From positions 3,667-67,666 of the forward strand of contig JADFLW010000007.1 in NCBI GenBank assembly GCA_022564195.1: a stretch of DNA of 64,000 nucleotides, written 5' to 3'. Origin of the DNA: Patescibacteria group bacterium. Its GTDB lineage: Bacteria; Patescibacteriota; Microgenomatia; UBA1400; Chisholmbacteraceae. Shown here one piece after another: positions 1 to 64,000 of this stretch (its first letter is position 1; each line of letters opens with the position of its first letter). A program made the position numbers and the translations under genes. The notes below the pieces were generated by a model. It saw nothing but the letters and a program-made list of their open reading frames with translations. It made no database searches and was not told where the DNA came from.

Positions 1-30
1 AAAGTTTGGCAAAAAGAAACTTAGTGCCTT

Positions 31-348
31 TCATGACTTTCCGATAGTGGCTTCACACTTGCGGCAGATTCTCGTTTTTACCCCCGATTTATCACTTCTG
101 AATCCTATTCTCGTTTGCTGTTTGCAGGTTGAACACATGATCGCAATGTTTCCCGTAGGAAGGGGTCTTTCAAATTCGATAATGCCACCAGGCTTTCCCT
201 GTCCTTGTGCCTTAACATGTTTCTTGTATACGTTTATCCCTTCAACAAGAACCTTATTCAGGCGTGGGAATGTTTTCGTAATCTTGCCAGTTTTTCCCCC
301 ATCTTTCCCTGCAGTAACGAGTATGGTGTCTCCGATTTTTAGCTTCAT
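31..348 (-). CDS. rplX: 50S ribosomal protein L24
   Basis: 105 aa with a KOW-like motif (GDTILVTAGKDGGKTGKI). It sits after L14 in the S10/spc cluster order. Confidence 0.9.
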   Translation of the reverse strand: MKLKIGDTILVTAGKDGGKTGKITKTFPRLNKVLVEGINVYKKHVKAQGQGKPGGIIEFERPLPTGNIAIMCSTCKQQTRIGFRSDKSGVKTRICRKCEATIGKS

Positions 349-372
349 ATTTCTATGCGTCGCTCTTTGCCT

Positions 373-747
373 TTATATAACCTCTGAGGCGAGCGATGCG
401 ATTTTTGTAAATCCAGCTTCCCTTACCTCCCTTGCTATCGGGCCAAATATACGCGTGCCGCGCGGATTCTTTGTCTTTACTGAGTCGATAATGACGGCGG
501 CGTTGTCATCGAATCTTATGTAGCTTCCATCTGACCTTTGACGTTCTTTCTTTGCACGAACAACGACGGCTTTTACCATCTCTCCCTTCTTTACTTGGCT
601 TTGTGGGTCAGCGGCGATGACCGATGCCGTCACCACATCCCCAAGCGTTCCAAATTTTCTCTTGGATCCACCATGAACGAGGATCACTCGTAGAAGCTTG
701 GCTCCTGTGTTGTCCGTTGCTTTCAAAACTGACCGCAATTGGATCAT
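373..747 (-). CDS. rplN: 50S ribosomal protein L14
   Basis: 124 aa starting [17 protein letters not shown], which is L14-like. It lies between S17 and L24. Confidence 0.93.
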
Positions 748-760
748 ACTGTTGGGCTTT

Positions 761-1009
761 TTACTTTGTTTTTTTTGTTTGTTCTTCTATTTTTTCAACG
801 ATTTTCCATCTCTTTCTTTTGCTTAGAGGTTTCGTCTCATGAATACGTACTTTATCTCCAACGCTCACTGAAAGTTCGTCATGTGCTAAGTATTTCTTAC
901 TTTTCTTGACGATTTTTTTATACAGCGGGTGACGCCAATGACGCTCAACTTCTACACTGGCGGTTTTGTTCATCTTTGTGCTTGTGACTTTCCCGATCAT
1001 TGATTTCAT
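761..1009 (-). CDS. rpsQ: 30S ribosomal protein S17
   Basis: 82 aa ([37 protein letters not shown]), the typical S17 OB fold. Its position follows L29. Confidence 0.9.
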
Positions 1010-1026
1010 AGGTTCCCCCTATTGCT

Positions 1027-1230
1027 CTATTGCTGCAATTGTTTTTCCCGAATTATCGTGAGGATTATGGCGAGCTCTTTGCGTTTCTTCGCATAGGCAT
1101 GGAGGTCTTTGAGCTTTCCTATTTCTTTTTGCATCCTGAGCTCCACCAAATTCTTGCGCTCTTCATCTAGTTTTTTCCTCAGCTGATTACTATTCAGCTC
1201 GCTCAGTTTCTTTTTCTCGTTTTTTTTCAT
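1027..1230 (-). CDS. rpmC: 50S ribosomal protein L29
   Basis: 67-aa coiled-coil protein lying between L16 and S17. Confidence 0.85.
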   Translation of the reverse strand: MKKNEKKKLSELNSNQLRKKLDEERKNLVELRMQKEIGKLKDLHAYAKKRKELAIILTIIREKQLQQ

Positions 1231-1259
1231 TGTCCCTCATCTCTCCTTAACTCTTTTCT

Positions 1260-1667
1260 TTATCGGCGCTTGACAAATTTCGTTTTTACTGGAAGCTTGT
1301 GGCCAGCAATTCGGAAGGCCTCCCTCGCCACTTCCTCGTTTACCCCTGCGAGCTCGAATAGTACACGCCCAGGCTTTACTGTCACGACGTACTCATCGAT
1401 ATCTCCTTTTCCCGAGCCCATTTTGGAACCAGCGGGTTTGCGGGTTATTGGCTTATCTGGAAAAATTCGAATCCATGTCTTTCCTGTACGCTTCGTTTTG
1501 TGGGCAATCGCACGGCGGGCAGCTTCAATTTGGCGAGCGGTCACCCATCCACGACCGAGGCTTTTGATGCCGTATTCCCCAAAATCGACACTGGTGCCTC
1601 TCGATGATTTTCCTCTCATCGAGCCCCGGAAATCCTTGCGGTACTTTCGTTTCTTCGGTTGTAGCAT
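1260..1667 (-). CDS. rplP: 50S ribosomal protein L16
   Basis: 135 aa starting [15 protein letters not shown], with [16 protein letters not shown]; classic L16. Confidence 0.93.
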
Positions 1668-1673
1668 ATTTTT

Positions 1674-1708
1674 TAATGTTTAATGTTTGATGTTCTATGT
1701 TTGATGTT
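1674..1708. repeat. five tandem heptamers (taatgtt taatgtt tgatgtt ctatgtt tgatgtt) directly upstream of the rplP start codon
   Basis: Same AAACATN (coding-strand) heptamer family as upstream of tpiA. No SD is apparent. Confidence 0.65.
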
Positions 1709-1751
1709 TAATTCTTCAATCTTTAATCTTGAATTTTACATGTTCCATGGC

Positions 1752-2411
1752 CTACTTGGTTTGTTTTTCTCCTTTGTAAATCCACACCTTCACTCCTATG
1801 TATCCTGATTTCGTCAAGGCAGGGACCTGTGCATAGTCAATATCTGCACGCAGGGTTTGGGTTGGTACTGACCCTTGCGTGTATTTTTCTGTCCGTGAAA
1901 TTTCCGCACCGGCAATTCTTCCTGCCAGTACAATCTTGACTCCACGGGCTCCTGCGCTCATGACGCGTTCCAGGGTTTGCGAAACGGCGCGCCGATGTGG
2001 ATACCGCTTTTCAAGCTGCTCTGCGATTCTCTGTGCAACAAGCATGGCTTGCAGTTCAGGATCTTTGACTTCAACGATATCGTCAATTACTACCTTCAGA
2101 CTCTTCGGGTCATTGGGATTAATCTTTAGTATATCCATGACTTCTTTTTTGAGCTGCTCGAGTGCACCACCACCTCTTCCAATGACGACTCCAGGCCTTG
2201 AGACATGCAGAATGATCCGAATGGAGTTGATTGATCGTTCAATTTCAACTTTTGTGATTCCGGCTAGTTTCAGCTTGCTCATCAAAAACCGGCGCAGCTT
2301 GGTATCTTCTAAGACTTGCTTGGCGTATTCGCCCTTATCTGCAAACCAACGCGAGCGCCACGTGTAGATATACCCTAGCCTGAATCCGAATGGATTAACT
2401 TTCTGCCCCAT
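1752..2411 (-). CDS. rpsC: 30S ribosomal protein S3
   Basis: 219 aa starting MGQKVNPFGFRLG, with a KH domain (IGRGGGALEQLKKE). An SD-like AAGGTGG lies 9 nt upstream. Confidence 0.95.
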   Translation of the reverse strand: MGQKVNPFGFRLGYIYTWRSRWFADKGEYAKQVLEDTKLRRFLMSKLKLAGITKVEIERSINSIRIILHVSRPGVVIGRGGGALEQLKKEVMDILKINPNDPKSLKVVIDDIVEVKDPELQAMLVAQRIAEQLEKRYPHRRAVSQTLERVMSAGARGVKIVLAGRIAGAEISRTEKYTQGSVPTQTLRADIDYAQVPALTKSGYIGVKVWIYKGEKQTK

Positions 2412-2436
2412 ATTTTAATCCACCTTTTCTTTTCGT

Positions 2437-2832
2437 TTATCTCTTTGCTTTAGATGTTCTTTTTGTCTTTACTCCCTTTTTCTCTTCCCTTATTGGCTCT
2501 TCTTCTGCGCGGAGGAGAACCTTGATGTGTGATGTCCTTTTCAAAATCTGGTGCGCCCGTCCCCTGCTTACGGCTCGCCACCGTTTAAAGGTCGATCCTT
2601 TGCTCACTTGGATGCTTTCAAATCTCAGGCTCTGCTCGTTAAGATTCTGGTTTTTTACCGCATTGGCCATTGCTTGCTTGATCGTCTTTGCTATAGGAAC
2701 CGCGGCAGCTTTGCGCATGAATGTCAGATGCTCAAGCGCCTCTTTCGGCTCAAGGCCACGAATCGCATCGACGACTAGACGCACTTTTCTGGGACTCATT
2801 CGAATGTATTTCTGTTCGGCCTTAATGACCAT
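2437..2832 (-). CDS. rplV: 50S ribosomal protein L22
   Basis: 131 aa (YIRMSPRKVRLVVDAIRG), L22 family, with a K/E-rich C-terminal tail. Confidence 0.9.
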   Translation of the reverse strand: MVIKAEQKYIRMSPRKVRLVVDAIRGLEPKEALEHLTFMRKAAAVPIAKTIKQAMANAVKNQNLNEQSLRFESIQVSKGSTFKRWRAVSRGRAHQILKRTSHIKVLLRAEEEPIREEKKGVKTKRTSKAKR

Positions 2833-2843
2833 AGGATGACTTT

Positions 2844-3128
2844 TTATGTCTTGCTAATCATTCTCTTTACCATTCTCCCGTGGCCATGGAAGGTACGGGT
2901 TGGTGAAAATTCTCCCAGCCTGTGACCCACCATCGCTTCGGTGACGTACACCTCTCTAAAGATCTTCCCGTTGTGAACGAGAAATGTGTGCCCGACAAAC
3001 TCCGGTGGGATTTGGCTGGCTCGTGCCCAAGTTTTGATCGGCTCTTTTTTCCCTTGCGCTTTTTGCTTTTGTATCTTTTTTAAGAGTTTCTCGTCGATGT
3101 ATGGCCCTTTTTTACTTGATCTGCTCAT
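2844..3128 (-). CDS. rpsS: 30S ribosomal protein S19
   Basis: 94 aa with [11 protein letters not shown] and [10 protein letters not shown], the S19 signature. Confidence 0.95.
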
Positions 3129-3150
3129 CTCTTGTTTTCCTTCTCCTTTA

Positions 3151-3987
3151 TTATCTGGCTCTTCGGTCTTTTACAATTCGTTTATCCGAATACTTCTTTA
3201 CTTTCCTGGTCTTTTTTCCTAACGTCGGTTTTCCCCAAGGACTCTTGGGAGATGGCATCCCTATTCCCGAACGGCCCTCTCCACCACCGTGTGGGTGCGC
3301 TGCAGGATGCATGGCAACACCACGTACCGCAGGGCGGAAACCCATGAGACGGCGGCGTCCAGCTTTTCCGAGCTTTATTGTTTTCCACTCAATATTTCCG
3401 ACTTGGCCGATGGTCGCGAAACACCTGATATCTATGAGTCGATGTTCCTTGCTGGGCAGTCTTACCGTGGCGTATTTTCCTTCTTTGGATTGTACTGTCG
3501 CCGCCGTGCCAGCCCCGCGGACGAGCTGACCACCCTTTCCTGGTCTTAATTCTATGTTATGGATGGGTGTTCCAACCGGAATCTTGGCCAGTGGGAGGGC
3601 ATTTCCAACTTTAATCTCGGCATCTTCGGCCGCGATTACCGTGTCGCCTAGCTTAAGGTTTAAAGGGGCAAGCACGTAGCGCTTTTCTCCATCGGTGTAG
3701 TATACAAGAGCAATATTCGCGCGGCGATTGGGATCGTACTCTATTGCCATTACTTTTCCAGGAATCCCGTGTTTATCTCGTTTAAAATCGATGCGGCGAA
3801 GGAGCCTCTTATGCCCGCCACCCCTATGGCGAACGGTGATTTTTCCAGATACGTTTCTTCCACCAGACTTTTTGACCGTACTCTTGATTAGCGTCTTCTC
3901 AGGTTTTGCCTTGGTTATCTCGGCAAAATCAAGATCGCTTCGATGTCTTACTCCAGGACTGGTTGGTCTTCTCTTGCGTACTGCCAT
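3151..3987 (-). CDS. rplB: 50S ribosomal protein L2
   Basis: 278 aa with GGGHKRLLR and HPHGGGEGR motifs. Confidence 0.96.
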
Positions 3988-3989
3988 TG

Positions 3990-4283
3990 TTATGTTTGAG
4001 ACTCGAATATGTCTATTTTCTGTCCAGATTTCACTTCTACTATCGCCTTTTTGCTGTCCGGTTTGGTTATTTCACGGCGGAGCTTCCCAACCCGGCGTCT
4101 TTTGCCAGAGATTTTAGCTGTTCTTACTGCAATGACCTCCACGTCAAACGCGTTCTCAACGGCTTTGCGGATTTGGCCTTTTGAAGCGCTGGCGTCTACT
4201 TCAAAGGTATACTGGTTTTTGGCGGTTTGCGCCATTGATTTTTCGGTAATGATGGGTCGTTTTACAATGTAGGCTAGTTTCAT
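3990..4283 (-). CDS. rplW: 50S ribosomal protein L23
   Basis: 97 aa ([26 protein letters not shown]), lying between L4 and L2. Confidence 0.9.
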
Positions 4284-5035
4284 TTGCGTGTTTTCCTTGC
4301 TGTTTTTGTCCTCGTCTTTTTGGCCTTCCCACTCGGTGCTGGCGCTTTCTTCCTCTCCGGTTTTTTCTTCGTTGCTTGCTTGTGTTCCGTGGTTTTTGGC
4401 TTTTTTTCTAGAAACCTTTCTTCAATAGGCTTCACCGCGCTTTTCATGAGGATGATCATTCCGGCATTTAATACTTCGAAGGCATTTAGTCTCTTGGCAG
4501 ATAGCAGCTTGACTCCTTTGATATTGCGTGCTCCCCGAATGACCGAATCTGTGCCATCCGGAAGAATGATGGACAGTTTCTTCGGAGCTTTACTGGTTAC
4601 TTTTGTTACTGCTCTATACATTACCTTCGTTTTGGGCTCCAGTTTCTCAAGTCCATCCACGATAATCAGCTCTTTTGCTCCAGTCTTTTGGGTGAGAGCC
4701 GCGAACAGCGCTTTTCGCCTCATCACTTTGGACAACTTTAGCTTGTGTCGCTGGCTCCCAGTAGGGCCGTGGGCGATCCCTCCGCCAACGAAAATTGGTG
4801 CATAGCGGTCACCATGGCGCGCTCTTCCTGTACCTTTTTGTCGCCAGATTTTCCTTCCCGAGCCCTTCACTTCTCCGCGCCTTTTCACTTTTACCGTCCC
4901 TTGGCGCTGGTTCGCCAGGTAGACTCGAACCGCTTGTGCCAAAAGCTTCGGACTCGCCTGAGCGGCGAAAATTTTGTCGGGGAGTTTCACTCTCCCTGCC
5001 GATTTTCCGGTGGTATCCATGACTTTCATTTGCAT
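4280..5035 (-). CDS. rplD: 50S ribosomal protein L4 with Lys-rich C-terminal extension
   Basis: 251 aa whose L4 core has the motifs RQGT, KVKRRGEVKGSGRKIWRQKGTGRAR and HG. The last ~45 residues are K/R-rich low complexity. Confidence 0.93.
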   Translation of the reverse strand: MQMKVMDTTGKSAGRVKLPDKIFAAQASPKLLAQAVRVYLANQRQGTVKVKRRGEVKGSGRKIWRQKGTGRARHGDRYAPIFVGGGIAHGPTGSQRHKLKLSKVMRRKALFAALTQKTGAKELIIVDGLEKLEPKTKVMYRAVTKVTSKAPKKLSIILPDGTDSVIRGARNIKGVKLLSAKRLNAFEVLNAGMIILMKSAVKPIEERFLEKKPKTTEHKQATKKKPERKKAPAPSGKAKKTRTKTARKTRK

Positions 5036-5043
5036 ATGCTCTT

Positions 5044-5811
5044 TTACTTTTTTTGCTTTTTATCCTCTTTTTTCTTGCTCTCTTTTTTCTCTTTAGCTTT
5101 CTTCTCCTCTTTCTGTACAGGCTTCTCCTCGTATAGTCCCTCGAACTTTTTTGCCTTCCCAACTTTCTTGATTGTCACGAGGCCGTTGCGTGATCCGGGA
5201 ACTTGTCCTTTCACCCATACCTCTCCTTCTTTTGTCGTTTTTAAAACCAGCAGATTGCGGACTGTGACTTTCAGATTTCCCCCATGACCCGCCATTTTCT
5301 TCCCTTTAAAAACGCGCCCTGGTGTTGTGGTTTGTCCTATTGAACCGGGGGCGCGTGCTCTATCTGACTGTCCGTGGGTTCGAGGTCCTCCTTTAAACCC
5401 CCAGCGCTTCATGACTCCGGTGAATCCCTTCCCATGACTGGTTCCAGTGACATTCACCAGGTCTCCTGCTGCAAGGACTTGGTCGGCGGTAATCACATCC
5501 CCAACGTTGAGGGTTGTATCTTGATCGGACTCAAGCCTCATTTCTCTCAAGACCCTTGGCATTTCCCCTTTGGCTTTTTCTGGTTCTGGCCATGTTGCCC
5601 TTTTCAGGTGTCCAGCGAGCGGTTTGGTCAGCTGTTTCGCTTTTTTTTCTCCTATGCCTAATTGAATAGCCCTATAGCCATCTTTTTCAATGCTTTTCAC
5701 TTGGGTTACCAGACAAGGCCCCGCTTGGATTTTGGTCACCGGAATTCGCCTTCCATCCGCAAGGAACGCTTGAGCCATTCCCTTCTTGGTTCCTACTATT
5801 GCATTGATCAT
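5044..5811 (-). CDS. rplC: 50S ribosomal protein L3 with Lys-rich C-terminal extension
   Basis: 255 aa (GTKKGMAQ..., FTGVMKRWGFKGGPRTHGQS). The C-terminus is KEEKKAKEKKESKKKEDKKQKK. Confidence 0.93.
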   Translation of the reverse strand: MINAIVGTKKGMAQAFLADGRRIPVTKIQAGPCLVTQVKSIEKDGYRAIQLGIGEKKAKQLTKPLAGHLKRATWPEPEKAKGEMPRVLREMRLESDQDTTLNVGDVITADQVLAAGDLVNVTGTSHGKGFTGVMKRWGFKGGPRTHGQSDRARAPGSIGQTTTPGRVFKGKKMAGHGGNLKVTVRNLLVLKTTKEGEVWVKGQVPGSRNGLVTIKKVGKAKKFEGLYEEKPVQKEEKKAKEKKESKKKEDKKQKK

Positions 5812-5987
5812 GGTTTCTTATTCCTTATCCTATGATTCGTTCGCAACAAAAAACGATCCGGAGGGATCGCTTCTTACGTCTACCCAATCCGTCTTCTCTT
5901 GCTCTCTTATTTCGATTTGCGTCGAGTTCCCAACATTACCTCCTCTTTGCAGAAGATCGGGAGTAGACTTATGCTATCGATGGCAGT

Positions 5988-6296
5988 TCACATCTTTATT
6001 TCAATGCCTACACCTGCTGGTAGATCAAGATGCATGAGCGAGTCTATGGTTTTGTTGGTTGGCTCCATAATGTCAATAAGGCGTTTATGTGTCAGCATCT
6101 GGAAATGTTCTCTTGCATCTTTGTCTGTATGCGGACTGGTCGTTACGGTAATGAGTTTCCGGTCCGTCGGTAGCGGAACCGGACCTACGACCTTCGCTCC
6201 GGTTGCAAGAGCCGTTTCCAAGATTTTGGCTGCTGCTTCATCAATTACTCGATGATCGTAGCTTTTTAAACGTACACGTATTCTGCCCTTCGGCAT
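5988..6296 (-). CDS. rpsJ: 30S ribosomal protein S10
   Basis: 102 aa ([28 protein letters not shown]), an S10 signature. Confidence 0.95.
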
Positions 6297-6308
6297 ACTT
6301 TTAAATTA

Positions 6309-6330
6309 AGGCAGCTTTCTCTGGCTGCCT
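6309..6330 (-). terminator. GC-rich hairpin (7-bp stem aGGCAGC/GCTGCCt) between the tuf stop and the rpsJ start, followed on the minus strand by UAAUUUAAAAGU; a possible attenuator or partial terminator
   Basis: The inverted repeat is read directly from the sequence. It sits downstream of tuf and immediately upstream of the S10 ATG. Confidence 0.3.
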
Positions 6331-6350
6331 CCTATCTGTTTTATATTCTG

Positions 6351-7547
6351 TTAAGCTAAAATTTTTGTGATGATACCTGCTCCAATGGTGTGACCACCTT
6401 CCCTGATCGCAAATCGCAGGTTCTGCTCCATGGCGACTGGTTGAATGAGCTCAATGGTCATTTTTGCATTGTCGCCGGGCATCACCATCTCGATTCCTTC
6501 AGGTAGCTTAATTTCTCCTGTGACATCGGTGGTTCGGATGTAAAACTGCGGCTTGTATCCAGAGAAGAAGGGCTTCTTGCGACCGCCTTCTTCTTTTGAG
6601 AGGATGTAGACCTCAGCATCGAACTTTGTGTGGGGGGTCGCGGTTCCCGGCTTTGCCAGGACTTGCCCGCGTTCTACCTCCTCCTTTTCGACGCCCCGGA
6701 GCAATATCCCAACGTTATCGCCGGCCTGGGCTTCATCAAGGATTTTTCTAAACATCTCCACCCCTGTTACCACGGTTTTTTTCGTGTCACGGATGCCGAC
6801 GATTTCGAGCTCATCATTCACCGCAATTTTTCCACGCTCGACTCTTCCGGTGACCACGGTCCCCCGCCCTTTAATGGAAAAGACATCCTCAATTGGCATG
6901 AGGAATGGCTTTTCCATATCCCTTTTTGGAGTGGGGATATACTCGTCCACTGCCTTCACGAGTTCAAGAATTGACTTTTGTGCCTCTTTATCACCTTCAT
7001 AGGCCTTGAGCGCCGATCCCCGAATGACCGGAATTTCGTCTCCAGGAAACTCGTACTTCGTCAAAAGCTCCCTTATTTCGAGTTCCACCAGATCAAGAAG
7101 TTCGGGATCATCCACTGCGTCAATTTTGTTTAAGAACACCACGAGCGCAGGGACGTTGACTTGGCGAGCAAGGAGGACATGCTCCCTGGTCTGTGGCATT
7201 GGACCGTCCGTGGCTGCCACAACCAGAATCGCTCCATCCATTTGGGCGGCTCCTGTGATCATGTTTTTAATGTAGTCCCTGTGTCCAGGTGCATCGATGT
7301 GCGCGTAGTGGCGTTTTTCCGTTTCGTACTCCACGTGTGTGATGTTGATGGTGACACCGCGTTCTTTCTCTTCAGGAGCGTTGTCGATGTCATAGAAATC
7401 CATCGCCTTCGTTGGATTTCCTGATTGGGCAGCGAGCACCTTGGTTATTGCCGCTGTCAAGGTTGTCTTTCCATGGTCGACATGACCAATGGTTCCGACA
7501 TTGATGTGCGGTTTGGTGCGTTTGAATTTTTTCTTTGCTTCGGCCAT
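6351..7547 (-). CDS. tuf: elongation factor Tu
   Basis: 398 aa with [15 protein letters not shown] and NKID G-domain motifs. Confidence 0.98.
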
Positions 7548-7594
7548 GAATGCCTCCGTATTATCTGATAATACCTAACGCCGTTTATTGTTCG

Positions 7595-9724
7595 TCATTT
7601 CTTTTTCTTGGGAGATTTCTGCTCTTTTTCTTTCTCTTCCTTGCCTTTGTTGATCAGGGTCTCGGTAACGTTTGCTGGCACTTCCCCATAATGGCTCGGC
7701 TCCATGTAATGGGATGCCCGCCCCTGGGTCATGCTTCTGAGTATTGTAGCATATCTTGAGAGTTCTGCCAAGGGAACCAGGGCAGTAATGATGCGGATTT
7801 TCCCCCTCTGCGCGGTTCCTAAGATTTGCCCTCTTTTGCTTGAAAGGTCTCCAATCACATCACCCATGAACTCTTCAGGGGCGGTGACTTCCAGCTTCAT
7901 GATCGGTTCAAGGAGCACCGGATCTGCTTGTTTGACCGCCGCCTGGAGTGCTGCTGAACCGGCGATCTTGAAGGCGATTTCTGAGGAGTCTACTTCGTGG
8001 TAGGTTCCGTCGTAGACCGCAACAAGCATATCCACGAGCGGGTGCCCCGCAAGCACACCATTCTCCATCGCTTCTTTGACCCCTTTTTCCACGGCTGGGA
8101 TGTATTCTCTGGGGATTGCACCGCCGGCGACCTCGTTTTTGAATTCGAACCCTTCGCCGCGTGTCTTAGGCTCGATTCGAAGGAAGCAGTGACCATATTG
8201 GCCACGACCTCCGGTTTGCCGGATGTATTTTCCTTCGGCTTTGGCCACCCGTTTAATTGTTTCTTTGTAGGCGACTTGGGGGGTTCCGGTGTTTGCTGCC
8301 ACGCGAAATTCTCGCTTCATCCTGTCGACGATAATTTCAAGGTGAAGCTCCCCCATACCAGAAATGAGTGTCTGGCCAGTATCAGAGTTTACTTTTATTT
8401 TGAATGTTGGGTCTTCTTCAGCAAGGCGCGACAGCGCCACACCCATCCGTTCTTGGTCAAGCCTTGTCTTCGGCTCTATCGCCAATGAAATCACGGGCTC
8501 AGTGAATTCTATTCCTTCAAACAGGATAGGGTGAGTTTCGTCAGTCAATGTGTCTCCCGTTGTTGTATTTTTTGCCCCGACTACCGCAACAATCTCTCCC
8601 GCTTCAGCGTCTGCGATTTCTTCTCTTTGGTTGGCATGCATCAGAAGCAACCTTCCGACTCGTTGTTTTTCCCGTTTGGCCACGTTGGTGATATAGGAGC
8701 CAGACTTCAGCCTTCCTGAGTAAATCCGGATGTAGGTGAGCCTTCCAACATGGGGGTCAGTTTGCACCTTAAATGCCAAGGCTGCGAACGGCCCGTCGGG
8801 ATCAGGTGTTCTTACCTCCTCTTTACCGGTTTTGGGATTCACGCCTTTTGCTGGCTCAACATCGAGTGGACTTGGCAAGTAGTCAATGATCGCATCGAGA
8901 AGCAGCTGGACTCCTTTGTTTCGAAGGGATGAGCCACAAAACACTGGAACCAAATCATTGCGGATGGTTGCGGCTCTCAACGCTTGTTTCAGCAGTATTA
9001 CTGATGGCTCTTCGTCTTTGAGGAACTTTTCTAAAAGATGCTCATCGGTTTCGGATATTTTTTCGATGAGCGCACTGCGCACTTTTTCCACCCTGTCTTT
9101 CAAATCATCCGGCACTTCACTTATCCTGTACTTGGCTCCTGTCTCGTCTCCTTCCCAAATAATTGCTTTGCGTTCTAAAACGAGAACCACACCCTTAAAG
9201 CTGGATTCCACCCCGATTGGCACGACCATCACTGCGGTGCTTGCCCCCAATTTTTCTTCTATTTCTTTTACTGTGTTCTGGAAATCTGCCCCGAGTTTAT
9301 CCATTTTATTGGCGAAGCAAATTCGAGGAACTCTGTATTTGTCTGCCTGGCGCCAGACGGTTTCCGATTGGGATTGAACGCCTTCCTCCGCATCGAGAAT
9401 CGTCACTCCGCCATCAAGAACACGCAACGAGCGCTCGACCTCAGCAGTGAAATCGACGTGCCCTGGGGTGTCAATGATGTTGATTCTGTGTGAACCAGTG
9501 AGTAGCGTGCCTTCTAATTGAGGGTTCCAAAACGTGGTTGTTGCTGCTGAGACTATCGTGATTCCGCGTTCCTTTTCCTGTTCCATCCAGTCCATTTGGG
9601 TTGTGCCTTCATCGATGTCCCCAAGCTTGTATGTCTTTCCCGTGTAATAGAGGATCCGCTCTGTGGTTGTGGTTTTTCCCGCATCAATGTGGGCAATGAT
9701 CCCAATGTTACGGATCTTGTCCAT
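7595..9724 (-). CDS. fusA: elongation factor G
   Basis: The likely true start is the ATG at 9724 ([20 protein letters not shown]). The 781-aa ORF in the track adds a 72-aa upstream extension. The protein has a Lys-rich C-terminal tail ([15 protein letters not shown]). Confidence 0.95.
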
Positions 9725-9845
9725 GGGTGTCTTTCGTTGGGTACTCTGCTTTTGTGTTGCCACGGTCCTTCCTTTCAGGTTTTCGTACAAGAAACGGACT
9801 TCCTTAACGTTGTCGTATGGGAAGTCCGCCACTTTGTATCTGCCT

Positions 9846-10325
9846 TTACCACCGGAAATGGGCAAACGCGCGATTGGCTTCTGCCATCTTGTGCGAGGTG
9901 ATCTTTCTTTGGAATGCCAATCCTTCGCCATTGGCCGCATCCATCAATTCTTTTGCCAACTTTTCGGCAAACGTGTGGTACTCGCTGTTCGGACGGTTTC
10001 TTGCCCCTCGAACTAACCAGCGGATTGCAAGTGATAACGCTCTTCGTCCCTTGATTGGCGTTGGGACCTGGTAGGACGCACCCCCCACTCTGCGGGAACG
10101 AACTTCCATTTGGGGTGTGACGTTGCGCACTGCGGTTTCGAAAAGCTCGATCGGATCTTTCCCCTGTTTTTCCCTGATGATGTCGAATGCAGAGTAGACA
10201 TTGCCTTGAGCCACAGTTTTCTTCCCATGCTTCATCACAGTACTTACTAGCATTGCTACTATCGTGCTCCCATACACGGGATCTGGCTCTACTTCTCTAG
10301 GAGTTATTCTTCCTGTTCTCGGCAT
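9846..10325 (-). CDS. rpsG: 30S ribosomal protein S7
   Basis: 159 aa ([18 protein letters not shown]...) of the S7 family. Confidence 0.95.
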
Positions 10326-10343
10326 CTTGCGTTCTCTCCCTTT

Positions 10344-10814
10344 TTAGGCTTGGGTTGGAGCCTCTTCTGGTTTTTGGTCTTCTTTAGCACCCGGGACTGC
10401 GATTTTGCCTCCCTTTCGGGTTCCGTACTTTGAACGGCCTTTTTTGCGGTCTTCCACCCCTGTCGCGTCGTACACACCCCGAATTATATGGTATTTCACT
10501 CCAGGCAAATCCTTCACCCTTCCGCCGCGGACCAAGACGATTGAGTGCTCGGCAAGTTCATGGCCTTCTCCAGGAATGTAGGCGGTGATCTCTTGTTTGT
10601 TGCTTAACCTGACCCTTGCCACTTTCCGAAGTGCCGAATTGGGTTTTTTTGGTGTCATGGTTTTGACCACGATGCAGACCCCGCGTTTCTGGGGGTTTAC
10701 CGTGTGAACCATCGTGCGACTCTGCGTATTGAACGAGCGTCGCAGGGCGGTGGCTTTGATTTTTTTTCGCACTTTTTTTCGTCCTTTTCGGACAAGTTGG
10801 TTTATCGTTGGCAT
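10344..10814 (-). CDS. rpsL: 30S ribosomal protein S12 (with internal insertion and C-terminal extension)
   Basis: 156 aa with [22 protein letters not shown] and [12 protein letters not shown]. An SD-like AGGGAG lies ~7 nt upstream. Confidence 0.95.
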
Positions 10815-10836
10815 CTTTTTTCTCCCTTTCTTAACG

Positions 10837-10858
10837 AAAAACAGCGGCGCTGCCGCTG
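10837..10858 (-). terminator. intrinsic terminator or attenuator-like hairpin (7-bp stem CAGCGGC/GCCGCTG, 3-nt loop) followed on the minus strand by UUUUU, 20 nt upstream of the rpsL RBS
   Basis: Perfect inverted repeat at 10842-10848/10852-10858 with an A5 run on the plus strand at 10837-10841. It lies downstream of rpoC. Confidence 0.45.
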
Positions 10859-11027
10859 CATGGAAGGGATTTTAAAACGAATTTTTTTTATCCTCCCGTT
10901 TGCAATGGACTCTTGCGCCTCGATCTATAATGTTCCGAGACGAACTTGTATTGCGCAAGTTCTCCTGCCATCTAAGCACATTTTACCACATCTTCTCCTG
11001 ATCTCTCAAGGAAAACGCAGGCTGGTC

Positions 11028-14000
11028 TCACACCCGACGTACTGCCTTGCCTACGGGGATGCGTCTGCCGATGATGACGTTTTCCTTCAACCCCAGTAGC
11101 TTGTCTTCTTTCCCGAGGAGGGCCGCTTCTGTCAGGACGCTTGTTGTTTCCTGGAATGAGGCGGCAGAAAGCCAAGATTCTGTATAGAGTGAGGCTCTGG
11201 TGATGCCTAAGATAACGATCTGGGCTGTTGCCGGTTCGCCTCCTTCGGCGAGTACTGCCTGGTTTTCCTCCTCGAATCGCTCTTTGTCGATTAACTCCCC
11301 CAGGAGCAGATTCGTATCTCCGGTTGATTCCATCTTCACCTTGCCGCTCATTTTTCGAATGATCACTTCAAAGTGGCGATCGTTGATCGGTATTCCTTGA
11401 CTTTCGTACACCGATTGTATCTCATCTAGTAAGTATTCTTGTGTGACCCTCAGCCCTCGAATTCTTAGTACTTCTTTGATGTCAAGGCTTCCCGAAGCCA
11501 GTGGCTCACCGATGCCGATCAAGTCTTTTTCGTGCACCGTAAGCGCGATCGTTATTGGGATGGTGTATCGTTTTTCTTCAATCGGTTTTCCCGTAGTTTT
11601 CACGGTCACTTCATACCTTCCCGCCGTCTCTTTGACTGAGACTCTCCCTGCGATTTCGCTTATGGGAGCGATGATCTTTGCCGTGCGCGCCTCAAACAGC
11701 TCCTCCACTCTTGGCAAACCTTGCGTCACATCAAGTCCAACAATTCCTCCCGTGTGTTTCACGCGCATTGTCAACTGCGTCCCCGGTTCTCCAATCGATT
11801 GGGCGGCGATCACTCCCACTGGTGTTCCGATTTCTACAAGCTTCCAACTTGAGAAATCCCAACCATAGCAGCGTTGACACAACCCGTGTCTGGTCTGGCA
11901 GGTCAGCGCCGAGCGGACATGGACGGAGTTTATCTTGGCCTTCCTTAGTTCCTCTAGTTTTTCCTCGTCGATGATCTCATCTTTTGCGACTAACGTCTTT
12001 CGTGTCTTGGGAATTGCGATTTTCTTTGCTACAGTCCTCCCGAGCACTCGAGTGAAAAATGACTTTTGCCGGGATCCTTCGTTTTTTATGGTGATGTACT
12101 CCGTGGTTTTGCAGTCCTCTTCTCTTGTAATAACATCGTGCGCTACATCGACAAGGCGCCGCGTCAAATACCCTGCATCTGCGGTCTTGAGTGCCGAATC
12201 CGTCAATCCCTTTCTCGATCCACGAGCGGACGTGACATATTCAAACACCGATAAGCCCTCTCGGAAATTGGATTTGGTAGGGAGCTCGACGATTTTCCCC
12301 AGTGGATCCACAACCAAGCCCCGCATTGCGCCAAGCTGTTTTACCTGATCCTTACTTGCTCGAGTTCCCCCAGAATCGATGCTTATCTTTACTGCGTTTG
12401 AATCTTCGAAGCTATCCCAAGTTTTTGTTGCAATCTCGTCTGTTGTTTCCATCCAAATTTCATTCGTCAGTCGCTTCTTTTCTTCTTCAGTGATGAGCCC
12501 CTCTTTGTAATTCTCCTGCACCTCTTCCGCTCTTTGATTCGCTTTGCCGATTAATTCATCCTTTTCAGGAATTATCGTGTTATCCGAAACGGCGATCGAA
12601 AGCCCAGAACGCGTTGCCGCATAGAATCCAATATCTTTGAGGTTATCGATGAGTTTAGCTGTTTCTTCCCCAGACAGTGAAGCGATTGCTTTTTTTATAA
12701 TATCCTTGATTTCGCCTAGGGTAATGGGCTTGTTGATGAACCTGAACTGCGGGGGGAGGAGGCTGTTGAACATCACTCTTCCCACCGTTGTCTCTATCAT
12801 CTTGTGACTGGCCTGCAGACCAATTCGCACCAGTACAGTCTGGCGCAGTTTTAGCTTTCCTGTTTGATAGGCCATCAGCGCTTCATCTTCCGAGCTTAAT
12901 ACCAATGGAGCGAGATCTAGAGTCTTATCAATCATCGTCAGGTAGTAACATCCTAGTGCCATCTCCTTATTGGGTATGGTTATCGGAGATCCGTCAGCGG
13001 GTTTTAAGAGATTCATCTTTGGGCTCATGAGCTTCATGGCTTCTTCTCTGGCAACTTTTCCTAATGGGATGTGCACTGCCATTTGGTCTCCATCGAAGTC
13101 GGCATTGAACCCGGCGCAGATGCAGGGGTGGATTTGGATTGCGTTTCCCTCGACAAGAATTGGGTAGAATGCTTGGATCCCCAATTTGTGCAGGGTTGGC
13201 GCGCGATTGAGTAGCACCGGATGGTTGTGCGTGATGTCTTCGAGAATATCGTATACCTCCGGTGCGCGTCGTTCGAGGATGTGCTTGGCTGATTTGACAT
13301 TCGGTGCGATCCCCTTCGTGATGAGCTCTCGAAGGACGTAGGGCTTGAACATCTCTAGCGCCATTTCTTTCGGGATTCCGCACTGATCAAGCTTGAGGTC
13401 CGGACCGACAATAATGACTGAACGGCCGGAGTAATCGACTCTTTTTCCTAAGAGGTTTTGTCTGAAGCGGCCCTGTTTTCCTCTGAGCATATCTGAAAGG
13501 GATCGCAATTGTCTGGTGGTTCGACGCCTTCTGTATGTTCGTGATTGCGAGGCGTCAATGAGCGCATCAACTGCCTCTTGTAGCATTCGTTTCTCGTTGC
13601 GAAGAATGATTTCCGGTGCTCCGAGATCGATGAGGTGCTTCAGCCTATTGTTCCTGTTGATCACCCTCCTGTAGAGATCATTTAAGTCGCTGGTTGCGAA
13701 TCTGCCTCCCGAAAGCTGCACCATTGGGCGAAGATCTGGCGGAATTACCGCCAAGGCGCGAAGAATCATCCAGGCCGGATCGATGCCTGCTTTCTTCAAT
13801 CCCGTGATCACCCGCAGTCGCTTTGTGGCTTTTACCTGTCGCTGTCCTGTGTACTTGTGGCTTTGTTCCCTGAGCTTGGCTGTTAATTTATCCAAATCCA
13901 TGGAGTTTGTGAGTCTCAAGATCGCCTCAGCGCCCATGCCGACCTCCAAGTGGCTCACCGCTTCGTAGTCTGAGAGTTTGAGATATTCATCTTCACTCAG

Positions 14001-14726
14001 GAGCGACCCCATTTTTGTTCTTTTCACCATGTCTTTGACCGCTTTGAATACTTCTTCGGCGTTTTGTTGCTCGCCAATCAACGCTTCTTTCAGGCTGGCA
14101 ATTTCCTGTTTGGCTTTCAGTCTGCGCTCTTGGATTGTCAAGTCTTTTTGCTCAGGTGATTTGACCTTTTGTCTGATTTCTGCAAGATCCTTTTTTAATT
14201 TCTCTTGACTCTTTTTGATGCTCCCCTGCGTTTCTTTCTCCAACTCGTCTTTCTTTTGCTTGAGTTTGTCATCTAGTCTTTCGAAGATTTTATCCTGCTC
14301 CTTATCATCTATAGCAAGGACAATGTACTGGGCAAAATAGATCACTGATGCAAGATTTCTCGGAGAAATATCAAGAAGAAGAGAGAGTTTTGAAGGCGTC
14401 CCCTTAAAGAACCAGACATGAGCGACGGGTGTCGCGAGGTTGATGTGTCCCATTCGCTCCCTGCGGACTCTGCTCTGTGTTACTTCAACACCGCATTTGT
14501 CGCAGATGATTCCTCTGTAGCGAATGCGCTTATACTTGCCGCAGTAGCACTCCCAATCCTTTGTCGGACCAAAAATCCTCTCGCAAAACAGCCCATCCTT
14601 TTCCGGCTTGAGCGTTCGATAGTTTATCGTTTCTGGTTTGATCACCTCACCATGCGACCAGGATAGAATATTCTCTGGAGAAGCAAGCTTGATTTGGAGT
14701 CCTACGAAATCTACGATGTTTTTCAT
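11028..14726 (-). CDS. rpoC: DNA-directed RNA polymerase subunit beta'
   Basis: 1232 aa with the N-terminal zinc-binding [23 protein letters not shown] and the NADFDGDQM catalytic motif. Confidence 0.98.
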
Positions 14727-17700
14727 GCTTTTTTGCTCTCCTTTTTCTCACCCTGCTGGTCCTCTCGTGCCTGTTGTTTCTTATCTTGAGGCTGGGCTTC
14801 TTTCTCGCCTGCCTCTTGTTGTTTCGGCTCCGCTTGCCCGTCTTCTTCTGTGATTTCGACAACGTCTTCCTCTACCACTCCAGTGGTAATAACCTCCAAC
14901 CCCAGGCTCTGCAGTTCTTTCACAAGCACTTTAAACGATTCCGGGACTGTCGATTCTGGAATCTCAGTACCCTTCACAATCGCTTCGAAGGCTTTGGCTC
15001 GTCCAATCACATCGTCGGATTTGATCGTGAGCATTTCTTGCAGAGTTCTCGCTGCGCTGTGTGCTTCAAGCGCCCAAACCTCCATTTCTCCTAGTCGCTG
15101 GCCGCCCATCTGCGCTTTTCCACCCAGTGGCTGTTGGGTGACGAGTGAATAGGGCCCGGTTGAGCGGGCATGGGTTTTGTCTTCAATCATATGGATCAGT
15201 TTTAAAATATATCCAATCCCAACGACTGTCTCCTCTTCAAATGATTTTCCTGTCCGTCCATCGTACAACTGCACTTTTCCCGAGATGGGGAGGTCTGCCT
15301 TTTTCATTTCGCTGTTGATTGTTGTTTCAAGGATTTTTTCAAATACCGGAGCGGCGATCGTATACCCCAGTTTGCTGGCTGCCCATCCCAAGTGGGCCTC
15401 CAGAAGTTGTCCAAGATTCATTCGTGCAAGAACGGAGAGTGGGGAGATGATGATATCAACCGGTGTTCCGTCTTCAAGATAGGGCATGTCTTCAACTGGC
15501 ACAATCCTTGAAATCACCCCTTTGTTTCCGTGTCGTCCGGCAAGTTTATCTCCGACCGTCACTTTTCTGATTCGGGCAACCCGCACCACGACTTTCCTGT
15601 TCACTCCGGGATCAAGCTCATCCCCTCTATCACGGTCTAAGATCTTGACATTAATGACCGTCCCGCTTTCCCCATGTGGCATGCGCAAGGATGTATCCCG
15701 CACCTCTCGGGCTTTTTCTCCGAAAATGGCTCGGAGCAATCGTTCCTCTGCGGTGAGCTCTGTCTCGCCCTTTGGTGCAATTTTTCCGACCAAGATGTCG
15801 TTTGGTCCCACTTCGGATCCGACGACGACAATGCCATCTTCACCCAAGTTTCTCAATTCAGCTTCACCGACATTTGGAATGTCACGCGTTAACTCTTCTG
15901 GGCCCAGTTTCGTATCCATGACTTGGGCTTCATGCTCACTGATGTGTATTGAGGTGAGGATGTCTTCCCGAACCAATCGCTCTGAGATAATGATGGCGTC
16001 TTCGTAGCCTAATCCATCGAATGACATGTAGGAGATCAATAAATTCTGCCCTAAGGCAAGCTCTCCCTGATCAGAGCATGGTCCATCAATGATTAACTCG
16101 CCCTTTTGTACTTTCTGGCCAGTTACCACTTGTGGTCGTTGTGAGTAACATGTTGATTGTGCGGAGCGCGAAAACTTTTGGATGTGATAGATCTCTTTAT
16201 CTCCGTCAACCTCAAGGTATTCACGGGGATTTTGGTTCGCGTCACGTTGCATCTCCTTGCGTTGGCTTCTATCGACTTTTATTTCGATCCTGGTCGCGTC
16301 GGCGAACACTACACTTCCGCTGTGCCAGGAACGAATTGAGCGCTCCATGGCTTCGACGACGTCTTTCTCCATGCCGGTGCCGACAATGGGTGCTGTTGGT
16401 TTTATGAGCGGCACCGCTTGGCATTGCATGTGGGTTCCCATGAGCGCCCGGTTTGCCTCATCGTGTGAGATGAATGGAATGAGCGAAGCTGATGTTCCCA
16501 CCACTTGCCGCGAGACGACATCAACGAAATCTACTTGCTCAACAGGTGCTTCCAAGAACTTTCCCTTGTAGCGGACCGGCACCCATTCTTCAGTGATAAT
16601 GTTTCTCTTATCGGTTTTAACTTCCGCGTGTGTAATGTAGTAGTCTTCTTCATCATCTGCGGGAAGGTAGATGATTTCATCGCTTATTCGCATCTTTACC
16701 TTCCCATTCTTTCCTATTTTTTCGACCTTTTTATAGGGCGCTTCCAGAAAGCCATATTCGTTTACCCTGGTATACAAGGTCATGTAGTTCACCAGTCCAA
16801 TGTTGGGTCCTTCTGGAGAGCGGATCGGGCAAATACGTGAGTATTGGCTCGAGTTGATGTCGCGCATTGAGAATGATGCCCGTTCTCTCGTGACACCTCC
16901 GGGACCCATCACTGAGAGGCGCCTTAGGTTATCTATTTCGCTTAGTGGGTTGGTTTGATCTAGGATGGTGGAAAGCCTGTTTCTGCGGAAGAATTCGGAG
17001 ATCGTCGCGATAATGGGGCGGGCATTGACGAGGGAGGCGGGAGTGATCTTCTCATCGACCTTCGTGAGGCTCATCTTCTCGCGGATTGAGCGCTCAAGTC
17101 TCAATAGTCCAATTCGGAATGCGATTGTGGCTACCAGTTCGCCAATACGGCGAACGCGGCGGTTCGCAAGGTGGTCGATATCATCAACCTTTCCTTGACT
17201 GTTTTGCAATCCAACAAGATATCGTATTGTGGCAATGATGTCTTCGACGTTGAGCGTGTGATTGGTTTCCTCGTTTGGAATGTTGAGTCCCAACCGCTTG
17301 TTTAGTTTGTAGCGGCCAACTTTTGCCAGATCATAGCGCCGGGGATCGAAAAATAGTTGGTGAAGGAATTGTTGGGCACTTTCAAGTACGGCTGGTTCGC
17401 CGGGACGCATTTTCTCGTAAATTTCTATGATTGCCTCTTCCTTGGTTTTGGATGGATCTTTCTCAAGTGTTGATTGAATGTACGGATGATCTGGGTCGGT
17501 ATCTGTATCGCGGAAATATTCTAGCAGCTGATCATCGTCCAGCGGCTTTATCCCACGCAAAAGCACTGTTACCGGAAATTTCCTGTGGCGGTCGATTTTG
17601 ACCGTAATCACGTCATTGCGCGCTACTTGGAATTCTAACCATGAACCCCGAAGCGGTCTGAGCTCCGCTTTATAGAGCATCCTTCCCGTTGTGAGATCCA

Positions 17701-18136
17701 TCTCTCCTGAGAAAAATACCCCTGGTGAACGTACCAGTTGATTGACAACCGCTCTTTCAATTCCGTTAATAATAAATGTACCCGTCTGTGTCATCTCGGG
17801 GATGTCGCCCAAAAACACCTGTTGCTCTGTCGTTTCTCCAGTTTGTAGGTTCGTTAATTTGGCTTCGACTTTGAGGGGCATCTCGTAGGTTATTCCCTTC
17901 TCCTTTGCATGCGAGGGGGTGTATTTCGGTTCTCCAAAGTGGTGTTTCCCAAATTCAAGCTTCCAGTTTTTTCCAGTGAAATCCTCGATTGGAGAAATAG
18001 CCGCTAGTGCTTCCAGTATTCCTTTTCTTGTGAACCACTCGTATGAATCTTTCTGCACCGCAAGAAGATCCATTGTCGGGAGTTTCTTTTTTTCGGTGCC
18101 CCAATACTGGCGGGTTTTCATGTCTTTTTTAACCAT
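14723..18136 (-). CDS. rpoB: DNA-directed RNA polymerase subunit beta
   Basis: 1137 aa with conserved beta-subunit regions. It overlaps the rpoC start by 4 nt. The acidic C-terminal tail is Q/E/K-rich. Confidence 0.98.
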
Positions 18137-18426
18137 CGTATGAGGTGAATGCTGTCTTTTGCGTGAGGGCCTTCACGCTAATTTCCCGAATGCGAACAGA
18201 ATAACCCGGGTCTTACCCAGGTTATTCATGTCATTTCTTATCTTATTTGTGGATGGTGGTTTTATTGAAAGATGAGACGTGCACTGTTGTGTCGGTGATG
18301 GTCTTTCCTTTTTTAATTCACAAAATAGACGCACAGAAGTACGCCTACTCTATAGACGGTGCAGTCATCCTAGCAGAGGCCTGGATGTTTGTCAATGGTT
18401 TGGATTTGAGCTCGAGCTAATGACCA

Positions 18427-18633
18427 TTACTCAAAGTCATCTGGGCTCATGTTAGAAAGCATGTCCCATTGCTCTTTAAGGCTCATGGTTGCGGCAGCTT
18501 GAGCGCCCACATGTTCTGCAGTTGCAGCTGTGAATTCTTGCTCGATGGATATTTCCGTAGCTGGGCTTTCGCTGACTGGATCTCCTGATGAAGTCGCACT
18601 GGGTGCCTCGTGATTCAGAGCCATACCAGTCAC
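18427..18633 (-). CDS. hypothetical small acidic protein (68 aa); may be non-coding
   Basis: ORF immediately downstream (6 nt) of the RHH-NTase gene, with no recognisable domain. Confidence 0.25.
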   Translation of the reverse strand: MTGMALNHEAPSATSSGDPVSESPATEISIEQEFTAATAEHVGAQAAATMSLKEQWDMLSNMSPDDFE

Positions 18634-18639
18634 CTCCTC

Positions 18640-19458
18640 TCATCGCTTTTCTTTTTTCCAGCGTTTGGCGGCCTGTTGACGGTCTTTTGCCCTTGAAACA
18701 TCAAACCAAATGCCCTGAAAGAGAAATGCACTCAATTCCCCCATCTTCGCCAAACGAGGAAAGACGTCTCGCTCGAGGCTCGACGGCGTTTTTCTGGGTA
18801 TCATATTCAAGACCTCTGGTTCAAACAGATACACCCCAGTATTGACGATGCTAATACCCCGCTCGCCTTCTTGAGCCAGAAAGTCGGTAATTTTATTGCC
18901 CTGAAGCAAAACTTTGCCATATTTTTTCTCGGCAATTCGAGGCTTAACGCCGATGGTGGCCAATGAGTTTTCATCTTGATGCACTCGAACGAAATCATTC
19001 AGGTTAAGATCGGTTAAGACATCTCCGTGTACCACCAGAAAAGGATTGTCTTTCAAATATTCTTTGGCTCTCTTTATGGCTCCCGCAGTGCCCAGCAGCT
19101 GTGTCTCACTGACATAGTTGATGGTCACGCCGATAGTGGACCCGCTGTTGAATTCACGCTTGATACGTTTCTCGAAGGGTCCGGCGCAGATAATCAGCTT
19201 GGTGACGCCAAATTTTTTCAAGTGGTCGATCATCAGTGACAGGAGGTGTCGCTGATGGATTCGGATCAAGGGTGGTGGGGTCTTGGTTTTGGGTTTGCCG
19301 CCAGCCAGAATCACTGCGGTATCCACCATTGGCTCGAGGCTTTTGCGAATCAAGTGTTCGATCGCATGAGAGCGGTTTCTTATGTTTTTGCCATCGATGA
19401 TCCTGTCGACCTTCTTTAAGATTTCTGATGACAAGGTAATGGTTAAACGTGATTTCAT
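18640..19458 (-). CDS. ribbon-helix-helix domain fused to a sugar-phosphate/MobA-like nucleotidyltransferase
   Basis: The N-terminus (RLTITLSSEILKKVDRIIDGKNIRNRSHAIEHLIRKS) is CopG/RHH-like. The remainder (VILAGGKPKT..., LLGTAGAI, VVHGDVL) resembles the NTP_transferase fold. Its ATG directly abuts the upstream stop codon. Confidence 0.6.
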   Translation of the reverse strand: MKSRLTITLSSEILKKVDRIIDGKNIRNRSHAIEHLIRKSLEPMVDTAVILAGGKPKTKTPPPLIRIHQRHLLSLMIDHLKKFGVTKLIICAGPFEKRIKREFNSGSTIGVTINYVSETQLLGTAGAIKRAKEYLKDNPFLVVHGDVLTDLNLNDFVRVHQDENSLATIGVKPRIAEKKYGKVLLQGNKITDFLAQEGERGISIVNTGVYLFEPEVLNMIPRKTPSSLERDVFPRLAKMGELSAFLFQGIWFDVSRAKDRQQAAKRWKKEKR

Positions 19459-20526
19459 TTATAACTTACTCGCCATAACTCTGGCCATACTTAGAGCCCC
19501 AGTTATGGGACCAGGTATATTAGGATACCAAGCACTTATCGTTGCATGTCTTCCTTCGGCTATGGTCTCTGTAGGATCTATAATGCACTGGAGTTTCTGG
19601 CCGACAAACATGGTGCTCACAGCATATTCAGGAGCAATCCCCATGATCCCTTGTAAGGGTCCTTGGGCATGTTCCGTCAGCAAATCCATTAACTTTTCTG
19701 TTGTTAACTGTGTCCCTTGTCTCATGGTGACATCTAAATCTAAAAGTGAAATATTATCCACCGGGACTCTCCTTGACCTTATTTTGACGCTCACTCCTCG
19801 ATCAGCAAGTTGTGGTAATAATCTCAGAACTCCCTCTTGTGCACCGGTGGTTGTGGGAATAATATTCACGGTAGCGGCTCGGCTTCGTCTGGGATCTTCG
19901 TGTCTGTTTGGTCTATCAATTAACTGGTTACTCCCAGTTCTAATATGAGTGCTTACACCAAATATGCGCTCTACACCAAAATGCTCATCCAAGATTTTGA
20001 TTGGGTATACAGCGCAGTTCGTCGTGCACGATTCTGTGGCCACAACGGGGTGCGATGAAGGATCCCATTGATTTTCGTTTATTCCAATACAAAAAGAGGG
20101 AATTTTATCTTTTGCTGGGGAGGCGATAACTACTGCAGCAGCTCCAGCCTGATTGATGTGCATCAGGGCTTCGTCTAAGGAATGCATCGTTCCAGTAGCT
20201 TCCAGAGCAATTGCGACTTGGTTTTCAGTCCAGGCTCTTAGTTCACGTACATTGATCAACTGTTCATTCTCATCTCTTCTATACTCAAATTGCTGGAAAG
20301 GAATTCTTCCTCCATCTATAATAATCTCGCCTTCAGAAGCAGTAACGTTTTTTACAGGTCTTTCGGGGTAATGTGAATTCCATCTTAACGTTTCAATATA
20401 TACCCTGGCTGGCTTTCTACTCGCTAACGCTGCAAGGTCTAATCCTTGTCCATCTTCAAGAAGTTGGTGAATGGCTTCAGTTGCTGTTGCTCCTAAACCG
20501 ATGATTCCAACTCTTTCTGGATGCAT
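19459..20526 (-). CDS. glyceraldehyde-3-phosphate dehydrogenase-like (type I GAPDH/E4PDH family), divergent
   Basis: Catalytic motif ESCTTNC and VSTHIRTGSNQLIDRP. The likely start is the ATG at 20526 (MHPERVGIIGLG...); the track ORF begins at a TTG at 20595. GC of sampled stretches is about 40-45%, below neighbouring genes. Confidence 0.7.
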   Translation of the reverse strand: MHPERVGIIGLGATATEAIHQLLEDGQGLDLAALASRKPARVYIETLRWNSHYPERPVKNVTASEGEIIIDGGRIPFQQFEYRRDENEQLINVRELRAWTENQVAIALEATGTMHSLDEALMHINQAGAAAVVIASPAKDKIPSFCIGINENQWDPSSHPVVATESCTTNCAVYPIKILDEHFGVERIFGVSTHIRTGSNQLIDRPNRHEDPRRSRAATVNIIPTTTGAQEGVLRLLPQLADRGVSVKIRSRRVPVDNISLLDLDVTMRQGTQLTTEKLMDLLTEHAQGPLQGIMGIAPEYAVSTMFVGQKLQCIIDPTETIAEGRHATISAWYPNIPGPITGALSMARVMASKL

Positions 20527-20612
20527 ACTGACAACAACCGGCTCTAAGCGAGAGTCCTTTCTTGCGTTCCTAGGCTCCCGATGGGAGGCCGCCAATTTTC
20601 ATACGTTATCAT

Positions 20613-20640
20613 ATTGTATGATAAATTCATACTTTGTCAA
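20613..20640 (-). promoter_or_regulatory. sigma70-like promoter: TTGACA, 16 nt spacer, TACAAT, reading toward the GAPDH-like operon
   Basis: Reverse complement of plus 20635-20640 is TTGACA and of 20613-20618 is TACAAT, with a 16-nt spacer. Confidence 0.45.
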
Positions 20641-20697
20641 CTAAACACCATTTTTAATGAAGAGCGATCACGAGTGGGAACTTTTTCAATACAGAAG

Positions 20698-21711
20698 TTA
20701 TTTGTTGAGGTATTTTGCGATGTTGGCGTTGTGCTCTTCGATGGTTTCGGCATAGTGGAGCTCTCCTTTTTTATCGGAGATGTAGTACCAGTACTTGGTC
20801 GCTTTCTGGTTAGCGACGGCCTGTATTGAGGCGAGCGAGGGGTTACAGATCGGCGCTGGAGGCAAACCTGCTTGTTTGTAGGTGTTGTAGGGCGAGTTGA
20901 TTTTAAGATCCTCTCTTGTTAAAGATTTCTTCCACCAGGACTGCTCCTGAGCTTGGAAGCCAAGGGCGTATTGGACCGTTGCATCTGCCTGCAGTGGCCA
21001 GCTGGCGCGCAACCTCCTTATGAAAATTCCCGCGACCAGGGGTCGATCTTTGTTGGCTCGCGCTTCCCGCTCGACGACAGAGGCAATAATCAGCGCTTGG
21101 TCCAATGAAAGACCCTGACGCTTAATGGAAGCACGCAAAGTGGCATCCACCTTTTTTTCGAACGTTTCAAGCAGCAGTTCAGCAATCTCTCTCGCTTGCA
21201 TCTTCTTTGGAATGAGATATGTGTCAGGGAAAAGGTACCCCTCTTTTCCCTGGGTGGCTTGCAAAAATTCTTCCCTGTTCAATGAGGCGCCCGCGTTTGT
21301 GAGTTGCTTTTCGAGCTCATCCGCTATCTCTTCCCGTCGCCATCCTTCTATCAGCGTTACTTTTACGTCGGCTCTCCCAACGGTTAAGGCACTGGCTATT
21401 TGCTGCGTTGCCATGGCTTTGCTTAACTCAAACTCCCCAGCCTGGATGCGCTTTGCCAAGCCGCCGGTTATCAGTACGATCCTGAAGGCAGCTTTGGTAC
21501 GAATGATATTTTTATCTTTGAGACGCTTGCTGATGCTATCTATAGATTCACCCCTCCTAATAGAAAAGGCGACCAATTCAGCTGATGCTGAATCGACTGG
21601 GGAAGCCGCCCATTTCCACCAGAACACTGCTCCTGCCAATGCTATGATCACTGTGGTCATAAGAAGCCATTTAGAGTTTGCGAATTTCTTTTTCCTTTTC
21701 ATTTTCCTCAT
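20698..21711 (-). CDS. mltG: endolytic murein transglycosylase MltG (YceG family)
   Basis: N-terminal TM helix followed by a YceG-like domain (KVTLIEGWRREEIADEL, YLFPDTYLIPKK, SVVEREA). The likely ATG is at 21711; the track begins at a TTG at 21717. Confidence 0.8.
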   Translation of the reverse strand: MRKMKRKKKFANSKWLLMTTVIIALAGAVFWWKWAASPVDSASAELVAFSIRRGESIDSISKRLKDKNIIRTKAAFRIVLITGGLAKRIQAGEFELSKAMATQQIASALTVGRADVKVTLIEGWRREEIADELEKQLTNAGASLNREEFLQATQGKEGYLFPDTYLIPKKMQAREIAELLLETFEKKVDATLRASIKRQGLSLDQALIIASVVEREARANKDRPLVAGIFIRRLRASWPLQADATVQYALGFQAQEQSWWKKSLTREDLKINSPYNTYKQAGLPPAPICNPSLASIQAVANQKATKYWYYISDKKGELHYAETIEEHNANIAKYLNK

Positions 21712-21723
21712 TGACAAAATTTA

Positions 21724-21742
21724 GACCAGGATTTCCCTGGTC
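21724..21742 (-). terminator. hairpin (GACCAGG / CCTGGTC, 7-bp stem) followed on the minus strand by UAAAUUUUGUCAA, downstream of the zinc-ribbon gene; a possible terminator
   Basis: Perfect inverted repeat read from the sequence. The U-rich run is weak. Confidence 0.35.
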
Positions 21743-21774
21743 CTCAATTTTTATACACGTCCAATCTCTACTCA

Positions 21775-21975
21775 CTACACTTCTTCAAACAACGCGCGTC
21801 TGTACTTTTCAGTCTTGGGATCGAAAATAAAAATCCTCCCGCATTTGCAGGTAACCTTTTTTGATCCGTCTTTGCGTTTTACTCGTTTCCCTTTCGCGAG
21901 TGGTGTTCCGCAACCAGCGCATTGTCCCTTGGAGAGGAGCCAAGCTTGGACGGGCGCAATGATGTTTTTAAGCAT
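21775..21975 (-). CDS. small zinc-ribbon protein (CxxC...CxC)
   Basis: 66 aa with CAGCG...CKCG cysteine pairs and a basic character. Confidence 0.5.
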   Translation of the reverse strand: MLKNIIAPVQAWLLSKGQCAGCGTPLAKGKRVKRKDGSKKVTCKCGRIFIFDPKTEKYRRALFEEV

Positions 21976-22012
21976 ACTCGTTTACTGAAAATGCCTTGGG
22001 GTCATTATATCA

Positions 22013-22399
22013 CTACTTTTCCTCTTTTTTCCTATCTAAATACTCCTGGAGGATGAGGGTGGCGGCAAATGCATGTTTTGGGCCGCGACGTTTCGCCTTC
22101 TTGCTTGCCTCTGCTAGTTTTTGAATGGCTTGCTGGGTGGTCAATGTCTCATCTTGGAAGGCAATGGTGATGTTTAGCTCTTTGGTGAGTTTTTCTGCAA
22201 ACTTTCGTGTTTGATGAGCCATCTTTCCTTCGGATATTCCTACCACAATCTCTTTTACCTGGAGCTTGAAACAGATTTGACGCAGCTGTTCGTACAGCTT
22301 GGATGAGACCTTTACGTTTGCCAGTGGTTCCGCAAGCGGTCCGGTTGCAATGGCGAGCCCGATGTTTTTGGGGCCAAAGTCAATTCCTAAGACGACCAT
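22013..22399 (-). CDS. ruvX: putative pre-16S rRNA nuclease / Holliday junction resolvase-like YqgF (RuvX)
   Basis: 128 aa; the N-terminus VLGIDFGPKNIGLAIA matches the RuvX/YqgF signature. Confidence 0.8.
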   Translation of the reverse strand: MVVLGIDFGPKNIGLAIATGPLAEPLANVKVSSKLYEQLRQICFKLQVKEIVVGISEGKMAHQTRKFAEKLTKELNITIAFQDETLTTQQAIQKLAEASKKAKRRGPKHAFAATLILQEYLDRKKEEK

Positions 22400-22401
22400 A
22401 A

Positions 22402-23133
22402 TTAATCGACAAGTGCGGCGGTGATAATGCCCCGACGAAGATATGTTCCTGGTGGCGTGCAGGTTATGAGACGAAGATATTCGTTGTCATACGGTTGTTC
22501 TAACACGGAGATGTCGTCCGGTTTAACTTCGACTTTATCTATCACCTGATACGTGTAGGTTATGCCGTCGAATTTGACGATGATCTCATCGCCCATCTCG
22601 AGCGTGGGGATGAGGGAAAAGATTGCCATATAATTGGTTGGGCTGAAGAACTGAGGCAGGATGGAATGGCCGAAAATAACCGGTGCTCCAGTTTCCCCCG
22701 GAAGCGCGGTTCCGGGGTAGTGGATAAGGCTTTTTTTTAGATCCTCTCCATTTATTTCTACAACAGCATCTTTGATGTTGAATTTTGGAATCGAAAGGGT
22801 GTAATGGGTAATTCGGGATTCCGTCTTTCTGGAAAATTTGGCTTTCGGAAACCAATTTTGTGGACGAGTCAAATCCTGGTTGATCGTGCTTTCCAAGCTG
22901 TCCTCTTTTCCTGAAACTGGAACAGGGCTTAAAAATTCATACTGTTTCAGAGTGGGAGCAGTGAAGAGTTCATAGGAGAGAATCGGCCATAGCACATTTG
23001 CAACCAGCACTATTCCGGATATGATCAGGCCTCTAGATAGTACAGACATCAATCTCGAACTGACTCTGACCTTCCGACTTGTCTTCGGGCTTGCTGTTTG
23101 CGGATGGGCTTTGACGTAACGGTACAATGTCAT
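22402..23133 (-). CDS. sortase (transpeptidase)
   Basis: N-terminal membrane anchor, catalytic His (VIFGHS), the TLxTC-type motif LRLITCTPPG, and a downstream Arg (LRRGII). Confidence 0.8.
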   Translation of the reverse strand: MTLYRYVKAHPQTASPKTSRKVRVSSRLMSVLSRGLIISGIVLVANVLWPILSYELFTAPTLKQYEFLSPVPVSGKEDSLESTINQDLTRPQNWFPKAKFSRKTESRITHYTLSIPKFNIKDAVVEINGEDLKKSLIHYPGTALPGETGAPVIFGHSILPQFFSPTNYMAIFSLIPTLEMGDEIIVKFDGITYTYQVIDKVEVKPDDISVLEQPYDNEYLRLITCTPPGTYLRRGIITAALVD

Positions 23134-25475
23134 TCGTCTCTTTCTATCCTGATTTCGATTGTGATGTTCTCAGCTTTTCTGGGGAAAGTTTTTAGTCTTG
23201 CTGGCAGCGCTTCCGGTGTGATCTTGACCTCTGCCTTAGAAAAATTCGGCAACGATCCCAGGTACTTTTCGACAAGCTGTGGATGCTTTCCAGTGAGCTT
23301 GCGTTTTATCTCCTGTTCTTCAATTCTAGGAATCAATACCGCCTTGTAGACAACCGTTATCCTTGCCAATCCATCCTGGAACTCCACTTCTTTCACTTCT
23401 GCGAAACTTTCATCTTCCTGGAGCCTGAAGTCTTGTGGGATCGCCTCGCTTGATGCAAGGCGCAAAATCTGGTTGTAGTCTTCGTCATCATATGCTAGCG
23501 TTGTTATTTTCGCCTTGATTTTCGCTGAGACAGTCTGGGCCTCCTCTCCGACTTCTCCACTTACTTCGCTTGATAGTACTTCTATTTCTACCCCATCAAC
23601 GAGTACTTTTCTTCCAGGTCCTTCTTGACTTTCCAACTCGTTTGCCGCTTTCTGTTTCAGCTCTTGTTTGAGCTGGTTCAGGAGGTCATCGATATCGTTT
23701 TTGGCAATGGCCTGAATCTCTCGACTCGTCCCGCCGCTGATATTGCTCTCGTTTTTGGCATCGTATGAAGCAGTGGAAAACGCCTTCAAGGTAAAGTCCG
23801 TGTCGGCGGGAAGGTTGTATTCTGTTCCGATCGCCGTTGCTGTTATCGATGCTTTGGCCTTCCCGAATGTCGTCGTCACGGCCTCATCTGACTCCTGGGA
23901 ACTGGCCGAAGCCACCGATACCTCGCTATCTAGAGAAAATGCGAGTTTGTTTGGTCCAACGAGCATTGTCCCTGCAGCGAATGTTTTTGCTGCGGATGTC
24001 TTGTTATAGACCGATACTTCCCCTTTGGCTTTTTCTCCGACCAGTTTGCTGCCCGTCGTCTCTTTTTCTTTTTCTCCTTCGAGTTCCATCCCGACGATTT
24101 TTCCAGGTATCCGATTTTCTGCGGCAACAACTTGGTTGCTCTTAGGATCGATGGTGATGATGAGCTCCGTTTCGAGCGTTTTGGGTCTGACGTAGAGCAC
24201 GATTTGGGCTCTTGGTATTGTCCAATATCCGTACATTACCGCTGCTGCGCTGAGCACAAAGAACGCTATCACAATACCAATCGTCATCTTTAGCCTCGAG
24301 TCTAACAGGTCGCTTGGCCGAGGAATCCTTAATCTTGGAAGACGCATCATGCGGGGAATCATGGATGTGAGACTTATCAATTTCGCGCTCCATGCTTCTT
24401 TCCCTTCGGGGGTCTCAACACTTACTTCTTCTTTCGCTTGTTCTTCTGGGCTCGGTGGTGTTCTCGGTTTTGCTTCCTCTTCTTTGGGTTTCTCTTCTTT
24501 GGGTTCCTCTTTCTTCGCAACTTCTTGGGCAACATCGACATCAGTTTTGAATCCTATCTCCTCTGCTGTGGGAATCGTTTCTTCTGGAAGCGCTTCTTTT
24601 CCTTCCACCTCTGGTGGAGCCTCTTCTTTTTCCTCTTTCTCTTTTTCTTCCTCTTCGATTATTTCGAATCCTAACGCCTTGGCAGCCTCCGCCCCTCCCC
24701 CAATTGCCACGGCCTTGATTGTCACCTGCTTCTCCAACACCTCAACTTTTGGAAAATGGAGAAACGGGAGCTTCTCAAGCCAGTCGCAGGAGAGAAGGTT
24801 TTGCTTGAGACTTTCGAGATCAAGCGTGCCATTGAAAAGCAACATTCGTGACGGCATATTCTCCTCTATCTCAAAACGCGCCAGTCCTTCTTCAACATCG
24901 GCACCAATGTCTTCGCTTCGGGATACCGTTTGGCTTCCTAGAATTTTCCCTACGTTTACGAGGGTAACCTGAATCTCTGATTCGGTCACAAGAATCAAGA
25001 TTGCGGTTGGTGGCGTGCCTTCTTGCTGTTTGAGTAAATGAACGATGGCTTCGCTGGTCACAACGAATCCTATTGGTTCGAATTCAAGCTTTTCCGAAAT
25101 CCGTTTGAGGATTTTGGCATAGTCCTTTGTAATGGTCTCTCCCGCCACCCAACTTTCTTGCAGGCCGAAGATGACTTTGTTCGGTTCTGGTTCTGCATCG
25201 GCAAGGGCTTTCTCGAGTGATGCGTCAATTGCCGTGAGCAGCGAGTCAATTGAGTCTTTTTCTGTCTTCCATTCTTCTGTTGCTCCTAACTTTACGATTT
25301 GCGTTTGGCCATCCACAACCTGCCAGACAGCAGTGGTCACGGTTTCTGTCCCGATTTCAATTGCCAAGAATTGCTCTTGCGTTTTTTCTTTCGTGGTGAA
25401 TTTTGATAAGATGTTCGGAAGATTCATATTTTCACCAACACAAATCCACTCTTTAAGCGGTTGTCTATTTTTCAT
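23130..25475 (-). CDS. actin-like ATPase (PilM/FtsA-like) fused via an E/K-rich linker to a PilN-like TM segment and a large extracytoplasmic domain
   Basis: N-terminal LAIEIGTETVTT...VAIGGGAEAAKALGF matches the actin-fold start and C-terminal GGG motif of FtsA/PilM. An acidic/lysine low-complexity region (EEEEKEKEEKEE...) follows. Then RPSDLLDSR plus a TM helix (IGIVIAFFVLSAAAVMY) resembles the PilN N-terminus, and a ~370-aa C-terminal domain follows. Confidence 0.5.
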   Translation of the reverse strand: MKNRQPLKEWICVGENMNLPNILSKFTTKEKTQEQFLAIEIGTETVTTAVWQVVDGQTQIVKLGATEEWKTEKDSIDSLLTAIDASLEKALADAEPEPNKVIFGLQESWVAGETITKDYAKILKRISEKLEFEPIGFVVTSEAIVHLLKQQEGTPPTAILILVTESEIQVTLVNVGKILGSQTVSRSEDIGADVEEGLARFEIEENMPSRMLLFNGTLDLESLKQNLLSCDWLEKLPFLHFPKVEVLEKQVTIKAVAIGGGAEAAKALGFEIIEEEEKEKEEKEEAPPEVEGKEALPEETIPTAEEIGFKTDVDVAQEVAKKEEPKEEKPKEEEAKPRTPPSPEEQAKEEVSVETPEGKEAWSAKLISLTSMIPRMMRLPRLRIPRPSDLLDSRLKMTIGIVIAFFVLSAAAVMYGYWTIPRAQIVLYVRPKTLETELIITIDPKSNQVVAAENRIPGKIVGMELEGEKEKETTGSKLVGEKAKGEVSVYNKTSAAKTFAAGTMLVGPNKLAFSLDSEVSVASASSQESDEAVTTTFGKAKASITATAIGTEYNLPADTDFTLKAFSTASYDAKNESNISGGTSREIQAIAKNDIDDLLNQLKQELKQKAANELESQEGPGRKVLVDGVEIEVLSSEVSGEVGEEAQTVSAKIKAKITTLAYDDEDYNQILRLASSEAIPQDFRLQEDESFAEVKEVEFQDGLARITVVYKAVLIPRIEEQEIKRKLTGKHPQLVEKYLGSLPNFSKAEVKITPEALPARLKTFPRKAENITIEIRIERDE

Positions 25476-25535
25476 TCTAACACCAAGAGGGGAAGTTTTC
25501 GAGCCAGGATCTACGGGTTCTTACAGGCTTGGGAA

Positions 25536-27452
25536 TTACTTTCTGGAGTCCAGTATTGCGTAGATGCGGCGGATGCCGGTACCGATCGATTGCTGTTTGG
25601 TGATTTTTATGCTGCCGATCTCACCGGTTGATTTGAGGTGTGGACCGCCACAGAGCTCTTTGGAAAACCAATTTGTTTTCGGATTCTTTCCTATTGTGTA
25701 GACAGAAACTTTGTCGGGGTAGGTCTCTTTGAAGAATGCCAAGGCTCCGGATTTGAGCGCCTCGTCTTTATCTTCGATGGTTTTGTGAACCGGCAGGTTT
25801 TCTTTGATTTTTTGGTTGATCAGGTTTTCTACCTTCTTTATCTCTGCATCGGTTAATGCTTTGGGGTGGGAGAAATCAAAGCGCAATCTCTCAGCAGTGA
25901 TGTTGCTTCCCTCCTGGCGAACATGGCTGCCCAAGACTTTGCGTAGCGACTGGTGGATGAGGTGGGTGGCGGTGTGGAGCTTGATAGTGGCTTCGGACTG
26001 ATCAGCTAAGCCACCTTTAAACATCCCGGCAGATGCTTTGCGGGAAAGCTGTTGGTGTTTTTTGAATGCTCGATCAAACTCTGCCTTTTCTATTGTTTTG
26101 CCTCTAAGCGCTACAAGTTCCTGGGTGATTTCAAATGGAAAGCCGTAGGTCTGAAAGAGGTCGAAGGCAAATCTTGCATCAATTTTCTCTGGAGGTTGTT
26201 TTTCTATCACCTTCAATCCGCGATCTAGGCTTTTTGCAAATTTATCCATTTCTTGTACGAGAACTCTTCCTACCACTTCTCTTGCTTTTGCTATCTCGAA
26301 ATACACACCCCCATATTGTCGGATCACTTCATAGCAAATTCCCTGAAATCCGGGAACGGGGGTAAGACCGCCTTTGAGCGTGTGCATTTTTACAGCGGCT
26401 CTTCGCAATAAGCGACGCACAACATACCCTTGTATTTTGTTGGACGGTTCTATTCCTTGAGCGATCATAAAGGTGGCAGCTCTTAAGTGGTCGGCAATGA
26501 CTCTCATCGAAACTTTGAATTTTCCCTCATACTTTTTGTCTGATGCCTGTTCAATTGCTTTGATGACTGGGGTAAACAAATCTGTCTGGAAGATATCCTG
26601 TTTGTTTTGACTGGCGGCGGCGATGCGTTCGAGTCCGCCGCCGAAGTCGACGTTTTTCTTAGGAAGTTCTTTGAAATAGCTGCCTTTTTGTTTCTCATAT
26701 TGCATGAAGACTGAGTTGCCTATCTCTAAAAATCGACCGCAGTCGCAGTTAAGATGACATGGTTGGTTTTTGAACGGCGATTTTTCATGGATACCCAGCT
26801 CTGCGCCAAGATCATAAAAGACTTCTGAGTCTGGACCGCCAATTTCTCCAGGCGGCATGTCTTCGGGAACGCCGGCGCGGGACCACCAGTTTTCTTTCGC
26901 GCTATAGGTGTAGATTTTGACTTTGGGGTCAAAGCCTTCTTCTCCGTCTGGAACTGGTATATTGGGATTAAAATTGAGAAGCTCCCTCCAGATGTTTATT
27001 GATTCAACATCTGGACCCAATGCTGGCATCTCACCATTTTTCTTAATAACCTTATGATTTTCATCGCCACTAAAAACAGTCACGTATAACCTGTCGGGTT
27101 GAAGGCCTATACCTTTATCTTTGTCAGTCAGAAATTCGAAAAACCATTTCAGTTGCCTTATCTTAAAATAGTCGCCAAGACTCCAGTTACCGAGCATCTC
27201 AAAGAAGGTCGTGTGGCGATTGTCGCCGATTTCATCAATATCTTCTGCCCGGAAACATGGTTGGGAGTCTACCAAACGTTTCCCCATTGGGTGAGGTTCA
27301 CCTTTGAGGAAGGGGACGAGTTGCTGCATCCCGGAGCTGGTAAAAAGCGTGGTTGGATCTTCAGGCGGCACGATGGGAGCCGGGAGAATTTCTTTGTGCT
27401 TCCTTTTCCTGAAAAAGTCGATGTACTTGGAGCGAATCTCGTTTGCTGTCAT
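25536..27452 (-). CDS. alaS: alanine--tRNA ligase (lacking C-terminal C-Ala domain)
   Basis: N-terminal catalytic motifs (ANEIRSKYIDFF, TTLFTSSGMQQ, DSQPCFR). An editing domain HxxxH (HTATHLIHQSL...CGGPH) is present. The protein ends at 638 aa after the editing domain. Confidence 0.9.
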   Translation of the reverse strand: MTANEIRSKYIDFFRKRKHKEILPAPIVPPEDPTTLFTSSGMQQLVPFLKGEPHPMGKRLVDSQPCFRAEDIDEIGDNRHTTFFEMLGNWSLGDYFKIRQLKWFFEFLTDKDKGIGLQPDRLYVTVFSGDENHKVIKKNGEMPALGPDVESINIWRELLNFNPNIPVPDGEEGFDPKVKIYTYSAKENWWSRAGVPEDMPPGEIGGPDSEVFYDLGAELGIHEKSPFKNQPCHLNCDCGRFLEIGNSVFMQYEKQKGSYFKELPKKNVDFGGGLERIAAASQNKQDIFQTDLFTPVIKAIEQASDKKYEGKFKVSMRVIADHLRAATFMIAQGIEPSNKIQGYVVRRLLRRAAVKMHTLKGGLTPVPGFQGICYEVIRQYGGVYFEIAKAREVVGRVLVQEMDKFAKSLDRGLKVIEKQPPEKIDARFAFDLFQTYGFPFEITQELVALRGKTIEKAEFDRAFKKHQQLSRKASAGMFKGGLADQSEATIKLHTATHLIHQSLRKVLGSHVRQEGSNITAERLRFDFSHPKALTDAEIKKVENLINQKIKENLPVHKTIEDKDEALKSGALAFFKETYPDKVSVYTIGKNPKTNWFSKELCGGPHLKSTGEIGSIKITKQQSIGTGIRRIYAILDSRK

Positions 27453-27505
27453 GTCAGTACTCCAGGTCTGCCCAATTGTATCAAATTCCTTCTCTGGCGA
27501 ACTCT

Positions 27506-28057
27506 CTATCTGAACAGGTTTTTCCTCTTAAAGGGGATAAGTGCGCTCACGACGGCAGGGGTGTAGAGGGCTTTTCTGTCGATGACGCCGCCGGTCAAGA
27601 TGCCAATGGCGCCTTCTTTTTGCTTTGAGTTCGATCTGCCGAAGATCTCATCCATTGCGTCTCCAAGCTCTTTTCCTTGATGGATGAGCTTGGCGACGTT
27701 TTCTGGTAAATAGAATGTCGCAGTCTTGCCTTTTCCCATTCTTTTCTTCGACTTCACGACAGTCCAAGCAAACGTTCCGAGTTCTCCGTTGCGTTCTTCC
27801 ACGCCACCTTCGATGCCGACACAGAAGTCAGCTTCCGGATGTTTCTTCATTGTGAGGCTGGCCCGGTTTTCTGCTCCTTGTCGCGTTTCTTCATCAGTCA
27901 TCGGTTGGTCTTTAACACCGGGGTTCACTGAAATCCCTTTGATTTCAAACTCTTCACTTGGGAACATCTTCTTGAATCCCTCTAAAGTTGCCTGGATTTT
28001 TACTGGATTTTCGGAGGCGACGATGATTTTCTTCATAGGGGGCTTTTTCTTGCTCAA
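27506..28057 (-). CDS. inosine/xanthosine triphosphatase (YjjX-like non-canonical NTPase)
   Basis: 183 aa with IIVASENPVKIQA and FCVGIEGGV motifs of the YjjX/Ham1-like family. Confidence 0.65.
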   Translation of the reverse strand: MSKKKPPMKKIIVASENPVKIQATLEGFKKMFPSEEFEIKGISVNPGVKDQPMTDEETRQGAENRASLTMKKHPEADFCVGIEGGVEERNGELGTFAWTVVKSKKRMGKGKTATFYLPENVAKLIHQGKELGDAMDEIFGRSNSKQKEGAIGILTGGVIDRKALYTPAVVSALIPFKRKNLFR

Positions 28058-28093
28058 TCTGCTCGAGAAGCATTATATCTTAAAAAAAGGAGA

Positions 28094-28453
28094 TTATTTC
28101 TTCAACGACTTTCCGCCGCGGGTGAAGAAGCGGCCGGCTGCTTCTCTACCTCGAAGTTGGAGTTTCTTGATGTGGCTCACATCTTGCTTTTTGGTTCCTT
28201 TCTTGTCTGCTGTTTTCTTTTGTGGCTGAGGCAGTTCTTTTGCTGGCTTTCTTTCCCCTTCTGTCTCTTCATAAATTTCTTCCAGCTCCTCAAGGACTTC
28301 ATGACCATGTTGTCTGAGGTAGTCCCTTACCTTTCTCCCTCTTTTTGTGCCGAAAAGGAACATGCCTGCGGTGCCGAGCGCCGCGCCCCAAAATAGACCG
28401 GATGTAAAGCTTGATTCTTTTCTCTTGTATTCTCTGGGTGAGTCTTTTGCCAT
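28094..28453 (-). CDS. YtxH-domain general stress-like membrane protein
   Basis: GLFWGAALGTAGMFLFGTKRGRKVRDYL matches the YtxH N-terminal motif. The tail is charged and Lys-rich. Confidence 0.6.
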   Translation of the reverse strand: MAKDSPREYKRKESSFTSGLFWGAALGTAGMFLFGTKRGRKVRDYLRQHGHEVLEELEEIYEETEGERKPAKELPQPQKKTADKKGTKKQDVSHIKKLQLRGREAAGRFFTRGGKSLKK

Positions 28454-28458
28454 GTGCT

Positions 28459-28486
28459 GAGAATTGAGAATTAAGATGTGAGATTT
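28459..28486. repeat. tandem heptamers (gagaatt gagaatt aagatgt gagattt) immediately upstream of the ytxH-like start codon
   Basis: Four consecutive 7-bp units of consensus NAGAWTT on the plus strand (AAWTCTN on the coding strand), ending 6 nt from the ATG. Confidence 0.6.
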
Positions 28487-28506
28487 AAAAGTTATGGGTG
28501 CGTCTT

Positions 28507-28818
28507 TTAGGAGCTTTTATTTTCTTCTGCCTCACTGGGTTCTTGCTTTTTACCTTTCTTCTTCCTTGTTAGGAAGTTTCCGATGGTCTCAATGGCTTTC
28601 ACGCCGGTTTTTAAACCGTCTATCATCCCCCCGAGGCCAGAGATTGGGTGAGCGATTGATTCAGTAATCATTCCGGCATCATCAAGCATCTTGTTTACCT
28701 TCTCGATTGTCCTTCGGACCTCGCGAAGGATGTGGACTATTTGTACACCGATGAACGAAAGCAGTATCGTTAGGGTCGTGATGACGATGACGAGAAGAAC
28801 TTGGCTTAAATCTACCAT
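28507..28818 (-). CDS. DUF948-family membrane protein (YtxG-like)
   Basis: N-terminal TM helix followed by a coiled-coil region; it is adjacent to the YtxH gene, as in Firmicutes. Confidence 0.5.
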   Translation of the reverse strand: MVDLSQVLLVIVITTLTILLSFIGVQIVHILREVRRTIEKVNKMLDDAGMITESIAHPISGLGGMIDGLKTGVKAIETIGNFLTRKKKGKKQEPSEAEENKSS

Positions 28819-28958
28819 GGCAGGGTTTTTCCTTGTGTTAGTACCATTTTCTGGAATTCTGCATCCTTTGTCAATTGAAATTCTCTAGTCGGAAAGGACT
28901 CAAAGTACGATTTACGATATACATGTCGGATTAGGGTTGAGCGAGTATGAACTTCTCC

Positions 28959-29594
28959 TCATGGCTCGACTTGGACCGTTCGTTGGACGGTTCGTGATTT
29001 TCCGGACCGACTTGTAGACTCAATGGTTATCGTCCTGGTGCCTTCGGGAAGAATCAGTGATTGACTGAATGATCCGTCTGGGTCAATCGATACCTGCTGA
29101 TTGTTGATTGTCAGTGTCGCCTGAGGATCGGTTCTTCCTGAAACTTCCACCGCTGCTTTCACTCGCTCTTTTTCTTGGGGGCTTTCAATCTTAAGCGGTG
29201 GAGCGGTAGTAAGCAGTCGGTACTGAAAGAAAAAGTAAGAAGCAAATGCTACGGATAAGACTAGTAGTACCCCTACCACTGTTGTTTTCGGCGTCCAGAG
29301 TGATCGAGGCTTTATTGCCTGCTGCGTTAAGCTTCTCGGTATGACCTGCCCTTTCACATCTTGGTCGTAGTCACGACGGAATACTGCAAGCGCTTGCTGA
29401 GGATCTACGCCTATCATTTTGGCGTAGTTTCGGATAAATCCTTTGACAAACGCTGCTTCCGGAAGCTTGTTAAAATCGTTGTCCTCCAGGGCTTTGAGAT
29501 ATTTCGCGTCGATTTTGGTCTTTTCCGCAAGCTCACGCCTCGTGAGTTTTTTCTGGAGGCGTGCGTTTTTCAAAATTTCACCAACGGTTTTCAT
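28959..29594 (-). CDS. RodZ-like HTH (XRE-family) membrane protein
   Basis: N-terminal HTH (TVGEILKNARLQKKLTRRELAEKTKI), then a single TM helix (VVGVLLVLSVAFASYFFF) and an extracytoplasmic domain. Confidence 0.65.
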   Translation of the reverse strand: MKTVGEILKNARLQKKLTRRELAEKTKIDAKYLKALEDNDFNKLPEAAFVKGFIRNYAKMIGVDPQQALAVFRRDYDQDVKGQVIPRSLTQQAIKPRSLWTPKTTVVGVLLVLSVAFASYFFFQYRLLTTAPPLKIESPQEKERVKAAVEVSGRTDPQATLTINNQQVSIDPDGSFSQSLILPEGTRTITIESTSRSGKSRTVQRTVQVEP

Positions 29595-29599
29595 GCTTT

Positions 29600-29620
29600 A
29601 AGAATTGAGATTTAAGAATT
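29600..29620. repeat. tandem heptamers (aagaatt gagattt aagaatt) immediately upstream of the rodZ-like start codon
   Basis: Three 7-bp units of the same NAGAWTT family as at 28459 and 33569. Confidence 0.6.
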
Positions 29621-29633
29621 AGGCATTGATTTT

Positions 29634-31742
29634 TCATGAAGCCTGTTGCTCAGAGGCAGCGCGACGTTGAGCAATGAAGGTGCTTGGACTTTGGATCAGC
29701 ACTTCTCTTGGCTTTGATCCTTCTTGCGGCCCAACAACGCCGGCCAGCTCAAGTTGATCGAGTATTCTTGCCGCGCGGGCGTAGCCTATTTTAAGTCGGC
29801 GCTGGAGTAATGAGGCCGAGGCGCGATCGTACTCACACACCACTCGCACTGATTCGTCAAACAGTTCGTCCACTTCTTGATCTTGGACGCCGGCTCTTGT
29901 GGTGGTTTTACCTTTGTACTTTGTCGTGACTTCTTCGGTGTATTGTGGTTTGACTCCGCTCTTTTTGAGAAACCCGATAAGCTTTTGAATTTCCGATTCT
30001 GCGACAAAGGTTCCCTGGATGCGCGTTGGTTTTGCTTGCTCGGGCGGAATGTAGAGCATATCTCCTCTACCTAACAGTTTCTCGGCGCCAGGCATGTCGA
30101 TGATCACCCTCGAGTCCACCATGCTTGTGACGTTAAATGCAATACGACAAGGAATGTTGGCCTTGATAAGACCCGTGATGACATCCACCGATGGTCTTTG
30201 GGTTGCGATGATCAGATGAATTCCCGTTGCTCTTGCCATCTGCGCTAATCTCGTAATGGTGTCCTCAACATCAGAGGGAGCGAAGAGAATGATATCGGCA
30301 AGTTCATCGATGATGATGATGATGTAGGGAAGCGCTTGGAAGCCGGAGAGCTCGTTATACCCTTCGATGTTTCTTACTCCAACTTCGGAGAACATCTTGT
30401 ACCGCTTTTCCATTTGCGCAATTGTCCACTTGAGGGCCGAGACCACTTTTTCTGGTTCAACAATGACTGGTGTTAACAGGTGGGGAATTCCGTTGTACTG
30501 TGTCAGCTCCACTCGTTTTGGATCTACAAGAATGAATTTCACTTCATTGGGGGTTGCGCGATAGAGGGTCGTTGCCAAAAATGCGTTAATGAAAACCGAT
30601 TTCCCACTTCCTGTTGCTCCGGCAATCAGAATGTGCGGCATGCGTCCGATATCGGCCACGACCGGTGTTCCCGAAACATCGAGTCCTAAGGCAATGGCCA
30701 ATGGAGTTTTTGCTTTCTTTATTTGCTCTGACGTCAGCATTTTTCTTAAGGTGACGAATTCGGGAGTGCGATTGGGAATCTCGATTCCAACGAGAGAGCG
30801 TCCGGGAATTGGGGCCTCGATGCGGATTTGTCCGGTTGGGGCGGCAAGTGCCAATGCCAAGTCATTCTGAAGAGCAGTGAGTTTTGAGAGCTTGGTTCCT
30901 AATGAGATTTCCATTGCATATTGGGTTACCGCCGGTCCGGTGTTTACCTCAACCACTCGAGCCTGAATTCCAAATGACTCTAAGGTTTGCTCGATCATTG
31001 AGGCGTTTGCTTTCAGATCGCCCCTGTCTGCCTTGCCTCCAATGGATTCGACAAGGATATCAAGCGGCGGGTATTCCCAGGCCTGTGCTTGAGGGCCAGG
31101 CACGTTGGTTACTACTTGTGTTCCAAGTTCCATAGGGGCTGCTGGTTCTTTCTTTTCTTTCTTCTTTACTTGTATCTTTGGCCGCTTTTCTTCATCCATT
31201 CCCTTTATTTTTAGTTCTGTTTGCGCAACATAGGCAGCTTTTTTTCTCCGTCTAGTGAGTTTTGAGAATCGTCTGTAGATGTTGGAGAGGTTGAGCAAGA
31301 TTTCATCGAATGGCGTCTCGGTGAAAATCATGAACCCAATGAATGCGTTTCCGAGAAGGACGACTGCCGCTCCTGGTTTTGAAATGAGGGCTGCGATGTT
31401 TCTCCACAGCTCTCCGCCAACTCTTCCGGCGTTCGTGAGGGACATTGCCGAAATGAAAAATAGCAGTGCCCCTAAAAATACGTTTGGTCTTGTCACCTTC
31501 CATTTGAGTTGGGTTAACATCAAACCCGCAGTAACAAAGAGAAACGGCACTAACAGTGCAGTCCAACCGAACTGAACAGTGAGGAAGGTGTTCATCTGTC
31601 CGAGTATTTCTCCCTGTTGAGAGAATGAGATAATCGCCAAGGCCCCAGTGGAGATCAACAGGACACTGGCTATCGAATAGATCGTGTCTTTTCTTAATTT
31701 GAGTTTGAATGGTGCCCGACGGCGACCCTTTTTTCTTCCCAT
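29634..31742 (-). CDS. ftsK: DNA translocase FtsK/SpoIIIE
   Basis: Four or five N-terminal TM helices, Walker A (LIAGATGSGKS), Walker B (IIIIIDELAD), and a C-terminal gamma winged-helix-like domain. Confidence 0.9.
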   Translation of the reverse strand: MGRKKGRRRAPFKLKLRKDTIYSIASVLLISTGALAIISFSQQGEILGQMNTFLTVQFGWTALLVPFLFVTAGLMLTQLKWKVTRPNVFLGALLFFISAMSLTNAGRVGGELWRNIAALISKPGAAVVLLGNAFIGFMIFTETPFDEILLNLSNIYRRFSKLTRRRKKAAYVAQTELKIKGMDEEKRPKIQVKKKEKKEPAAPMELGTQVVTNVPGPQAQAWEYPPLDILVESIGGKADRGDLKANASMIEQTLESFGIQARVVEVNTGPAVTQYAMEISLGTKLSKLTALQNDLALALAAPTGQIRIEAPIPGRSLVGIEIPNRTPEFVTLRKMLTSEQIKKAKTPLAIALGLDVSGTPVVADIGRMPHILIAGATGSGKSVFINAFLATTLYRATPNEVKFILVDPKRVELTQYNGIPHLLTPVIVEPEKVVSALKWTIAQMEKRYKMFSEVGVRNIEGYNELSGFQALPYIIIIIDELADIILFAPSDVEDTITRLAQMARATGIHLIIATQRPSVDVITGLIKANIPCRIAFNVTSMVDSRVIIDMPGAEKLLGRGDMLYIPPEQAKPTRIQGTFVAESEIQKLIGFLKKSGVKPQYTEEVTTKYKGKTTTRAGVQDQEVDELFDESVRVVCEYDRASASLLQRRLKIGYARAARILDQLELAGVVGPQEGSKPREVLIQSPSTFIAQRRAASEQQAS

Positions 31743-31909
31743 TGGATGATCCCTTCAGTTATGCCACTTCATAAACGTGCTGTTCCGTGTCAATCATTAT
31801 ATCGAGTCTAGCTCGATTATATCAGGTGAGACGGCCTGCGTGGAGTTGAGCCCGGAATACTTGTTTCAGAAGAAGCAATTTTGGTTCGAATCTTCGGCGG
31901 CGGGCAATC

Positions 31910-33556
31910 TCAGGTGCGGATGATGATGGGGATGATGAGGGGGAAGCGTTCGAGCTCTTTGGAGAAAAGCCTCTCAAGTCTTTTTCTGATTCCTTCTTTT
32001 ACCGCCCTCCATTCCCTTATTGGGGTTTTTATGCTTTTGATGACCGTGTACACCTCGCCTCTGGCTTTGTCCATCAACTGTTTTGATTCTTTCATGAAAA
32101 CAACCCCGCGTGAAATGATCTCTACATCTCCGGAAATTTTACCGGTTTGCTTCTCTATAGGCACGATGACAACGAGCATTCCCTCTTCCGCCATGAGCTG
32201 CCGGTCCCTCAAGACCACTTTGCCGACATCTCCAATTCCTAAACCGTCCACCATCACGTTCTTTAGGGGAATGGTTTCGCCTATCCGTGCTTCCCCTCTC
32301 ATATTGATCTCTAGGCTCTGCCCCTCTTCCAGTAGAAATACCCTATCTGCGGAGTACCCCATCTTCTCGCCTAGTTTGCGATATTGCACCATGTGACGAT
32401 AGGTTCCACCGATCGGTACGAGATACTTTGGCTTCAACAATTCCATGAGCAGCATTAATTCGCCTGATGATGCATGGCCGGATACGTGGAGCTCGTCGTT
32501 CACATCGTGGTAAATTACTTCGGCTCCTCGATGTGCCAGCGCGTCAATCGTCTCATACACCGCGCGTTCATTTCCTGGAATAGGATCTGCAGAAAAGACC
32601 ACCTTATCTGAAGGTTGAATTTTTATCTCTCTATGCTCTCCTCGGGCGGCTCTCACAAGCGCCGATCCCTCCTGGCCTTGGCTGCCGGCCACGATGAGGC
32701 ACAATTGGTTGTCTGGGATGTTGCGGATGCTCTTTTTCTTGACCATCGCTTGCTTTGGGAGTTTGAGAAAGCCTAATTCTTGGGCGACACGAGCGTTTAC
32801 TTCCACTGAGCGGCCGAAGAGTGCAATCCGCCGCCCGGCTCTTGCCGCTATTTGGGCTGCTTGCTGGATTCTGTGCACGTTGCTTGACATTGTGGTTACA
32901 ATCAGTTTTCCTTTGGTGTCTCTGATTTCAGCTTCCAAGCTCTCATTCAAACTTGACTCAGAGGCTGAAAAGCCCGGTCTTTCACTTCGCAAGCAATCGG
33001 ATAGGAGCACCGTGACTCCGCGTTTTCCAATATCGGCGATCTTTTGAAAATCCGGACGCACTCCGTCAATGGGTGTTAAATCAAACTTGAAGTCTGAGCC
33101 ATGATAGACGCTTACATTGGGTGTCGTGATCACGAAATGCCGGGCATCAGGAACGGAATGGGTTACTCTGATGGATTCGATTGCGAACTTGCCGAGTCTC
33201 ACTCCACGTACATCGTCGATGATATTTATCCTTCGCATAACTGAGAATTCTTTCATTCTTTCCGCGGCAAAGCCCGCAGTAAGACGGGAGGCGAATAGAG
33301 GAAACTCCGGAAGCTTTGGTAAGATGTAGGGAAGCCCCGCGATGTGATCATCATGTCCGTGGGTGAGGAGCATGCCGACGATTTTCTTTTTGGTATTTTG
33401 CAGATATGTCGTATCCGGAATCAAGAGGTCCACACCGAGCATGGTTTCGTCAGGAAATCCAATTCCGCCATCGACCAATAATATCTCTTCGTCGGTTTCG
33501 TAGACGAACAAGTTTTTGGTAACGGCCATTCCGCCGAGGGGTATAATTTTTAGCAT
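31910..33556 (-). CDS. rnj: ribonuclease J
   Basis: Metallo-beta-lactamase motif HGHDDH, followed by beta-CASP and a C-terminal domain; 548 aa. Confidence 0.9.
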   Translation of the reverse strand: MLKIIPLGGMAVTKNLFVYETDEEILLVDGGIGFPDETMLGVDLLIPDTTYLQNTKKKIVGMLLTHGHDDHIAGLPYILPKLPEFPLFASRLTAGFAAERMKEFSVMRRINIIDDVRGVRLGKFAIESIRVTHSVPDARHFVITTPNVSVYHGSDFKFDLTPIDGVRPDFQKIADIGKRGVTVLLSDCLRSERPGFSASESSLNESLEAEIRDTKGKLIVTTMSSNVHRIQQAAQIAARAGRRIALFGRSVEVNARVAQELGFLKLPKQAMVKKKSIRNIPDNQLCLIVAGSQGQEGSALVRAARGEHREIKIQPSDKVVFSADPIPGNERAVYETIDALAHRGAEVIYHDVNDELHVSGHASSGELMLLMELLKPKYLVPIGGTYRHMVQYRKLGEKMGYSADRVFLLEEGQSLEINMRGEARIGETIPLKNVMVDGLGIGDVGKVVLRDRQLMAEEGMLVVIVPIEKQTGKISGDVEIISRGVVFMKESKQLMDKARGEVYTVIKSIKTPIREWRAVKEGIRKRLERLFSKELERFPLIIPIIIRT

Positions 33557-33568
33557 GATTTACTATAT

Positions 33569-33603
33569 CAGAATTAAGATATGAGAATTGAGATTTTAGA
33601 ATT
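33569..33603. repeat. tandem heptamers (cagaatt aagatat gagaatt gagattt tagaatt) upstream of the rnj start codon
   Basis: Five 7-bp units of the NAGAWTT family. A TATAGT lies 6 nt before the ATG on the coding strand. Confidence 0.6.
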
Positions 33604-34276
33604 AATCTTGACGATTCTCGATAAGCGTAAGTTGCTGTGTCTTCTTTGATTCCTGTGTTGTTTCTTTATGTTCTTCTTCCGGTTCTGCGGTTATACTTTG
33701 ATTATTGACATTGCTCATTACTTTCTTGAGTTTGGCAAAATCTTCTTCAAACATGCGCTTCACGTGTCCGTTCCGGAGTGCAGCAGCGGGGTGATACATT
33801 GGAAATACTACGATTTTTTTCCCTTCCCAATCAACCCAACGCGCTAGGCCATGAATTTGACTTATATAGGTATTTGGAATGAATTTTCTCAAACTAAAGC
33901 GGCCAAGAGTAACGATGATCTTGGGATCGATGATGTGTATTTCTTGATCGAGATACGGCTTGTACGCCTCTATTTCCTCTGGAACTGGATCTCTGTTTTG
34001 GGGTGGCCGTACCTTCAGGATATTTGAAATCCAAACTTCACTTCTTTTTACTCCGATCTTACTAAGACTTTTTGTCAACAGCTTTCCGGCTACTCCGACA
34101 AATGGCCTTCTCTGAACATGCTCATGGAATCCTGCTGCCTCGCCGATGAACATAAGCTTTGCATCGGGGTTGCCTTCGGGAGGGACAATATCTGAAGCTT
34201 TTTTTGCAAGCGGCAGATTCTTCGCCTTTTTCTCCAGTTCTTTTATGAGTCTATCTAGCTCTTTTTTTTTGCTCAT
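33602..34276 (-). CDS. uracil-DNA glycosylase, family 4
   Basis: FIGEAAGFHEHVQRRPFVGVAGKLL matches the family 4 UDG motif (GEAPG...PFVG.AG.LL). The acidic C-terminal tail is typical. Confidence 0.8.
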   Translation of the reverse strand: MSKKKELDRLIKELEKKAKNLPLAKKASDIVPPEGNPDAKLMFIGEAAGFHEHVQRRPFVGVAGKLLTKSLSKIGVKRSEVWISNILKVRPPQNRDPVPEEIEAYKPYLDQEIHIIDPKIIVTLGRFSLRKFIPNTYISQIHGLARWVDWEGKKIVVFPMYHPAAALRNGHVKRMFEEDFAKLKKVMSNVNNQSITAEPEEEHKETTQESKKTQQLTLIENRQD

Positions 34277-34335
34277 CTCTTTTAGGATTTTTTCGTAGTC
34301 GTGGCCACCATAGCTTATTGCAACCTCCAGAATCT

Positions 34336-35388
34336 CTATTCCGGAAGATATTCGCTGACATTCTCAGCTGTGATGTGAATGGATTGGGTTTCTCCCTCGA
34401 CCACTTTCTTTGCTACCTTGCGAGTGATGCCTTGTATGGTTCGCTGCAGGGTTCTGATTCCCGCATCGAATCCTAAGGGTCGCACGATCTTCGGCCAGAC
34501 CGTGTCGTCGATCTGAAGATTCTCCTTTGTGAGACCTGCTTCTGCCATTGCATCGAGGAGCAAGTAATCGCGGCCGATGCGCGTTTTTTCCTCGTCGGTG
34601 TATGAGGGCATTGCGATGGGTTCGAGTCGATCCATGACGGCAGTCGCAATATTCGTCGTGTTGTTGGCTGTTGTAATAAAGAGCACTTCCGAAAGATCAA
34701 AAGGATAATCAATGTAATGATCCACAAATGCGAAGTTCTGTTCCGGATCTAGAAGCTCGATGAGTACTCCCATGATGTCGGAACGTGCTTCCTCAGAAAC
34801 CCGATCGATTTCATCAAGGAGCATCACGGGGTTTCTGACTTTAGCCCGTCTCAGCGCCTTGATTATATAGCCCGGCTCAGCCTCGGCGTGTAGACGAGAT
34901 TGCCCTCGCAGATCCCGTGCCGAACCCATTCCACCAAACGGAATGCGGGAAAGCGGTCTTCCTATTGCTTCAGCAATCGAGTAGGCAACGGTTGTTTTTC
35001 CCGTCCCTACCAACCCCACTAAGCAGAGAATTGGGGCGTGTATCGCTTCGCCTTCTTTGTGCTGTTGGGTCTTAAGCTGTAACACTGCAAGATATTCTAC
35101 GATTCGCTCTTTCACCTCTTTGAGACCGTAGTGGCTTTTATCAAGAACCTCCCGTGCTTTGGTGAGCGCTAGGGTTTCGGGGCTCCTGTCGTTCCACGGC
35201 AAGTTTGTTACCCAGTCGATGTAGTGCGCTATACGGTCATACTCCACAGAATATCCTTCCGTACGGGCTATGCGGGTCAGACGATTCAGCTGTTTCTCTA
35301 TCTCTTGGTAAAGCTGCTGAGGAAGTTGGGCGTTTTCGCTTCTTTTCTTTAAATCTTGAATTTCTTGGGATAGTTGATCAGTAGCCAT
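34336..35388 (-). CDS. Lon-derived standalone AAA+ ATPase (no N-terminal substrate domain, no S16 protease domain)
   Basis: The protein aligns to the Lon segment YIDWVTNLPWNDRS...HYGLKEVKERIVEYLAV. It has Walker A (GLVGTGKTT), Walker B (VMLLDEIDRV) and sensor/arginine-finger motifs (ITTANN...AVMDRLEP). It ends where the Lon protease domain would begin. Confidence 0.75.
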   Translation of the reverse strand: MATDQLSQEIQDLKKRSENAQLPQQLYQEIEKQLNRLTRIARTEGYSVEYDRIAHYIDWVTNLPWNDRSPETLALTKAREVLDKSHYGLKEVKERIVEYLAVLQLKTQQHKEGEAIHAPILCLVGLVGTGKTTVAYSIAEAIGRPLSRIPFGGMGSARDLRGQSRLHAEAEPGYIIKALRRAKVRNPVMLLDEIDRVSEEARSDIMGVLIELLDPEQNFAFVDHYIDYPFDLSEVLFITTANNTTNIATAVMDRLEPIAMPSYTDEEKTRIGRDYLLLDAMAEAGLTKENLQIDDTVWPKIVRPLGFDAGIRTLQRTIQGITRKVAKKVVEGETQSIHITAENVSEYLPE

Positions 35389-35449
35389 GAGTGCACAACG
35401 AGCCTGCTAACTACGCAACAGAGTCATTATAACAAAGGTTTTGGAGACT

Positions 35450-37663
35450 TTATCGTTGACGTTGGTGACGCTGTGGTGGTCGATATGGTTTTCTCTCCTT
35501 TTTCGTTTGCCAGCTGGGTCGAGCTGCTGTTTGTACTCCAGGAATACTTAAGTTTATTCGTCCAAGCTCGTCTATTTCGTCGACTTTCACTTTGAGCTTG
35601 TCGCCGAGCGATACGATTTGGTTCGGGTCTTGGACGAATTCTTGTGACAGTTTTGAAACGTGAACTAAGCCATCTTTTCCGGGTAGAATTTCCACAAATG
35701 CTCCGAATGGCTCAATTCTTTTTACTATTCCTTCAAATTCTTCACCTGCCTTAACTTTTCGGGTGATGCTTTTAATCCAATCAACGGCTTTCCGGATGCT
35801 TTCTGGTTCTGTCCCAGATATGGTTACCCTTCCATCGTCTTCCACATCAACCGAGGCACCAGTCTCGGCAATGATTTGGCGAATGATCTTTCCTCCGGGG
35901 CCGATGATTTCACCGATCTGGTCTTTATCAATTTTGATCACTTCAACTTTTGGCGCATATTTTGAGATCTGGGCACGGGAGGCGGGGAGAACCGCTTGCA
36001 TTTTTTCAAGGATGTGCAGCCTTCCTTTATGCGCTTTTTTCAGCGCTTCTTCTAACACCGTCATTGAGACGCCTTTCGCCTTGACATCCATTTGGATTGC
36101 TGTTATTCCATCTCGTGTTCCGGCAACTTTACAATCCATGTCTCCGACATGATCTTCTAGCCCTTGAATATCTGAAAGAATGGCGTGGCCGTTCGTGTTC
36201 CCTTTTTGGGTTTTTTCCATGATCAATCCCATCGCAATACCTGCCACTGGTTTTTTTAACGGCACCCCGGCATCCATAAGAGAAAGTGTCGACCCGCAGA
36301 CCGCAGCCATGCTGGTGGATCCATTGCTTGAAAGGAGTTCGGAAACCACCCTGATTGTGTAGGGGAACTCTTCGTCTGACGGTATCATAGGCTCCAACGC
36401 CCTTTCCGCTAGCGCTCCGTGTCCGATTTCCCTTCTTGAGGGCCAACCGAGTCTTCCCACCTCACCGACGCTGTATGGCGGCATGTAGTAATGATGCATG
36501 TAGCGCTTTGTTCCTTCTCCTTCCATGGATTCAATCCACTGTTCGAGTGAGGGCGTTGCCAGCGTTGTGATTGTCAGCGCTTGGGTTAGTCCTCTTTTAA
36601 ATATTGCCGATCCGTGGGTCCTGGGTAAGATATCCACCTCAATACTAATCGGACGGATCTCGTCTGCCGTTCTTCCATCGGGGCGTTTACCGGTTTTGAG
36701 AATGGAAGTTCCTATCTTCTCCCTAATAAGTTCCGAAAGCACTTCCTTAATCACTACCTTTTTCAAATCGGGCTCCTCTTCTGCGATCGCATCGGCAATG
36801 CCATCAATGCCAATTGTTCGCTTTCCTGGTATTGGTTTCTCAAGGTCTTTGAGTATTTCTTTGGCGTGTTTTTTCACCGTTTTTACGACGTTTGGATCCG
36901 GTGTTGATGGCTTTGCTTCCTGTTTTTTCTTTCCCACTTCCTTGGTTAGCTTCTCAATTGTAGCGATGATTTTGGCGGTCTCACTCTGGGCTACCTTTAG
37001 GGCTCCCATAAATGTCTGTTCGGAGATTTCATTTGCTGCAGCCTCAACCATGAACACCGCTTCGTTTGTCTCAGAAACGACGAGATCGAGATCCGAGTAC
37101 TCTCGCTCAGAATACGTCGGGTTCACAAAGAAGTTCCCATCTTTCGTTGAACGGTGTGGTTGGAGATTGTTCTTCTCTTTTGAGTCGTATCCTAAGCGGA
37201 CGGCGCCGATCGGTCCTTTCCAGGGAATATTTGAGATTGCCAGTGCTGCTGAGGCGGTGTTAATTGCGAGGATATCTGGATCATTCTCGGCGTCAACAGA
37301 AAGAACAGTTAAGATGATTTGCGTCTCGTTTTTGAATGCTTTCGGAAAAAGGGGTCTTATGCTTCGATCAACCAGTCGTGCATTTAAAATTGCTTCATCG
37401 CTTGGTCGTCCTTCTCGTTTTACCCACCGAGAGCCTTTGATTCGGCCTCCAGCATACAACTTCTCCTGATATTCAACGAAAAGCGGAAAGTACCCAAGAT
37501 CCTCGCGCTCCTGGCCTGAAACGACGGTTGCCAAGATCATCGTGTCGCCGTACCGCCCTAAGACCGCGGCAGTCGCTTGTTCGGCTAACCGTCCGACCTC
37601 GAACTGTAGGTTCTTGCCTCCAACTTCAACGCTTAACGTATGAATTTCTTTCTTATCCTTCAT
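35450..37663 (-). CDS. pnp: polyribonucleotide nucleotidyltransferase (PNPase)
   Basis: 737 aa with two RNase PH domains, then KH and S1 (GIVKRIEPFGAFVEI), and a basic C-terminal tail. Confidence 0.97.
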   Translation of the reverse strand: MKDKKEIHTLSVEVGGKNLQFEVGRLAEQATAAVLGRYGDTMILATVVSGQEREDLGYFPLFVEYQEKLYAGGRIKGSRWVKREGRPSDEAILNARLVDRSIRPLFPKAFKNETQIILTVLSVDAENDPDILAINTASAALAISNIPWKGPIGAVRLGYDSKEKNNLQPHRSTKDGNFFVNPTYSEREYSDLDLVVSETNEAVFMVEAAANEISEQTFMGALKVAQSETAKIIATIEKLTKEVGKKKQEAKPSTPDPNVVKTVKKHAKEILKDLEKPIPGKRTIGIDGIADAIAEEEPDLKKVVIKEVLSELIREKIGTSILKTGKRPDGRTADEIRPISIEVDILPRTHGSAIFKRGLTQALTITTLATPSLEQWIESMEGEGTKRYMHHYYMPPYSVGEVGRLGWPSRREIGHGALAERALEPMIPSDEEFPYTIRVVSELLSSNGSTSMAAVCGSTLSLMDAGVPLKKPVAGIAMGLIMEKTQKGNTNGHAILSDIQGLEDHVGDMDCKVAGTRDGITAIQMDVKAKGVSMTVLEEALKKAHKGRLHILEKMQAVLPASRAQISKYAPKVEVIKIDKDQIGEIIGPGGKIIRQIIAETGASVDVEDDGRVTISGTEPESIRKAVDWIKSITRKVKAGEEFEGIVKRIEPFGAFVEILPGKDGLVHVSKLSQEFVQDPNQIVSLGDKLKVKVDEIDELGRINLSIPGVQTAARPSWQTKKERKPYRPPQRHQRQR

Positions 37664-37676
37664 TGCATTTTTTGGG

Positions 37677-37732
37677 GAAGCTCTATAGAAGACCGTTTTC
37701 CAACTTCTTTCTTGTCGCTATTTTGGAGCTTC
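37677..37732 (-). promoter_or_regulatory. rpsO-pnp intercistronic stem-loop (outer stem GAAGCUC/GAGCUUC overlapping the rpsO stop, inner stem AGAAG/CUUCU)
   Basis: Nested inverted repeats read from the sequence; the position is analogous to the RNase III-processed pnp leader of E. coli. Confidence 0.3.
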
Positions 37733-38000
37733 ACTTTGAAAGTTTGAGTTTATCTAAGATCGATTTGTATCGATTCTCGTCTTTTTTCAATAAATAATTG
37801 AGCAGTCTTCGGCGTTTGGAGACCATTTTCAACAGGCCTCGCCGCGAATGGTTATCCTTTGAGTGCTCCTTAAGGTGCTCTGTTAACTGTGTGATGTTCT
37901 CTGTTAACAGTGCCACCTGAACCTCTGGTGAGCCGGTGTCTCCCTTCCCTGTTGCAAATTTCTTAATGATCTTCTTTTTTTTATCTGCGGTTAGTGCCAT
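37731..38000 (-). CDS. rpsO: 30S ribosomal protein S15
   Basis: 89 aa ([39 protein letters not shown]), an S15 signature. Confidence 0.95.
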
Positions 38001-38052
38001 GCCGTGCTGTCGCGTTATTGTACCAAACTTTCAAAGAAACAGACAGCCCTTT

Positions 38053-39171
38053 TTATTTCTTTGTCGAGCCTGTATAGATTTTTGGCCTGTTCCAATCATC
38101 TTGCTGTTGCTGGCTTTGTTGACTTTTTTTCCTTATCGGCTTTTCCCTTCTTTGCTGTCTTCCTTGATCGGGTGGTGGCGCAAGCTGCTGTCTGGGCTGA
38201 TAGCCTCTTTGTTCAGCGGGTTGGACAACGGGAGTCTGTCCCATGGGTTCTTGTCCCTTCTGCAAAGGCTGCATCTTCAGTTCCGGTTCCTGTAATTGTG
38301 TCAGGGCGGGTGGTTGGGGTGGTGGAGCTGTTGGTCGTTCCTGGACAGGCATTGGTCCTCTTTGTGGTGACATTTGCGGTCTGGGTATTGGAGTACCTGG
38401 TGCTCTGCTCGGCCAGCGTCTCTCTTGCGGTTGGGGTGTGGGGCTTCTTTTTGCTCCAGCTCTCATCAACCGCGCTACTGTCTCGAATGTATCTGGACCG
38501 GCGAAAGGGGCTTGCAAGTTTTGCGTTTGCGCTTCGATTCCTTTCAAGAGATTCCCTGTGATATCCACATTCAGTGGCAGGTTCAGCTTCTTTATCACTT
38601 GAAAGACTATTTCGCTCATCGAGGCTGCCCCCTGGTTTATCACATTGATCTGGCCGAAGTTTGTGTTTCCCGTCGCTCTATCGATATTTATGACGGTTGC
38701 TTCACTGAAGGCGTGTCGTTCTTTTTCGTACAATGCCCCAAGGTCTTCCAGCTTCTTTGCTCCGATGATGAATATGAGCTGGGCTTCTACCCCTTCGTAG
38801 GAGAACTTCACTCCTTTGCTATCCAAGGGCGGATGTCCAGATTTGGGTTCAATGACGAGGTTGAATTTTTCCTCTTGGACATTATAGCTTACTTTTTCGA
38901 TGGCGTCTTCCGCGTAATCGAAAGAAACGATGAGGTTCCGGTTGCCGATTTTTTCGGATATCCGATCAATTCCCACGAGGGTGCTGAACTCAACCCGCAT
39001 TTTGCTCGTGCAGCCGATGAACACGTCCTTCCCTGACTCCTTAAGGCTCAAGAACAGCGCGAGCGCGGCTGCTGTTGCATCGAGACTAGGATTGTGTGGG
39101 AGTAAGACAAACGTGCTCTTGGCAGGATCAAGGGCTTTTTTGATTTCCTCAATTTGTGGTTGGTTGTTCAT
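38053..39171 (-). CDS. DHH-like (NrnA-like) domain protein with degenerate catalytic motifs and a Pro/Gln-rich C-terminal tail
   Basis: The N-terminus FVLLPHNPSLDATAAALAL resembles NrnA motif I, but the Asp and Gly residues are replaced and no DHH triad was seen. The last ~140 aa are P/Q-rich low complexity. Its position between infB and rpsO matches the rbfA/nrnA neighbourhood in other bacteria. Confidence 0.4.
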   Translation of the reverse strand: MNNQPQIEEIKKALDPAKSTFVLLPHNPSLDATAAALALFLSLKESGKDVFIGCTSKMRVEFSTLVGIDRISEKIGNRNLIVSFDYAEDAIEKVSYNVQEEKFNLVIEPKSGHPPLDSKGVKFSYEGVEAQLIFIIGAKKLEDLGALYEKERHAFSEATVINIDRATGNTNFGQINVINQGAASMSEIVFQVIKKLNLPLNVDITGNLLKGIEAQTQNLQAPFAGPDTFETVARLMRAGAKRSPTPQPQERRWPSRAPGTPIPRPQMSPQRGPMPVQERPTAPPPQPPALTQLQEPELKMQPLQKGQEPMGQTPVVQPAEQRGYQPRQQLAPPPDQGRQQRREKPIRKKSQQSQQQQDDWNRPKIYTGSTKK

Positions 39172-40736
39172 AGATCTTCAATTTTTCTATAGGATACTAT
39201 CATATCACCTACTTTAAAGTCAATTTTCGGTTTGAAGGCTATTCCGCATTCTGACTTTATCTTTGCGACATCGATGTCCTCTTTACCCCTTCTTAGAGAT
39301 TTTATGTTCGCATCTTTTAGTATCTTATCCCCTCTTTTCAAGTGAATAGGCAAGTTTTTTGCTATCTCTCCTGTCTTTACTCTACAGCCAGCGATTCGCA
39401 CTTTTCGGACCGTGAATTCTTTTTCGATTGTTGCTTCTCCCACCACCTCTTCGTCAATGGTTGGTTCGAGGATTTTTAAGACCCGTCGTTCCAAATCCTC
39501 AAAGAGCTTGTAGATTACATTATAGGTCTTTATCTGAACTTTTTCAAGTTCGGCGAGTTTCTTTGCAGAACTTGAGACCTTCGTGTTAAACGCATAAATT
39601 GTGGCACCAGTGGCGAGGGCCAGTAGCACGTCGGATTCATTCACTTCTCCGACCCCACCGCTGCCAATAATCTCGACTTCTTCGCTTAAGTTGGAGGTTA
39701 TTGCCTCAAGGGTCCCAGTGACGTCAGCTTTGAGGACGATTTTTATGGTTTGCCTCTCTTCCTCTTCTTCTGGTTCTTGGGTAACCTCCTCTTCTGCTTC
39801 TTTTTTCGTGAGCGACGGCTTTGCGGGAGCGATTGGCTCTTTTGCTACTGCTATCTTTGTGGATTTCACCCCAATGACTCGTCCCACCGGAGGAAGGTCT
39901 TTGAATCCTAGCACTTCAACCGGTGTGCTTGGTCCGGCTTCTTTCCGTAAAGTCCCCTTGTCGTCCGTCATTGCCCGTACCCTCATTCGTTGATCGCCGA
40001 TCTTGATTTCAGAAGCTTGGCGGAGTGTGCCGTTTTTTACCAAGAGGCTCACCAACGGACCTTTCCTTCTGTCCGAGTGGGTTTCAATTACCACGGCTTC
40101 CAGCTCCGCTTGCGGATCTGCCGTAAGATCGGTGAGATCTGCGACAAGTTGGACCATTTCCAGCAGCGTACTGATGTTTTTTCCGGTTTTTGCTGAAACT
40201 TCAACGCAAACAACGTCGCCGCCGTAGCTTTCGACGACAACATCCTCTTCTGCTAATTGTCCTTTTACTCTTTCGATGTTTGCCCCAGGAAGGTCTACTT
40301 TGTTTATCGCTACCAGAAAGGGAACCTTGGCGGCACGAATGTGCATCAAGGCTTCACGGGTTTGGGGCTTGACGCCATCATCGGCGGCTACAACCAGAAC
40401 AATAATATCCGTCACCTGAGCGCCGCGGGCTCGCATTCTGGCAAATGCAGCGTGCCCTGGCGTGTCAATGAAGGTTATCTTTTTGCCTTCATGTTCAACT
40501 TGGTAGGCCCCGATGTGCTGGGTGATACCGCCGTGTTCTTTTTTTACCAGCTCGGATTTGCGGATGGTGTCTAAGAGTGTCGTCTTACCGTGGTCAACGT
40601 GACCCATGAGGGTCACCACCGGCGCTCGACGCTGCTTGGAGCTTTTGGAGGCTGATTTTTTCCGCGCGGAAGGCCTTTTGGAAGGCGCCCTTTTGCTTTG
40701 CGATTTGGTAGTAGTTTTCGTCGATTTGCTCTCCAT
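39168..40736 (-). CDS. infB: translation initiation factor IF-2 (short form)
   Basis: K/S-rich N-terminus, G domain ([23 protein letters not shown]), and C-terminal beta-barrels; 522 aa. The ATG at 40736 overlaps ylxR by 143 nt. Confidence 0.93.
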
Positions 40737-40878
40737 TTTTACACAAGTACGCTCCTCTACTTTGCGTTTCTTCTTGCATGTCTATCACTATACCTCGTTG
40801 ATTCCGCAGCAGATGTGCGAGTTCTCTTTTTTCCCTTTTTGCACCACACGCTATACAGGTTCGTGTTGGTGGTGTCAT
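40594..40878 (-). CDS. YlxR/DUF448 family RNA-binding protein (RnpM-like)
   Basis: [18 protein letters not shown] followed by GRGAYLC, the YlxR signature. Its ATG overlaps the nusA stop (ATGA). Confidence 0.75.
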
Positions 40879-42041
40879 TCGGAAAGTTTCTCCTGAATTT
40901 CCGTAATGGCCTTCGTTCCGAGGCCCTTGATCTCTTTGAGGTCGTCTTCGGATTTTTCTTTCAGCTTATCAACCGTTGTGATTTCTGCATTTACAAGCGC
41001 ATTTCGCACACGCTTGGAAAGCGATAGGGAGTCGATTTCATATTCCTCTTCTCCCGTTACCGAGATTGCTTTCTTGCCAGATTCTCCCTTGATGTCTATT
41101 TTGTACCCTGTGAGTTTTGCGGCAAGACGGACATTTTGTCCGCCCCTGCCGATTGCGAGTGAGAGTTGATCGTCAGGGATCGTCACCTTTGCCGTCTTTT
41201 TCTTCTCATCGATGTCGACTTTTATTCCTTCTGCGGGAGCGAGCCCGGCGGAGATAAACATTGATGGATTATCCGAATATTGGATGATGTCAATTTTTTC
41301 GCCTGCCAGCTCGTTAATCACGGCTTGAACGCGGACGCCGCGTTGGCCAACACAAGATCCAACCGGATCGACGCCTTCTTGGGTCGATTTAACGGCGATC
41401 TTGGTTCTGTTTCCCGCCTCGCGCGCGACGGCTTTGATTTCCACAGCACCGGAGGAAACTTCGGGAACCTCACGACGAAAAAGTTCTTCCACGAGCCCTT
41501 GATGGGTACGCGAGACGATGATGGTTTTCCCTTTCATGGTGTCGCGGATGTCGGCAATGTACACCACCAAGCGTTGATTTAATTTGTAGCGTTCGCTACG
41601 CACCTGATCCTGGGGCGGCATGGTTCCCTGGCCGCGGCCAATATCCACAATGATGTTTGGCCCATCGAAACGTAATACCATTCCGCTGACCATGGTATTG
41701 ACTTTTTCTGTGTACTCGGTGATGATGGCGTCTTTTTCGGCTTCTCGAACGCGCTGGAGAATGACTTGCTTGGCCGTTTGGGCAGCGATGCGGCCAAACC
41801 CTGGAGGGGTGATGTCTTCTTTTTTGGAATCGACCTTTTTGAAGATGCGAGCGGCGCCGGTGATGACATCGATCTCGACCTCGTATTCGATCTCTTCCTC
41901 AAGGCCAAAATCCTTTCTGTAGGCAGCCAGCATCGCGGCCTTGATCGTTTCCAGGACGACCTCCGGTTCAATGCCGCGCTCGGCGCAGATTTGGTTTAAG
42001 GCGGCTGCGAATTCGGTTCGGGCTGTTGTTGGTGTAGCCAT
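40875..42041 (-). CDS. nusA: transcription termination/antitermination factor NusA
   Basis: 388 aa with an N-terminal domain, S1, and two KH domains (GRGGQNVRLAAKLTG). Confidence 0.93.
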   Translation of the reverse strand: MATPTTARTEFAAALNQICAERGIEPEVVLETIKAAMLAAYRKDFGLEEEIEYEVEIDVITGAARIFKKVDSKKEDITPPGFGRIAAQTAKQVILQRVREAEKDAIITEYTEKVNTMVSGMVLRFDGPNIIVDIGRGQGTMPPQDQVRSERYKLNQRLVVYIADIRDTMKGKTIIVSRTHQGLVEELFRREVPEVSSGAVEIKAVAREAGNRTKIAVKSTQEGVDPVGSCVGQRGVRVQAVINELAGEKIDIIQYSDNPSMFISAGLAPAEGIKVDIDEKKKTAKVTIPDDQLSLAIGRGGQNVRLAAKLTGYKIDIKGESGKKAISVTGEEEYEIDSLSLSKRVRNALVNAEITTVDKLKEKSEDDLKEIKGLGTKAITEIQEKLSE

Positions 42042-42080
42042 TAAATTAGCGTATAGCGTTTAGGGTTTCGTTTAATTAGT

Positions 42081-42103
42081 AAAAAAGGTGGACCACGCCA
42101 CCT
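42081..42103 (-). terminator. rho-independent terminator downstream of dnaJ (stem aGGTGG/CCACCt, then T6 on the minus strand)
   Basis: Plus 42087-42091 ggtgg and 42098-42102 ccacc, with an A6 run at 42081-42086; on the minus strand this reads as a hairpin followed by UUUUUU. Confidence 0.5.
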
Positions 42104-42169
42104 CCACAAATCCTAAAACCAGGGTATAGTTTATCACGATTTCCTCTTAGGGTCAATTGAACAGGAGGT

Positions 42170-43060
42170 TTAGACTATATTTTCTACAGTGGATTGGAAT
42201 TGCTGGAGGAGTTTTTTCTGCTCGGAGGTGAGTTTCTCGGGGACTTTGACCAGCAGGCGAATGTATTGGTCGCCACGGCCCCGGCCGTGGAGGTGAGGGA
42301 TACCTTTCCCGCGTAGGCGGATCATGCTTCCTGGTTGGGTGCCAGGGCGGATCTTCAGTTTCACGTCTCCATCAACTGTCGGCACTTTTATTTCTCCCCC
42401 CAAAGCGGCGAGGGAAAATGGGATTTCGTGGTTGATGAAGATATCGGTTCCGTCACGGCGAAAAATGTTATGCTGCTTGACATCGATAGTCACATGGAAG
42501 TCCTTGAAGCGGATGTGTGTGCCGACATCCGCGCCGGGGGGAATACTGACCTTGTATTCCTTTCCATCGATGCGCACGGTTTTCTCCGTCCCTTTGATTG
42601 CCTCCATGAAGTCGATGGTTAAGCCGTAGCGCGGCTTTGGCGGCTCGCGTCTGAAGGGTGAGGCGCCGCCAAAGAAGGTTTCGAAGATTTCAAATGGATC
42701 GGAAAAGCCGCCGAAATCGAAGCCTTCGAAGGGGCTGCCTCCTGTTGTATGGTAGGTGTAGGTGAAGGGGCCGGCTCTTTGGGTCCTGCCTTGACCAGCG
42801 CCTGCGAACGGCCCTCCGGCGAAGCCGGATCCTGGATCGAATGCCGCGTGGCCGAACTGGTCATAAGTTTGCTTTTTCTTGGGATCGGAGAGCACCTCGT
42901 AGGCTGCGTTGATTTCTTTGAATTTCTCCTCGGCATCCTTTGCTTTGTTTTTATCGGGATGAAACTCCAGTGCCTTTTTGCGGTAAGCTTTCTTGAGTTC
43001 GTCATTGGAGGCGTCTTTGGAAACGCCTAAGATGTCGTAGTAATCGCGCTTAGTTGGCAT
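42170..43060 (-). CDS. dnaJ: J-domain chaperone DnaJ/CbpA-like (no CxxCxGxG zinc-finger region)
   Basis: J domain with HPD (YYDILGV...HPDKN), a G/F-rich region, and C-terminal substrate-binding domains. Cys repeats are absent. Confidence 0.85.
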
Positions 43061-43112
43061 ATGTTAGGGTGTAGGGTGAAGAAGCGGGTTAGCTAGTGGA
43101 CATCGCACTTTC

Positions 43113-43541
43113 TTAGTTAGGCAAGTCCGCTGAGTGAACTTTGCTCGCATGACTCGCTCCGACCTTGATCACTCCAAACTTTTTCTCTCCCAGTTTTTGT
43201 CCTTTCTCACTCAACGTAACAGTATACTCTCCTGTCATCGATAGTGGCATGTTCACGATGTCGGTAATGATGTTTGAGCGTCCTTGACTTCCAAGCTTGA
43301 TAGCAATCTCTTTCGCTTGAGGTAACACTTCTTTTCCTTGTGGATCTTTGATGCTTAATGCAATTTTGTGTTGACTCTCCGGTTTGCCGGTGAGGACTGC
43401 GACGACAAAAAAGCGGGCAAAGGTTGAGGGGGTCTTTTTGACGAACATGCGGTCGAAGATGCCAATGATGCTTAACTTTCCCTCTTTTGAGGTTAAGGCA
43501 TGATCGCACAATGTTAGGAGCTCAAGTTTTACATCAGCCAC
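43113..43541 (-). CDS. hypothetical protein inserted between dnaK and dnaJ
   Basis: 142 aa with no recognisable motif. It is co-directional with and tightly packed inside the hrcA-grpE-dnaK-dnaJ operon. Confidence 0.5.
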   Translation of the reverse strand: MADVKLELLTLCDHALTSKEGKLSIIGIFDRMFVKKTPSTFARFFVVAVLTGKPESQHKIALSIKDPQGKEVLPQAKEIAIKLGSQGRSNIITDIVNMPLSMTGEYTVTLSEKGQKLGEKKFGVIKVGASHASKVHSADLPN

Positions 43542-43565
43542 GAGTTTCTCACTACTTTCCTTTTC

Positions 43566-45482
43566 TTATTCCTCAACGACCTCGCCCTCTTCCGCCTTGT
43601 CTTTATCCTTTCCTTCTTTGGATTCTCCTTCCGGTTTCTTCTCTTCTCCTTTTTTCTTCCCTTCTTCTTCCTCTTTCTTTACCTGCTCGTACATGGCGGC
43701 GCCGACTTTTTGCAGGGCATCTGACAATTCCTTGGTTGTGTTGTCGATGTCTTCTTTGGTCGCGTCTTCTTTGGCAAGGAGATCTTTGAGTTTTTTAATT
43801 TTTTCCTCAATCTCTTTTTTGTCCTCTTCTTTTACTTTGTCCCCTGCGTCTTTCAGCGTCTTTTCTGCTGTGAAGACTAGGGTGTCTGCTTGATTGCGCG
43901 CCTCGGCGAGCTCTTTCTTCTTCTGGTCTTCCTCGGCGTGTTTTTCGGCGTCCGTCTTCATTTTGTCAACCTCTTCATCCGTTAACTGAGTTGAATTTTG
44001 GATGGTTATCTTCTGTTCCTTCCCGGTAGCTTTGTCTTTGGCGGTGACGTTGAGGATGCCATTGGCGTCGATGTCGAAGGTCACCTCAATTTGGGGAATG
44101 CCGCGTGGTGCGGGTGGTATACCGTCTAACATGAAACGACCTAAAGACTTGTTGTCTGCGGCCATGGGCCGTTCACCCTGGGTCACGTGGACTTCCACTT
44201 GGGTTTGGTTTGCGCCGGCGGTTGAGAAAATTTGGGATTTCTTGGTCGGAATCGTTGTATTGCGTTCAATAAGGGGTGTGGCAACAGCTCCCAGCGTTTC
44301 GATACTCAACGTTAATGGTGTGACATCCAAAAGCAAAACATCTTTGACGTCGCCGGAGAGCACGCCGCCTTGGATCGCGGCGCCGACGGCAACCACTTCA
44401 TCGGGATTGACACCCTTGTGGGGTTCCTTTCCGAACATTTCCTTGACAAGCTCCTGAATCTTGGGCATGCGGGTTTGCCCGCCAACGAGAATCACCTCAT
44501 TGATGTCTTTGGTTTCCATTTTGGCGTCTTTGAGACAGGCTTTCACTGGACCCACGGTTTTTTGGATGAGGTCGTCCACCAATTGCTCCAGCTTGGCTCG
44601 AGTGAGTTTCATGGTGAGGTGTAGGGGATTGCCGTCTTTGGACTGGGTGATGAACGGCTGGTTGATCTCCGTTTCTTGACTTGAGGAGAGCTCAATTTTG
44701 GCTTTCTCAGCAGCATCCCGCAGACGTTGGAGGGCTTGTTTGTCGGCTCTCAGATCGATGCCATGTTCTTTTTTGAACTCGTCGGCCATCCAGTCAACGA
44801 GACGCTTGTCAAAGTCGTCTCCTCCCAAGAAGGTGTCACCGTTGGTGGCCTTCACTTCAAAGACCCCGTCACCAATTTCAAGGATTGAGATGTCGAATGT
44901 CCCTCCACCCAAATCGTAGACGGCAATGGTCTCTCCGGTTTTTTTCTCCAGGCCATAGGCGAGGGCTGCGGCTGTGGGCTCGTTGATGATGCGCTCGACC
45001 TTGAGGCCTGCGATTTCCCCAGCCTGTTTGGTGGCTTGGCGCTGGGAGTCGTCAAAATATGCGGGGACGGTGATGACTGCCTCCTCAACCTTTTCTCCAA
45101 GATAGGCTTCCGCATCGGCCCTGGCTTTCTGAAGGATCTTGGCGGAAATTTCTTGTGGTGTAAAGGTTTTTCCTTCAACTTCAACCACAGCCATGTTCTC
45201 TTTGCCGGCTTTGACTTTGTATGTCACCATCTCTATCGTCTTTTTGACCATCTCCGAACCGAAGCGGCGACCCATCAAGCGTTTGATTGAGTAGATGGTA
45301 TTCCCGGGGTTTAGGATTATCTGCCGCTTTGCGACATCTCCGACAAGACCTTTTATTGGTTCAACTACTGAAGGAATGAGGTTTCTTCCTTCTGCTGTCG
45401 GTATGACCTTGGGCTTTCCTGCCTCCATGACAGCGACAACTGAGTTTGTGGTTCCGAGGTCAATGCCGATGATTTTTGCCAT
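43566..45482 (-). CDS. dnaK: molecular chaperone DnaK (Hsp70)
   Basis: [18 protein letters not shown] and an EEVD-like acidic tail. The likely ATG is at 45482; the track ORF starts at a TTG at 45527. Confidence 0.97.
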
Positions 45483-45530
45483 GTTGCTACTCCTCTTTAT
45501 TTTGTGTGATTGATTGGCTCGCGTCAATTG

Positions 45531-45983
45531 CTATTTTCCTTTTCCAACCTGGACCTTTGCTGGTCGGATGACATGATCGTTTACTGTATACCCTTTCAGT
45601 AGTGTCTTTACTACCTTGTTCTTCGGGCCCTCTACCATCTCTATACAGTCCATTGCCTCCGGATCGAACTCTTTCCCTTCCACCTCTATCTCTCGGACTC
45701 CTTCTGTCTCAAGCACCGCCTTGAATTGATCAAGGACGAGTTTCAACCCGCGATCTTTGATATGAACTGTGGCTCTTTCTAAATCGTCCAATACCCCCAG
45801 CAGTTTGTCAATGAGGCTCAAGTTGGCAAGACGAACGAAGCTTTTCTGCTGCTCACGGACTCGTTTCTCAAGGTTGCGGTAATCCGCAAGGGCTCTCTTC
45901 CAATTTCCTTCAAGCTCACCGACTTTTCCTTGCAGCTTTTCGATTGACAGCTCTTCCTGCTTTTTTGCTCTTCTTTTCATCAT
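45531..45983 (-). CDS. grpE: nucleotide exchange factor GrpE
   Basis: 150 aa with a coiled-coil N-terminus and a C-terminal beta domain (GYTVNDHVIRPAKVQVGKG). Confidence 0.9.
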   Translation of the reverse strand: MMKRRAKKQEELSIEKLQGKVGELEGNWKRALADYRNLEKRVREQQKSFVRLANLSLIDKLLGVLDDLERATVHIKDRGLKLVLDQFKAVLETEGVREIEVEGKEFDPEAMDCIEMVEGPKNKVVKTLLKGYTVNDHVIRPAKVQVGKGK

Positions 45984-46049
45984 AACACTTGGGCTATTTT
46001 CTCTGTTTTATCTTACTTTGAAGAAACCACGCCGCAGGCGTGATCCTTG

Positions 46050-46778
46050 TTACTGCCAGTCTTGGGCAATTTCTTCGATTAAGCTTCCGAAGTAGCGGAC
46101 CATCGGCACAACGTACGGATAATCTAATCTTGCCGGTCCGATGACTCCAAGCGCTCCTCTGCGGGAACCAGCTTTAAAGCTGATGAATACCATCCCGACC
46201 GGCTCGAGGTACTTGTTCCCGAGTTCCTCTCCGATGAGTATCTGTACCGTTTCCTTATCGGTTGCTTTTCCGAGTAGCTCAAGAAGTTCCTGTGTCTCAT
46301 CGAGCATGGACAATACCGTTCGCGTGACATCGATATCGAAGAATTCTGGGATATCAAGGATGTTCGCATAGCCTGCGTGGTAGACGTGTCGGTCGTCTGT
46401 GGCTGCTACCGAAAGGGCTTTGGTGCGCTCGGAAAGACATCTGGTCGCTTCACGGAGGAGTTGCCCGGCTTCAAAGCGATAATCCCACACCTGTTCTTTC
46501 ACCGCCACTTCTTCAGTCACGGAAAGTTCTTTCTCTTTCATGAGCTCACTGATATAGAACTTTATCGCTTGTGGTGTGGGCACTCGGCCGGCTGAGGTGT
46601 GGGGTTGTTTTAAGTATCCGGTCTCGGTCAGTCTCACCATCTCATTGCGGATGGTGGCTGGAGAAATTCCAAGGTTGTGCTTCTTATCCAGTGTTTCTGA
46701 ACCTACTGGTTCTGCGGTTTCGGTGAATTCCTCGATGATGTGCTTAATAATCTGGATTTGGCGGTCTGTGAGATCCAT
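46050..46778 (-). CDS. hrcA: heat-inducible transcription repressor HrcA
   Basis: LTDRQIQIIKHIIEEF, VGSETL and ISPATIRNEM form the winged-helix N-terminus of HrcA. The likely ATG is at 46778; the TTG-initiated 25-codon extension in the track overlaps the operator and promoter. Confidence 0.88.
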   Translation of the reverse strand: MDLTDRQIQIIKHIIEEFTETAEPVGSETLDKKHNLGISPATIRNEMVRLTETGYLKQPHTSAGRVPTPQAIKFYISELMKEKELSVTEEVAVKEQVWDYRFEAGQLLREATRCLSERTKALSVAATDDRHVYHAGYANILDIPEFFDIDVTRTVLSMLDETQELLELLGKATDKETVQILIGEELGNKYLEPVGMVFISFKAGSRRGALGVIGPARLDYPYVVPMVRYFGSLIEEIAQDWQ

Positions 46779-46816
46779 ACGTTCTCCCTTTCTAGGCAGG
46801 GCATGTTTGTGCTTAC

Positions 46817-46853
46817 TTGGCAGCACGATATCATGACTGCTAATTTTTGTCAA
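46817..46853 (-). promoter_or_regulatory. CIRCE-like inverted repeat (TTAGCAGTC-N9-TGCTGCCAA on the minus strand) with an adjacent TTGACA -35 box upstream of hrcA
   Basis: Plus 46817-46843 is ttggcagca-cgatatcat-gactgctaa; the right arm matches 8/9 of the CIRCE half-site GAGTGCTAA and the spacer is 9 nt. The reverse complement of 46848-46853 is TTGACA. Confidence 0.5.
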
Positions 46854-46866
46854 CTTACCAAGGGGG

Positions 46867-48681
46867 TTATACCTTCATCAGCTTCGAAAATGTTTCCGGT
46901 GGAATGGTGACGCGGCCGAGGCGGGCGAGCTTTTTCTTGCCTTTTTTTTGTTTGGCAAGAAGCTTCATTCTTCTGGTGCGATCGCCGCCGTAGAGCTTGG
47001 CAGTGACATCTTTGCGGGCTGCTGGTTTGGTTTCGCGGGCGATGATCTTTCCGCCGATTGCCGCTTGGATGGGAACGGCAAAGAGCTGCCTCGGAAGCAA
47101 TTCCTTTACTCTTGTTACCATCTCTCTTCCTACCGCTTGGGCATTTTGGCGCACCACGATCCGAGCTAGCGGCTCGACTTCTTCATGATTGACTAAGACT
47201 ACCAGTTTCACTGCATCAACTGGTTTGGGTTCGATGTATCTGTAATCTAAAGAGGCAAATCCTTGGCTTACGGATTTTAGCTCATCGACAAATCCACTGA
47301 TGAGCTCGGACAGCGGGAGGTGATAGACAATTTGTGCCTGTTCACCAATATATTTGGTGTCTCTGTACGTTCCTCTTGACTCTTGCAGCAACTGCATGAG
47401 CGCACCTATATGCTCGCGGGGTGTGAGGATTGTTACCTCGGTCATGGGTTCGCGGATCCTCAAGAGTTGCGAAGGATTCGGGAGCTCGGATGGAGTTTGA
47501 ATGTTTCTGGTTTTCCCATCTTTGGTTTCTATCGTGTATTCCACTGTCGGTTTGGTGACGATAGCGTTGATACCGTGCTCCCTACTCAGACGCTCTCTAG
47601 TAATTTCGCTGTGAAAGAGACCCAAGAAACCCAGTCGTAGTCCACTCCCCAGCGCTGGAGCAGAGATTGATTTTGAAGATAGAGAAGCGTCGGTGAGCAT
47701 CAGTTTTTCAACAGCTTCCTTCAATTTATTAAAGTCAGAATCCTGATCTGGATAGAAATCGGCGTATACCACGGGCTTTGGCATTCTAAATCCTGGCAAT
47801 GGAACCGGAGGGGTTTTTGCCTTTTGTGCATTGAGTATTGTTAGCGTGTCACCAACTTGAAACGCACGAATATTTTTTAATCCTGTTGCTACAAATCCAA
47901 CTTCCCCCGCCTTTAACTGCTTCAGTGGAGTACGCTTCGGTGAAAAGACGCCGATTTCTTTTGTTTGGAAGTTCTTTTTTCCCATCATGAGGTGGAGCTT
48001 TTGTCCGCCTTCCAAGCGGCCATCGATAACCCTGACGAAGGCAATGACTCCTAGATGTACGTCGTATATTGAGTTGAATATCAAGGCTCGCAGTGGTCTG
48101 TCCTCTGCGCCTTTTGGATGTGGAAGGTCTTGTATTATTCGCTTGAGAAGCCTATCGACTCCTTCCCCTGTTTTCGCCGAGGTGAGTGAGATTTCTTCCT
48201 TTTTGAACCCAAACACCTCATGCAGCTCGCGTCGCGTCTCATCGACTCTTGCCGATCTCAGATCTACTTTATTTATTACCGGTAACAACGTTAATCCTAG
48301 ATCCGCTGCTTTCGTCGCATGCGCCATCGTTTGGGCTTGTATCCCTTGAGCGGCATCGACGAGCAGCACCGCGCCTTCGCAGGCTGCCAATGAACGAGAT
48401 ACTTCATAGGAGAAATCGATATGGCCGGGAGTATCGATCAGATTCAGCGTATAGCGTATATCGTATAGCGTATAGCGCATGGTTACGGGGGCAAGTTTGA
48501 TGGTGATGCCACGTTCTTTTTCGATCGGATTGCTATCGAGGATGCGCTCACCTTTTTCTCTTTGAGAAATGGTTCCTGTGTGTTTTAGAAGCTGATCGGT
48601 TAACGTCGTCTTGCCGTGATCAATGTGGGCGATGATTGAAAAGTTGCGAATACCCTTCGTCGTTAAGCCTTCCCGTTTCAT
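46867..48681 (-). CDS. lepA: elongation factor 4 (LepA)
   Basis: NFSIIAHIDHGKTTL and DTPGH in the G domain, with a LepA-specific C-terminal domain; 604 aa. Confidence 0.95.
   Translation of the reverse strand: MKREGLTTKGIRNFSIIAHIDHGKTTLTDQLLKHTGTISQREKGERILDSNPIEKERGITIKLAPVTMRYTLYDIRYTLNLIDTPGHIDFSYEVSRSLAACEGAVLLVDAAQGIQAQTMAHATKAADLGLTLLPVINKVDLRSARVDETRRELHEVFGFKKEEISLTSAKTGEGVDRLLKRIIQDLPHPKGAEDRPLRALIFNSIYDVHLGVIAFVRVIDGRLEGGQKLHLMMGKKNFQTKEIGVFSPKRTPLKQLKAGEVGFVATGLKNIRAFQVGDTLTILNAQKAKTPPVPLPGFRMPKPVVYADFYPDQDSDFNKLKEAVEKLMLTDASLSSKSISAPALGSGLRLGFLGLFHSEITRERLSREHGINAIVTKPTVEYTIETKDGKTRNIQTPSELPNPSQLLRIREPMTEVTILTPREHIGALMQLLQESRGTYRDTKYIGEQAQIVYHLPLSELISGFVDELKSVSQGFASLDYRYIEPKPVDAVKLVVLVNHEEVEPLARIVVRQNAQAVGREMVTRVKELLPRQLFAVPIQAAIGGKIIARETKPAARKDVTAKLYGGDRTRRMKLLAKQKKGKKKLARLGRVTIPPETFSKLMKV
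48446..48480. repeat. five tandem 7-bp units (agcgtat agcgtat atcgtat agcgtat agcgcat) inside the lepA coding sequence
   Basis: The units are read directly from the sequence. They encode MRYTLYDIRYTL in the G-domain loop preceding the DTPGH motif. Confidence 0.7.
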
Positions 48682-48687
48682 GGAGTT

Positions 48688-50355
48688 TTACCCAGCGGGT
48701 TTTTCTATGTTCGTTGATTCCAATAGTTCTTCTGACTCTTCAAGAACTTTTCTCCAGTTCCCGACGCGCCTGCCCAACGTCATCAACTCTGCCAGCTGGG
48801 TGATGCGCAAGAGGTTTGAGAGGTTAATATATACCACCATTCCGATGGCAAGGACGCTCACCGTCAGCAACAAGAGGTTTAGGGTTCTCGTGGTATCAAG
48901 GATGAAGCGGTCAATAATGCGCATCGGTATCCAGAGAAAAACTCCAGTCGCTGCGGTTGCGAACACCATTTTCATTATTGGAAGGATGAACTTGGAAGTG
49001 ATGATTTCAACTTTTCGATTTAAAAGCACAATGAGCAAGAAAGCGTGTACCAGTGTTGATGCTGCAAGGGCTAATCCTAGGCCGATGACGCCAAATCCCA
49101 TCGTCTGGGAAAAGAGGATGCTTAATGCAACGGTCAGTGCGGCTGCGATTGTCGCGGTGATCAATGGCGTTTTCGTATCGTGGAGCGCATAAAATGCTCG
49201 GGTTAAGACACCGGTAACGGCTTGGGTTGGAATCGCGAGTGCAAGGAATGCTACGGTTTTGCTCGTCAAGAGTGTTGCTTCCCATGGGAAGTTGCGGGCT
49301 CCAAAGGCGATACGAACGACCGGGAGTCGCAAAACGAGGATGATTGCGGCGGCGGGAAGAGAAAGATACAAGACTTGGTGAAGCGAGGATTGCAGCGTCT
49401 TTTGAAACTCTTCCTTTTTATCCGAGGATATTTCTGAACTCAGGGTCGGAAAGGCTGCTTGGCCGATTGTCGTCCCGAAGAGCGTCACCGGTAGTATGTA
49501 TAACTGTCTTGCAAAATTGAAAATCGTTAATGACCCCGCCGCCAGCGCTGTGGCAATAAAGACTGCAATGAAGCGCTCTACTTGTCCAACCGCCAACGTG
49601 AGTGACCTTAATGGCATGAGCTTTCTTATCTCTCTCACTCCGGGATGACTCCAGTTGAAGCGAAGGCTATAGCGAAACCCCAATCTTCTTGCAAGTGGGA
49701 TTTGGATGAGAAAGTGCAACATTGCCCCAATGACCCCTCCGATTGCAGGACCGAAAATCTCAAAATGTGGGGTGAGGAATATGATGCCGCCGATTATCCC
49801 TAGGTTGTACACAACCGGCGCGAGTGCTGGAACGAGAAACCGTTGGTGCGACTGGATGATTGCCGTGAGGAATCCTGAGATGGCAAAAAATACTTGAGCA
49901 AAAAGCGTGATTCGCATGAGCTTTGTCAACAGCATTATGTTTTCTGGGTCTAGTGATGGTGCGATGATGCTCGATAAAATTCCGCTTGCGAGAAAGACGA
50001 TTACAACGAGAACCAAAAATACGGCTGTGATTCCATTCATTGTGGCGGAGGCGAGCATTGAAGCCTCTTTTTCTCCTTTTTTCAGGTAGTGTGAAAAAAC
50101 TGGGATAAAGGCTGCTGAGAGAGCCCCAATGATTAAAAGTTGAAAGAGGGTATCCGGGATGACGAAGGCGGCAAAATATGCGTCCAATTGTGATTCGCGA
50201 CCGCCAAAAAATGTTGCTGCCAGTAAGCGATTGCGGATTAAACCTAGCAATCCTGAAGTTGCGTATGCGGCCATAATGATAAACGCCGCCGAAAGGATGT
50301 TTGTCTGGCGACGCATCATGAGAAGCCGGCTGTTTCTCAATAAGTTCTTTACCAT
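48688..50355 (-). CDS. murJ: lipid II flippase MurJ (MviN)
   Basis: 555 aa with ~14 TM helices and a MurJ N-terminal pattern (ILSAAFIIMAAY, RLLAATFFGG). Confidence 0.85.
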   Translation of the reverse strand: MVKNLLRNSRLLMMRRQTNILSAAFIIMAAYATSGLLGLIRNRLLAATFFGGRESQLDAYFAAFVIPDTLFQLLIIGALSAAFIPVFSHYLKKGEKEASMLASATMNGITAVFLVLVVIVFLASGILSSIIAPSLDPENIMLLTKLMRITLFAQVFFAISGFLTAIIQSHQRFLVPALAPVVYNLGIIGGIIFLTPHFEIFGPAIGGVIGAMLHFLIQIPLARRLGFRYSLRFNWSHPGVREIRKLMPLRSLTLAVGQVERFIAVFIATALAAGSLTIFNFARQLYILPVTLFGTTIGQAAFPTLSSEISSDKKEEFQKTLQSSLHQVLYLSLPAAAIILVLRLPVVRIAFGARNFPWEATLLTSKTVAFLALAIPTQAVTGVLTRAFYALHDTKTPLITATIAAALTVALSILFSQTMGFGVIGLGLALAASTLVHAFLLIVLLNRKVEIITSKFILPIMKMVFATAATGVFLWIPMRIIDRFILDTTRTLNLLLLTVSVLAIGMVVYINLSNLLRITQLAELMTLGRRVGNWRKVLEESEELLESTNIEKPAG

Positions 50356-50381
50356 CTTTCGGGAAGTATAGCGGTTTGCTC

Positions 50382-50410
50382 TTGAGAATTAAAGGTGGAA
50401 ATGGTAGAAT
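50382..50410 (+). promoter_or_regulatory. sigma70-like promoter for rpsT: TTGAGA, 17 nt spacer, then TGg-TAGAAT (extended -10)
   Basis: Read from the sequence at 50382-50387 and 50402-50410, about 64 nt upstream of the rpsT ATG. Confidence 0.45.
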
Positions 50411-50473
50411 AGTACAACTTTAGTTGGAAATCTGAACCACAAAAATATTGTTCAGGATTTCAAGTTTGTTTTT

Positions 50474-50716
50474 ATGCCTATTACGAAATCGGCAAGAAAA
50501 GCCTTGCGTCGCGACCGTCGACGAACCCAGGTGAATAAACCAATCCGTACGCGGATGATGAGGCTTCTACGTACTGCTTTCGATGAGCCTTCTGGTCAAA
50601 ATATTGCGGCAGCGTTCTCTGGAATTGACCGTGCCACAAAAAAGCGTATTTTCCATCAGAATCGGGCGGCGCGTCTGAAATCTCGTCTCATGAAGGCAAC
50701 ACGGCGGACAAAATAA
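50474..50716 (+). CDS. rpsT: 30S ribosomal protein S20
   Basis: 80 aa starting MPITKSARKALRRDRRRTQVNKPIRTRMMRL, matching the S20 N-terminus pattern. Confidence 0.85.
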   Translation: MPITKSARKALRRDRRRTQVNKPIRTRMMRLLRTAFDEPSGQNIAAAFSGIDRATKKRIFHQNRAARLKSRLMKATRRTK

Positions 50717-50825
50717 TCTCTCCGTTTTCGCTTCCGAACACTTCGGCGGCCTGGTCGGCGGATTTCCGCTCAGAGAGCTTCAATCTTTTGACAACCTTAT
50801 CCCTGGAACCTATACTTAGATTGTC

Positions 50826-51425
50826 ATGGCTGCCCGCAGACCGAATATTGATCTTTTGGCCCGAGAAGACTTCTCTCAACGCGCCCTTGGTCGTTTATTG
50901 CTTTGGGTTCTGACAGTCGGACGCTTCATTGTCATTTTTACGGAGCTTATCGTCATTGCTGGTTTCATTACCAGAGTTTTTCTTGATCGAAACCTTCATT
51001 CCGTCAACGAGGATCTTGTTGAGCAAAAAACGATTCTTGCCTCCTATCAACCTGTGGACCTTCGTTTCCGTCAAGTCCACCAGCAACTTCAATCGTATTC
51101 TCGCATTAATGAAGATCGGTTTGACATTTCAAAACTGTTGGATGATCTGATTACAATCGCGCCTCTTGATATGCGTTTTGAATCTTTGCATATAGATCCG
51201 CAGTCCGTGGATATTGTCGCCATTGCGCTTTCTCCAAGTGGCTTTTCGGCGTTTTTGACCCAACTCCAAGCGTTTCCAGACTTTAGCGATTTGGTTTTGG
51301 AATCTGTCGAAACTGGCAGTGCCCGAGATCCAAGCATCAAGTTTCGACTTACTGCGGACTTTAAGATCGCGGCAGTTCCAACCAGACCCGCGGAGACAAA
51401 TGTTTCTGGAGAAGCTATTGAGTAA
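50826..51425 (+). CDS. pilN: type IV pilus assembly protein PilN-like
   Basis: N-terminal PNIDLLAREDF, which resembles the INLLP motif. A single TM helix is followed by an extracytoplasmic domain; 199 aa. Confidence 0.6.
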   Translation: MAARRPNIDLLAREDFSQRALGRLLLWVLTVGRFIVIFTELIVIAGFITRVFLDRNLHSVNEDLVEQKTILASYQPVDLRFRQVHQQLQSYSRINEDRFDISKLLDDLITIAPLDMRFESLHIDPQSVDIVAIALSPSGFSAFLTQLQAFPDFSDLVLESVETGSARDPSIKFRLTADFKIAAVPTRPAETNVSGEAIE

Positions 51426-51436
51426 GGAGATTTGTT

Positions 51437-52099
51437 ATGGCTGCTGACTATCAGAAAACCTTCCGGCGCTATGGTCGTTTTTACAAAGGCGCGCGTAAGT
51501 ATATGCAGCGGAAGGAGGTTCTTGTTTCGACGAATGTCATGCTCACCCTTTTCGCCATTTCGTTCTTTGCGGTTTTTGCTATTCGGCCTACGGCATTGAC
51601 GATATCCAGGCTTTGGAGAGAAATTAAAGACAAAAAAACCGTTCAAGCAGTGCTTGAGGAGAAGATTGGTGATCTTTTAGAAGCGCAATCAGTACTAGTA
51701 TCGCTAGAGAATGATCTGGTTCTCCTTGATCATGCTATCCCTCCCACTGTGGAATTTTCTCGGCTGGTGCGTCTCGTCGAATACCTTGCTTCTACTCATG
51801 GATTGCAGATGCCTTCCAACCGTTTCAATGACATCGAGCTCTATGTTTCAGAAGAGACCGCGACCGCGTCTGCGGCGCAGATTGAAACACATTTGTTTAC
51901 CCTGGCGCTGAAGGGGTCATTTTCCGAGATACGGTCATTTGTTGCTGATCTTGAACGACTCGATCGCTTAATTTCCATCACCTCTGTTTCTGTCCAGCCC
52001 TCAAGAAAACAGGTGCGTGAAGGTGTCTTTATCTTAGAACTAGGATTGGATGCCGAGGCTTATTCATTTCCTGGAGGATCTCAATTAGACCAACAATAA
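51437..52099 (+). CDS. pilO: type IV pilus assembly protein PilO-like
   Basis: A TM helix, a coiled coil, and a C-terminal domain; its size and position follow pilN. Confidence 0.5.
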   Translation: MAADYQKTFRRYGRFYKGARKYMQRKEVLVSTNVMLTLFAISFFAVFAIRPTALTISRLWREIKDKKTVQAVLEEKIGDLLEAQSVLVSLENDLVLLDHAIPPTVEFSRLVRLVEYLASTHGLQMPSNRFNDIELYVSEETATASAAQIETHLFTLALKGSFSEIRSFVADLERLDRLISITSVSVQPSRKQVREGVFILELGLDAEAYSFPGGSQLDQQ

Positions 52100-52108
52100 T
52101 ACCAGGTT

Positions 52109-52453
52109 ATGCCATCACGCGACCGCCTACAACGCCAGCTCTTGGAACTTTCCATTGTCACGCTTGTGACTATTATCATCTGGACAGGCTATGAGGTTTA
52201 TAATGCACTCACCCAGCCAGTTGAGACGAGGGTGACGAAAGCTGAACTTCAACCCCTTCCTTCTTCATTGGATCTTGAACAGTTCGATCCATTGCGGGAT
52301 CGCCTTGTCATTGATGATGAGGCGATCGCTCGCTTTTCTTTTTCCTCCGATGAATTCCCTGAGGCCCCGGTAGTGCCAACTCCAACACCAACCGCTCCTT
52401 CCCCGGAAGCTACCCCTTCCTCCGAGGCCACACCTTCCGCCTCAACTCCATAA
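52109..52453 (+). CDS. small membrane protein with a Pro/Thr/Ser-rich C-terminal tail (pilus- or glycosylation-associated)
   Basis: An N-terminal TM helix (LELSIVTLVTIIIWTGY); the C-terminus is PTPTPTAPSPEATPSSEATPSASTP. Confidence 0.45.
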   Translation: MPSRDRLQRQLLELSIVTLVTIIIWTGYEVYNALTQPVETRVTKAELQPLPSSLDLEQFDPLRDRLVIDDEAIARFSFSSDEFPEAPVVPTPTPTAPSPEATPSSEATPSASTP

Positions 52454-52490
52454 ATGCCCAGTACCTTTCTCAATTTGCAGTTGAGAAAGG

Positions 52491-53297
52491 TTGAGGTTTA
52501 GTGCTAGGATTATTTCGATGCTGAAGAAACGGATCCCCACCATTCTTGGAATTCTCTTACTTATGGCGGGGATCACTGCTGGTGTTTATCTCGTTGAACT
52601 TGGTCCGCAACCACTCATCACCAAAGCCACTCCGGAAGTTGCTCCATCCCCACTTCCCGTTACCGATATTTCTGATGAGCCTGCCGGATCTGAAAGCCAA
52701 TTCTCCTTGGAATCTTTTCCGCAACCTTCAGTCGAAGAAGGCACAGTTACCATTGACTCACCCGGAGAAGGAGAGGCGATTAATACCCAACTTCCAGAGT
52801 TCTTTGGTGAAGGGCCCCCGGGAACAACGATAGAAATTACCCTTGAATCCCAGCACGAAATCCAAACCACAGTCGCCGTTGATACCACTGGGCAATGGTC
52901 ATGGGTTCCTGATACTGCCGTCGAGCCTGGTGAACACCTCCTGACCCTCAGATGGATCGATACAGGAGGCATTACTCGCACACTCACTCGGCGGTTCGTG
53001 GTTTTTGCGCAAGAAGAGAGCTCTCTGCCCGCCTTTGAAGCAACGCCTTCTGCTGTAACCCCCACTCCCACACCCGTTGAGCTTGCCGCTGTTACCCCAA
53101 CGCCAACCCCAATACCCACGCTGGCACCTGCCGCAACGCCGACTCCCATCCCCCCGACTCTTACACCTACGCCGGTGGCCACTGAGCCCGCACTTCCCGT
53201 TCCGGGAACGGGAATGCTAAGCGTTTGGATTATTTTTGCTGGTATTGGCCTTGCTATTTCGGGGGCTTTCCTTACGCTTCACAACCGAACGTCCTGA
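52491..53297 (+). CDS. surface protein with an Ig-like middle domain, a Pro/Thr-rich stalk and a C-terminal sorting-signal-like segment
   Basis: N-terminal signal/anchor; the PT-rich tract is TPTPTPVELAAVTPTPTPIPTLAPAATPTPIPPTLTPTPV. The C-terminus reads LPVPGTG, then a hydrophobic helix (MLSVWIIFAGIGLAISGAFLTL), then HNRTS. Confidence 0.55.
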   Translation: MRFSARIISMLKKRIPTILGILLLMAGITAGVYLVELGPQPLITKATPEVAPSPLPVTDISDEPAGSESQFSLESFPQPSVEEGTVTIDSPGEGEAINTQLPEFFGEGPPGTTIEITLESQHEIQTTVAVDTTGQWSWVPDTAVEPGEHLLTLRWIDTGGITRTLTRRFVVFAQEESSLPAFEATPSAVTPTPTPVELAAVTPTPTPIPTLAPAATPTPIPPTLTPTPVATEPALPVPGTGMLSVWIIFAGIGLAISGAFLTLHNRTS

Positions 53298-53417
53298 TCC
53301 ACTCGCTCTCCCTTCCTTTTGGCTGTTACAATACCTCTATCCACCTTTTCCCGACAAGCTTGCGCTGTTGGGATTCGGAGGATCTCGCATAATTTGTAGA
53401 ATGATAAGAGGAGCTCG

Positions 53418-54686
53418 ATGCGCGTAGGGATCGTTGGTGCTGGATTTGTCGGCTTGACTTGTGCATATCGGCTGGCACAAGCGGGTGTCGAAGTCGAGCT
53501 CTATGAGGCCGCAAGCCACAGCGGAGGTTTAGCCAGTGGGTTCTCTCTTCCCGGATGGAAGTGGCCACTGGAGCAATTCTACCATCATATCTTTTCCAAT
53601 GATCGCGCAATCATCCGTCTTTCTCGCGAAGTTGGCTGGCCTCCGATTTTTTTCCGACCGACAACCTCCATCTTTTTCAATGGTCGGATGTATCCGTTTG
53701 ACTCGGCTTTCCATCTTCTCCGCTTTCCTCAGCTTCCCCTCCATGCGAAGCTTCGCATGGGTATCGTGCTCGGGTTTCTTAAGCTTTCCCCGTTTTGGAA
53801 GCCCCTTGAGCGTATCCCGGCACATGACTTTTTGATTCAGACAATGGGTGTTCGTGGTTATGAGGCAATTTGGCAGCCCCTTTTGGTTGGCAAGTTCGGT
53901 CCTTGGGCCCGCGACGTTAATGCCGCATGGTTTTGGGCAAGGATTCATAAACGGACTGCGCGGTTAGGATATTTCCGTCGCGGTTTTCAGGGACTGGCTA
54001 ATCGACTCCATGAATCCATCGTAAACAATGGAGGCGGTATTCATCTTCACTCACCCGTTTCAGCCATCCGTAAAGCAGGCGCACATCTTGCCCTTTCCTC
54101 AACGTTGGGAACGGAGCGATTCGATCGAGTCATCGTCACGACGAGTACGCCGCTGTTTTTAAAGATGGTTAAGGGCTTGCCGAGCCGTTATCGATCGCGG
54201 CTTGGGCGGCTGCGGTCTCTGGATGCGTTGGTGGTGATCCTCATTCTTAAAACACCGGTTATGGATGGTGTGTATTGGCTGAATGTTACTGACCAGCGTC
54301 TTCCCTTTGTGGGAGTGATGGAGCACACGAATATGATTGACCCGAAATACTATGGCGGAAATCACATTGTCTATCTTGGCACGTATCTTCCTCCCGACCA
54401 CCGATACTTTCTGCTGTCGAAAGATGCAGTTGTCCGGTTGGCTATACAGCAACTTAAAGCACTCACACGGAATTTTGACGAATCCGATATCGTGGAAACT
54501 CGCGTCCATCGCGGGCGTGGAGCCCAACCTATTATTCCTGTCAACTATTCTCGACTTCGTCCAACGATGGAAACGCCAATTGATCATCTTTTCCTTGCAA
54601 ATATGAGCCTGGTCTATCCATGGGATCGCGGGACGAATTATGCCGTCGAGTTAGGGGAAAGGGCCTACCGGACTCTACTTTCATGA
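53418..54686 (+). CDS. FAD/NAD(P)-binding oxidoreductase of the Glf/amine-oxidase superfamily (UDP-galactopyranose mutase-like)
   Basis: Rossmann N-terminus (RVGIVGAGFVGLTCAYRLAQAG). HHIFSNDRAI resembles the HIFHTNDK motif of Glf. GYEAIWQ resembles GYTEKQW. Confidence 0.5.
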   Translation: MRVGIVGAGFVGLTCAYRLAQAGVEVELYEAASHSGGLASGFSLPGWKWPLEQFYHHIFSNDRAIIRLSREVGWPPIFFRPTTSIFFNGRMYPFDSAFHLLRFPQLPLHAKLRMGIVLGFLKLSPFWKPLERIPAHDFLIQTMGVRGYEAIWQPLLVGKFGPWARDVNAAWFWARIHKRTARLGYFRRGFQGLANRLHESIVNNGGGIHLHSPVSAIRKAGAHLALSSTLGTERFDRVIVTTSTPLFLKMVKGLPSRYRSRLGRLRSLDALVVILILKTPVMDGVYWLNVTDQRLPFVGVMEHTNMIDPKYYGGNHIVYLGTYLPPDHRYFLLSKDAVVRLAIQQLKALTRNFDESDIVETRVHRGRGAQPIIPVNYSRLRPTMETPIDHLFLANMSLVYPWDRGTNYAVELGERAYRTLLS

Positions 54687-56395
54687 AACGTATGGGGCGA
54701 GTGTTTGTTTTTTTTAAGTCTTCTCATTTAAGCCTCTACTCTGCTGGTTTAATTCTCCTCACCGCTTTGGGTGGGTTTTTACGCTTCTATAGCCTTGATT
54801 GGGACTCGGGACTTTTTTTTCATCCAGATGAGCGCAACATTGCCGCTGCTGTCTCGCGGATTCACTTCTTCGATCAACTCGATCCCGGTTTTTTCGCTTA
54901 TGGTGGACTGCTCATCTATACCTATAGAGCTGTGGGTGAGCTTGTCTCCTTCATTACTCAAGATCCCTCTTGGGTCTCTTCATGGGGCAATATCAACATC
55001 ATAGGACGGTTTACATCGGCACTTTTTTCAACCTTGACTATTCCTGCTGTGTACCTGCTCACAAGAACCGTGTTTGAAAAGAAGATTCTTGCTCTTTTTG
55101 CAAGCTTGATCGCGGCTTTTACTGTGAGCTTTATCCAAACCGCCCATTATGCAACGACTGAGAGTCTTTTGACTTTCCTTTCCGTTGTCCTCGCTCTTTT
55201 ATCACTTCGGTTGCTCAGAAGACCCACTCTTCCGTCTTATCTTGTCTGTGGGCTTGTTTATGGACTGGCAGTGGCAACCAAAATGAGCGGTTTGTCAATT
55301 CTTGTCTTTCCACTTACCGCCCATCTTCTTGTCGTTTTTGGTCAAGCGCGCAGCTTGCGAGTGTTTTTTCATAACGGTTTGTTGCTGATTGCTTTTCTTG
55401 CGATCAGCGGTCTTGTTTTTGTTGTTTTTTCTCCCTATACGTTTTTGGACTGGGGTGCTTTTATGGAGTCGATGCGCTATGAATCAAGGGTGGCAACAGG
55501 GAAATACTCCGTCCCTTACACCCTGCAATTCACCCATACACTGCCGTACCTATTCCAGCTAAAAAATCTGTTTTGGCAACTGGGGCCTATTGCTTTCTTC
55601 TCCATCTTTGGATTCGTCCTGCTTCCCTTCGTTTGGGGCCGTAGAAATCCTGCGAAGCTTCTACTCTTTTTTTCCTTTCCGACCATCTATTTTCTTTATG
55701 TCGGTTCCTGGCATGCCAAATTCATCCGTTTCATGGTTCCGATTTTGCCATTCTTGATTATTGCTGCAAGTGTTGTGCTTTTTTCTCTTTACTCAAGACG
55801 GAAGCTTGTTGGAGGTGGGTTCATCGTTTTGCTTTCAGTTTCGACCGTTCTTTGGGCCCTTGCCTTTTTCTCCATCTATAGAAGAGAACAAACACGTATT
55901 GCGGCATCAAGATGGATATACCAACATATTCCTTCTGGCAGCAGGATCTTCGGCGAGCATTGGGATGACGGTCTGCCGGTTTCTTTACCTCACTCGGATC
56001 TCTCTCCCTCTCGATATGATATCGAGCAACTCACCATCTACGAGCCCGATACCGAAGAAAAGCTTGACTACTTTGCAGAAAAATTGTCTCTGGCCGATTA
56101 CCTTGTGATTAACAGCAGAAGGCTTTATGGCACCTTGATTCATCTAGAAGAGCGCTATCCTCTCACGAGTCGGTACTACAGCCTTTTATTCTCCGGGAAG
56201 CTTGGGTACGAGAAAGTGGCGGAATTTACCTCTTACCCGTCTCTCTTTGGGGTGACGATCAATGACGATGCAAGTGAGGAGACGTTCCAAGTCTATGATC
56301 ATCCAAAAGTCATGATCTTTGCCAAAACGAGACTGCAGACCCAAGATCGTTTCGCTGAACTGCTTCGTGATGAGGTGTTCCCGACCCTTCGGTAA
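54683..56395 (+). CDS. GT-C fold glycosyltransferase, PMT_2/ArnT-like (GT39/GT83-type, polyprenyl-phosphate-sugar dependent)
   Basis: Multi-pass membrane protein with an FFHPDERN first-loop acidic motif. Its ATG overlaps the upstream stop codon (ATGA). Confidence 0.6.
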   Translation: MKRMGRVFVFFKSSHLSLYSAGLILLTALGGFLRFYSLDWDSGLFFHPDERNIAAAVSRIHFFDQLDPGFFAYGGLLIYTYRAVGELVSFITQDPSWVSSWGNINIIGRFTSALFSTLTIPAVYLLTRTVFEKKILALFASLIAAFTVSFIQTAHYATTESLLTFLSVVLALLSLRLLRRPTLPSYLVCGLVYGLAVATKMSGLSILVFPLTAHLLVVFGQARSLRVFFHNGLLLIAFLAISGLVFVVFSPYTFLDWGAFMESMRYESRVATGKYSVPYTLQFTHTLPYLFQLKNLFWQLGPIAFFSIFGFVLLPFVWGRRNPAKLLLFFSFPTIYFLYVGSWHAKFIRFMVPILPFLIIAASVVLFSLYSRRKLVGGGFIVLLSVSTVLWALAFFSIYRREQTRIAASRWIYQHIPSGSRIFGEHWDDGLPVSLPHSDLSPSRYDIEQLTIYEPDTEEKLDYFAEKLSLADYLVINSRRLYGTLIHLEERYPLTSRYYSLLFSGKLGYEKVAEFTSYPSLFGVTINDDASEETFQVYDHPKVMIFAKTRLQTQDRFAELLRDEVFPTLR

Positions 56396-56406
56396 CGAGC
56401 GTTTTT

Positions 56407-58554
56407 TTGACCGCTTTGCATCTTTCATCTTCCTCTATACAATATGTGGGCATTCGTATGCATGAGCTGGTGAATACATTTTCCTGGTGGGCTGTTCTTT
56501 CCGGTCTTGGGATTTTGGCCTTTCCTATCACCTATTGGCTGTTTGGTCGATTTTGGGATCGTGGCTGGGCATTTGCAAAGATCTTAGGGCTTGGGCTGCT
56601 CACGTACTGGGTGTGGATTGTGGGAAGTTTGCGAATTCTTGCATTCGAAACATTCACCCTCTGGATTGGTATTGTTCTTATTGGATATCTTTCCTATCTC
56701 GTTTGGTCCAAGCATCAAGAATCTTTATGGAATTTTGTTCAGGATCATTGGCGTTTGATCGTGTTTGAGGAGTTCCTTTTTGGTATCGGTCTCTTGTTCT
56801 GGTCTTGGGTGCGGGCTCATCAGCCGGACATCAATGGCCTTGAAAAATTCATGGATTTCGGATTTGTCAATTCTCTTTTACGTACACGCTTCTTTCCTCC
56901 GCCCGATATGTGGCTAGCGGGGGAGACCATCAACTATTACTACTTCGGACATCTAGTAGTTGGGGTTGTTACCAAACTCTCAGGGATTTCCTCGGCTGTG
57001 ACGTATAACCTTATGATCGCCACTCTTCTGGGACTTGCTTTTACCGGGGCTTTTTCCTTGGGCGGAACATTGGCTCAGCACGTCATTCCGACTTTGACAC
57101 GGAAGCGGCGATTCAGCTTCATGATTCTGGCTGGTTTGACTTCTGGATTGGTGTTCACGTTCGCTGGCAATTTACACACTGTTGTCACCGTCATCTCCAA
57201 GGGAGCTGATTCATACTGGTACCCCGATGCCACTCGCTACATTCCCTACACCATCCACGAGTTCCCGCTCTACAGCTTCGTTGTTTCGGATTTGCATGGC
57301 CATGTTAACAATATTCCCTTTGTCCTTTTGATGCTGGCACTTTTGCTTAGCTTTCTTCTGGAACATGGAAATCGGTGGCGTTTTTCTTTCCGTTCGCCAT
57401 CGGTCTATTGGCGCTTGATTGCCTTGGGTCTGACGTTTGGGATTCTTTACATGACCAACGCCATGGACGCGCCAATTTATCTTTTTCTTGTTGGTATGAG
57501 CTTTCTTGTTTCGATAATTGGCAAGCGTCCATTAAAAAAAGCTGTTTTGGCCTCCGGGCTCGCTTTTGGGATCATTGTGTTCTCTGCTTTCGTCCTTTCT
57601 CTTCCGTTTCATCTTTCTTTTACCCCTTTCACTCAAGGTGTTGCTTTCGTGGAGGCTCGTTCTTCCATCCTGAAGCTTTTGGTTCTGTGGGGTTTCTTTT
57701 TATTTGTCGGTTTGGTGTTTGTTCTTCTTGTTCTCCAACAACGTTTCCAGCGCCATTCTCGCAAGCCTTTTCTCAATGTCTTGCTTCGTCGGTTCATGCT
57801 TGCTGTCTTTGCAACCGCAGTTGTCTTGGTCGTCATTCCAGAATTTGTTTACTTCAAAGACATCTATATTGCTGAATTTCATCGGGCGAATACGATGTTC
57901 AAATTGGTGTATCAGTCTTTCGTTCTGATGTCTTTGATGACAGGGCCAGTGTTTGTTGTGTTGCTCTGGCGTTTTACCACTTCAAGTGGTCGGCTTTTGC
58001 GCTTTGGGCTTTTGGCTTTGGTTTTCGCATTTATTGTTGGCTTGGGGAGTGTGTTGATGTACCCGTATTTTGCGGTGCACTCCTACTACAATCGCCTGCA
58101 AACGCTTCAGGGTCTCGATGGTCTATCTTGGATGGCGCGTCGCTATCCTGATGATTATGCTGCTATTTCTTGGCTGCGTGATGAGGTTTCCGGTCAACCG
58201 GTTATCGCGGAAGCCGTGGGCGAGAGTTATACCGATTTTGCGCGGGTTTCGGCGAATACCGGATTACCCACGGTTCTCGGGTGGCGGGTGCACGAATGGT
58301 TGTGGAGAGGCAGCTTTGATGAGCCGGGCCTTCGCACGGGTGAGGTTGAGAGGCTTTATACCACAGCGGATCTCCACGATGCCTGTGCCATTATTGAAAA
58401 GTATAGGATTGCGTATGTTTTCGTTGGTGCTTTGGAGCGCCAACAATACTCTAGACTCAATGAAGACAAGTTTAGCCGGATTGGAAACGAAGTGTTCTCT
58501 CAAGGAGATACACGGATTTATAGGATGCGCACTCCTTGTGGTGTCTCTTCCTAG
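56407..58554 (+). CDS. DUF2298 (Chlor_Arch_YYY) domain membrane protein, GT-C-like
   Basis: 715 aa, highly hydrophobic, with the hallmark INYYYFGH motif and a C-terminal soluble domain. Confidence 0.6.
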   Translation: MTALHLSSSSIQYVGIRMHELVNTFSWWAVLSGLGILAFPITYWLFGRFWDRGWAFAKILGLGLLTYWVWIVGSLRILAFETFTLWIGIVLIGYLSYLVWSKHQESLWNFVQDHWRLIVFEEFLFGIGLLFWSWVRAHQPDINGLEKFMDFGFVNSLLRTRFFPPPDMWLAGETINYYYFGHLVVGVVTKLSGISSAVTYNLMIATLLGLAFTGAFSLGGTLAQHVIPTLTRKRRFSFMILAGLTSGLVFTFAGNLHTVVTVISKGADSYWYPDATRYIPYTIHEFPLYSFVVSDLHGHVNNIPFVLLMLALLLSFLLEHGNRWRFSFRSPSVYWRLIALGLTFGILYMTNAMDAPIYLFLVGMSFLVSIIGKRPLKKAVLASGLAFGIIVFSAFVLSLPFHLSFTPFTQGVAFVEARSSILKLLVLWGFFLFVGLVFVLLVLQQRFQRHSRKPFLNVLLRRFMLAVFATAVVLVVIPEFVYFKDIYIAEFHRANTMFKLVYQSFVLMSLMTGPVFVVLLWRFTTSSGRLLRFGLLALVFAFIVGLGSVLMYPYFAVHSYYNRLQTLQGLDGLSWMARRYPDDYAAISWLRDEVSGQPVIAEAVGESYTDFARVSANTGLPTVLGWRVHEWLWRGSFDEPGLRTGEVERLYTTADLHDACAIIEKYRIAYVFVGALERQQYSRLNEDKFSRIGNEVFSQGDTRIYRMRTPCGVSS

Positions 58555-59642
58555 TTCGCGTTGCTGGTCATGTTTTCGTAGAATAATGAGTCCACGTAGC
58601 TGTGGACCTCGTCCCAACTCCCGCCTCTACCAATGAGCACCCATTGTCCATCATATTCTGCCGGTGGCGGATTGACGAGTAGGCCCTCTTCTCCAGTTTC
58701 CTGGTCTTGCTCCTTAAGAATACCGTATCGCAGGTTTTCTCTCCGGGGTTGTATGGCAAGTTTGGCAAGGCTTACGTATTCGGCTTCACCAAGATCCGTC
58801 CTTACTGATCCTGTGTATGTTTGGACTAACTCTTTGATTTTTGTCGGAGAGAGTATGGTTTCCAAACTCAGTAGCTTGTTTTTGAATGCCGCGAGTACTT
58901 GCTGTTGGCGTTGAGCGCGGGCAAAGTCTGTTCCCTGAGGTCCCTTAGCGTTGCGGGATCGAACGTACTTTAAGGCTCGCTCTCCACTCATGTTTTGTGA
59001 ACCGCTATCGAAGCGCAGATGTTCGTAGCGAAGCTCCTCGGGCTCTGCGTCTTCCATCCCGGGGATGGGATATTTGTAATCGTCAAAGGTTTCGGGAACA
59101 TTGATTTTTATCCCTCCAACGAGATCGATGGCGTGTTTGAAGCCGTCAAAATCGATGCTGACCGCGTAATGGACGGGTTGGCCAATGATCTCTTCCACCG
59201 CAGCTTTAGCAAGCACCAGTCCCCCGCCTTCTTGTCTCTGCTCGCCGTAGTAGTAGGTCGCGTTTATCTTGGTTTTCAATGAATTGATCCAGATATCCCT
59301 CGGGATTGAGAGAACCAGGCTGTCGGTTGAGGCTAAATCGACTGAGACGACGATGATGCTATCGGTCAACTCTGCTCCTTTGTGATCAACACCGCCCATT
59401 CCCAACAGTACGATATTCGTTCTTGAGCGGGTTGAGCGGAGCACACCTTCCGGATTCTTCACTAGAGAAAAGACAGTTGCCGGTCCGCGGGCAAGCTTTA
59501 CTACCATGGTCAATGCGGGTCGGATCGCCGCATAGACAGCAACGATCACCGCTGCCAGTGTGGTTGTTACGATCAGCGTGCGTACCGCGGTTCGGTGTCT
59601 CGTTAAGCGTCGTTTCAGCTTTCCTACCCAGTACTTTCTCAT
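58551..59642 (-). CDS. LCP family (LytR-CpsA-Psr) glycopolymer phosphotransferase
   Basis: TM anchor followed by NIVLLGMGGVD...SIIVVSVD...LSIPRD...KINATYYYG...VSIDFDGFKHAIDLVGGIKINV, the LCP core. The likely ATG at 59642 forms an ATGA overlap with the tpiA stop. Confidence 0.85.
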   Translation of the reverse strand: MRKYWVGKLKRRLTRHRTAVRTLIVTTTLAAVIVAVYAAIRPALTMVVKLARGPATVFSLVKNPEGVLRSTRSRTNIVLLGMGGVDHKGAELTDSIIVVSVDLASTDSLVLSIPRDIWINSLKTKINATYYYGEQRQEGGGLVLAKAAVEEIIGQPVHYAVSIDFDGFKHAIDLVGGIKINVPETFDDYKYPIPGMEDAEPEELRYEHLRFDSGSQNMSGERALKYVRSRNAKGPQGTDFARAQRQQQVLAAFKNKLLSLETILSPTKIKELVQTYTGSVRTDLGEAEYVSLAKLAIQPRRENLRYGILKEQDQETGEEGLLVNPPPAEYDGQWVLIGRGGSWDEVHSYVDSLFYENMTSNAN

Positions 59643-60361
59643 GGTGTTTCTGTGGTCTTTATTATCGTCTGGTTGGCCATTCTTATCATCTTCAGCCATT
59701 CTGCGGCGTTGAGACTTGCGCTTCCCGGAAGAACGCCGTCAATGAGCGGTTCTTCTAAAAATATGGCAATGTTGTGGCTTTTCACACTGCCTCCGTAGAT
59801 CACGGTTGGGGCCTCCGTCTCTTTTTTTATTTTGACTATAGCTTCTTTCACTTCATCAATTGGCGCTGGCTCTCCTTTCCCGATGGGGCCGATTTGCTTG
59901 CTGATTGCCTCGGGGGGCTCGTACATGAGTATTGACTTATTGATCATCCCCTCATCCAGTGCATTCAGCTGTCGTCTCCAGTTGTCTGCGTCTACGGCAA
60001 TGATGGGGGTAATGCCGTTATCAAGTGCTTGAACGGCTTTCTGCGCTACTTTAATCTCGGTTTCTTGGAAATAGCGGCGGCGTTCCGAATGCCCCAAAAT
60101 TGTGTATTCTACCAAACTCCTCATCATGCGGGCGGTTACTTGGCCGGTGTAGGCTCCATCACCATAGGGTGAAAGATCCTGGCAGCCGAGAGTGAGTTCT
60201 GACATCTGGTCTCTGAAAAGCGTGAGGTGGATGAAGGATGGGCAGAGCACCACTTTCAATCGTTTATCAATTGTGGGTTTCTCCTTCTTCACCTCCTCAA
60301 TCCAGGAACGGGCCTCTTTTAGGGTTTTGTTTGCCTTCCAGTTGCCGATGAGGTATTTCAT
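59639..60361 (-). CDS. tpiA: triosephosphate isomerase
   Basis: GNWKAN, GHSERR and YEPPEAI motifs are present. The likely ATG is at 60361; the track begins at a TTG at 60370. Confidence 0.9.
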   Translation of the reverse strand: MKYLIGNWKANKTLKEARSWIEEVKKEKPTIDKRLKVVLCPSFIHLTLFRDQMSELTLGCQDLSPYGDGAYTGQVTARMMRSLVEYTILGHSERRRYFQETEIKVAQKAVQALDNGITPIIAVDADNWRRQLNALDEGMINKSILMYEPPEAISKQIGPIGKGEPAPIDEVKEAIVKIKKETEAPTVIYGGSVKSHNIAIFLEEPLIDGVLPGSASLNAAEWLKMIRMANQTIIKTTETP

Positions 60362-60368
60362 AAAAGAC

Positions 60369-60396
60369 AATGTTTAATGTTCAATGTTTAATGTTT
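60369..60396. repeat. four tandem heptamers (aatgttt aatgttc aatgttt aatgttt) directly upstream of the tpiA start codon
   Basis: Read from the sequence. The coding strand carries AAACATT repeats ending ~8 nt before the ATG. Confidence 0.65.
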
Positions 60397-60506
60397 GATG
60401 ACTAATAACTCATTCTGAATCTCTCCATCTTTATCTCTGTCTCTTTCTTAGCTTGCGTGATACGATTCTACCATGGCCTCTGGAGTCCTTAAAGATCTTG
60501 TAGAAT

Positions 60507-60785
60507 ATGGCCTCTAAGCGAAGGCAGATTATTCCATTCCCTATGAAGTGGTACCCATCATCTCTTGCAGAAATTGGCAATCAATTTAGAAGACTCTCTC
60601 GGATCATTGTTACGATCCAAAGCACTCTCATCCTCCTCTTGATTTATTATGTGCTACTTACTCCGTTTGGGCTCGTGCTCCAGATAATATACAGGCTGCG
60701 GAATAGAAAGCGGCATACACCTCCATCATATTGGAAGAAACGTGATTTCAAGCAAGACTCGATCAACATCTATCGGCAGTTTTAA
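60507..60785 (+). CDS. SxtJ-like small membrane protein (carbamoyltransferase-associated)
   Basis: 92 aa with one hydrophobic helix, lying immediately upstream of the carbamoyltransferase. The family assignment is from recalled synteny, not an alignment. Confidence 0.4.
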   Translation: MASKRRQIIPFPMKWYPSSLAEIGNQFRRLSRIIVTIQSTLILLLIYYVLLTPFGLVLQIIYRLRNRKRHTPPSYWKKRDFKQDSINIYRQF

Positions 60786-60792
60786 TCCTTGT

Positions 60793-62538
60793 ATGTATAT
60801 CCTCGGGCTTTCTTGCTTCTACCATGACTCGGCTGCTGTATTGGTCCAAGATGGCCGTTTAATCGCTGCGGCACAGGAAGAGCGGTTTACTCGCAGAAAA
60901 CATGATGAACGTTTCCCGCGGAATGCGATTGCTTACTGTCTTGCTGAGGCCGGGGTTGATTCTTCGCAGCTTGATCATGTCGGCTTCTATGAAAAACCTT
61001 TTGTCAAATTCGAAAGGATATTAACTACTTATCTTAACACTGCTCCCAAAGGGCTCCCCTCGTTCTTAACATCCATGCCGTTGTGGCTCAAAGAAAAATT
61101 ATGGATGAAATATCTTATTCAGAAAGAATTGCATTGGGATAACGATATTGTCTTTATTCCACACCACCTGGCTCACGCGGCTAGCGCTTTTTTGGTTTCT
61201 CCGTTCCCGTCAGCGGCAATTCTTACTATCGATGGCGTCGGAGAATGGTCTAGTGCAACGAAGGGTTTTGGCGATGGTCATCGCATTACCCTGACCCATG
61301 AGCTCCGATTCCCCCATTCCTTAGGACTCGTCTACAGCGCTTTCACATACTACTGCGGTTTTAAAGTCAACAGTGGCGAGTACAAATTGATGGGTTTAGC
61401 ACCATATGGCAAACCGAAGTACGTTGGGCTTATTAAGGATCATCTGATTGATATTAAGTCTGATGGGAGTTTTCAACTGAACTTACACTACTTCTCGTAC
61501 GAGTATGGCTTGCGTATGATCAACCGAAAATTTCTTCAGCTTTTCGGCAATCATCCTCCCAGGAAACCTCATGAACCTCTCACCCAGCACCATAAAGATG
61601 TGGCGATGAGTATTCAACAGGTGACAGAAGAGGTTGTTTTAAAAATGGCTACCAGCTTGTATCGAGAGACTGGTAACAGAAACTTGTGTATGGCCGGCGG
61701 TGTGGCGCTTAACTGCGTTGCTAATGGCCGTATCATTCGTGAAACTCACTTTAAAGATTTGTTTATCCAACCAGCAGCAGGTGATGCAGGCGGGGCTTTG
61801 GGAGTTGCTTATTACATCTACAATTGCGTTTTAGAAAACGAAAGAAGTGCTGTTATGGATCACGTTTATTTTGGTCCGGGTTTTAGCAGTCGAGACGTTG
61901 AGCTGTTTCTGAAAAGCAAAAAGGTGAAGTACCGAAAGTTTACTCGTGAAGCTGCGCTGATCAGAGAGGTGGCAAAAAAGATCGCAGCCCAGCGGGTGGT
62001 GGGCTGGTTTCAGGGTCGGATGGAATGGGGACCGCGGGCTTTGGGAAATCGTTCGATATTAGCCGATCCACGGAACCCGGATAACCAGGGTCGTGTCAAT
62101 CGTAAAATCAAATTCAGGGAAGACTTCCGGCCTTTTGCTCCATCTGTGCTTGAGCAGTACAGTGATGTGTATTTTGACCTCGATCGCCCGAGCCCGTTCA
62201 TGCTTTTGGTGGCTCAAGTTCATAAAAACCGCCGGACTATTCCTGCGGTGACGCATGTTGATGGTTCGGCTCGAATCCATACTGTGTCAAAAACACACAA
62301 TTATTTATATTGGCAATTGCTTGAGGAATTTCGTCGCCAAACAGGCTGCCCTGTGCTCATTAATACTTCATTTAATGTTCGCGGTGAACCCATTGTTTGT
62401 ACCCCCGAAGAGGCTTTCAACTGCTTTATGGGTACTGACATGGATGATTTGGCTCTAGGTAATTTTTTGATTCGTAAAGAAGACGTTACGGTAACTCATA
62501 AACACAAGCGCTTCAGGCAGCAATTTGCGCTTGACTGA
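60793..62538 (+). CDS. carbamoyltransferase (NodU/CmcH family)
   Basis: Begins MYILGLSCFYHDSAAVLV...AAQEERFTRRKHD, the N-terminal Kae1/YgjD-like domain of NodU/CmcH O-carbamoyltransferases, and has a C-terminal carbamoyltransferase domain; 581 aa from the ATG at 60793. Confidence 0.8.
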   Translation: MYILGLSCFYHDSAAVLVQDGRLIAAAQEERFTRRKHDERFPRNAIAYCLAEAGVDSSQLDHVGFYEKPFVKFERILTTYLNTAPKGLPSFLTSMPLWLKEKLWMKYLIQKELHWDNDIVFIPHHLAHAASAFLVSPFPSAAILTIDGVGEWSSATKGFGDGHRITLTHELRFPHSLGLVYSAFTYYCGFKVNSGEYKLMGLAPYGKPKYVGLIKDHLIDIKSDGSFQLNLHYFSYEYGLRMINRKFLQLFGNHPPRKPHEPLTQHHKDVAMSIQQVTEEVVLKMATSLYRETGNRNLCMAGGVALNCVANGRIIRETHFKDLFIQPAAGDAGGALGVAYYIYNCVLENERSAVMDHVYFGPGFSSRDVELFLKSKKVKYRKFTREAALIREVAKKIAAQRVVGWFQGRMEWGPRALGNRSILADPRNPDNQGRVNRKIKFREDFRPFAPSVLEQYSDVYFDLDRPSPFMLLVAQVHKNRRTIPAVTHVDGSARIHTVSKTHNYLYWQLLEEFRRQTGCPVLINTSFNVRGEPIVCTPEEAFNCFMGTDMDDLALGNFLIRKEDVTVTHKHKRFRQQFALD

Positions 62539-62565
62539 TGTGTTTTTTGTGACGACAATATTGTT

Positions 62566-62760
62566 GTGAAAGAGAGGATTGAAGAACATCTTACAGCTGC
62601 TCAACGACGTGGTTCCATTATTCAAGAATTGTTTCAGTTTTTATGGGAAGCTAAGCTGTGGTGGTTGATTCCAATGGTGGTGGTTTTATTGCTTTTCGGA
62701 TTGTTGCTTATTTTTGCAGAAAGCTCTGCGGTGGCTCCGTTTATCTATACTCTTTTTTGA
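62566..62760 (+). CDS. DUF5989-like small membrane protein (SxtK-like)
   Basis: 64 aa whose tail KLWWLIPMVVVLLLFGLLLIFAESSAVAPFIYTLF is, as recalled, the characteristic ending of this family. Confidence 0.5.
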   Translation: MKERIEEHLTAAQRRGSIIQELFQFLWEAKLWWLIPMVVVLLLFGLLLIFAESSAVAPFIYTLF

Positions 62761-62797
62761 GTTCTTGTTGACTTTTAGAATCTGTTAGTATGCAAGC

Positions 62798-64000
62798 ATG
62801 GTTGGTACTATGCTCTTGACTGATTTGAATGAGCAGCAAAGAACGGCCGTCACATTTGGTGAGGGGCCGCTTCTTATCTTAGCCGGTGCGGGGAGTGGGA
62901 AAACCCGGGCTATTGTTTATCGAGTGGCTTTCCTTATCAAAGATAAAGGCGTTGATCCTTCTCGGATTCTTTTGACAACATTTACCAACAAGGCCGCTTA
63001 TGAGATGAGAGAGCGTTTGCTGCGTTTGGTCGGAGAAGCTCCACCATTCACCGGTACCTTTCATTCGCTCTGTGCAAAGATCCTACGCAAACACGGTTCG
63101 GCAATAGGTATTTCTCCCTCCTATGCCATCTATGATGTACGGGATCAAGAGGATGTTGTGAAACAGGCGATTTTACATCTTGATCTTTCCCCTCGCGATT
63201 TTAAACCACGTTCGGTGCTGGGAACAATCAGCTCGGCAAAAAATGAGCTCATTGGACCGACTGAGTATCCCCAGTACGCTCGGGGACGCTGGCAGGAAAC
63301 CGTTTCGAGGATTTACCTTGAATATCAAAAGCTTCTTTCCAAATACGAAGCATTGGATTTTGACGACCTTTTAATGAGAGTGGTTCGGCTGTTTGAACGA
63401 GAGTCAAAAGTCCTCCATTCGTTCCAAGACCGTTTTCGCTATGTTTTGGTTGATGAGTATCAGGACACCAACCACGCCCAGTACGTGCTCACGAAGCTTT
63501 TGGCTGGAAGATGGAAGAATCTCACTTGCGTTGGGGATGCGAGTCAATCGATTTACGCATGGCGTGGTGCGGACTTTCGTAATCTCAATAAACTTCAGGC
63601 AGACTTCCCTGACCTCACCGTCGTGAATCTGGAGCGGAACTATCGCTCAACGCAAACCATTTTGGATGCTGCTCATGGCGTGATCTCGCATAACACCACA
63701 CATCCTGTGCTTTCTCTGTGGACAAAACGGGTAGGTGGAGAGAAAATTGGAGTTTATGAAGCAAGGGATGAAAAGGATGAAGCGCAATTCGTCCTTAATC
63801 AAATGGACACCCTCATCAATGCGAACGCTAAACTTTCACTCAAAGATTTTGCGGTGCTTTACCGGACCAATGCCCAGTCGCGGGTTGTGGAAGAGGCGTT
63901 TATCCGTGCCAGCGTTCCCTACATTTTAGTTGGCGGGATGCGATTCTATGAGCGCAAAGAGATCAAGGATTGTCTAGCCTACCTTCGATTACTGTCAAAT
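62798..64000 (+). CDS. uvrD: UvrD/PcrA/Rep-family ATP-dependent DNA helicase (5' partial; runs off the window end)
   Basis: LNEQQRTAV, Walker A (AGAGSGKTRAIVYRV), VDEYQDTN and GDASQSIY helicase motifs. There is no stop codon before base 64000. Confidence 0.85.
   Translation, partial: MVGTMLLTDLNEQQRTAVTFGEGPLLILAGAGSGKTRAIVYRVAFLIKDKGVDPSRILLTTFTNKAAYEMRERLLRLVGEAPPFTGTFHSLCAKILRKHGSAIGISPSYAIYDVRDQEDVVKQAILHLDLSPRDFKPRSVLGTISSAKNELIGPTEYPQYARGRWQETVSRIYLEYQKLLSKYEALDFDDLLMRVVRLFERESKVLHSFQDRFRYVLVDEYQDTNHAQYVLTKLLAGRWKNLTCVGDASQSIYAWRGADFRNLNKLQADFPDLTVVNLERNYRSTQTILDAAHGVISHNTTHPVLSLWTKRVGGEKIGVYEARDEKDEAQFVLNQMDTLINANAKLSLKDFAVLYRTNAQSRVVEEAFIRASVPYILVGGMRFYERKEIKDCLAYLRLLSN

Follow-up and report, generated by a model that had tools for sequence, protein, structure and literature searches.

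Two unrelated genes of a Patescibacteria group bacterium, rplP and tpiA, are each preceded by tandem copies of a heptamer, AAACATN, that run almost up to the start codon. The question raised by this locus is whether such arrays regulate the genes that they precede, whether they take part in starting translation, or whether they are simple-sequence DNA with no role in expression. The window analysed here is the whole 64,000-nt stretch of contig JADFLW010000007.1 (assembly GCA_022564195.1) in which both arrays lie. Its best named L16 relative belongs to Candidatus Chisholmbacteria (Microgenomates, CPR; 78% identity), and relatives of its TpiA are found in Chisholmbacteria, Collierbacteria and Patescibacteria. 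Additionally, rpoC is unsplit, and the host is therefore not a cyanobacterium.

The first array lies between rpsC and rplP and consists of the following parts, together with the gene that it precedes.

1675..1709, minus strand: five AAACATN units (AAACATC AAACATA GAACATC AAACATT AAACATT) in the rpsC-rplP intercistronic spacer, found by pattern search and by TRF at period 7.
1668..1674, minus strand: a degenerate sixth unit, AAAAAAT, in register, abutting the rplP ATG at the SD (Shine-Dalgarno) position, as read from the sequence.
1710..1744, minus strand: five degenerate period-7 units (GAACATG TAAAATT CAAGATT AAAGATT GAAGAAT), found by TRF, with a lag-7 run at 1713-1737.
1260..1667, minus strand: rplP (L16, 135 aa), downstream of the first array, with its ATG at 1667-1665 (Pfam).

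TRF reports period 7 at 1672-1744 with 10.3 copies. The AAACATN units end exactly 7 nt, or one unit length, before the ATG, and the degenerate units at 1710-1744 fill the remainder of the 84-nt spacer (1668-1751) back to the rpsC stop codon (1752-1754). L16 was identified through public contigs on which the identical gene has a Pfam annotation. The second array is arranged similarly.

60369..60396, minus strand: four AAACATT/GAACATT units (AAACATT AAACATT GAACATT AAACATT) in the tpiA 5' leader, found by pattern search and TRF.
60362..60368, minus strand: GTCTTTT, from the last unit to the tpiA ATG (60361-60359), which keeps the ATG in heptamer register and holds no SD.
60397..60424, minus strand: degenerate period-7 units (GAGAGAT TCAGAAT GAGTTAT TAGTCAT) upstream of the clean tpiA array, as read from the sequence.
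60465..60473, minus strand: TGGTAGAAT, an extended -10-like box within a block conserved in the sister species (TGTTAGAAT in L131).
59639..60361, minus strand: tpiA, 240 aa from the ATG at 60361.

In this leader TRF reports period 7 at 60369-60400 with 4.6 copies, and the TIM identity of tpiA again comes from the Pfam annotation of the gene on public contigs. Longest-ORF calling gave tpiA a TTG start, beyond the true start.

The arrays are far beyond chance. The pattern AACATNAAACAT, with at most one mismatch, has 8 matches in the window against 1.8 expected, and 7 of the 8 fall within the rplP and tpiA arrays; a three-unit pattern has 11 matches against 0.9 expected, and no shuffle reached the observed count of either pattern. 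Across lags 4-15, non-trivial repeat runs were found in the window at lags 7 and 14 only; non-coding DNA, 9% of the window, holds four of the six runs. Identical arrays in ENA and Logan assemblies, made independently from at least five samples, led us to reject an assembly artefact. The original prediction that five and four units stand before the start codons of rplP and tpiA on one strand, here the minus strand, is thus borne out, as is their placement, with the rplP array shifted by about 1 nt (1675-1709 rather than 1674-1708).

If the arrays act at the level of DNA, then they could be a promoter, an UP element, transcription-factor iterons or a phase-variable contingency locus, in which unit number would set promoter spacing or leader length, as in the H. 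influenzae hmw genes. The A/T-rich sequence upstream of the genes speaks for such a role, as do two precedents. Heptamer SSRs control hmw1A expression in H. influenzae, according to two reports (PMC8262952, PMC12721329), and heptamer repeats modulate the action of NtcA and LexA at the Nostoc recO promoter (bioRxiv 10.1101/2022.06.06.494920). However, a sigma-70-like promoter was found at neither site: no -35/-10 hexamers with 16-18-nt spacing overlap the rplP or tpiA array, where the consensus used is that of sigma-70 and may not be that of CPR bacteria. The rplP array lies within the conserved S10 operon, and a scan for sigma-70 promoters and intrinsic terminators found no promoter-like or terminator-like site near it. 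Similarly, neither a sigma-70-like promoter nor an intrinsic terminator overlaps the tpiA array in the scan. The sister-conserved block upstream of that array, TTTAAGGAnnCCAGAGGCCATGnTAGAATCGTATCA, contains TGnTAGAAT at 60473-60465, an extended -10-like box that was missed by the strict two-hexamer promoter scan. The stretch from this block to the tpiA ATG is about 40 nt and repeat-free in the sister species, and about 100 nt and rich in period 7 here. Going by this promoter-like block, the tpiA array would lie within the 5' UTR. The original view that the arrays belong to leaders rather than to promoters therefore agrees with both loci.

The contingency-locus version was examined by comparing assemblies of the one species. 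Four of them (the window, L001, L002 and L123), at 99.5-100% identity, have an identical rplP array, and over 6.6 kb L123 differs from the window by 34 substitutions without a gap. At tpiA, unit number is constant across six assemblies, which come from at least four samples; the only changes in its leader are one C>T in unit one and, further upstream, an indel of 6 nt in an AGAGGT repeat. Since no difference in unit number was seen among assemblies, the arrays are not visibly hypervariable, although the assemblies do differ by substitutions and by the indel elsewhere. The suggestion of a slipped-strand-prone leader thus finds no counterpart in four (rplP) and six (tpiA) assemblies at 99.5-100% identity, and a phase-variable contingency locus was rejected on the same constancy, which largely refutes phase variation at the strain level. 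The tandem heptamers do resemble those of hmw1A/hmw2A in lying between promoter and start codon, in the 5' UTR. In contrast, unit number at hmw1A/hmw2A varies between and within strains and tunes an adhesin, whereas here no variation was seen and the genes have housekeeping rather than surface or virulence functions. Overall, a DNA-level element is very unlikely.

The two AAACATN arrays were originally taken to be a family of two genes. Instead, a survey of the 40 nt upstream of every window ORF gave at least five other start-proximal arrays in the window, and two more lie just outside it. Those in the window, and one array inside a coding sequence, are as follows.

28459..28486, minus strand: AAATCTC ACATCTT AATTCTC AATTCTC, 5 nt before the ATG (28453) of a 119-aa hypothetical.
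29601..29621, minus strand: TAATTCT TAAATCT CAATTCT, 6 nt before the ATG (29594) of an HTH_25-domain gene.
33569..33603, minus strand: AATTCTA AAATCTC AATTCTC ATATCTT AATTCTG, 12 nt before the RNase J ATG (33556).
42048..42068, minus strand: AAACCCT AAACGCT ATACGCT, 6 nt before the nusA ATG (42041).
43066..43079, minus strand: TCACCCT ACACCCT, two units, 5 nt before the dnaJ ATG (43060).
48446..48477, minus strand: ATACGCT, 4.6 copies in frame inside lepA, encoding RYTLYDIRYTL.

In the RNase J leader TRF reports period 14 at 33565-33605. Upstream of the nusA array lie a promoter-like site (42156-42128) and a U-tract hairpin, which place that array in the leader. The ATACGCT unit of the nusA leader is also that of lepA, where the encoded peptide lies in a variable loop just ahead of the conserved DTPGH motif. 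The two arrays outside the window are on L123, which is of the same species (99.5% identical) and extends beyond the window: TAATTCT TAATTCT TAAATCT TGAATCT TAAATCT ends 6 nt before the rpsM (S13) ATG, and the rpoA leader has a TCATNAN array followed by an ordinary SD, AAGGAG. Arrays ending 5-12 nt before the ATG are thus found at 7 of 57 window genes, with rpsM and rpoA in addition just outside. Nearly all window genes are on the minus strand. The rplP and tpiA arrays are two of about ten heptamer arrays of this species and not a special pair; heptamer repeats here are a genome-wide class of at least four unit types (AAACATN, AATTCTN/AAATCTN, A[AT]ACGCT and ACACCCT) upstream of unrelated housekeeping genes.

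The unlinked leaders of the species have in common not just units but 11-18-nt stretches that span more than one unit. For instance, the rplP and tpiA leaders share CATCAAACATTAAACATT, and four others (28453, 29594, 33556 and rpsM) share AAATCTCAATTCT or TAATTCTTAAATCT. Among 66 leaders, seven pairs share an 11-mer, and five of these are pairs of array leaders. Such sharing also occurs in relatives: in L164, (CACTTTT)n and a 22-nt SD-containing tail are common to two unlinked leaders, and L208 is similar.

The main rival to any role in expression is that the arrays are neutral simple-sequence DNA, produced by slippage with a footprint of about 7 nt, possibly under weak mismatch repair. Arrays would then persist wherever they are harmless, and in a 92%-coding genome the few intergenic nucleotides are nearly always next to a start. 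The in-frame array tolerated inside the lepA coding sequence favours this explanation, and so does the comparison with sister species, where arrays are absent from the orthologous leaders. The spacer between rpsC and rplP measures 3 nt in L124, from a 773-kb genome whose L16 is 80% identical. In a sister species with 86% L16 and 78% TpiA identity, that spacer is 38 nt and holds no array (L125), and the tpiA leader is short and lacks one too (L131). Additionally, no lag-7 run was found in 38 kb of sister-species DNA. Because the arrays are missing from orthologous sister leaders, they are, by the test originally proposed, not conserved gene-specific regulatory sites, and this candidate was rejected. 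The arrays are evolutionarily young and, on the neutral explanation, dispensable.

At greater distances analogous arrays recur across related CPR lineages, with other units and often in the same rpsC-rplP spacer. In 80 rplP loci of related CPR bacteria (59-78% L16 identity, 626 kb), 46 lag-7 runs were counted against 4-15 for lags 4, 5, 6, 8, 10 and 11; the runs at lags 9 and 12, which are multiples of the triplet, are mostly coding. The rpsC-rplP spacer of these loci has a median of 8.5 nt and is longer than 25 nt in 19 of 78. Among these expanded spacers, several contain other heptamers, such as AACTAAT (L179), CTAACGA (L187) and TACTAAG (L201), with further heptamer arrays in L180, L184 and L202. 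Different units in one spacer in different lineages are again what a neutral origin would give.

Placement within these genomes bears on both sides. Greedy gene calls had absorbed many arrays into extended ORFs and were replaced by a first-ATG test, in which 26 of 54 arrays from the CPR relatives and the window end at most 20 nt upstream of the ATG of an ORF of 60 codons or more. The same test at random positions gave 6.7, and never more than 13 in 200 trials, and placement above random in this way argues against neutral persistence. At least 32 of the 54 arrays lie in the 7.5% of the sequence that is non-coding, and since stop-free arrays inflate longest-ORF calls, the true non-coding count is above this. 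About one third of the intergenic arrays are nearer to the upstream stop codon than to the next start, which counts for the neutral explanation. Many of these stop-nearer arrays are the distal halves of spacers that are filled from stop to start.

The unit itself is not peculiar to this phylum. A scan for four copies of AACATNN, with one genome per species, gave at least 120 loci, and the matches listed include Verrucomicrobiota, Bacteroidota, Planctomycetota, Acidobacteriota, Lentisphaerota, Patescibacteria, Cyanobacteria and others. Among the matches listed, the arrays often adjoin arrays of related NNAACNN units, and just 15 of 99 are start-adjacent in the sense orientation, with 3 antisense and 7.2 at random, a modest excess that also suits the neutral explanation. 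These counts come from a cleaner test of orientation than a longest-ORF one, which is confounded by artificial ATG starts that the reverse complement ATGTT makes inside the arrays and by shadow ORFs at high GC. Given the spread over phyla and the modest start adjacency, the AACAT heptamer is a common simple-sequence unit and not a CPR-specific signal.

Taken as a class, the rplP and tpiA arrays have at least three head-to-tail 7-nt units beyond chance, period 7 is in excess over neighbouring periods in both window and relatives, and the arrays are mostly intergenic with units dispersed over many loci in the ~80 kb of genome sampled. These are the properties of heptanucleotide tandem SSRs, and we regard it as highly probable that the arrays are a heptanucleotide SSR population of the STRR/TAACTGA kind.

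The closest known likeness is to the TAACTGA heptamers of marine Beggiatoaceae, which occur in 2-6 copies, mostly forward, a few nt from start codons (MacGregor 2015, PMC4679880). Those repeats overlap the ribosome-binding site, with an SD in only about 10% of the regions, and their sites include positions internal to r-protein operons (L3, S4, S1, fusA) and few ORF-internal copies (PMC4679880). The arrays here likewise have 2-6 forward copies near the start in place of an SD, lie inside r-protein operons (rpsC-rplP, rpsM, rpoA), precede unrelated housekeeping genes, have occasional ORF-internal copies and are sporadic in their phylogenetic distribution. In contrast to TAACTGA, the units are AAACATN, AATTCTN, ACGCTAT and ACACCCT, with several families per genome and none dominant, so that they fall outside the TAACTGA family itself; and where Beggiatoaceae are represented by a giant gammaproteobacterium, the host here is a small-genome CPR bacterium with ~80 kb of its genome sampled.

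Cyanobacterial STRR (short tandemly repeated repetitive) heptamers were reportedly described by Mazel et al. in 1990. The present arrays resemble them, and the Nostoc heptamers, in that several tandem families are dispersed intergenically in one genome. They are not STRRs in the strict sense, as units and phylum differ, and STRR arrays are often longer. In Nostoc, heptamer repeats lie at most 30 nt from start codons genome-wide, and translational effects have been speculated upon (bioRxiv 10.1101/2022.06.06.494920). Here, too, many arrays lie within 30 nt of start codons or overlap them and a translational role is suspected; the Nostoc repeats have some reporter evidence at promoters, whereas the arrays here are known from sequence alone. 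Mrazek, Guo & Shah (2007), as relayed in PMC4679880, found that among repeats of 5-11 nt heptanucleotides are the commonest in many prokaryotes, with a tendency to slippage and expansion, a finding that also lends weight to the neutral explanation. As in that account of LSSR5-11, the arrays here are sporadic among lineages and can be read as slippage and expansion, not selection. As relayed there, the survey covered mainly large-genome free-living bacteria and start proximity goes unreported, whereas the present arrays have 2-6 units and are start-proximal, in a reduced CPR genome. Our literature search found no work on such repeats, or on SD usage and translation initiation, in CPR/Patescibacteria, and a 2025 short-tandem-repeat survey leaves heptamers unmentioned.

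If the arrays have a role in translation, then the leaders that hold them are expected to be suited to it. As originally predicted, the rplP and tpiA leaders have no SD, with 1-2 G in their last 30 nt. More generally, none of the seven array leaders in the window has an SD, compared with about 15 of the 50 other genes that have at least 4-5 nt of AAGGAGG, and G in the last 30 nt is 1-3 in the seven against a typical 5-9. Predicted folding from -40 to +20 averages -2.1 kcal/mol in array leaders versus -7.6 kcal/mol in the 50 other genes, and predicted unpaired probability from -20 to +10 is 0.77 versus 0.58 (Mann-Whitney p ~1e-4 for each), a low structure that follows almost automatically from the G-poor composition. 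The AAACAU units are predicted to be wholly unpaired when the full spacer between rpsC and rplP is folded to its MFE structure, and the predicted folds of the rplP and tpiA leaders are no better than those of their own shuffles. No Rfam covariance-model match at the gathering threshold and no tRNA was found in the window. Among start-proximal arrays of the window species and its relatives, 19 have more C than G, 5 have more G than C and 2 have equal numbers; this bias runs opposite to the G>C skew of coding strands, although nearly all sampled genes are on one strand and the orientation bias could partly reflect the replication strand.

A/U- or CA-rich unstructured enhancers that act independently of an SD, and can take its place, include S1-dependent leaders, TMV omega and T7 gene 10 epsilon. 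Like these, the array leaders are G-poor, single-stranded by prediction, partly repetitive and directly 5' of the start, with no SD and a low modelled structure at the start. Unlike TMV omega-type enhancers, which are defined by functional assays, they have a strict 7-nt tandem architecture and are recognised from sequence. We infer that the arrays are transcribed, that they arose by slippage and that they act, or are at least tolerated, as regions of SD-independent initiation. Heptanucleotide SSRs would have expanded in short transcribed spacers immediately 5' of start codons, so that the mRNA of the array would form a G-poor, A/C/U-rich, structure-free leader in register to the ATG at the SD position. 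Because the array takes up that position and is G-poor and unstructured, the downstream cistron would be initiated without SD pairing, and the 30S subunit would load directly on single-stranded RNA by a standby or S1-type route. At rplP, the 84-nt spacer would substitute for the tight translational coupling of relatives. Since it brings together a transcribed spacer, the SD position, G-poor and unstructured sequence, essential genes and lost coupling, the model of a landing site is the most economical one. To the statement that the arrays are transcribed, unstructured, SD-independent 30S landing sites, or are tolerated only where such sites survive, we give about an even chance. Five start-proximal arrays in relatives are G-rich, and the rpoA array of the species precedes an ordinary SD, observations that speak against the landing-site model.

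The same leaders bear on the neutral explanation. Leaders that lack both an SD and an array are common in the window and in the sister species, so SD-independent initiation does not require arrays, which may be neutral filler. However, filler without any constraint does not predict the 19:5 G-poor bias of the sense strand contrary to the background skew, nor arrays that stay in register right up to the ATG. Essential and highly expressed proteins such as L16, S13 and NusA could bear the loss of coupling and SD only if their leaders still initiate, and units common to unlinked loci are unexpected from independent slippage. An origin with no role in expression is therefore possible but, in our judgement, doubtful. 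Local slippage combined with a filter on composition offers no explanation for units that recur at unlinked leaders, which also stands against the landing-site model. The multi-unit stretches at unlinked leaders are accounted for by neither the landing-site nor the neutral view, and point to either copying between loci or selection for particular sequences.

Selection of this kind would be supplied by a binding lattice, a form of the protein- or RNA-binding array originally suggested, in which a protein with a footprint of about 7 nt, of cold-shock-domain, S1 or KH type, occupies the array with one domain per unit, and the arrays define a post-transcriptional regulon of housekeeping genes. Cold-shock domains do bind single strands of roughly heptanucleotide length. 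Identical units and 11-18-nt stretches at unlinked leaders (rplP/tpiA; 28453/29594/33556/rpsM; likewise in L164 and L208), the small number of unit families per genome and the register held with the ATG would all suit a lattice. Additionally, S1, Csp or CsrA binding has been proposed for a translational role of TAACTGA (MacGregor 2015, PMC4679880). However, one genome has at least four unrelated unit families and every related lineage has other units, so that a lattice would need many binders or one very degenerate binder. There is no conservation at orthologous genes, neither covariation nor structure was seen, and a search of the small window ORFs for a Csp, S1 or CsrA gene found no candidate binder. 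A binding lattice is thus unlikely.

Both routes, copying and selection, are joined in the further proposal that the arrays are neither passive products of slippage nor generic unstructured leaders but dispersed leader cassettes from a small set, copied between unlinked genes and recognised by a lineage-specific RNA-binding factor whose footprint is 7 nt. Its basis is the identical multi-unit stretches (rplP/tpiA and the four AATTCTN leaders), together with an array-plus-SD cassette that is duplicated in L164. We consider this proposal improbable. If it were true, CPR bacteria would have a widespread, previously unrecognised SD-independent translational control, which would extend, with other units, to Beggiatoaceae, cyanobacteria and PVC/Bacteroidota lineages.

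Overall, the finding in this window is a variant of an already described phenomenon and not a new mechanism. The occurrence of start-proximal heptamers in CPR bacteria argues that they are a recurrent feature of bacterial leaders and no peculiarity of Beggiatoaceae and Nostoc. The CPR version has several unit families, precedes essential genes (L16, S13, NusA and RNase J) and returns to one operon spacer repeatedly across lineages. For annotation, it means that G-poor, stop-free arrays push longest-ORF calls past the true start. For the biology of the group, it provides a compact test case both for how ribosomes start without an SD and for how short repeats spread between unlinked sites.

In the tpiA leader, the number of AAACATT array units is unchanged among the window and three further assemblies of the same species (L126, L127, and L129), despite a nearby strain polymorphism upstream of the array (approximately 60425-60440, - strand) that consists of a 6-nt indel and substitutions within an AGAGGT/AGAGAT repeat. 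Mechanical longest-ORF calling placed the tpiA start at TTG 60370, predicting a 243 aa product. This codon sits within the repeat-adjacent spacer (60362-60370) and was ruled out as the start, since ATG 60361 (240 aa) agrees with both homologues and public gene calls. Heptamer arrays that lack stop codons are commonly a source of overcalled start sites.

Heptamer runs were also found inside two coding sequences:
48446-48477, - strand: ATACGCT array of 4.6 units, in frame within lepA (46867-48681)
57996-58021: second period-7 run, within a + strand DUF2298 gene (56407-58554)

The lepA array encodes RYTLYDIRYTL, which stands directly N-terminal of the conserved DTPGH motif in place of a variable loop that reads FYKAKDGNTYKL or DYKASDGETYQL in solved LepA structures. 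The DUF2298-gene run reads CCAAAGC CAAAAGC CCAAAGC GCAAA on the - strand and is kept in other same-species assemblies (L126-L128). The ATACGCT unit of lepA is shared with the nusA leader, and several further features were identified in upstream regions or spacers:
42081-42156, - strand: promoter-like site, hairpin, and U-tract upstream of nusA
5846-5870, - strand: hairpin with a T-tract, GCGATCCCTCCGGATCGTTTTTTG, in the rpsJ-rplC spacer (5812-5987)
L123:13071-13110: start-proximal TAATTCT/TAAATCT array of five units, before rpsM
L123:14588-14617: start-proximal TCATNAN array of five units, before rpoA

Upstream of nusA, the promoter-like site (TTGACC-17-TAAACT, with TG in front) is followed, 5' to 3', by a GC-rich hairpin (approximately 42084-42105), the U-tract, the heptamer array, and the ATG. 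A strict terminator scan made no call for the hairpin and U-tract, which look like a leader terminator or attenuator; such a putative element would recall the way NusA regulates its own expression elsewhere among bacteria. The spacer between the genes for S10 and L3 (rpsJ-rplC) is unusually long, at 176 nt, and its hairpin, which is kept in both L123 (a same-species contig extending past window position 1) and the sister species L125, may be an attenuator within the S10 operon. The rpsM and rpoA arrays of L123 lie beyond window position 1, and in the rpoA leader a normal AAGGAG Shine-Dalgarno sequence comes after the array.

One further gene of the window has an unusual length:
7595-9940, - strand: EF-G ORF of 781 aa

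EF-G is expected to be roughly 700 aa, which this ORF exceeds. In the related genome L124, gene calling gives two ORFs for the EF-G region, one of 256 aa and one of 333 aa, separated by a gap of approximately 350 nt. The fusA gene of this clade may thus carry an insertion or interruption.

A scan of genome contigs found (AACATNN)n arrays in at least 120 species from many phyla (L003-L122; for example, L023:40-127, L020:5751-5831, L066:853-941, and L064). In several Acidobacteriota, the array and its reverse complement lie on either side of a short GC-rich core and could form a long hairpin, an architecture unlike that of the CPR leader arrays. In two loci from other CPR lineages, unlinked leaders have identical arrays plus flanks: 4040-4095 and 10825-10880 of L164 share (CACTTTT)n followed by CACTTGACGACCGAAGGGAGGA, and 8478-8505 and 16225-16250 of L208 share CATTACTTCTTACTCATTAT. 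Such sequence identity at unlinked positions suggests that leader cassettes may have been copied from locus to locus in CPR lineages.

Follow-up and report, generated by a model that had tools for sequence, protein, structure and literature searches.

A putative one-component regulator with a NikR-type domain and a nucleotidyltransferase-derived sensor in a GAPDH operon of Patescibacteria

In a metagenome-assembled genome of a Patescibacteria group bacterium, three genes stand in front of rpoB, at the place where rplJ-rplL are normally found. What is the function of these genes, and were they acquired or inherited? We analysed a stretch of 64,000 nucleotides around them (GCA_022564195.1 JADFLW010000007.1:3667-67666), here called the window. 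The three open reading frames are co-directional on the minus strand and encode a protein like glyceraldehyde-3-phosphate dehydrogenase (GAPDH), a ribbon-helix-helix (RHH) domain fused to a nucleotidyltransferase (NTase) fold, and a small acidic protein. A preliminary description of this DNA had read the cassette as a lower-GC, acquired pathway for an activated sugar or glycerate derivative, regulated by its own enzyme.

Layout and composition of the cassette

The GAPDH gene (19459..20526, minus strand) encodes 355 residues from the ATG of MHPERVGIIGLG; a TTG at 20595 that was listed mechanically is not the start chosen by the gene callers. Its TAA stop codon runs straight into the ATG of the RHH-NTase gene (TAA-ATG; 18640-19458, minus strand), which encodes 272 residues. 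The small acidic ORF follows at 18427..18624 (minus strand), with 65 residues from its ATG and a C-terminus ending in WDMLSNMSPDDFE. It is preceded by a strong Shine-Dalgarno sequence, GAGGAGGTGA, at 18630-18639, and gene callers also predict it on independent assemblies. The promoter TTGACA-16-TACAAT lies at 20640-20613 and has 11 of 12 matches. The preliminary description was thus right about the three genes, this promoter, the TAA-ATG coupling and the SCTTNC motif of the GAPDH. A second promoter-like site, TTGACA-17-TAGGAT (18367..18395, minus strand), is TG-extended with 10 of 12 matches and lies between the cassette and rpoB, which suggests that rpoB may be independent of the cassette promoter.

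Homologues of rplJ, rplL, rplK or rplA were not detected anywhere in the 64 kb, so the reported absence of rplJ-rplL before rpoB was confirmed. A tblastn search of the window for further glycolytic genes found none, and scans with Rfam models and for tRNAs detected no RNA elements there. The order sortase-RuvX-YceG-GAPDH-RHH-NTase-small ORF-rpoB-rpoC is repeated in relatives, with the NTase 65-68% and rpoB 85% identical in the syntenic genomes.

The composition of the cassette was compared with that of the window. One-kb windows on the cassette have a GC content of 0.454-0.465, within the range of 0.437-0.539 found across the window (mean near 0.48). The NTase gene (GC 0.473, GC3 0.549) and the small ORF (GC 0.508) are normal, and the GAPDH gene alone deviates, with a GC of 0.443 and a GC3 of 0.354, the lowest among 43 genes (z -2.95). 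The claim of a lower-GC cassette therefore does not hold for the cassette as a whole. GC3 is lowered in the GAPDH genes of relatives as well (0.25 in L003, where the neighbouring genes have 0.38-0.42; 0.28 in L088; 0.25 in L001). Since the dip is common to them, it is a property of the gene and no evidence for an island. A compositional island or horizontal transfer of the cassette was ruled out, with the low GC3 confined to gap and the relatives alike. We conclude that the cassette is a vertically inherited operon, because its gene order is conserved in the relatives, and that it is not an imported sugar-activating pathway; the word "acquired" is not supported.

The divergent GAPDH

The preliminary description had noted an intact SCTTNC motif together with an altered NAD-binding N-terminus. 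Both features were found: the protein carries ESCTTNC and its N-terminus reads GIIGLGATATEA. The Pfam domain Gp_dh_C passes at 93.9 bits (1e-26) and Gp_dh_N reaches 12.5 bits at a cutoff of 31.7. The curated family threshold is not reached with TIGR01534 (185.9 bits, cutoff 367.2). An identity as erythrose-4-phosphate dehydrogenase (Epd) was rejected, as both equivalog models score far under their cutoffs (NF010058, 125 bits versus 539; TIGR01532, 118 bits versus 530) and more weakly than the GAPDH models.

The catalytic residues Cys149 and His176, the phosphate-site residues T179, R195, T208-G209 and R231, and N313 are all kept, and the motifs SCTTNC, STHIRT, DPRRSRAA, TTTGA, RRVPV and WYPN fall on invariant columns of the alignment. 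The NAD-specific site (GINGFGRIGR; Asp32) is absent; the protein has GIIGLGATAT (GxGxxA) at this place, and ASRK replaces ND. The AF2 model (pLDDT 88.2) nevertheless predicts the Rossmann domain with confidence, and Foldseek aligns the model with many GAPDH structures at a TM of 0.82-0.85 over about 352 columns, with NADP-using forms among the best structural matches. The best matches in sequence and structure are NADP-dependent or dual-cofactor enzymes (Bacillus GapB type, 4dib/8wwz; photosynthetic GapA, 1nbo and 3zcx). As in these, the acidic D32 at the end of beta-2 is replaced, basic residues stand next to it and the catalytic residues are retained. The window protein differs from them in that it is only 28-34% identical, has GIIGLGATAT for GINGFGRIGR and WYPNIPGP for WYDNEWGY, has inserted residues in the S-loop and ahead of RVP, and remains under the curated GAPDH cut-offs. 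Judged from its residues, the protein is probably a catalytically complete, NADP(H)-capable GAPDH with an NADP-type cofactor site.

Only a single other 50%-identity cluster out of 1.84 billion representatives is close to this protein. In a neighbour-joining tree with long branches, it groups with P0122 and P0123 and not with the GAPDH of the syntenic relatives. The window GAPDH belongs to a very rare clade apart from ordinary housekeeping GAPDH, and the dehydrogenase is as unusual as had been proposed. A fast-evolving ortholog and a replacement in situ are both compatible with the long-branched tree.

The two domains of the RHH-NTase protein

Residues 1-45 (19324..19458, minus strand) form an RHH domain of the NikR type. 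The Pfam model RHH_1 recognises it at 21.0 bits (cutoff 20.5), and NikR models align at E 6e-6 to 1.5e-5, over residues 3-42 only and far under their cut-offs. The best solved relatives are the NikR proteins of Pyrococcus horikoshii (2bj1) and E. coli (1q5v/2hzv), which share the N-terminal strand R-x-T-I-T-L and the helix motif NRSxAI. Within the motifs RLTITL...NRSHAIE of the window protein, the strand is the same as in NikR, and NRSHAIE corresponds to NRSEAIR. NikR contacts its bases through R3, T5 and T7. In the RHH-NTase family, R4, L5, T6, I7, T8, L9, R29, S30, A32 and E34 are invariant. The one-component plan of NikR, a DNA-binding domain with a C-terminal sensor, appears to be shared, and repression at the own promoter is predicted for the RHH-NTase as well. 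The C-terminus of NikR is an ACT-like, nickel-binding tetramerisation domain, whereas the RHH-NTase has a GT-A-like NTase fold at residues 46-272. NikR is linked to nickel transport genes, the RHH-NTase to central-carbon and hexose-phosphate genes.

The NTase-fold domain (residues 46-272 plus stop, 18640..19323, minus strand) has degenerate catalytic motifs and is the proposed ligand sensor. NTP_transferase (PF00483) matches the protein with 97.4 bits (1e-27). The AF2 model of the domain (pLDDT 87.8) matches GMPPB, VTC1, HddC and MurU, with a Foldseek E of 2e-21 and a TM of 0.72 to GMPPB over residues 46-272. A sequence search with the same residues gave its best matches (E 3e-34) in the GDP-mannose pyrophosphorylase (GMPP) group. 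This group (GMPPB 7d72/7d74, VTC1 7x8j, tlr0611 8x7s, HddC and MurU) thus provides the best matches by sequence and by structure. From it the window protein keeps the GTAGA motif for nucleotide/sugar binding and the metal-binding aspartates of the xGD and WxD motifs (HGD146 and FQGIWFD253), which are nearly invariant. In contrast to the GMPP group, its signature G-x-G-T-R-L-x-P-L-T-x-x-x-P-K, which binds the NTP phosphates, is deleted or degenerate. The window protein has LAGGKPKTKTPPPL at this place, HMMER alignments to 7d72_K, 7whr_B, 8yre_D and 7x8j_A show a 6-residue gap at the loop, and the loop columns are variable across the family. The lysine of E-K-P, which binds the sugar-1-phosphate, is likewise lost, with DFLAQEGER in its position. 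The N-terminal RHH domain has been gained and the C-terminal left-handed beta-helix domain of the group is absent.

The same losses characterise the subfamily of the window protein, subfamily A. A deletion of 6-8 residues takes out GxGTRLxPLTxxxPK with its PK lysine; the EKP lysine is gone as well, and an invariant VKPR has been gained. In several members of subfamily A the PF00483 match begins past the signature, at profile position 18-22, although it begins at position 2 in the window protein. Subfamily B, to which Gottesmanbacteria proteins belong, keeps the signature motif and F-x-EKP, and sister forms (L067-L085, L112, L149) retain the canonical motifs together with the RHH domain. L149, for example, has GGRGTRLRPLTDKVPK and FVEKP, and its gene has a PGM/PMM gene behind it and is divergent from GlpX.

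Catalysis by the window RHH-NTase is doubtful, because the signature loop and the EKP lysine are missing. The aspartates and GTAGA are kept, and residual or altered catalysis would therefore be possible. The proposed pathway to an NDP-sugar or glycerate derivative is not borne out by an NTase that has lost these elements beside a GAPDH with an ordinary catalytic set. Re-use of the fold as a regulatory ligand-binding module has parallels in GMPPA and eIF2B gamma/epsilon, which are non-catalytic NTase-fold paralogues; both are among the matches of the window protein (7d72_A and 6i3m_G). GMPPA is described as non-catalytic, binding GDP-mannose and regulating GMPPB (PMC11228364). These paralogues act by protein-protein allostery without a DNA-binding domain, and their catalysis was lost in another way than in the RHH-NTase.

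Promoter hexamers, regulatory model and family

The cassette promoter contains four hexamers of the GTATGA type, all given here on the minus strand and all unique within the 64 kb. Between the -35 hexamer TTGACA (20635..20640), which recurs when the promoters of L003, L088, L091, L089, L092 and L184 are aligned, and the -10 hexamer TACAAT (20613..20618) lies a 16-nt spacer with putative operator hexamer 1, GTATGA (20627..20632). Hexamer 2, the inverted TCATAC (20616..20621), overlaps the -10 hexamer and is conserved in L003, L088, L089, L091, L092, L001, L002 and L184. Together they form GTATGA-N5-TCATAC, an exact match that is unique in the window. Hexamer 3, ATATGA (20609..20614), and hexamer 4, GTATGA (20599..20604), are direct repeats with a 10-bp period, the latter at about the predicted start of transcription near 20606. 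Within the window, the 23-nt pattern TCATAYARTRTGAYAAMGTATGA is found a single time, and 100 shuffles contain none. GTATGA is also the half-site of E. coli NikR, which binds GTATGA-N16-TCATAC (PMC7055735); the half-sites of the RHH-NTase loci are spaced by N4 (direct) or N5 (inverted), those of NikR by N16.

L003, L088, L091 and L184 have the arrangement of the window promoter conserved 5' of gap; in L089 and L092 it stands 5' of the regulator gene, in L001 and L002 5' of the divergent GAPDH. Among the 68 loci of subfamily A, 45 have GTATGA-N4-GTATGA or the inverted N5 form 20-60 bp 5' of the regulator gene; they are spread over Patescibacteria, Chloroflexota, Acidobacteriota, Planctomycetota and Zixibacteria. 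The background in random 160-bp windows of the same loci is 1.2%. Three of the forms with canonical motifs (L085, L112 and L149) carry the hexamers too. The site is found in front of gap, pgk, glpX, gpmI and pgm/pmm genes as well. The strict pair is absent in the other 23 subfamily-A loci, including the PGK>regulator>GlpX>FBA group L041-L046, and a relaxed search in this group and in Gottesmanbacteria gave nothing convincing. When metagenome contigs were scanned for GTATGANAAAGTATGA, the sites were mostly chance matches, and 5 of 135 adjoin family genes among the matches listed. By eye, a leader hairpin ahead of the start codon of gap can be made out in the window as in L003 and L092; as a conserved element it is not supported, since the 5' UTR folds no better than shuffles (z -0.56).

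The RHH-NTase architecture was found in 469 GTDB species-level genomes and about 892 protein clusters. The fusion, which the preliminary description did not recognise from characterised enzymes, is thus common, although annotated only generically; complete Patescibacteria genomes with the gene include BOKR01000001.1 (1.17 Mb), LCLP01000001.1 and JACPKY010000002.1; the window protein is a "hypothetical protein" at NCBI, and a full-text literature search returned no paper describing the architecture. The regulator gene lies directly beside PGK, GlpX, FBA or iPGM on the same strand in 26 of 77 GTDB loci, and among unrelated neighbours in phyla other than Patescibacteria. There, the regulator and a peptide of about 60 residues ending in DLLGD[FY]SEQTGAxFG form a stand-alone, putatively autoregulated pair. 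The small ORF of the window is conserved only at its C-terminal motif S-[NS]-[ML]-S-[PS]-[DE]-D-[FH], which L003, L088 and L091 have as well in the ORFs 3' of the regulator. An HMM comparison did not detect homology between it and the DLLGDFSEQTGAFFG peptides from outside the Candidate Phyla Radiation (CPR), and we treat the two as positional analogues only. As judged from these data, the RHH-NTase appears to be an uncharacterised yet widespread one-component regulator of sugar-building genes in many uncultured bacteria.

We propose that one sigma-70-type promoter would drive the GAPDH, the translationally coupled regulator and the small acidic protein, so that the divergent GAPDH is probably co-expressed with its own repressor. 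The NikR-type domain would bind the four GTATGA/TCATAC hexamers, which extend from the -35/-10 spacer across the -10 hexamer to the start site, and would repress rather than activate its own operon. The earlier suggestion that the RHH protein regulates its own operon is strengthened by these four hexamers and by their conservation 5' of the family genes across phyla. The C-terminus, closest to GDP-mannose pyrophosphorylase and deprived of its phosphate-binding catalytic elements, may act as a ligand sensor with an NDP-sugar or sugar phosphate as co-repressor. Expression along the triose-to-hexose route (gap, pgk, fba, glpX, gpmI, pgm/pmm) would in this way be adjusted to the hexose/NDP-sugar pool. 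The sequences themselves show which domains are present, that motifs were lost, that the operator is conserved and that it is linked with these genes; binding, repression, loss of catalysis, the ligand and the sign of its effect are predictions. A functional analogue is CggR, the central glycolytic genes regulator of Bacillus. This SorC-family protein is an autoregulated repressor that is encoded in the gapA operon and responds to a sugar phosphate; its fold and operator are unrelated, and homology is not implied. We consider it likely that the cassette is, as a whole, a vertically inherited, self-regulated central-carbon operon with an NTase-derived sensor repressor.

The strongest competitor is that the RHH-NTase is still an active sugar-1-phosphate nucleotidyltransferase that binds DNA, in an operon that both makes and regulates an NDP-sugar branch. 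Such trigger enzymes are known from PutA and BirA, where an enzyme of the regulated pathway carries a fused DNA-binding domain (RHH in PutA). L149, with canonical motifs, RHH domain, operator and adjacent PGM/PMM gene, and the similar subfamily B fit this description and likely represent the ancestral state of the family, and the window protein retains GTAGA, HGD and FQGxWFD. The window subfamily, however, has lost the triphosphate-binding loop and both lysines, and the late start of the Pfam match in several of its members (not in the window protein) agrees with this. It appears to have dropped catalysis, unlike PutA and BirA, whose enzyme folds are also unrelated, and we regard an active enzyme as unlikely here. 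The horizontal gain of three genes for an activated sugar or glycerate derivative could draw on the low GC3 of the GAPDH gene and its grouping with P0122 and P0123. It is largely refuted by the synteny of the relatives, the normal composition of the other two genes, the same GC3 dip in GAPDH genes at the orthologous position, a promoter and operator native to the lineage, and the missing NTase motifs, and is very improbable.

An autoregulated RHH protein with a small peptide could also be a selfish or toxin-antitoxin-like module without metabolic role, as the stand-alone pairs among unrelated neighbours outside Patescibacteria might suggest. Yet PADLOC and its defence and toxin-antitoxin models gave no match for the three cassette proteins or for the non-CPR pair, the peptide is missing from many regulator loci, and in Patescibacteria the gene is embedded among core metabolic genes that have the operator in common; we give this explanation very little weight. 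Finally, the GTATGA repeats could be sites of another factor or an RNA leader element. The half-site is that of true NikR, and in most loci outside Patescibacteria the repeats are placed a little 3' of the -10 hexamer and would be part of the transcript. But they co-occur with the regulator gene in five phyla, and the window lineage has them in both orientations and inside the -35/-10 spacer, which is not transcribed. They also stand in opposite orientation 5' of a divergently transcribed pgm/pmm gene, and the 5' UTR fold is not significant. A different factor or an RNA element is therefore very improbable.

For the family as a whole, we slightly favour the view that it is a new group of one-component regulators, with a NikR-type RHH domain, an NTase-derived sensor and a deeply conserved GTATGA operator. 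It would be the main control of triose-to-hexose and NDP-sugar precursor genes in many Patescibacteria, would occur also in Chloroflexota, Acidobacteriota, Planctomycetota and Zixibacteria, and would have passed from a bifunctional enzyme-repressor to a pseudoenzyme sensor, the sensor form often accompanied by a conserved micropeptide. The series from active-looking enzyme-repressor fusions to motif-deleted sensors would make a clear case of such a passage, and the re-use of the NikR recognition code GTATGA with a wholly different sensor bears on the modular assembly of regulators. Proteins of this family are now labelled sugar nucleotidyltransferases or hypothetical, and metabolic reconstructions may therefore miscount NDP-sugar-forming enzymes. 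Transcriptional regulation in the CPR is almost unstudied. In this case, sequence alone suffices to read off a regulator and its operator together with a coherent set of targets (gap, pgk, fba, glpX, gpmI and pgm/pmm), which yields a testable central-carbon regulon for organisms beyond culture.

Layout and inheritance of the cassette

The cassette and the genes around it are all encoded on the minus strand. The promoter, lying downstream of a YceG/MltG-like gene (20698-21717), consists of a TTGACA at 20640-20635 and, after a 16-nt spacer, a TACAAT at 20618-20613. The GAPDH-family gene (19459-20526) starts with an ATG giving MHPERVGIIGLG, and its length of 355 aa was agreed by independent gene calls on other assemblies. 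The 272-aa RHH-NTase gene (18640-19458) begins immediately after the TAA that ends the GAPDH gene. It is followed by an acidic ORF of 65 aa (18427-18624), which was called on independent assemblies and has a strong ribosome-binding site with the Shine-Dalgarno sequence GAGGAGGTGA. NCBI lists the GAPDH-like protein as MCH7951681.1 and the RHH-NTase as MCH7951680.1, each under the name 'hypothetical protein'. Between the small ORF and rpoB (14723-18136, followed by rpoC), a second promoter-like site, TTGACA-17-TAGGAT, was found at 18395-18367, which gives rpoB a promoter-like site of its own, and the rpoB leader contains the perfect hairpin AATAACCTGGGTAAGACCCGGGTTATT (18199-18225). Homologues of rplJ, rplL, rplK and rplA were not found within the 64-kb window, and scanning it for tRNAs and Rfam families gave no match.

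No obvious Shine-Dalgarno sequence precedes the window GAPDH gene. In several relatives, a GC-rich short hairpin followed by TTGTTGT is located just 5' of the start codon of the operon's first gene (window 20527-20560; contig L003 about 3780-3817; contig L092 about 5900-5935). The folding of the window leader was no better than that of shuffled sequences (z -0.56). At 23130-25475, 5' of the sortase gene, a protein of 781 aa is encoded whose long central part is of low complexity and rich in Glu, Lys and Pro; its counterpart on L003 has 70% identity.

The preliminary description had taken the cassette for a possibly acquired one with a GC content of 40-45% against 50% or more nearby. When measured in 1-kb windows, the GC over the cassette was 0.454-0.465, and the whole window ranged from 0.437 to 0.539. 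Composition was ordinary for the NTase gene (GC 0.473, GC3 0.549) and for the small ORF (GC 0.508). The sole outlier of the cassette was the GAPDH gene with a GC of 0.443; its GC3 of 0.354 was lower than in any other of the 43 genes (z -2.95). The same GC3 dip was observed in the GAPDH genes of the related contigs L003 (0.25 versus 0.38-0.42 in the neighbours), L088 (0.28 versus 0.36-0.40) and L001 (0.25 versus 0.44). The dip thus goes with this gene across lineages, is most simply explained as a codon-usage bias and does not mark a recent import. On L003 and L088, the gene order sortase, RuvX, 66-aa ORF, YceG, GAPDH, RHH-NTase, small ORF(s), rpoB and rpoC is that of the window, with identities of 65-68% for the NTase and 85% for rpoB. 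The GAPDH and RHH-NTase genes are also paired in other flanks, with their stop and start overlapping or abutting (L091 and L184). On contig L089, the regulator precedes rpoB without a GAPDH gene and adjoins a restriction-modification insertion. The lineage stably maintains the cassette, and the kept gene order and the shared GC3 dip speak against its acquisition. The earlier observation was otherwise largely borne out; its compositional part was not.

The restriction-modification insertion on L089 (3286-5848) and L090 takes the position of the relatives' GAPDH gene upstream of the regulator and carries MvaI/BcnI-like genes and a LexA-S24-methyltransferase fusion. On L090, a DDE transposase adjoins the regulator.

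The DNA-binding domain and its predicted operator

Among solved structures, NikR was the best aligned to residues 1-45 of the RHH-NTase, with SRLTITLSSEILKKVDRIIDGKNIRNRSHAIEHLIRKSL aligning to a 39-residue stretch of the E. coli protein. The family shows no variation at R4, L5, T6, I7, T8, L9, R29, S30, A32 and E34. In the NikR-DNA complex of Schreiter et al. 2006, the base contacts are reportedly made by Arg and Thr residues of the beta-strand. E. coli NikR binds the site GTATGA-N16-TCATAC (PMC7055735). The window promoter reads TTGACA-AA-GTATGA-ATTTA-TCATAC-A-ATATGA-TAAC-GTATGA, such that four NikR-type hexamers extend over the promoter spacer and the -10 hexamer into the start region. This composite pattern occurred once in the window and in none of 100 shuffles.

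A nearly identical arrangement was found 5' of gap on L003, L088, L091 and L184, 5' of the regulator gene on L089 and L092, and 5' of the divergent GAPDH on L001 and L002. More generally, GTATGA-N4-GTATGA with a 10-bp period, or an inverted pair with N5, is present 20-60 bp before the regulator start codon in 45 of the 68 loci of subfamily A, the window's form, in five phyla; in random 160-bp windows of the same loci the rate was 1.2%. Since hexamers are found in either orientation and inside the non-transcribed spacer, they point to recognition at the DNA level. Repeat arrays of this kind are bound co-operatively by RHH repressors. The economical reading is that the RHH-NTase would autoregulate its own operon via the hexamers, in line with the self-regulation proposed in the preliminary description.

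The pattern GTATGANAAAGTATGA gave four chance-looking matches on the metagenome contigs L102, L128, L176 and L185, 16-67 bp upstream of related proteins of about 90-120 aa, which appear HEPN/HI0074-like. There it is probably coding sequence conserved in an upstream gene, without relation to the regulator.

The nucleotidyltransferase and GAPDH proteins

The NTase domain was confidently predicted to fold as an NDP-sugar pyrophosphorylase (pLDDT 87.8), with GMPPB, VTC1, tlr0611, HddC and MurU as top matches. Active enzymes have GGxGTRLxPLTxxxPK, in place of which subfamily A has LAGG, seven variable residues and PAL. The deletion of 6-8 residues removes the arginine and lysine holding the NTP phosphates, and the EKP lysine holding the sugar-1-phosphate is also missing. 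An invariant VKPR has been gained. The NDP-sugar-forming pathway proposed earlier is thus probably wrong, as the window's NTase lacks the signature loop and the EKP lysine. That the domain is still catalytic seems rather unlikely, even with GTAGA and both aspartates kept; we favour, with some confidence, a domain that serves only as a sensor, its catalysis presumably lost and a ligand presumably bound. A precedent is GMPPA, an NTase paralogue without catalysis of its own, which regulates the pathway by binding GDP-mannose (PMC11228364).

Subfamily B (L067-L085 and L112) keeps GGxGxxMRPxTxExPK and EKP alongside the RHH domain, L073 is intermediate, and the L149 protein is fully canonical (GGRGTRLRPLTDKVPK, FVEKP). 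At L149 (2015-5349), GlpX and RHH-NTase are divergent from a hexamer-pair operator and the latter is followed by PGM/PMM. This is an apparently active enzyme-repressor version within an NDP-sugar synthesis operon. Because of the series from canonical to motif-deleted forms, the data suggest that the ancestor was an enzyme-repressor ('trigger enzyme') for NDP-sugar synthesis and that the form in the window has since become a sensor.

The window GAPDH matched Gp_dh_C at 1e-26, but reached only 12.5 bits for the N-terminal Pfam domain (cutoff 31.7) and 185.9 bits for the type I GAPDH equivalog (cutoff 367.2). The catalytic residues are complete (SCTTNC, STHIRT with His176 and Thr179, DPRRSRAA, TTTGA, RRVPV and WYPN). 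At nearly invariant positions, GINGFGRIGR is changed to GIIGLGATAT, which has a GxGxxA pattern; where beta-2 ends, ND gives way to AS, followed by RK, and WYDNEWGY is changed to WYPNIPGP. Short insertions are found in the S-loop and before RVP. The AF2 model was confident including the Rossmann domain (pLDDT 88.2, pTM 0.87), with the S-loop alone uncertain. The top sequence matches among solved structures were the GapB-type enzymes 4dib and 8wwz, and among the top structural matches are photosynthetic GAPDH that uses NADP and mutants engineered for NADP. We infer that the protein is a functional phosphorylating GAPDH, which would use NADP(H) or both cofactors.

An exhaustive HMMER search of 1.84 billion cluster representatives returned a single close cluster, protein P0123 at 50%, and the rest had at most 37% identity. 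The clade is very rare, and few GAPDHs in the databases diverge as much as this protein. Two relatives (L001 and L002) are located after a class II aldolase-like gene. The same-position GAPDHs of the syntenic relatives are 39-48% identical to each other and only 28-32% identical to that of the window, which has either diverged rapidly or been replaced in situ by a paralogue.

Neighbouring genes and spread of the family

The small ORF is barely conserved overall and had no match in Pfam or other family models, but its C-terminal motif (WDMLSNMSPDDFE* in the window) recurs in ORFs 3' of the regulator on L091 (WGHYSNMSPDDH*), L003 (WEHMASLSSEDFP) and L088 (AFTSSLSPDDFP). In Chloroflexota, Acidobacteriota, Planctomycetota and Zixibacteria (L006-L048), another small gene immediately follows the RHH-NTase, encoding a peptide of 33-78 aa, about 60 aa as a rule (L010 7822-8001; L044 4089-4268). 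Its N-terminus is variable and its extreme C-terminus almost invariant, D-L-L-G-D-[FY]-S-E-Q-T-G-A-x-F-G. At least 200 clusters, all named 'hypothetical', belong to this family, which had no Pfam match. An HMM of the motif did not detect the Patescibacteria small ORFs, and we treat the two as positional analogues. The product of the small ORF could be the regulator's partner or its modulator, or else serve as a substrate.

In 26 of 77 GTDB loci, with neighbour identities confirmed with Pfam, the regulator directly adjoins PGK, GlpX fructose-1,6-bisphosphatase, class II aldolase or cofactor-independent phosphoglycerate mutase on the same strand. Recurring orders are PGK>regulator>GlpX>FBA, regulator>GlpX>FBA, regulator>iPGM and regulator>small ORF>PGK>GlpX>FBA. 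The hexamer pair also lies 5' of pgk (L054, L059, L065), glpX (L022, L026, L149), gpmI (L100) and gap, and at eight Pacebacteria-type loci 5' of a divergently transcribed phosphogluco/phosphomannomutase gene. A recurring glycan-related context has an epimerase divergent from the regulator, followed by PMT-type and GT4 glycosyltransferases. In Gottesmanbacteria, the genes upstream of the regulator, as judged from their sequences, would encode mevalonate kinase, diphosphomevalonate decarboxylase and UPP synthase; these loci showed no GTATGA pair. What the neighbours share is a place on the path from triose phosphates towards hexose phosphates, sugar-1-phosphates and glycans. Outside Patescibacteria, unrelated genes surround the regulator.

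The Gottesmanbacteria loci with these three genes belong to subfamily B (L070, L072, L075-L077, L079, L080 and L084, about 4300-7830), and type IV secretion pilin-like genes are located downstream (Pfam-confirmed for L083). At L026 (2380-2480), the stretch from the pgm/pmm start to the GTATGA pair holds a hairpin-containing element in two tandem copies (TTTGTACCT..CG..hairpin..CGGGTCCAAAGT), with no Rfam match at the gathering threshold.

End-to-end matches to the RHH-NTase comprised about 892 protein clusters, typically of 270-285 aa with 50-69% identity, under the names 'sugar phosphate nucleotidyltransferase', 'NDP-sugar pyrophosphorylase family protein' and 'ribbon-helix-helix protein, CopG family'. 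The protein was confirmed at 469 loci on GTDB contigs with one genome per species, in Pace-, Woese-, Gottesman-, Roizmanbacteria and other Patescibacteria as well as in Chloroflexota, Acidobacteriota (Thermoanaerobaculia), Planctomycetota and Zixibacteria. Many of the Patescibacteria-type loci (L008, L009, L021, L022 and others) are in GTDB records titled 'uncultured Pseudomonadales/Gammaproteobacteria bacterium', which, because of their gene content, look like mislabelled MAG taxonomy. The fusion, which the preliminary description did not recognise from characterised enzymes, is thus common though uncharacterised, and a full-text literature search found no paper on this architecture. What emerges is an unrecognised family of putative regulators that are NikR-like and derived from an NTase, have a deeply conserved operator and are linked to genes of gluconeogenesis and hexose-phosphate metabolism.

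Follow-up and report, generated by a model that had tools for sequence, protein, structure and literature searches.

A pilN-pilO Cassette Encoded Apart from pilM and Conserved beside murJ across Patescibacteria

Introduction

In Patescibacteria, host attachment and DNA uptake are believed to depend centrally on type IV pili. In known systems, the membrane platform of the type IV pilus machine is built from the bitopic proteins PilN and PilO, which associate by way of their coiled coils and outer domains, and an INLLP-type cytoplasmic peptide of PilN serves as the handle held by the actin-like cytoplasmic protein PilM. PilM, PilN, and PilO are usually assumed to be co-encoded.

The pilN-pilO pair described here lies in a 64,000-nucleotide stretch of the Patescibacteria contig JADFLW010000007.1 (assembly GCA_022564195.1), hereafter the window. 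A sequence-only reading of the window proposed either a split or rewired type IV pilus alignment subcomplex, or a PilM-PilN fusion, encoded elsewhere in the window, that acts with a separate PilN/PilO pair. The present comparison covers about 80 species loci with 10-kb flanks from species-representative genomes of ultra-small Patescibacteria.

The PilN and PilO Pair

The pilN gene (50826..51425, + strand) encodes a 199-residue protein that matches PF05137 with an E-value of 1.7e-8 (34.8 bits vs. a cut-off of 22.8). Its N-terminus is the cytoplasmic peptide MAARRPNIDLLA, which contains RRPNIDLLA and is of a derived INLLP type, followed by a transmembrane (TM) helix at approximately residues 22-50; the PilN domain beyond it is extracytoplasmic. 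In a profile search against PDB sequences, the PilN family matches Myxococcus xanthus PilN (3jc8_Na, E 9.7e-7), with ININLLP of the family aligned to IRINLLP of the M. xanthus protein. The INFLP of E. coli HofN is similar to the same N-terminal motif. Ile-8 and Leu-10 are invariant among close homologs, and 77 of 79 family members carry [IVLF]x[LFI]xP directly before the TM helix, typically as ININLxPKDPFF. The INLLP-like N-terminus (PNIDLLA) picked out by the sequence-only reading is of a motif type kept throughout nearly the whole family. Because this peptide is kept, a PilM-type partner is expected, encoded elsewhere.

The pilO gene (51437..52099, + strand) encodes a 220-residue bitopic membrane protein in which a TM helix (approximately residues 30-50) is accompanied by a coiled coil and the PilO domain. 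It matches PF04350 with an E-value of 6.4e-8 (33.3 bits vs. a cut-off of 22) and, weakly, T2SSM_b (E 0.014). The PilO family profile matches 3jc8_Oa (E 5.4e-12), 2rjz (E 1.8e-5), and 5uvr (E 7.8e-4); PilO of the M. xanthus type IVa pilus machine and of Pseudomonas aeruginosa are among these matches. The window PilN and PilO are true members of their families. The similarity proposed across 50826-52099 is present, and the naming of the two ORFs holds, since both exceed the Pfam cut-offs (PF05137, PF04350) and both families match solved structures by profile.

The leading model, which is given about an even chance, is that the cassette is the PilN/PilO platform of a type IV (or competence) pilus, with the rest of the machine encoded elsewhere and the two genes that follow pilO, g3 and Big_13, as added parts.

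A Conserved Operon beside murJ

Positions 50826-53297 represent an instance of an ancient operon of four genes, pilN-pilO-g3-Big_13, which is conserved across Patescibacteria and nearly always attached to murJ, the lipid II flippase gene. In 79 species-representative genomes, the gene order is murJ, pilN, pilO, g3, and the Big_13 protein gene, with median gaps of 41 nt between murJ and pilN, 2 nt between pilN and pilO, -4 nt between pilO and g3, and 92 nt between g3 and Big_13. Specifically, pilO directly follows pilN wherever the two were scored (76/76 loci), murJ is no more than two genes upstream of pilN in 73 of 75 species loci (same-strand and directly upstream in 61), and the Big_13 gene lies within five genes of pilN in 64 of 68. 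Neither the fourth gene of the module (Big_13, 52518-53297) nor murJ as a conserved neighbor figured in the sequence-only reading.

In the window, the immediate upstream gene of pilN is rpsT (ribosomal protein S20; 50474..50716, + strand), identified by a PF01649 match on the identical gene in loci L002 and L003. It stands 109 nt from pilN, and no pilM precedes the pair, as had been noted from the sequence. A promoter-like site, TTGACA-17-TATACT (50788..50816, + strand), ends 10 nt before the pilN ATG with 11 of 12 consensus positions matched; it is a consensus match only. The conserved neighbor murJ lies at 48688..50355 on the - strand (TIGR01695 murJ_mviN, 285.6 bits vs. a cut-off of 235.55). 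In the window's clade, murJ is inverted together with rpsT, away from the operon, whereas elsewhere it is mostly on the same strand as pilN. Matches to rpsT were found by phmmer in 63 loci overall, and in the majority of the 79 loci with the cassette, rpsT is a neighbor of murJ. A polyprenyl glycosylphosphotransferase gene is found near the cassette in 18 loci. The window also holds the envelope-glycan genes PMT_2, DUF2298, and LCP downstream of the cassette.

This neighborhood bears on a second explanation, which is possible but less likely: the cassette may be a pilus-independent envelope module in which the PilN/PilO folds, recruited as a membrane scaffold, act together with MurJ and the export of peptidoglycan or glycopolymers. 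Together with g3, the module would place or present the Big_13 protein, and its cytoplasmic INLLP handle would be gripped by FtsA or some other ASKHA protein in place of pilus PilM, a proposal of equally tentative standing. The short, mostly same-strand spacing from murJ and the envelope-glycan genes downstream both argue for such a module. However, housekeeping gene order (lepA-rpsT-murJ) is strongly conserved in these small genomes, so the position next to murJ says little by itself about function, and the inversion of murJ in the window's own clade further weakens the case. The PilM-binding motif is also kept exactly, which is most simply explained by PilM, and we know of no PilN/PilO pair with a role outside pili and type II secretion (T2SS).

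Separation from pilM and Pilus Genes

Across the window and 79 species loci, the gene that precedes pilN is rpsT or murJ and never pilM. A phmmer search with an FtsA-like query found no FtsA/PilM-like ORF within 10 kb of the cassette in approximately 80 species loci, and the same flanks contain no ORF with a T2SSE-type Walker A motif or a pilin signal. Among window ORFs of at least 80 residues, the FtsA-like phmmer search and an hmmsearch with the ASKHA profile of protein X (described below) match only the 781-residue protein and no pilM. The same set of ORFs contains no T2SSE-type Walker A ORF, FtsK being the sole match, and no class-III pilin signal.

These results support a fixed, lineage-wide arrangement in which pilN-pilO stands apart from pilM, not a local rearrangement. 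Of the split or rewired alignment subcomplex first proposed, the split from pilM is therefore borne out in ~80 species loci, but a rewiring particular to this genome is not, given the lineage-wide constancy of murJ (73/75) and pilO (76/76). That pilus genes are missing from the 10-kb flanks in 80 species also favors the envelope module. Counting against a pilus role, the cassette never adjoins pilus genes in about 80 species and has murJ and envelope-glycan genes nearby; this neighborhood is no less compatible with a cell-wall role than with a pilus role.

Published genomes bear on where the remaining pilus genes might lie. A complete (closed) Microgenomates genome is reported to have a single type IV pilus locus with pilins, PilD, PilB, PilT, PilC, and PilM, whose listed genes include neither PilN nor PilO (PMC7143001). 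The Ch65 paper may have left such small, divergent genes unannotated. Across CPR, PilM, PilN, and PilO families occur widely (PMC6744442; PMC8672522). In Saccharibacteria, pilM-pilN-pilO are kept together within pilus loci (PMC11623550), so the cassette genomes may also hold a canonical pilMNO set. If they do, the murJ-linked pair would be a paralog with another job.

A different pilus system of CPR was also considered and rejected as a match. The Pam pilus employs chaperone-usher-like proteins and donor-strand pilins, none of which resemble the cassette (bioRxiv 10.64898/2026.03.03.709456).

g3 and the Big_13 Protein

The third gene, g3 (52109..52453, + strand), encodes a small bitopic protein whose N-terminal TM helix is followed by a short juxtamembrane stretch that is conserved and by a tail rich in Pro, Thr, and Glu. 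Its position is conserved: a small + strand gene occupies it in most of the 79 loci, being of the window type in 30 (phmmer) and belonging to a second sequence cluster at +2 in 45. The window g3 has no Pfam, NCBIfam, or PDB profile match. PilP (PF04351) is absent from the matches of the window g3 and 35 family members at E<=1, and no other family recurs consistently; the g3 sequence has no cysteine for a lipobox. Identification of g3 as PilP or as a pilin is not supported, since family matches, a lipobox, and a G/FTLIE prepilin signal are all lacking. The suggestion that g3 is a PilP analog with a Pro-rich tail keeps its Pro/Thr-rich tail and its position after pilO but has no PilP family match behind it; judged by position alone, such an analog is conceivable.

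The fourth gene (52518..53297, + strand) encodes a surface protein that matches Big_13 (PF19077, 32.7 bits vs. a cut-off of 27). It is composed of an N-terminal TM helix or signal anchor, an Ig-like Big_13 domain, a Pro/Thr-rich stalk, and a C-terminal LPVPGTG followed by a TM helix. The C-terminal motif and TM helix are conserved across 67 homologs. Many members have a sorting-like [IV]Px[ST]G motif before the TM helix (VPGTG in the window), while the proline is missing in the Pacebacteria type and the tails are often acidic. No NCBIfam sorting-signal model matches the protein. The motif hints that the Big_13 protein may be a sortase substrate, but it is not universal among the members.

The g3 and Big_13 proteins are co-conserved, and known pilus machines contain nothing that corresponds to either, which is a further point in favor of the envelope module.

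Protein X

The protein proposed as the PilM-PilN fusion, here called protein X, lies outside the pilN cassette on the - strand (23130..25427, 765 residues as called; the ORF extends to 25475, giving 781 residues). It contains an actin-like ASKHA domain (~24663-25379), an E/K-rich linker (~24288-24662), a TM helix (24222-24287), and a baseplate-J-like outer domain of 362 residues (23133-24218). The layout read from the sequence, in which an actin fold is followed by an E/K-rich linker, a TM helix, and an outside domain of ~370 residues, agrees well with the AF2 and Foldseek results. The next gene encodes a sortase (22402..23133, - strand; PF04203 E 2e-23; TIGR01076 58.5 bits) and overlaps the stop codon of protein X.

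The N-terminal domain adopts the ASKHA fold (AF2 pLDDT 90.2), and its top Foldseek matches are PilM (5eoy, E 7.5e-10) and FtsA (3wt0, E 1.2e-9), with Ppx/GppA, EutJ, and sugar kinases also at ~1e-8. DSSP assigns it a beta3-alpha-beta-alpha-beta-alpha topology repeated twice over ~235 residues, with no loop longer than 12 residues. The 1C subdomain is the partner-peptide binding site of PilM and FtsA (2YCH, 5EOU). The predicted structure of the protein X domain is a bare two-lobe core that lacks this 1C (SHS2) subdomain. In the family consensus, the phosphate-1 motif is LALEI, with Glu for Asp, the phosphate-2 motif is AILIxxxE without DxG, and the adenosine motif AGGxEVAKxLG is retained. The second lobe matches a Patescibacteria FtsA/PilM_2-type protein (hhalign probability 94%, 26% identity), with a 38-residue lobe-II insert missing in protein X.

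Family searches place this domain outside PilM and FtsA. PilM_2, FtsA, and SHS2_FTSA (PF11104 and PF14450 for the PilM and FtsA families) are absent at E<=1 from the Pfam matches of the window protein and 42 homologs, and NCBIfam likewise assigns neither PilM nor FtsA, so the HMM comparison with these families returned no match. A profile of the domain against PDB sequences finds only FtsA, below threshold (E 0.08), and hhalign probabilities for E. coli FtsA (1.7%) and HofM (0.1%) are insignificant. The likeness of RPSDLLDSR before the TM helix to the PilN N-terminus does not rise above chance: across 105 homologs, the commonest residue of its columns reaches at most ~30%, and three columns are 50-70% gaps.

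The outer domain has no PF05137 match and matches neither PilN nor GspL. It instead approaches the baseplate-J family PF04865 (16 bits in the window protein, below the cut-off of 21.1), which has precomputed matches in 15 homologs, and its profile matches the tailocin protein TRI-2 (8v3w, E 3.9e-4). Foldseek matches to baseplate wedge proteins cover the full length with E-values of 1e-6 to 1e-4, yet TM-scores are ~0.22. A distant homolog lacks the ASKHA domain altogether.

Protein X is part of a large family, with at least 1,622 representatives at 50% identity matching its ASKHA profile in an exhaustive HMMER search. Sortase is the next gene in 65 of 66 metagenome loci (median gap -1 nt), the neighborhood order is alaS-X-srt-ruvX-mltG (yceG), and the surrounding envelope and division genes include ftsK, a rodZ-like gene, and mltG. 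Profile matches to PilN or PilO are absent within 10 kb of protein X in 80 loci. No description of the family (ASKHA-TM-baseplate-J with sortase) was found in the searchable literature.

These findings weigh on the explanation that protein X takes the place of PilM as a fusion of the PilM-PilN or GspL type, docks the PilN peptide, and acts with the separate PilN/PilO pair as a rewired alignment complex. PilN requires some ASKHA partner. The ASKHA domain of protein X finds its best structural matches in PilM and FtsA, the protein is tethered to the membrane, and its gene shares a contig with the cassette at a distance of 25 kb; the hhalign match to the FtsA/PilM_2-type protein adds to this resemblance. 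Nevertheless, this explanation is very improbable in light of the lack of PilM/FtsA family matches, of the 1C subdomain, and of the phosphate-2 DxG, together with the unconserved pre-TM motif, the baseplate-J-like exterior, the pairing with sortase away from PilN/PilO, and the dispensability of the ASKHA domain in the distant homolog. The fusion proposed from the sequence is not supported, on the same grounds. The results show that protein X belongs to a separate family, which joins a minimal ASKHA domain to a TM helix and a baseplate-J-like exterior and works with the sortase encoded next to it, and that it is not the missing PilM.

In the envelope module, the INLLP handle would be gripped in much the way that FtsA holds the N-terminal peptide of FtsN. 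FtsA-FtsN peptide complexes (7q6i) are among the structural neighbors of the protein X class, a point in favor of the envelope module. In a further explanation, which is unlikely, the cassette and the X-sortase pair would be two halves of an unrecognized trans-envelope machine that is unrelated to type IV pili, with the INLLP peptide docking on protein X or FtsA. Equally unlikely in its details, such a machine would couple cytoplasmic assembly to MurJ lipid II export and to sortase anchoring of the Ig-like protein, with PilN and PilO as general envelope scaffolds.

Proposed Role and Significance

Under the pilus-platform model, the cassette would supply PilN and PilO to the type IV or competence pilus machine of the organism, while PilM, PilB, PilC, PilT, and the pilins would be encoded at a separate locus. 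The g3 protein and the doubly anchored, Ig-like Big_13 protein are hypothesized to be lineage-specific outer components, which may carry the platform into the wall of a cell that has neither an outer membrane nor a secretin.

The cassette fixes pilN-pilO beside murJ in approximately 80 species representatives, together with two conserved, uncharacterized partners. If the pilus model is true, a pilus machine is built from physically separate operons with lineage-specific, wall-spanning parts; if the envelope model is true, the PilN/PilO folds hold a second, cell-wall-linked job. Either outcome changes the way metagenomic surveys score pilus capacity. The cassette also flags g3 and Big_13 as conserved uncharacterized surface proteins, and the ASKHA-TM-baseplate-J protein, with its sortase, represents a large uncharacterized envelope family.

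Relation to Known Machines

The outer domain of protein X matches, over its full length and with the weak TM-scores given above, the baseplate wedge of phages and tailocins (gp6/J/gp47, diffocin TRI-2). Unlike those proteins, protein X is chromosomal, lies in a housekeeping neighborhood with no other tail genes nearby, and carries a TM helix and a cytoplasmic domain in the same polypeptide. With FtsA it shares the ASKHA domain, attachment to the membrane, and a setting among envelope and division genes. It differs from FtsA in having neither 1C nor 2B subdomains and no FtsA Pfam match; where FtsA has an amphipathic helix, protein X has a genuine TM helix together with a large outer domain.

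GspL is a natural PilM-PilN-like fusion of type II secretion. Protein X has the same overall layout as GspL of the GspL/GspM pair, consisting of a cytoplasmic actin-like domain, one TM helix, and an outer domain. However, it lacks an SHS2/1C-type domain, its outer domain is baseplate-J-like rather than ferredoxin-like, and it is paired with a sortase rather than with secretion genes.

The cassette itself compares most directly with the PilM-PilN-PilO(-PilP-PilQ) set of type IVa pili in P. aeruginosa, M. xanthus, and Thermus thermophilus, and with the pilMNO genes of Gram-positive bacteria and Saccharibacteria. It shares with these systems a bitopic PilN and PilO, the INLLP peptide, and the order pilN then pilO, and its next two envelope genes sit at the positions of pilP and pilQ. 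In contrast, its operon has no pilM and has murJ in that place, and genes for the pilus ATPase, platform, and pilins are absent within 10 kb. In place of PilP and PilQ, the third and fourth genes of the cassette encode a small TM protein and a Big_13 protein anchored at both ends.

PilN–PilO cassette

The window contig is of the Patescibacteria, Microgenomates type, and a near-identical 69-kb ENA scaffold bears the same genes. Two adjacent genes, pilN (50826-51425, + strand, 199 aa) and pilO (51437-52099, + strand, 220 aa), belong to Pfam families PF05137 (34.8 bits against a cut-off of 22.8) and PF04350 (33.3 bits against 22), respectively. Profiles of about 35 members per family match the solved PilN of the M. 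xanthus pilus machine (E 9.7e-7) and both M. xanthus PilO (E 5.4e-12) and P. aeruginosa PilO. Because of these assignments and profile matches, the identities proposed in the sequence-only reading are sound, and both proteins are genuine family members.

The third gene, g3 (52109-52453, + strand, 114 aa), gave no family in a Pfam search and precedes a gene for a 259-268-aa protein with a Big_13 Ig-like domain (Pfam; 52491/52518-53297, + strand). As noted earlier, rpsT is the next gene upstream of pilN; murJ (TIGR01695 above cut-off) lies past it on the opposite strand. A promoter-like TTGACA-17-TATACT (50788-50816, + strand), matching 11 of 12 positions of a sigma-70-type consensus, ends 10 nt 5' of the pilN ATG. 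From this predicted site, pilN may be transcribed independently of rpsT, with a very short leader or none. No ORF of 80 aa or more in the window has a T2SSE-type ATPase motif or a prepilin signal, and an FtsA-like phmmer query and the profile of the actin-like (ASKHA) domain of protein X both match just one such ORF, protein X itself (781 aa).

The PilN alignment was scanned against one genome per GTDB species, which gave 80 loci (PilN callable in 79) from organisms including Pacebacteria, Beckwithbacteria, Woesebacteria, and Microgenomates MAGs; their 10-kb flanks were annotated by phmmer. pilO directly follows pilN in 76 of 76 loci, and the g3 position is filled by a small + strand gene in most of the 79, being window-type by phmmer in 30, with a second sequence cluster at +2 adding 45. 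A Big_13 protein of 370-630 aa then follows in at least 64 of 68. murJ lies at most two genes upstream of pilN in 73 of 75 loci; in 61 it is the immediately preceding gene and shares the strand of pilN. The window's clade carries rpsT-murJ as an inverted pair. The gaps between neighboring genes have medians of 41 nt (murJ to pilN), 2 (pilN to pilO), -4 (pilO to g3), and 92 (g3 to Big_13). Behind smpB, the locus of a more distant homologue (35% identity) still holds pilN, genes the size of PilO and g3, and Big_13. These four genes thus form a conserved cassette, of which the sequence-only reading had seen three genes in one genome and missed Big_13. Its organization is operon-like, and its linkage to murJ is fixed.

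No FtsA/PilM-like ORF (phmmer), PilB/PilT-type Walker A ORF, or pilin-signal ORF occurs within the 10-kb flanks of any of these loci. The split of pilN-pilO from pilM, first seen in the window, is lineage-wide and not local, and the cassette is separated from pilus genes across the lineage over these flanks. Full-text searches of the accessible literature returned no account of a MurJ-linked PilN/PilO arrangement, and the murJ-linked pilN-pilO-g3-Big_13 cassette is conserved and apparently undescribed.

Among the cassette-bearing GTDB species-representative MAGs (loci L015-L094), many have the record title 'uncultured Pseudomonadales' or 'Gammaproteobacteria'; one complete genome goes under 'TM6'. 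Given the Patescibacteria-type cassette and synteny, these NCBI organism names look unreliable.

Big_13 protein and downstream genes

The Big_13 C-terminus, '...PSTxSG[IV]PVSGSVGTTLALIFGGLFFIISGxWSFWIS', is kept in more than 60 species of the same loci (window 53180-53297). It contains an LPXTG-like motif, [IV]Px[ST]G, with VPGTG as the window version; Pacebacteria-type members have a motif without proline ('GQYNAGSVGTT'), and tails are often acidic. This C-terminus may be a novel, putative sorting or anchoring signal.

Downstream of the cassette (53418-59699) are a flavin amine oxidase-like gene, a PMT_2-type GT-C glycosyltransferase, DUF2298 membrane proteins, and an LCP (LytR-CpsA-Psr) protein, which jointly form an envelope-glycopolymer neighborhood. 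A polyprenyl glycosylphosphotransferase follows Big_13 in 18 other species. These glycan genes and the universal murJ linkage favor a pilus-independent, murJ-coupled envelope module, in which FtsA or another ASKHA protein would hold the N-terminal handle of PilN. However, housekeeping gene order is generally conserved in these genomes and murJ is inverted in the window's clade, both of which weaken this main alternative, and we regard it as rather unlikely.

Protein X

Protein X (23130-25475, − strand) is called from a start at 25427 as 765 aa, and this form has the same sequence as NCBI 'hypothetical protein IH980_03050 [Patescibacteria group bacterium]'. Its well-conserved residues ~17-255 form a predicted two-lobe actin-like core (pLDDT 90.2), as the earlier reading recognized. 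Its best Foldseek matches are P. aeruginosa PilM and FtsA (E ~1e-9, TM ~0.6 on query), with Ppx/GppA, EutJ, and sugar kinases next, within one order of magnitude. PilM_2 and FtsA HMMs match neither X nor 42 homologues. The topology is a bare β3-α-β-α-β-α unit repeated twice, with no room for 1C/SHS2 or 2B subdomains and without the phosphate-2 DxG motif. By hhalign, X matches neither E. coli FtsA nor HofM; its lobe II resembles an FtsA-like protein of Patescibacteria (94% probability, 26% identity) that has an amphipathic helix at its C-terminus and a 38-residue insert absent from X. A poorly conserved E/K-rich linker is followed by one TM helix. The 'RPSDLLDSR' segment before this helix is not conserved, and its supposed likeness to PilN, the exception in a largely correct set of observations, is due to chance. 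The 362-residue outer domain has a confident predicted fold (pLDDT 92) and resembles phage/tailocin baseplate wedge proteins (J/gp6/TRI-2) over its full length with low TM-scores.

The X family comprises 1,622 50%-identity representatives (exhaustive HMMER, E<=1e-3); a word-indexed protein search recovers just 107-108 clusters, and indexed absence is not family absence. The gene order alaS, X, sortase, ruvX, 66-aa zinc-ribbon ORF, yceG/mltG is near-invariant across 80 metagenome loci. Sortase is the next gene after X in 65 of 66 loci (median gap -1 nt), alaS lies directly upstream in 46 of 52, and no PilN/PilO profile match falls within 10 kb of X in the 80 loci. Its domains, conservation, and synteny therefore show X to be an envelope protein in its own right, coupled to a sortase, and not the PilM-PilN fusion once proposed; that it partners the cassette PilN is very improbable. 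Full-text searches of the accessible literature found no account of a baseplate J and sortase arrangement in Patescibacteria, and this ASKHA-TM-baseplate-J/sortase family is large and uncharacterized.

Locus L095 (4573-5862 and 10001-11770) encodes two relevant proteins. One, P0126 (589 aa), is a distant X homologue that keeps the TM helix and the baseplate-J-like outer domain but lacks the ASKHA domain and a sortase neighbor. The other, encoded 4 kb upstream, is a 429-aa FtsA-like ASKHA protein that has an amphipathic helix at its C-terminus and matches lobe II of the X ASKHA domain. Together these sequences hint that X may have arisen by fusion with a reduced FtsA-like domain.

The 66-aa ORF of the window (21775-21975, − strand; zinc-ribbon-like CxxC...CxC) lies between ruvX and yceG/mltG and has no Pfam annotation in the collection. 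Most of the 80 loci have a ~66-aa ORF there too, clearly homologous in L106. In one lineage only (L106 16115-22308 and L143; JGI Ga0180437/Ga0180438), type IV pilus genes start ~4 kb downstream of X-sortase-ruvX; the first part of the locus encodes PilB (T2SSE+MshEN), PilC (T2SSF), a 278-aa TM protein, and a GFTLIE prepilin-like ORF. In L005 (8061-9910; 773-kb contig), the alaS gene upstream of X homologue P0014 is broken into four calls (124, 95, 69, and 159 aa), probably through frameshifts or an assembly problem.

Cassette function and the PilN handle

With roughly even odds in our judgment, the cassette would provide this organism with the PilN/PilO platform for a type IV or competence pilus whose PilM and motor genes lie elsewhere. 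g3 and Big_13 would then stand where pilP and pilQ do in the operon, as lineage-specific outer parts for a cell without an outer membrane. This pilus-platform reading fits a closed Microgenomates genome whose single pilus locus has PilM, PilB, PilT, PilC, PilD, and pilins, with PilN and PilO not listed there (PMC7143001), the wide occurrence of PilM, PilN, and PilO families in CPR (PMC6744442), and the annotation of PilM and PilO in most groundwater Patescibacteria MAGs (PMC8672522).

Of 79 members, 77 carry the PilN handle, [IVLF]x[LFI]xP, immediately ahead of the TM helix, typically as '(K/R)xININLxPKDPFF'; in the window's sub-clade it reads 'RRPxIDLLARED', with I8 and L10 invariant. In established structures from T. 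thermophilus (PilM-PilN) and P. aeruginosa (PilM:PilN1-12, 5EOU), PilM binds this N-terminal peptide. The PilM-type handle is thus retained on the cassette PilN, and so strict a conservation implies that a cytoplasmic, actin-like partner has its gene elsewhere. HMMER pairs the handle with 'IRINLLP' of M. xanthus PilN, and E. coli HofN carries 'INFLP'.
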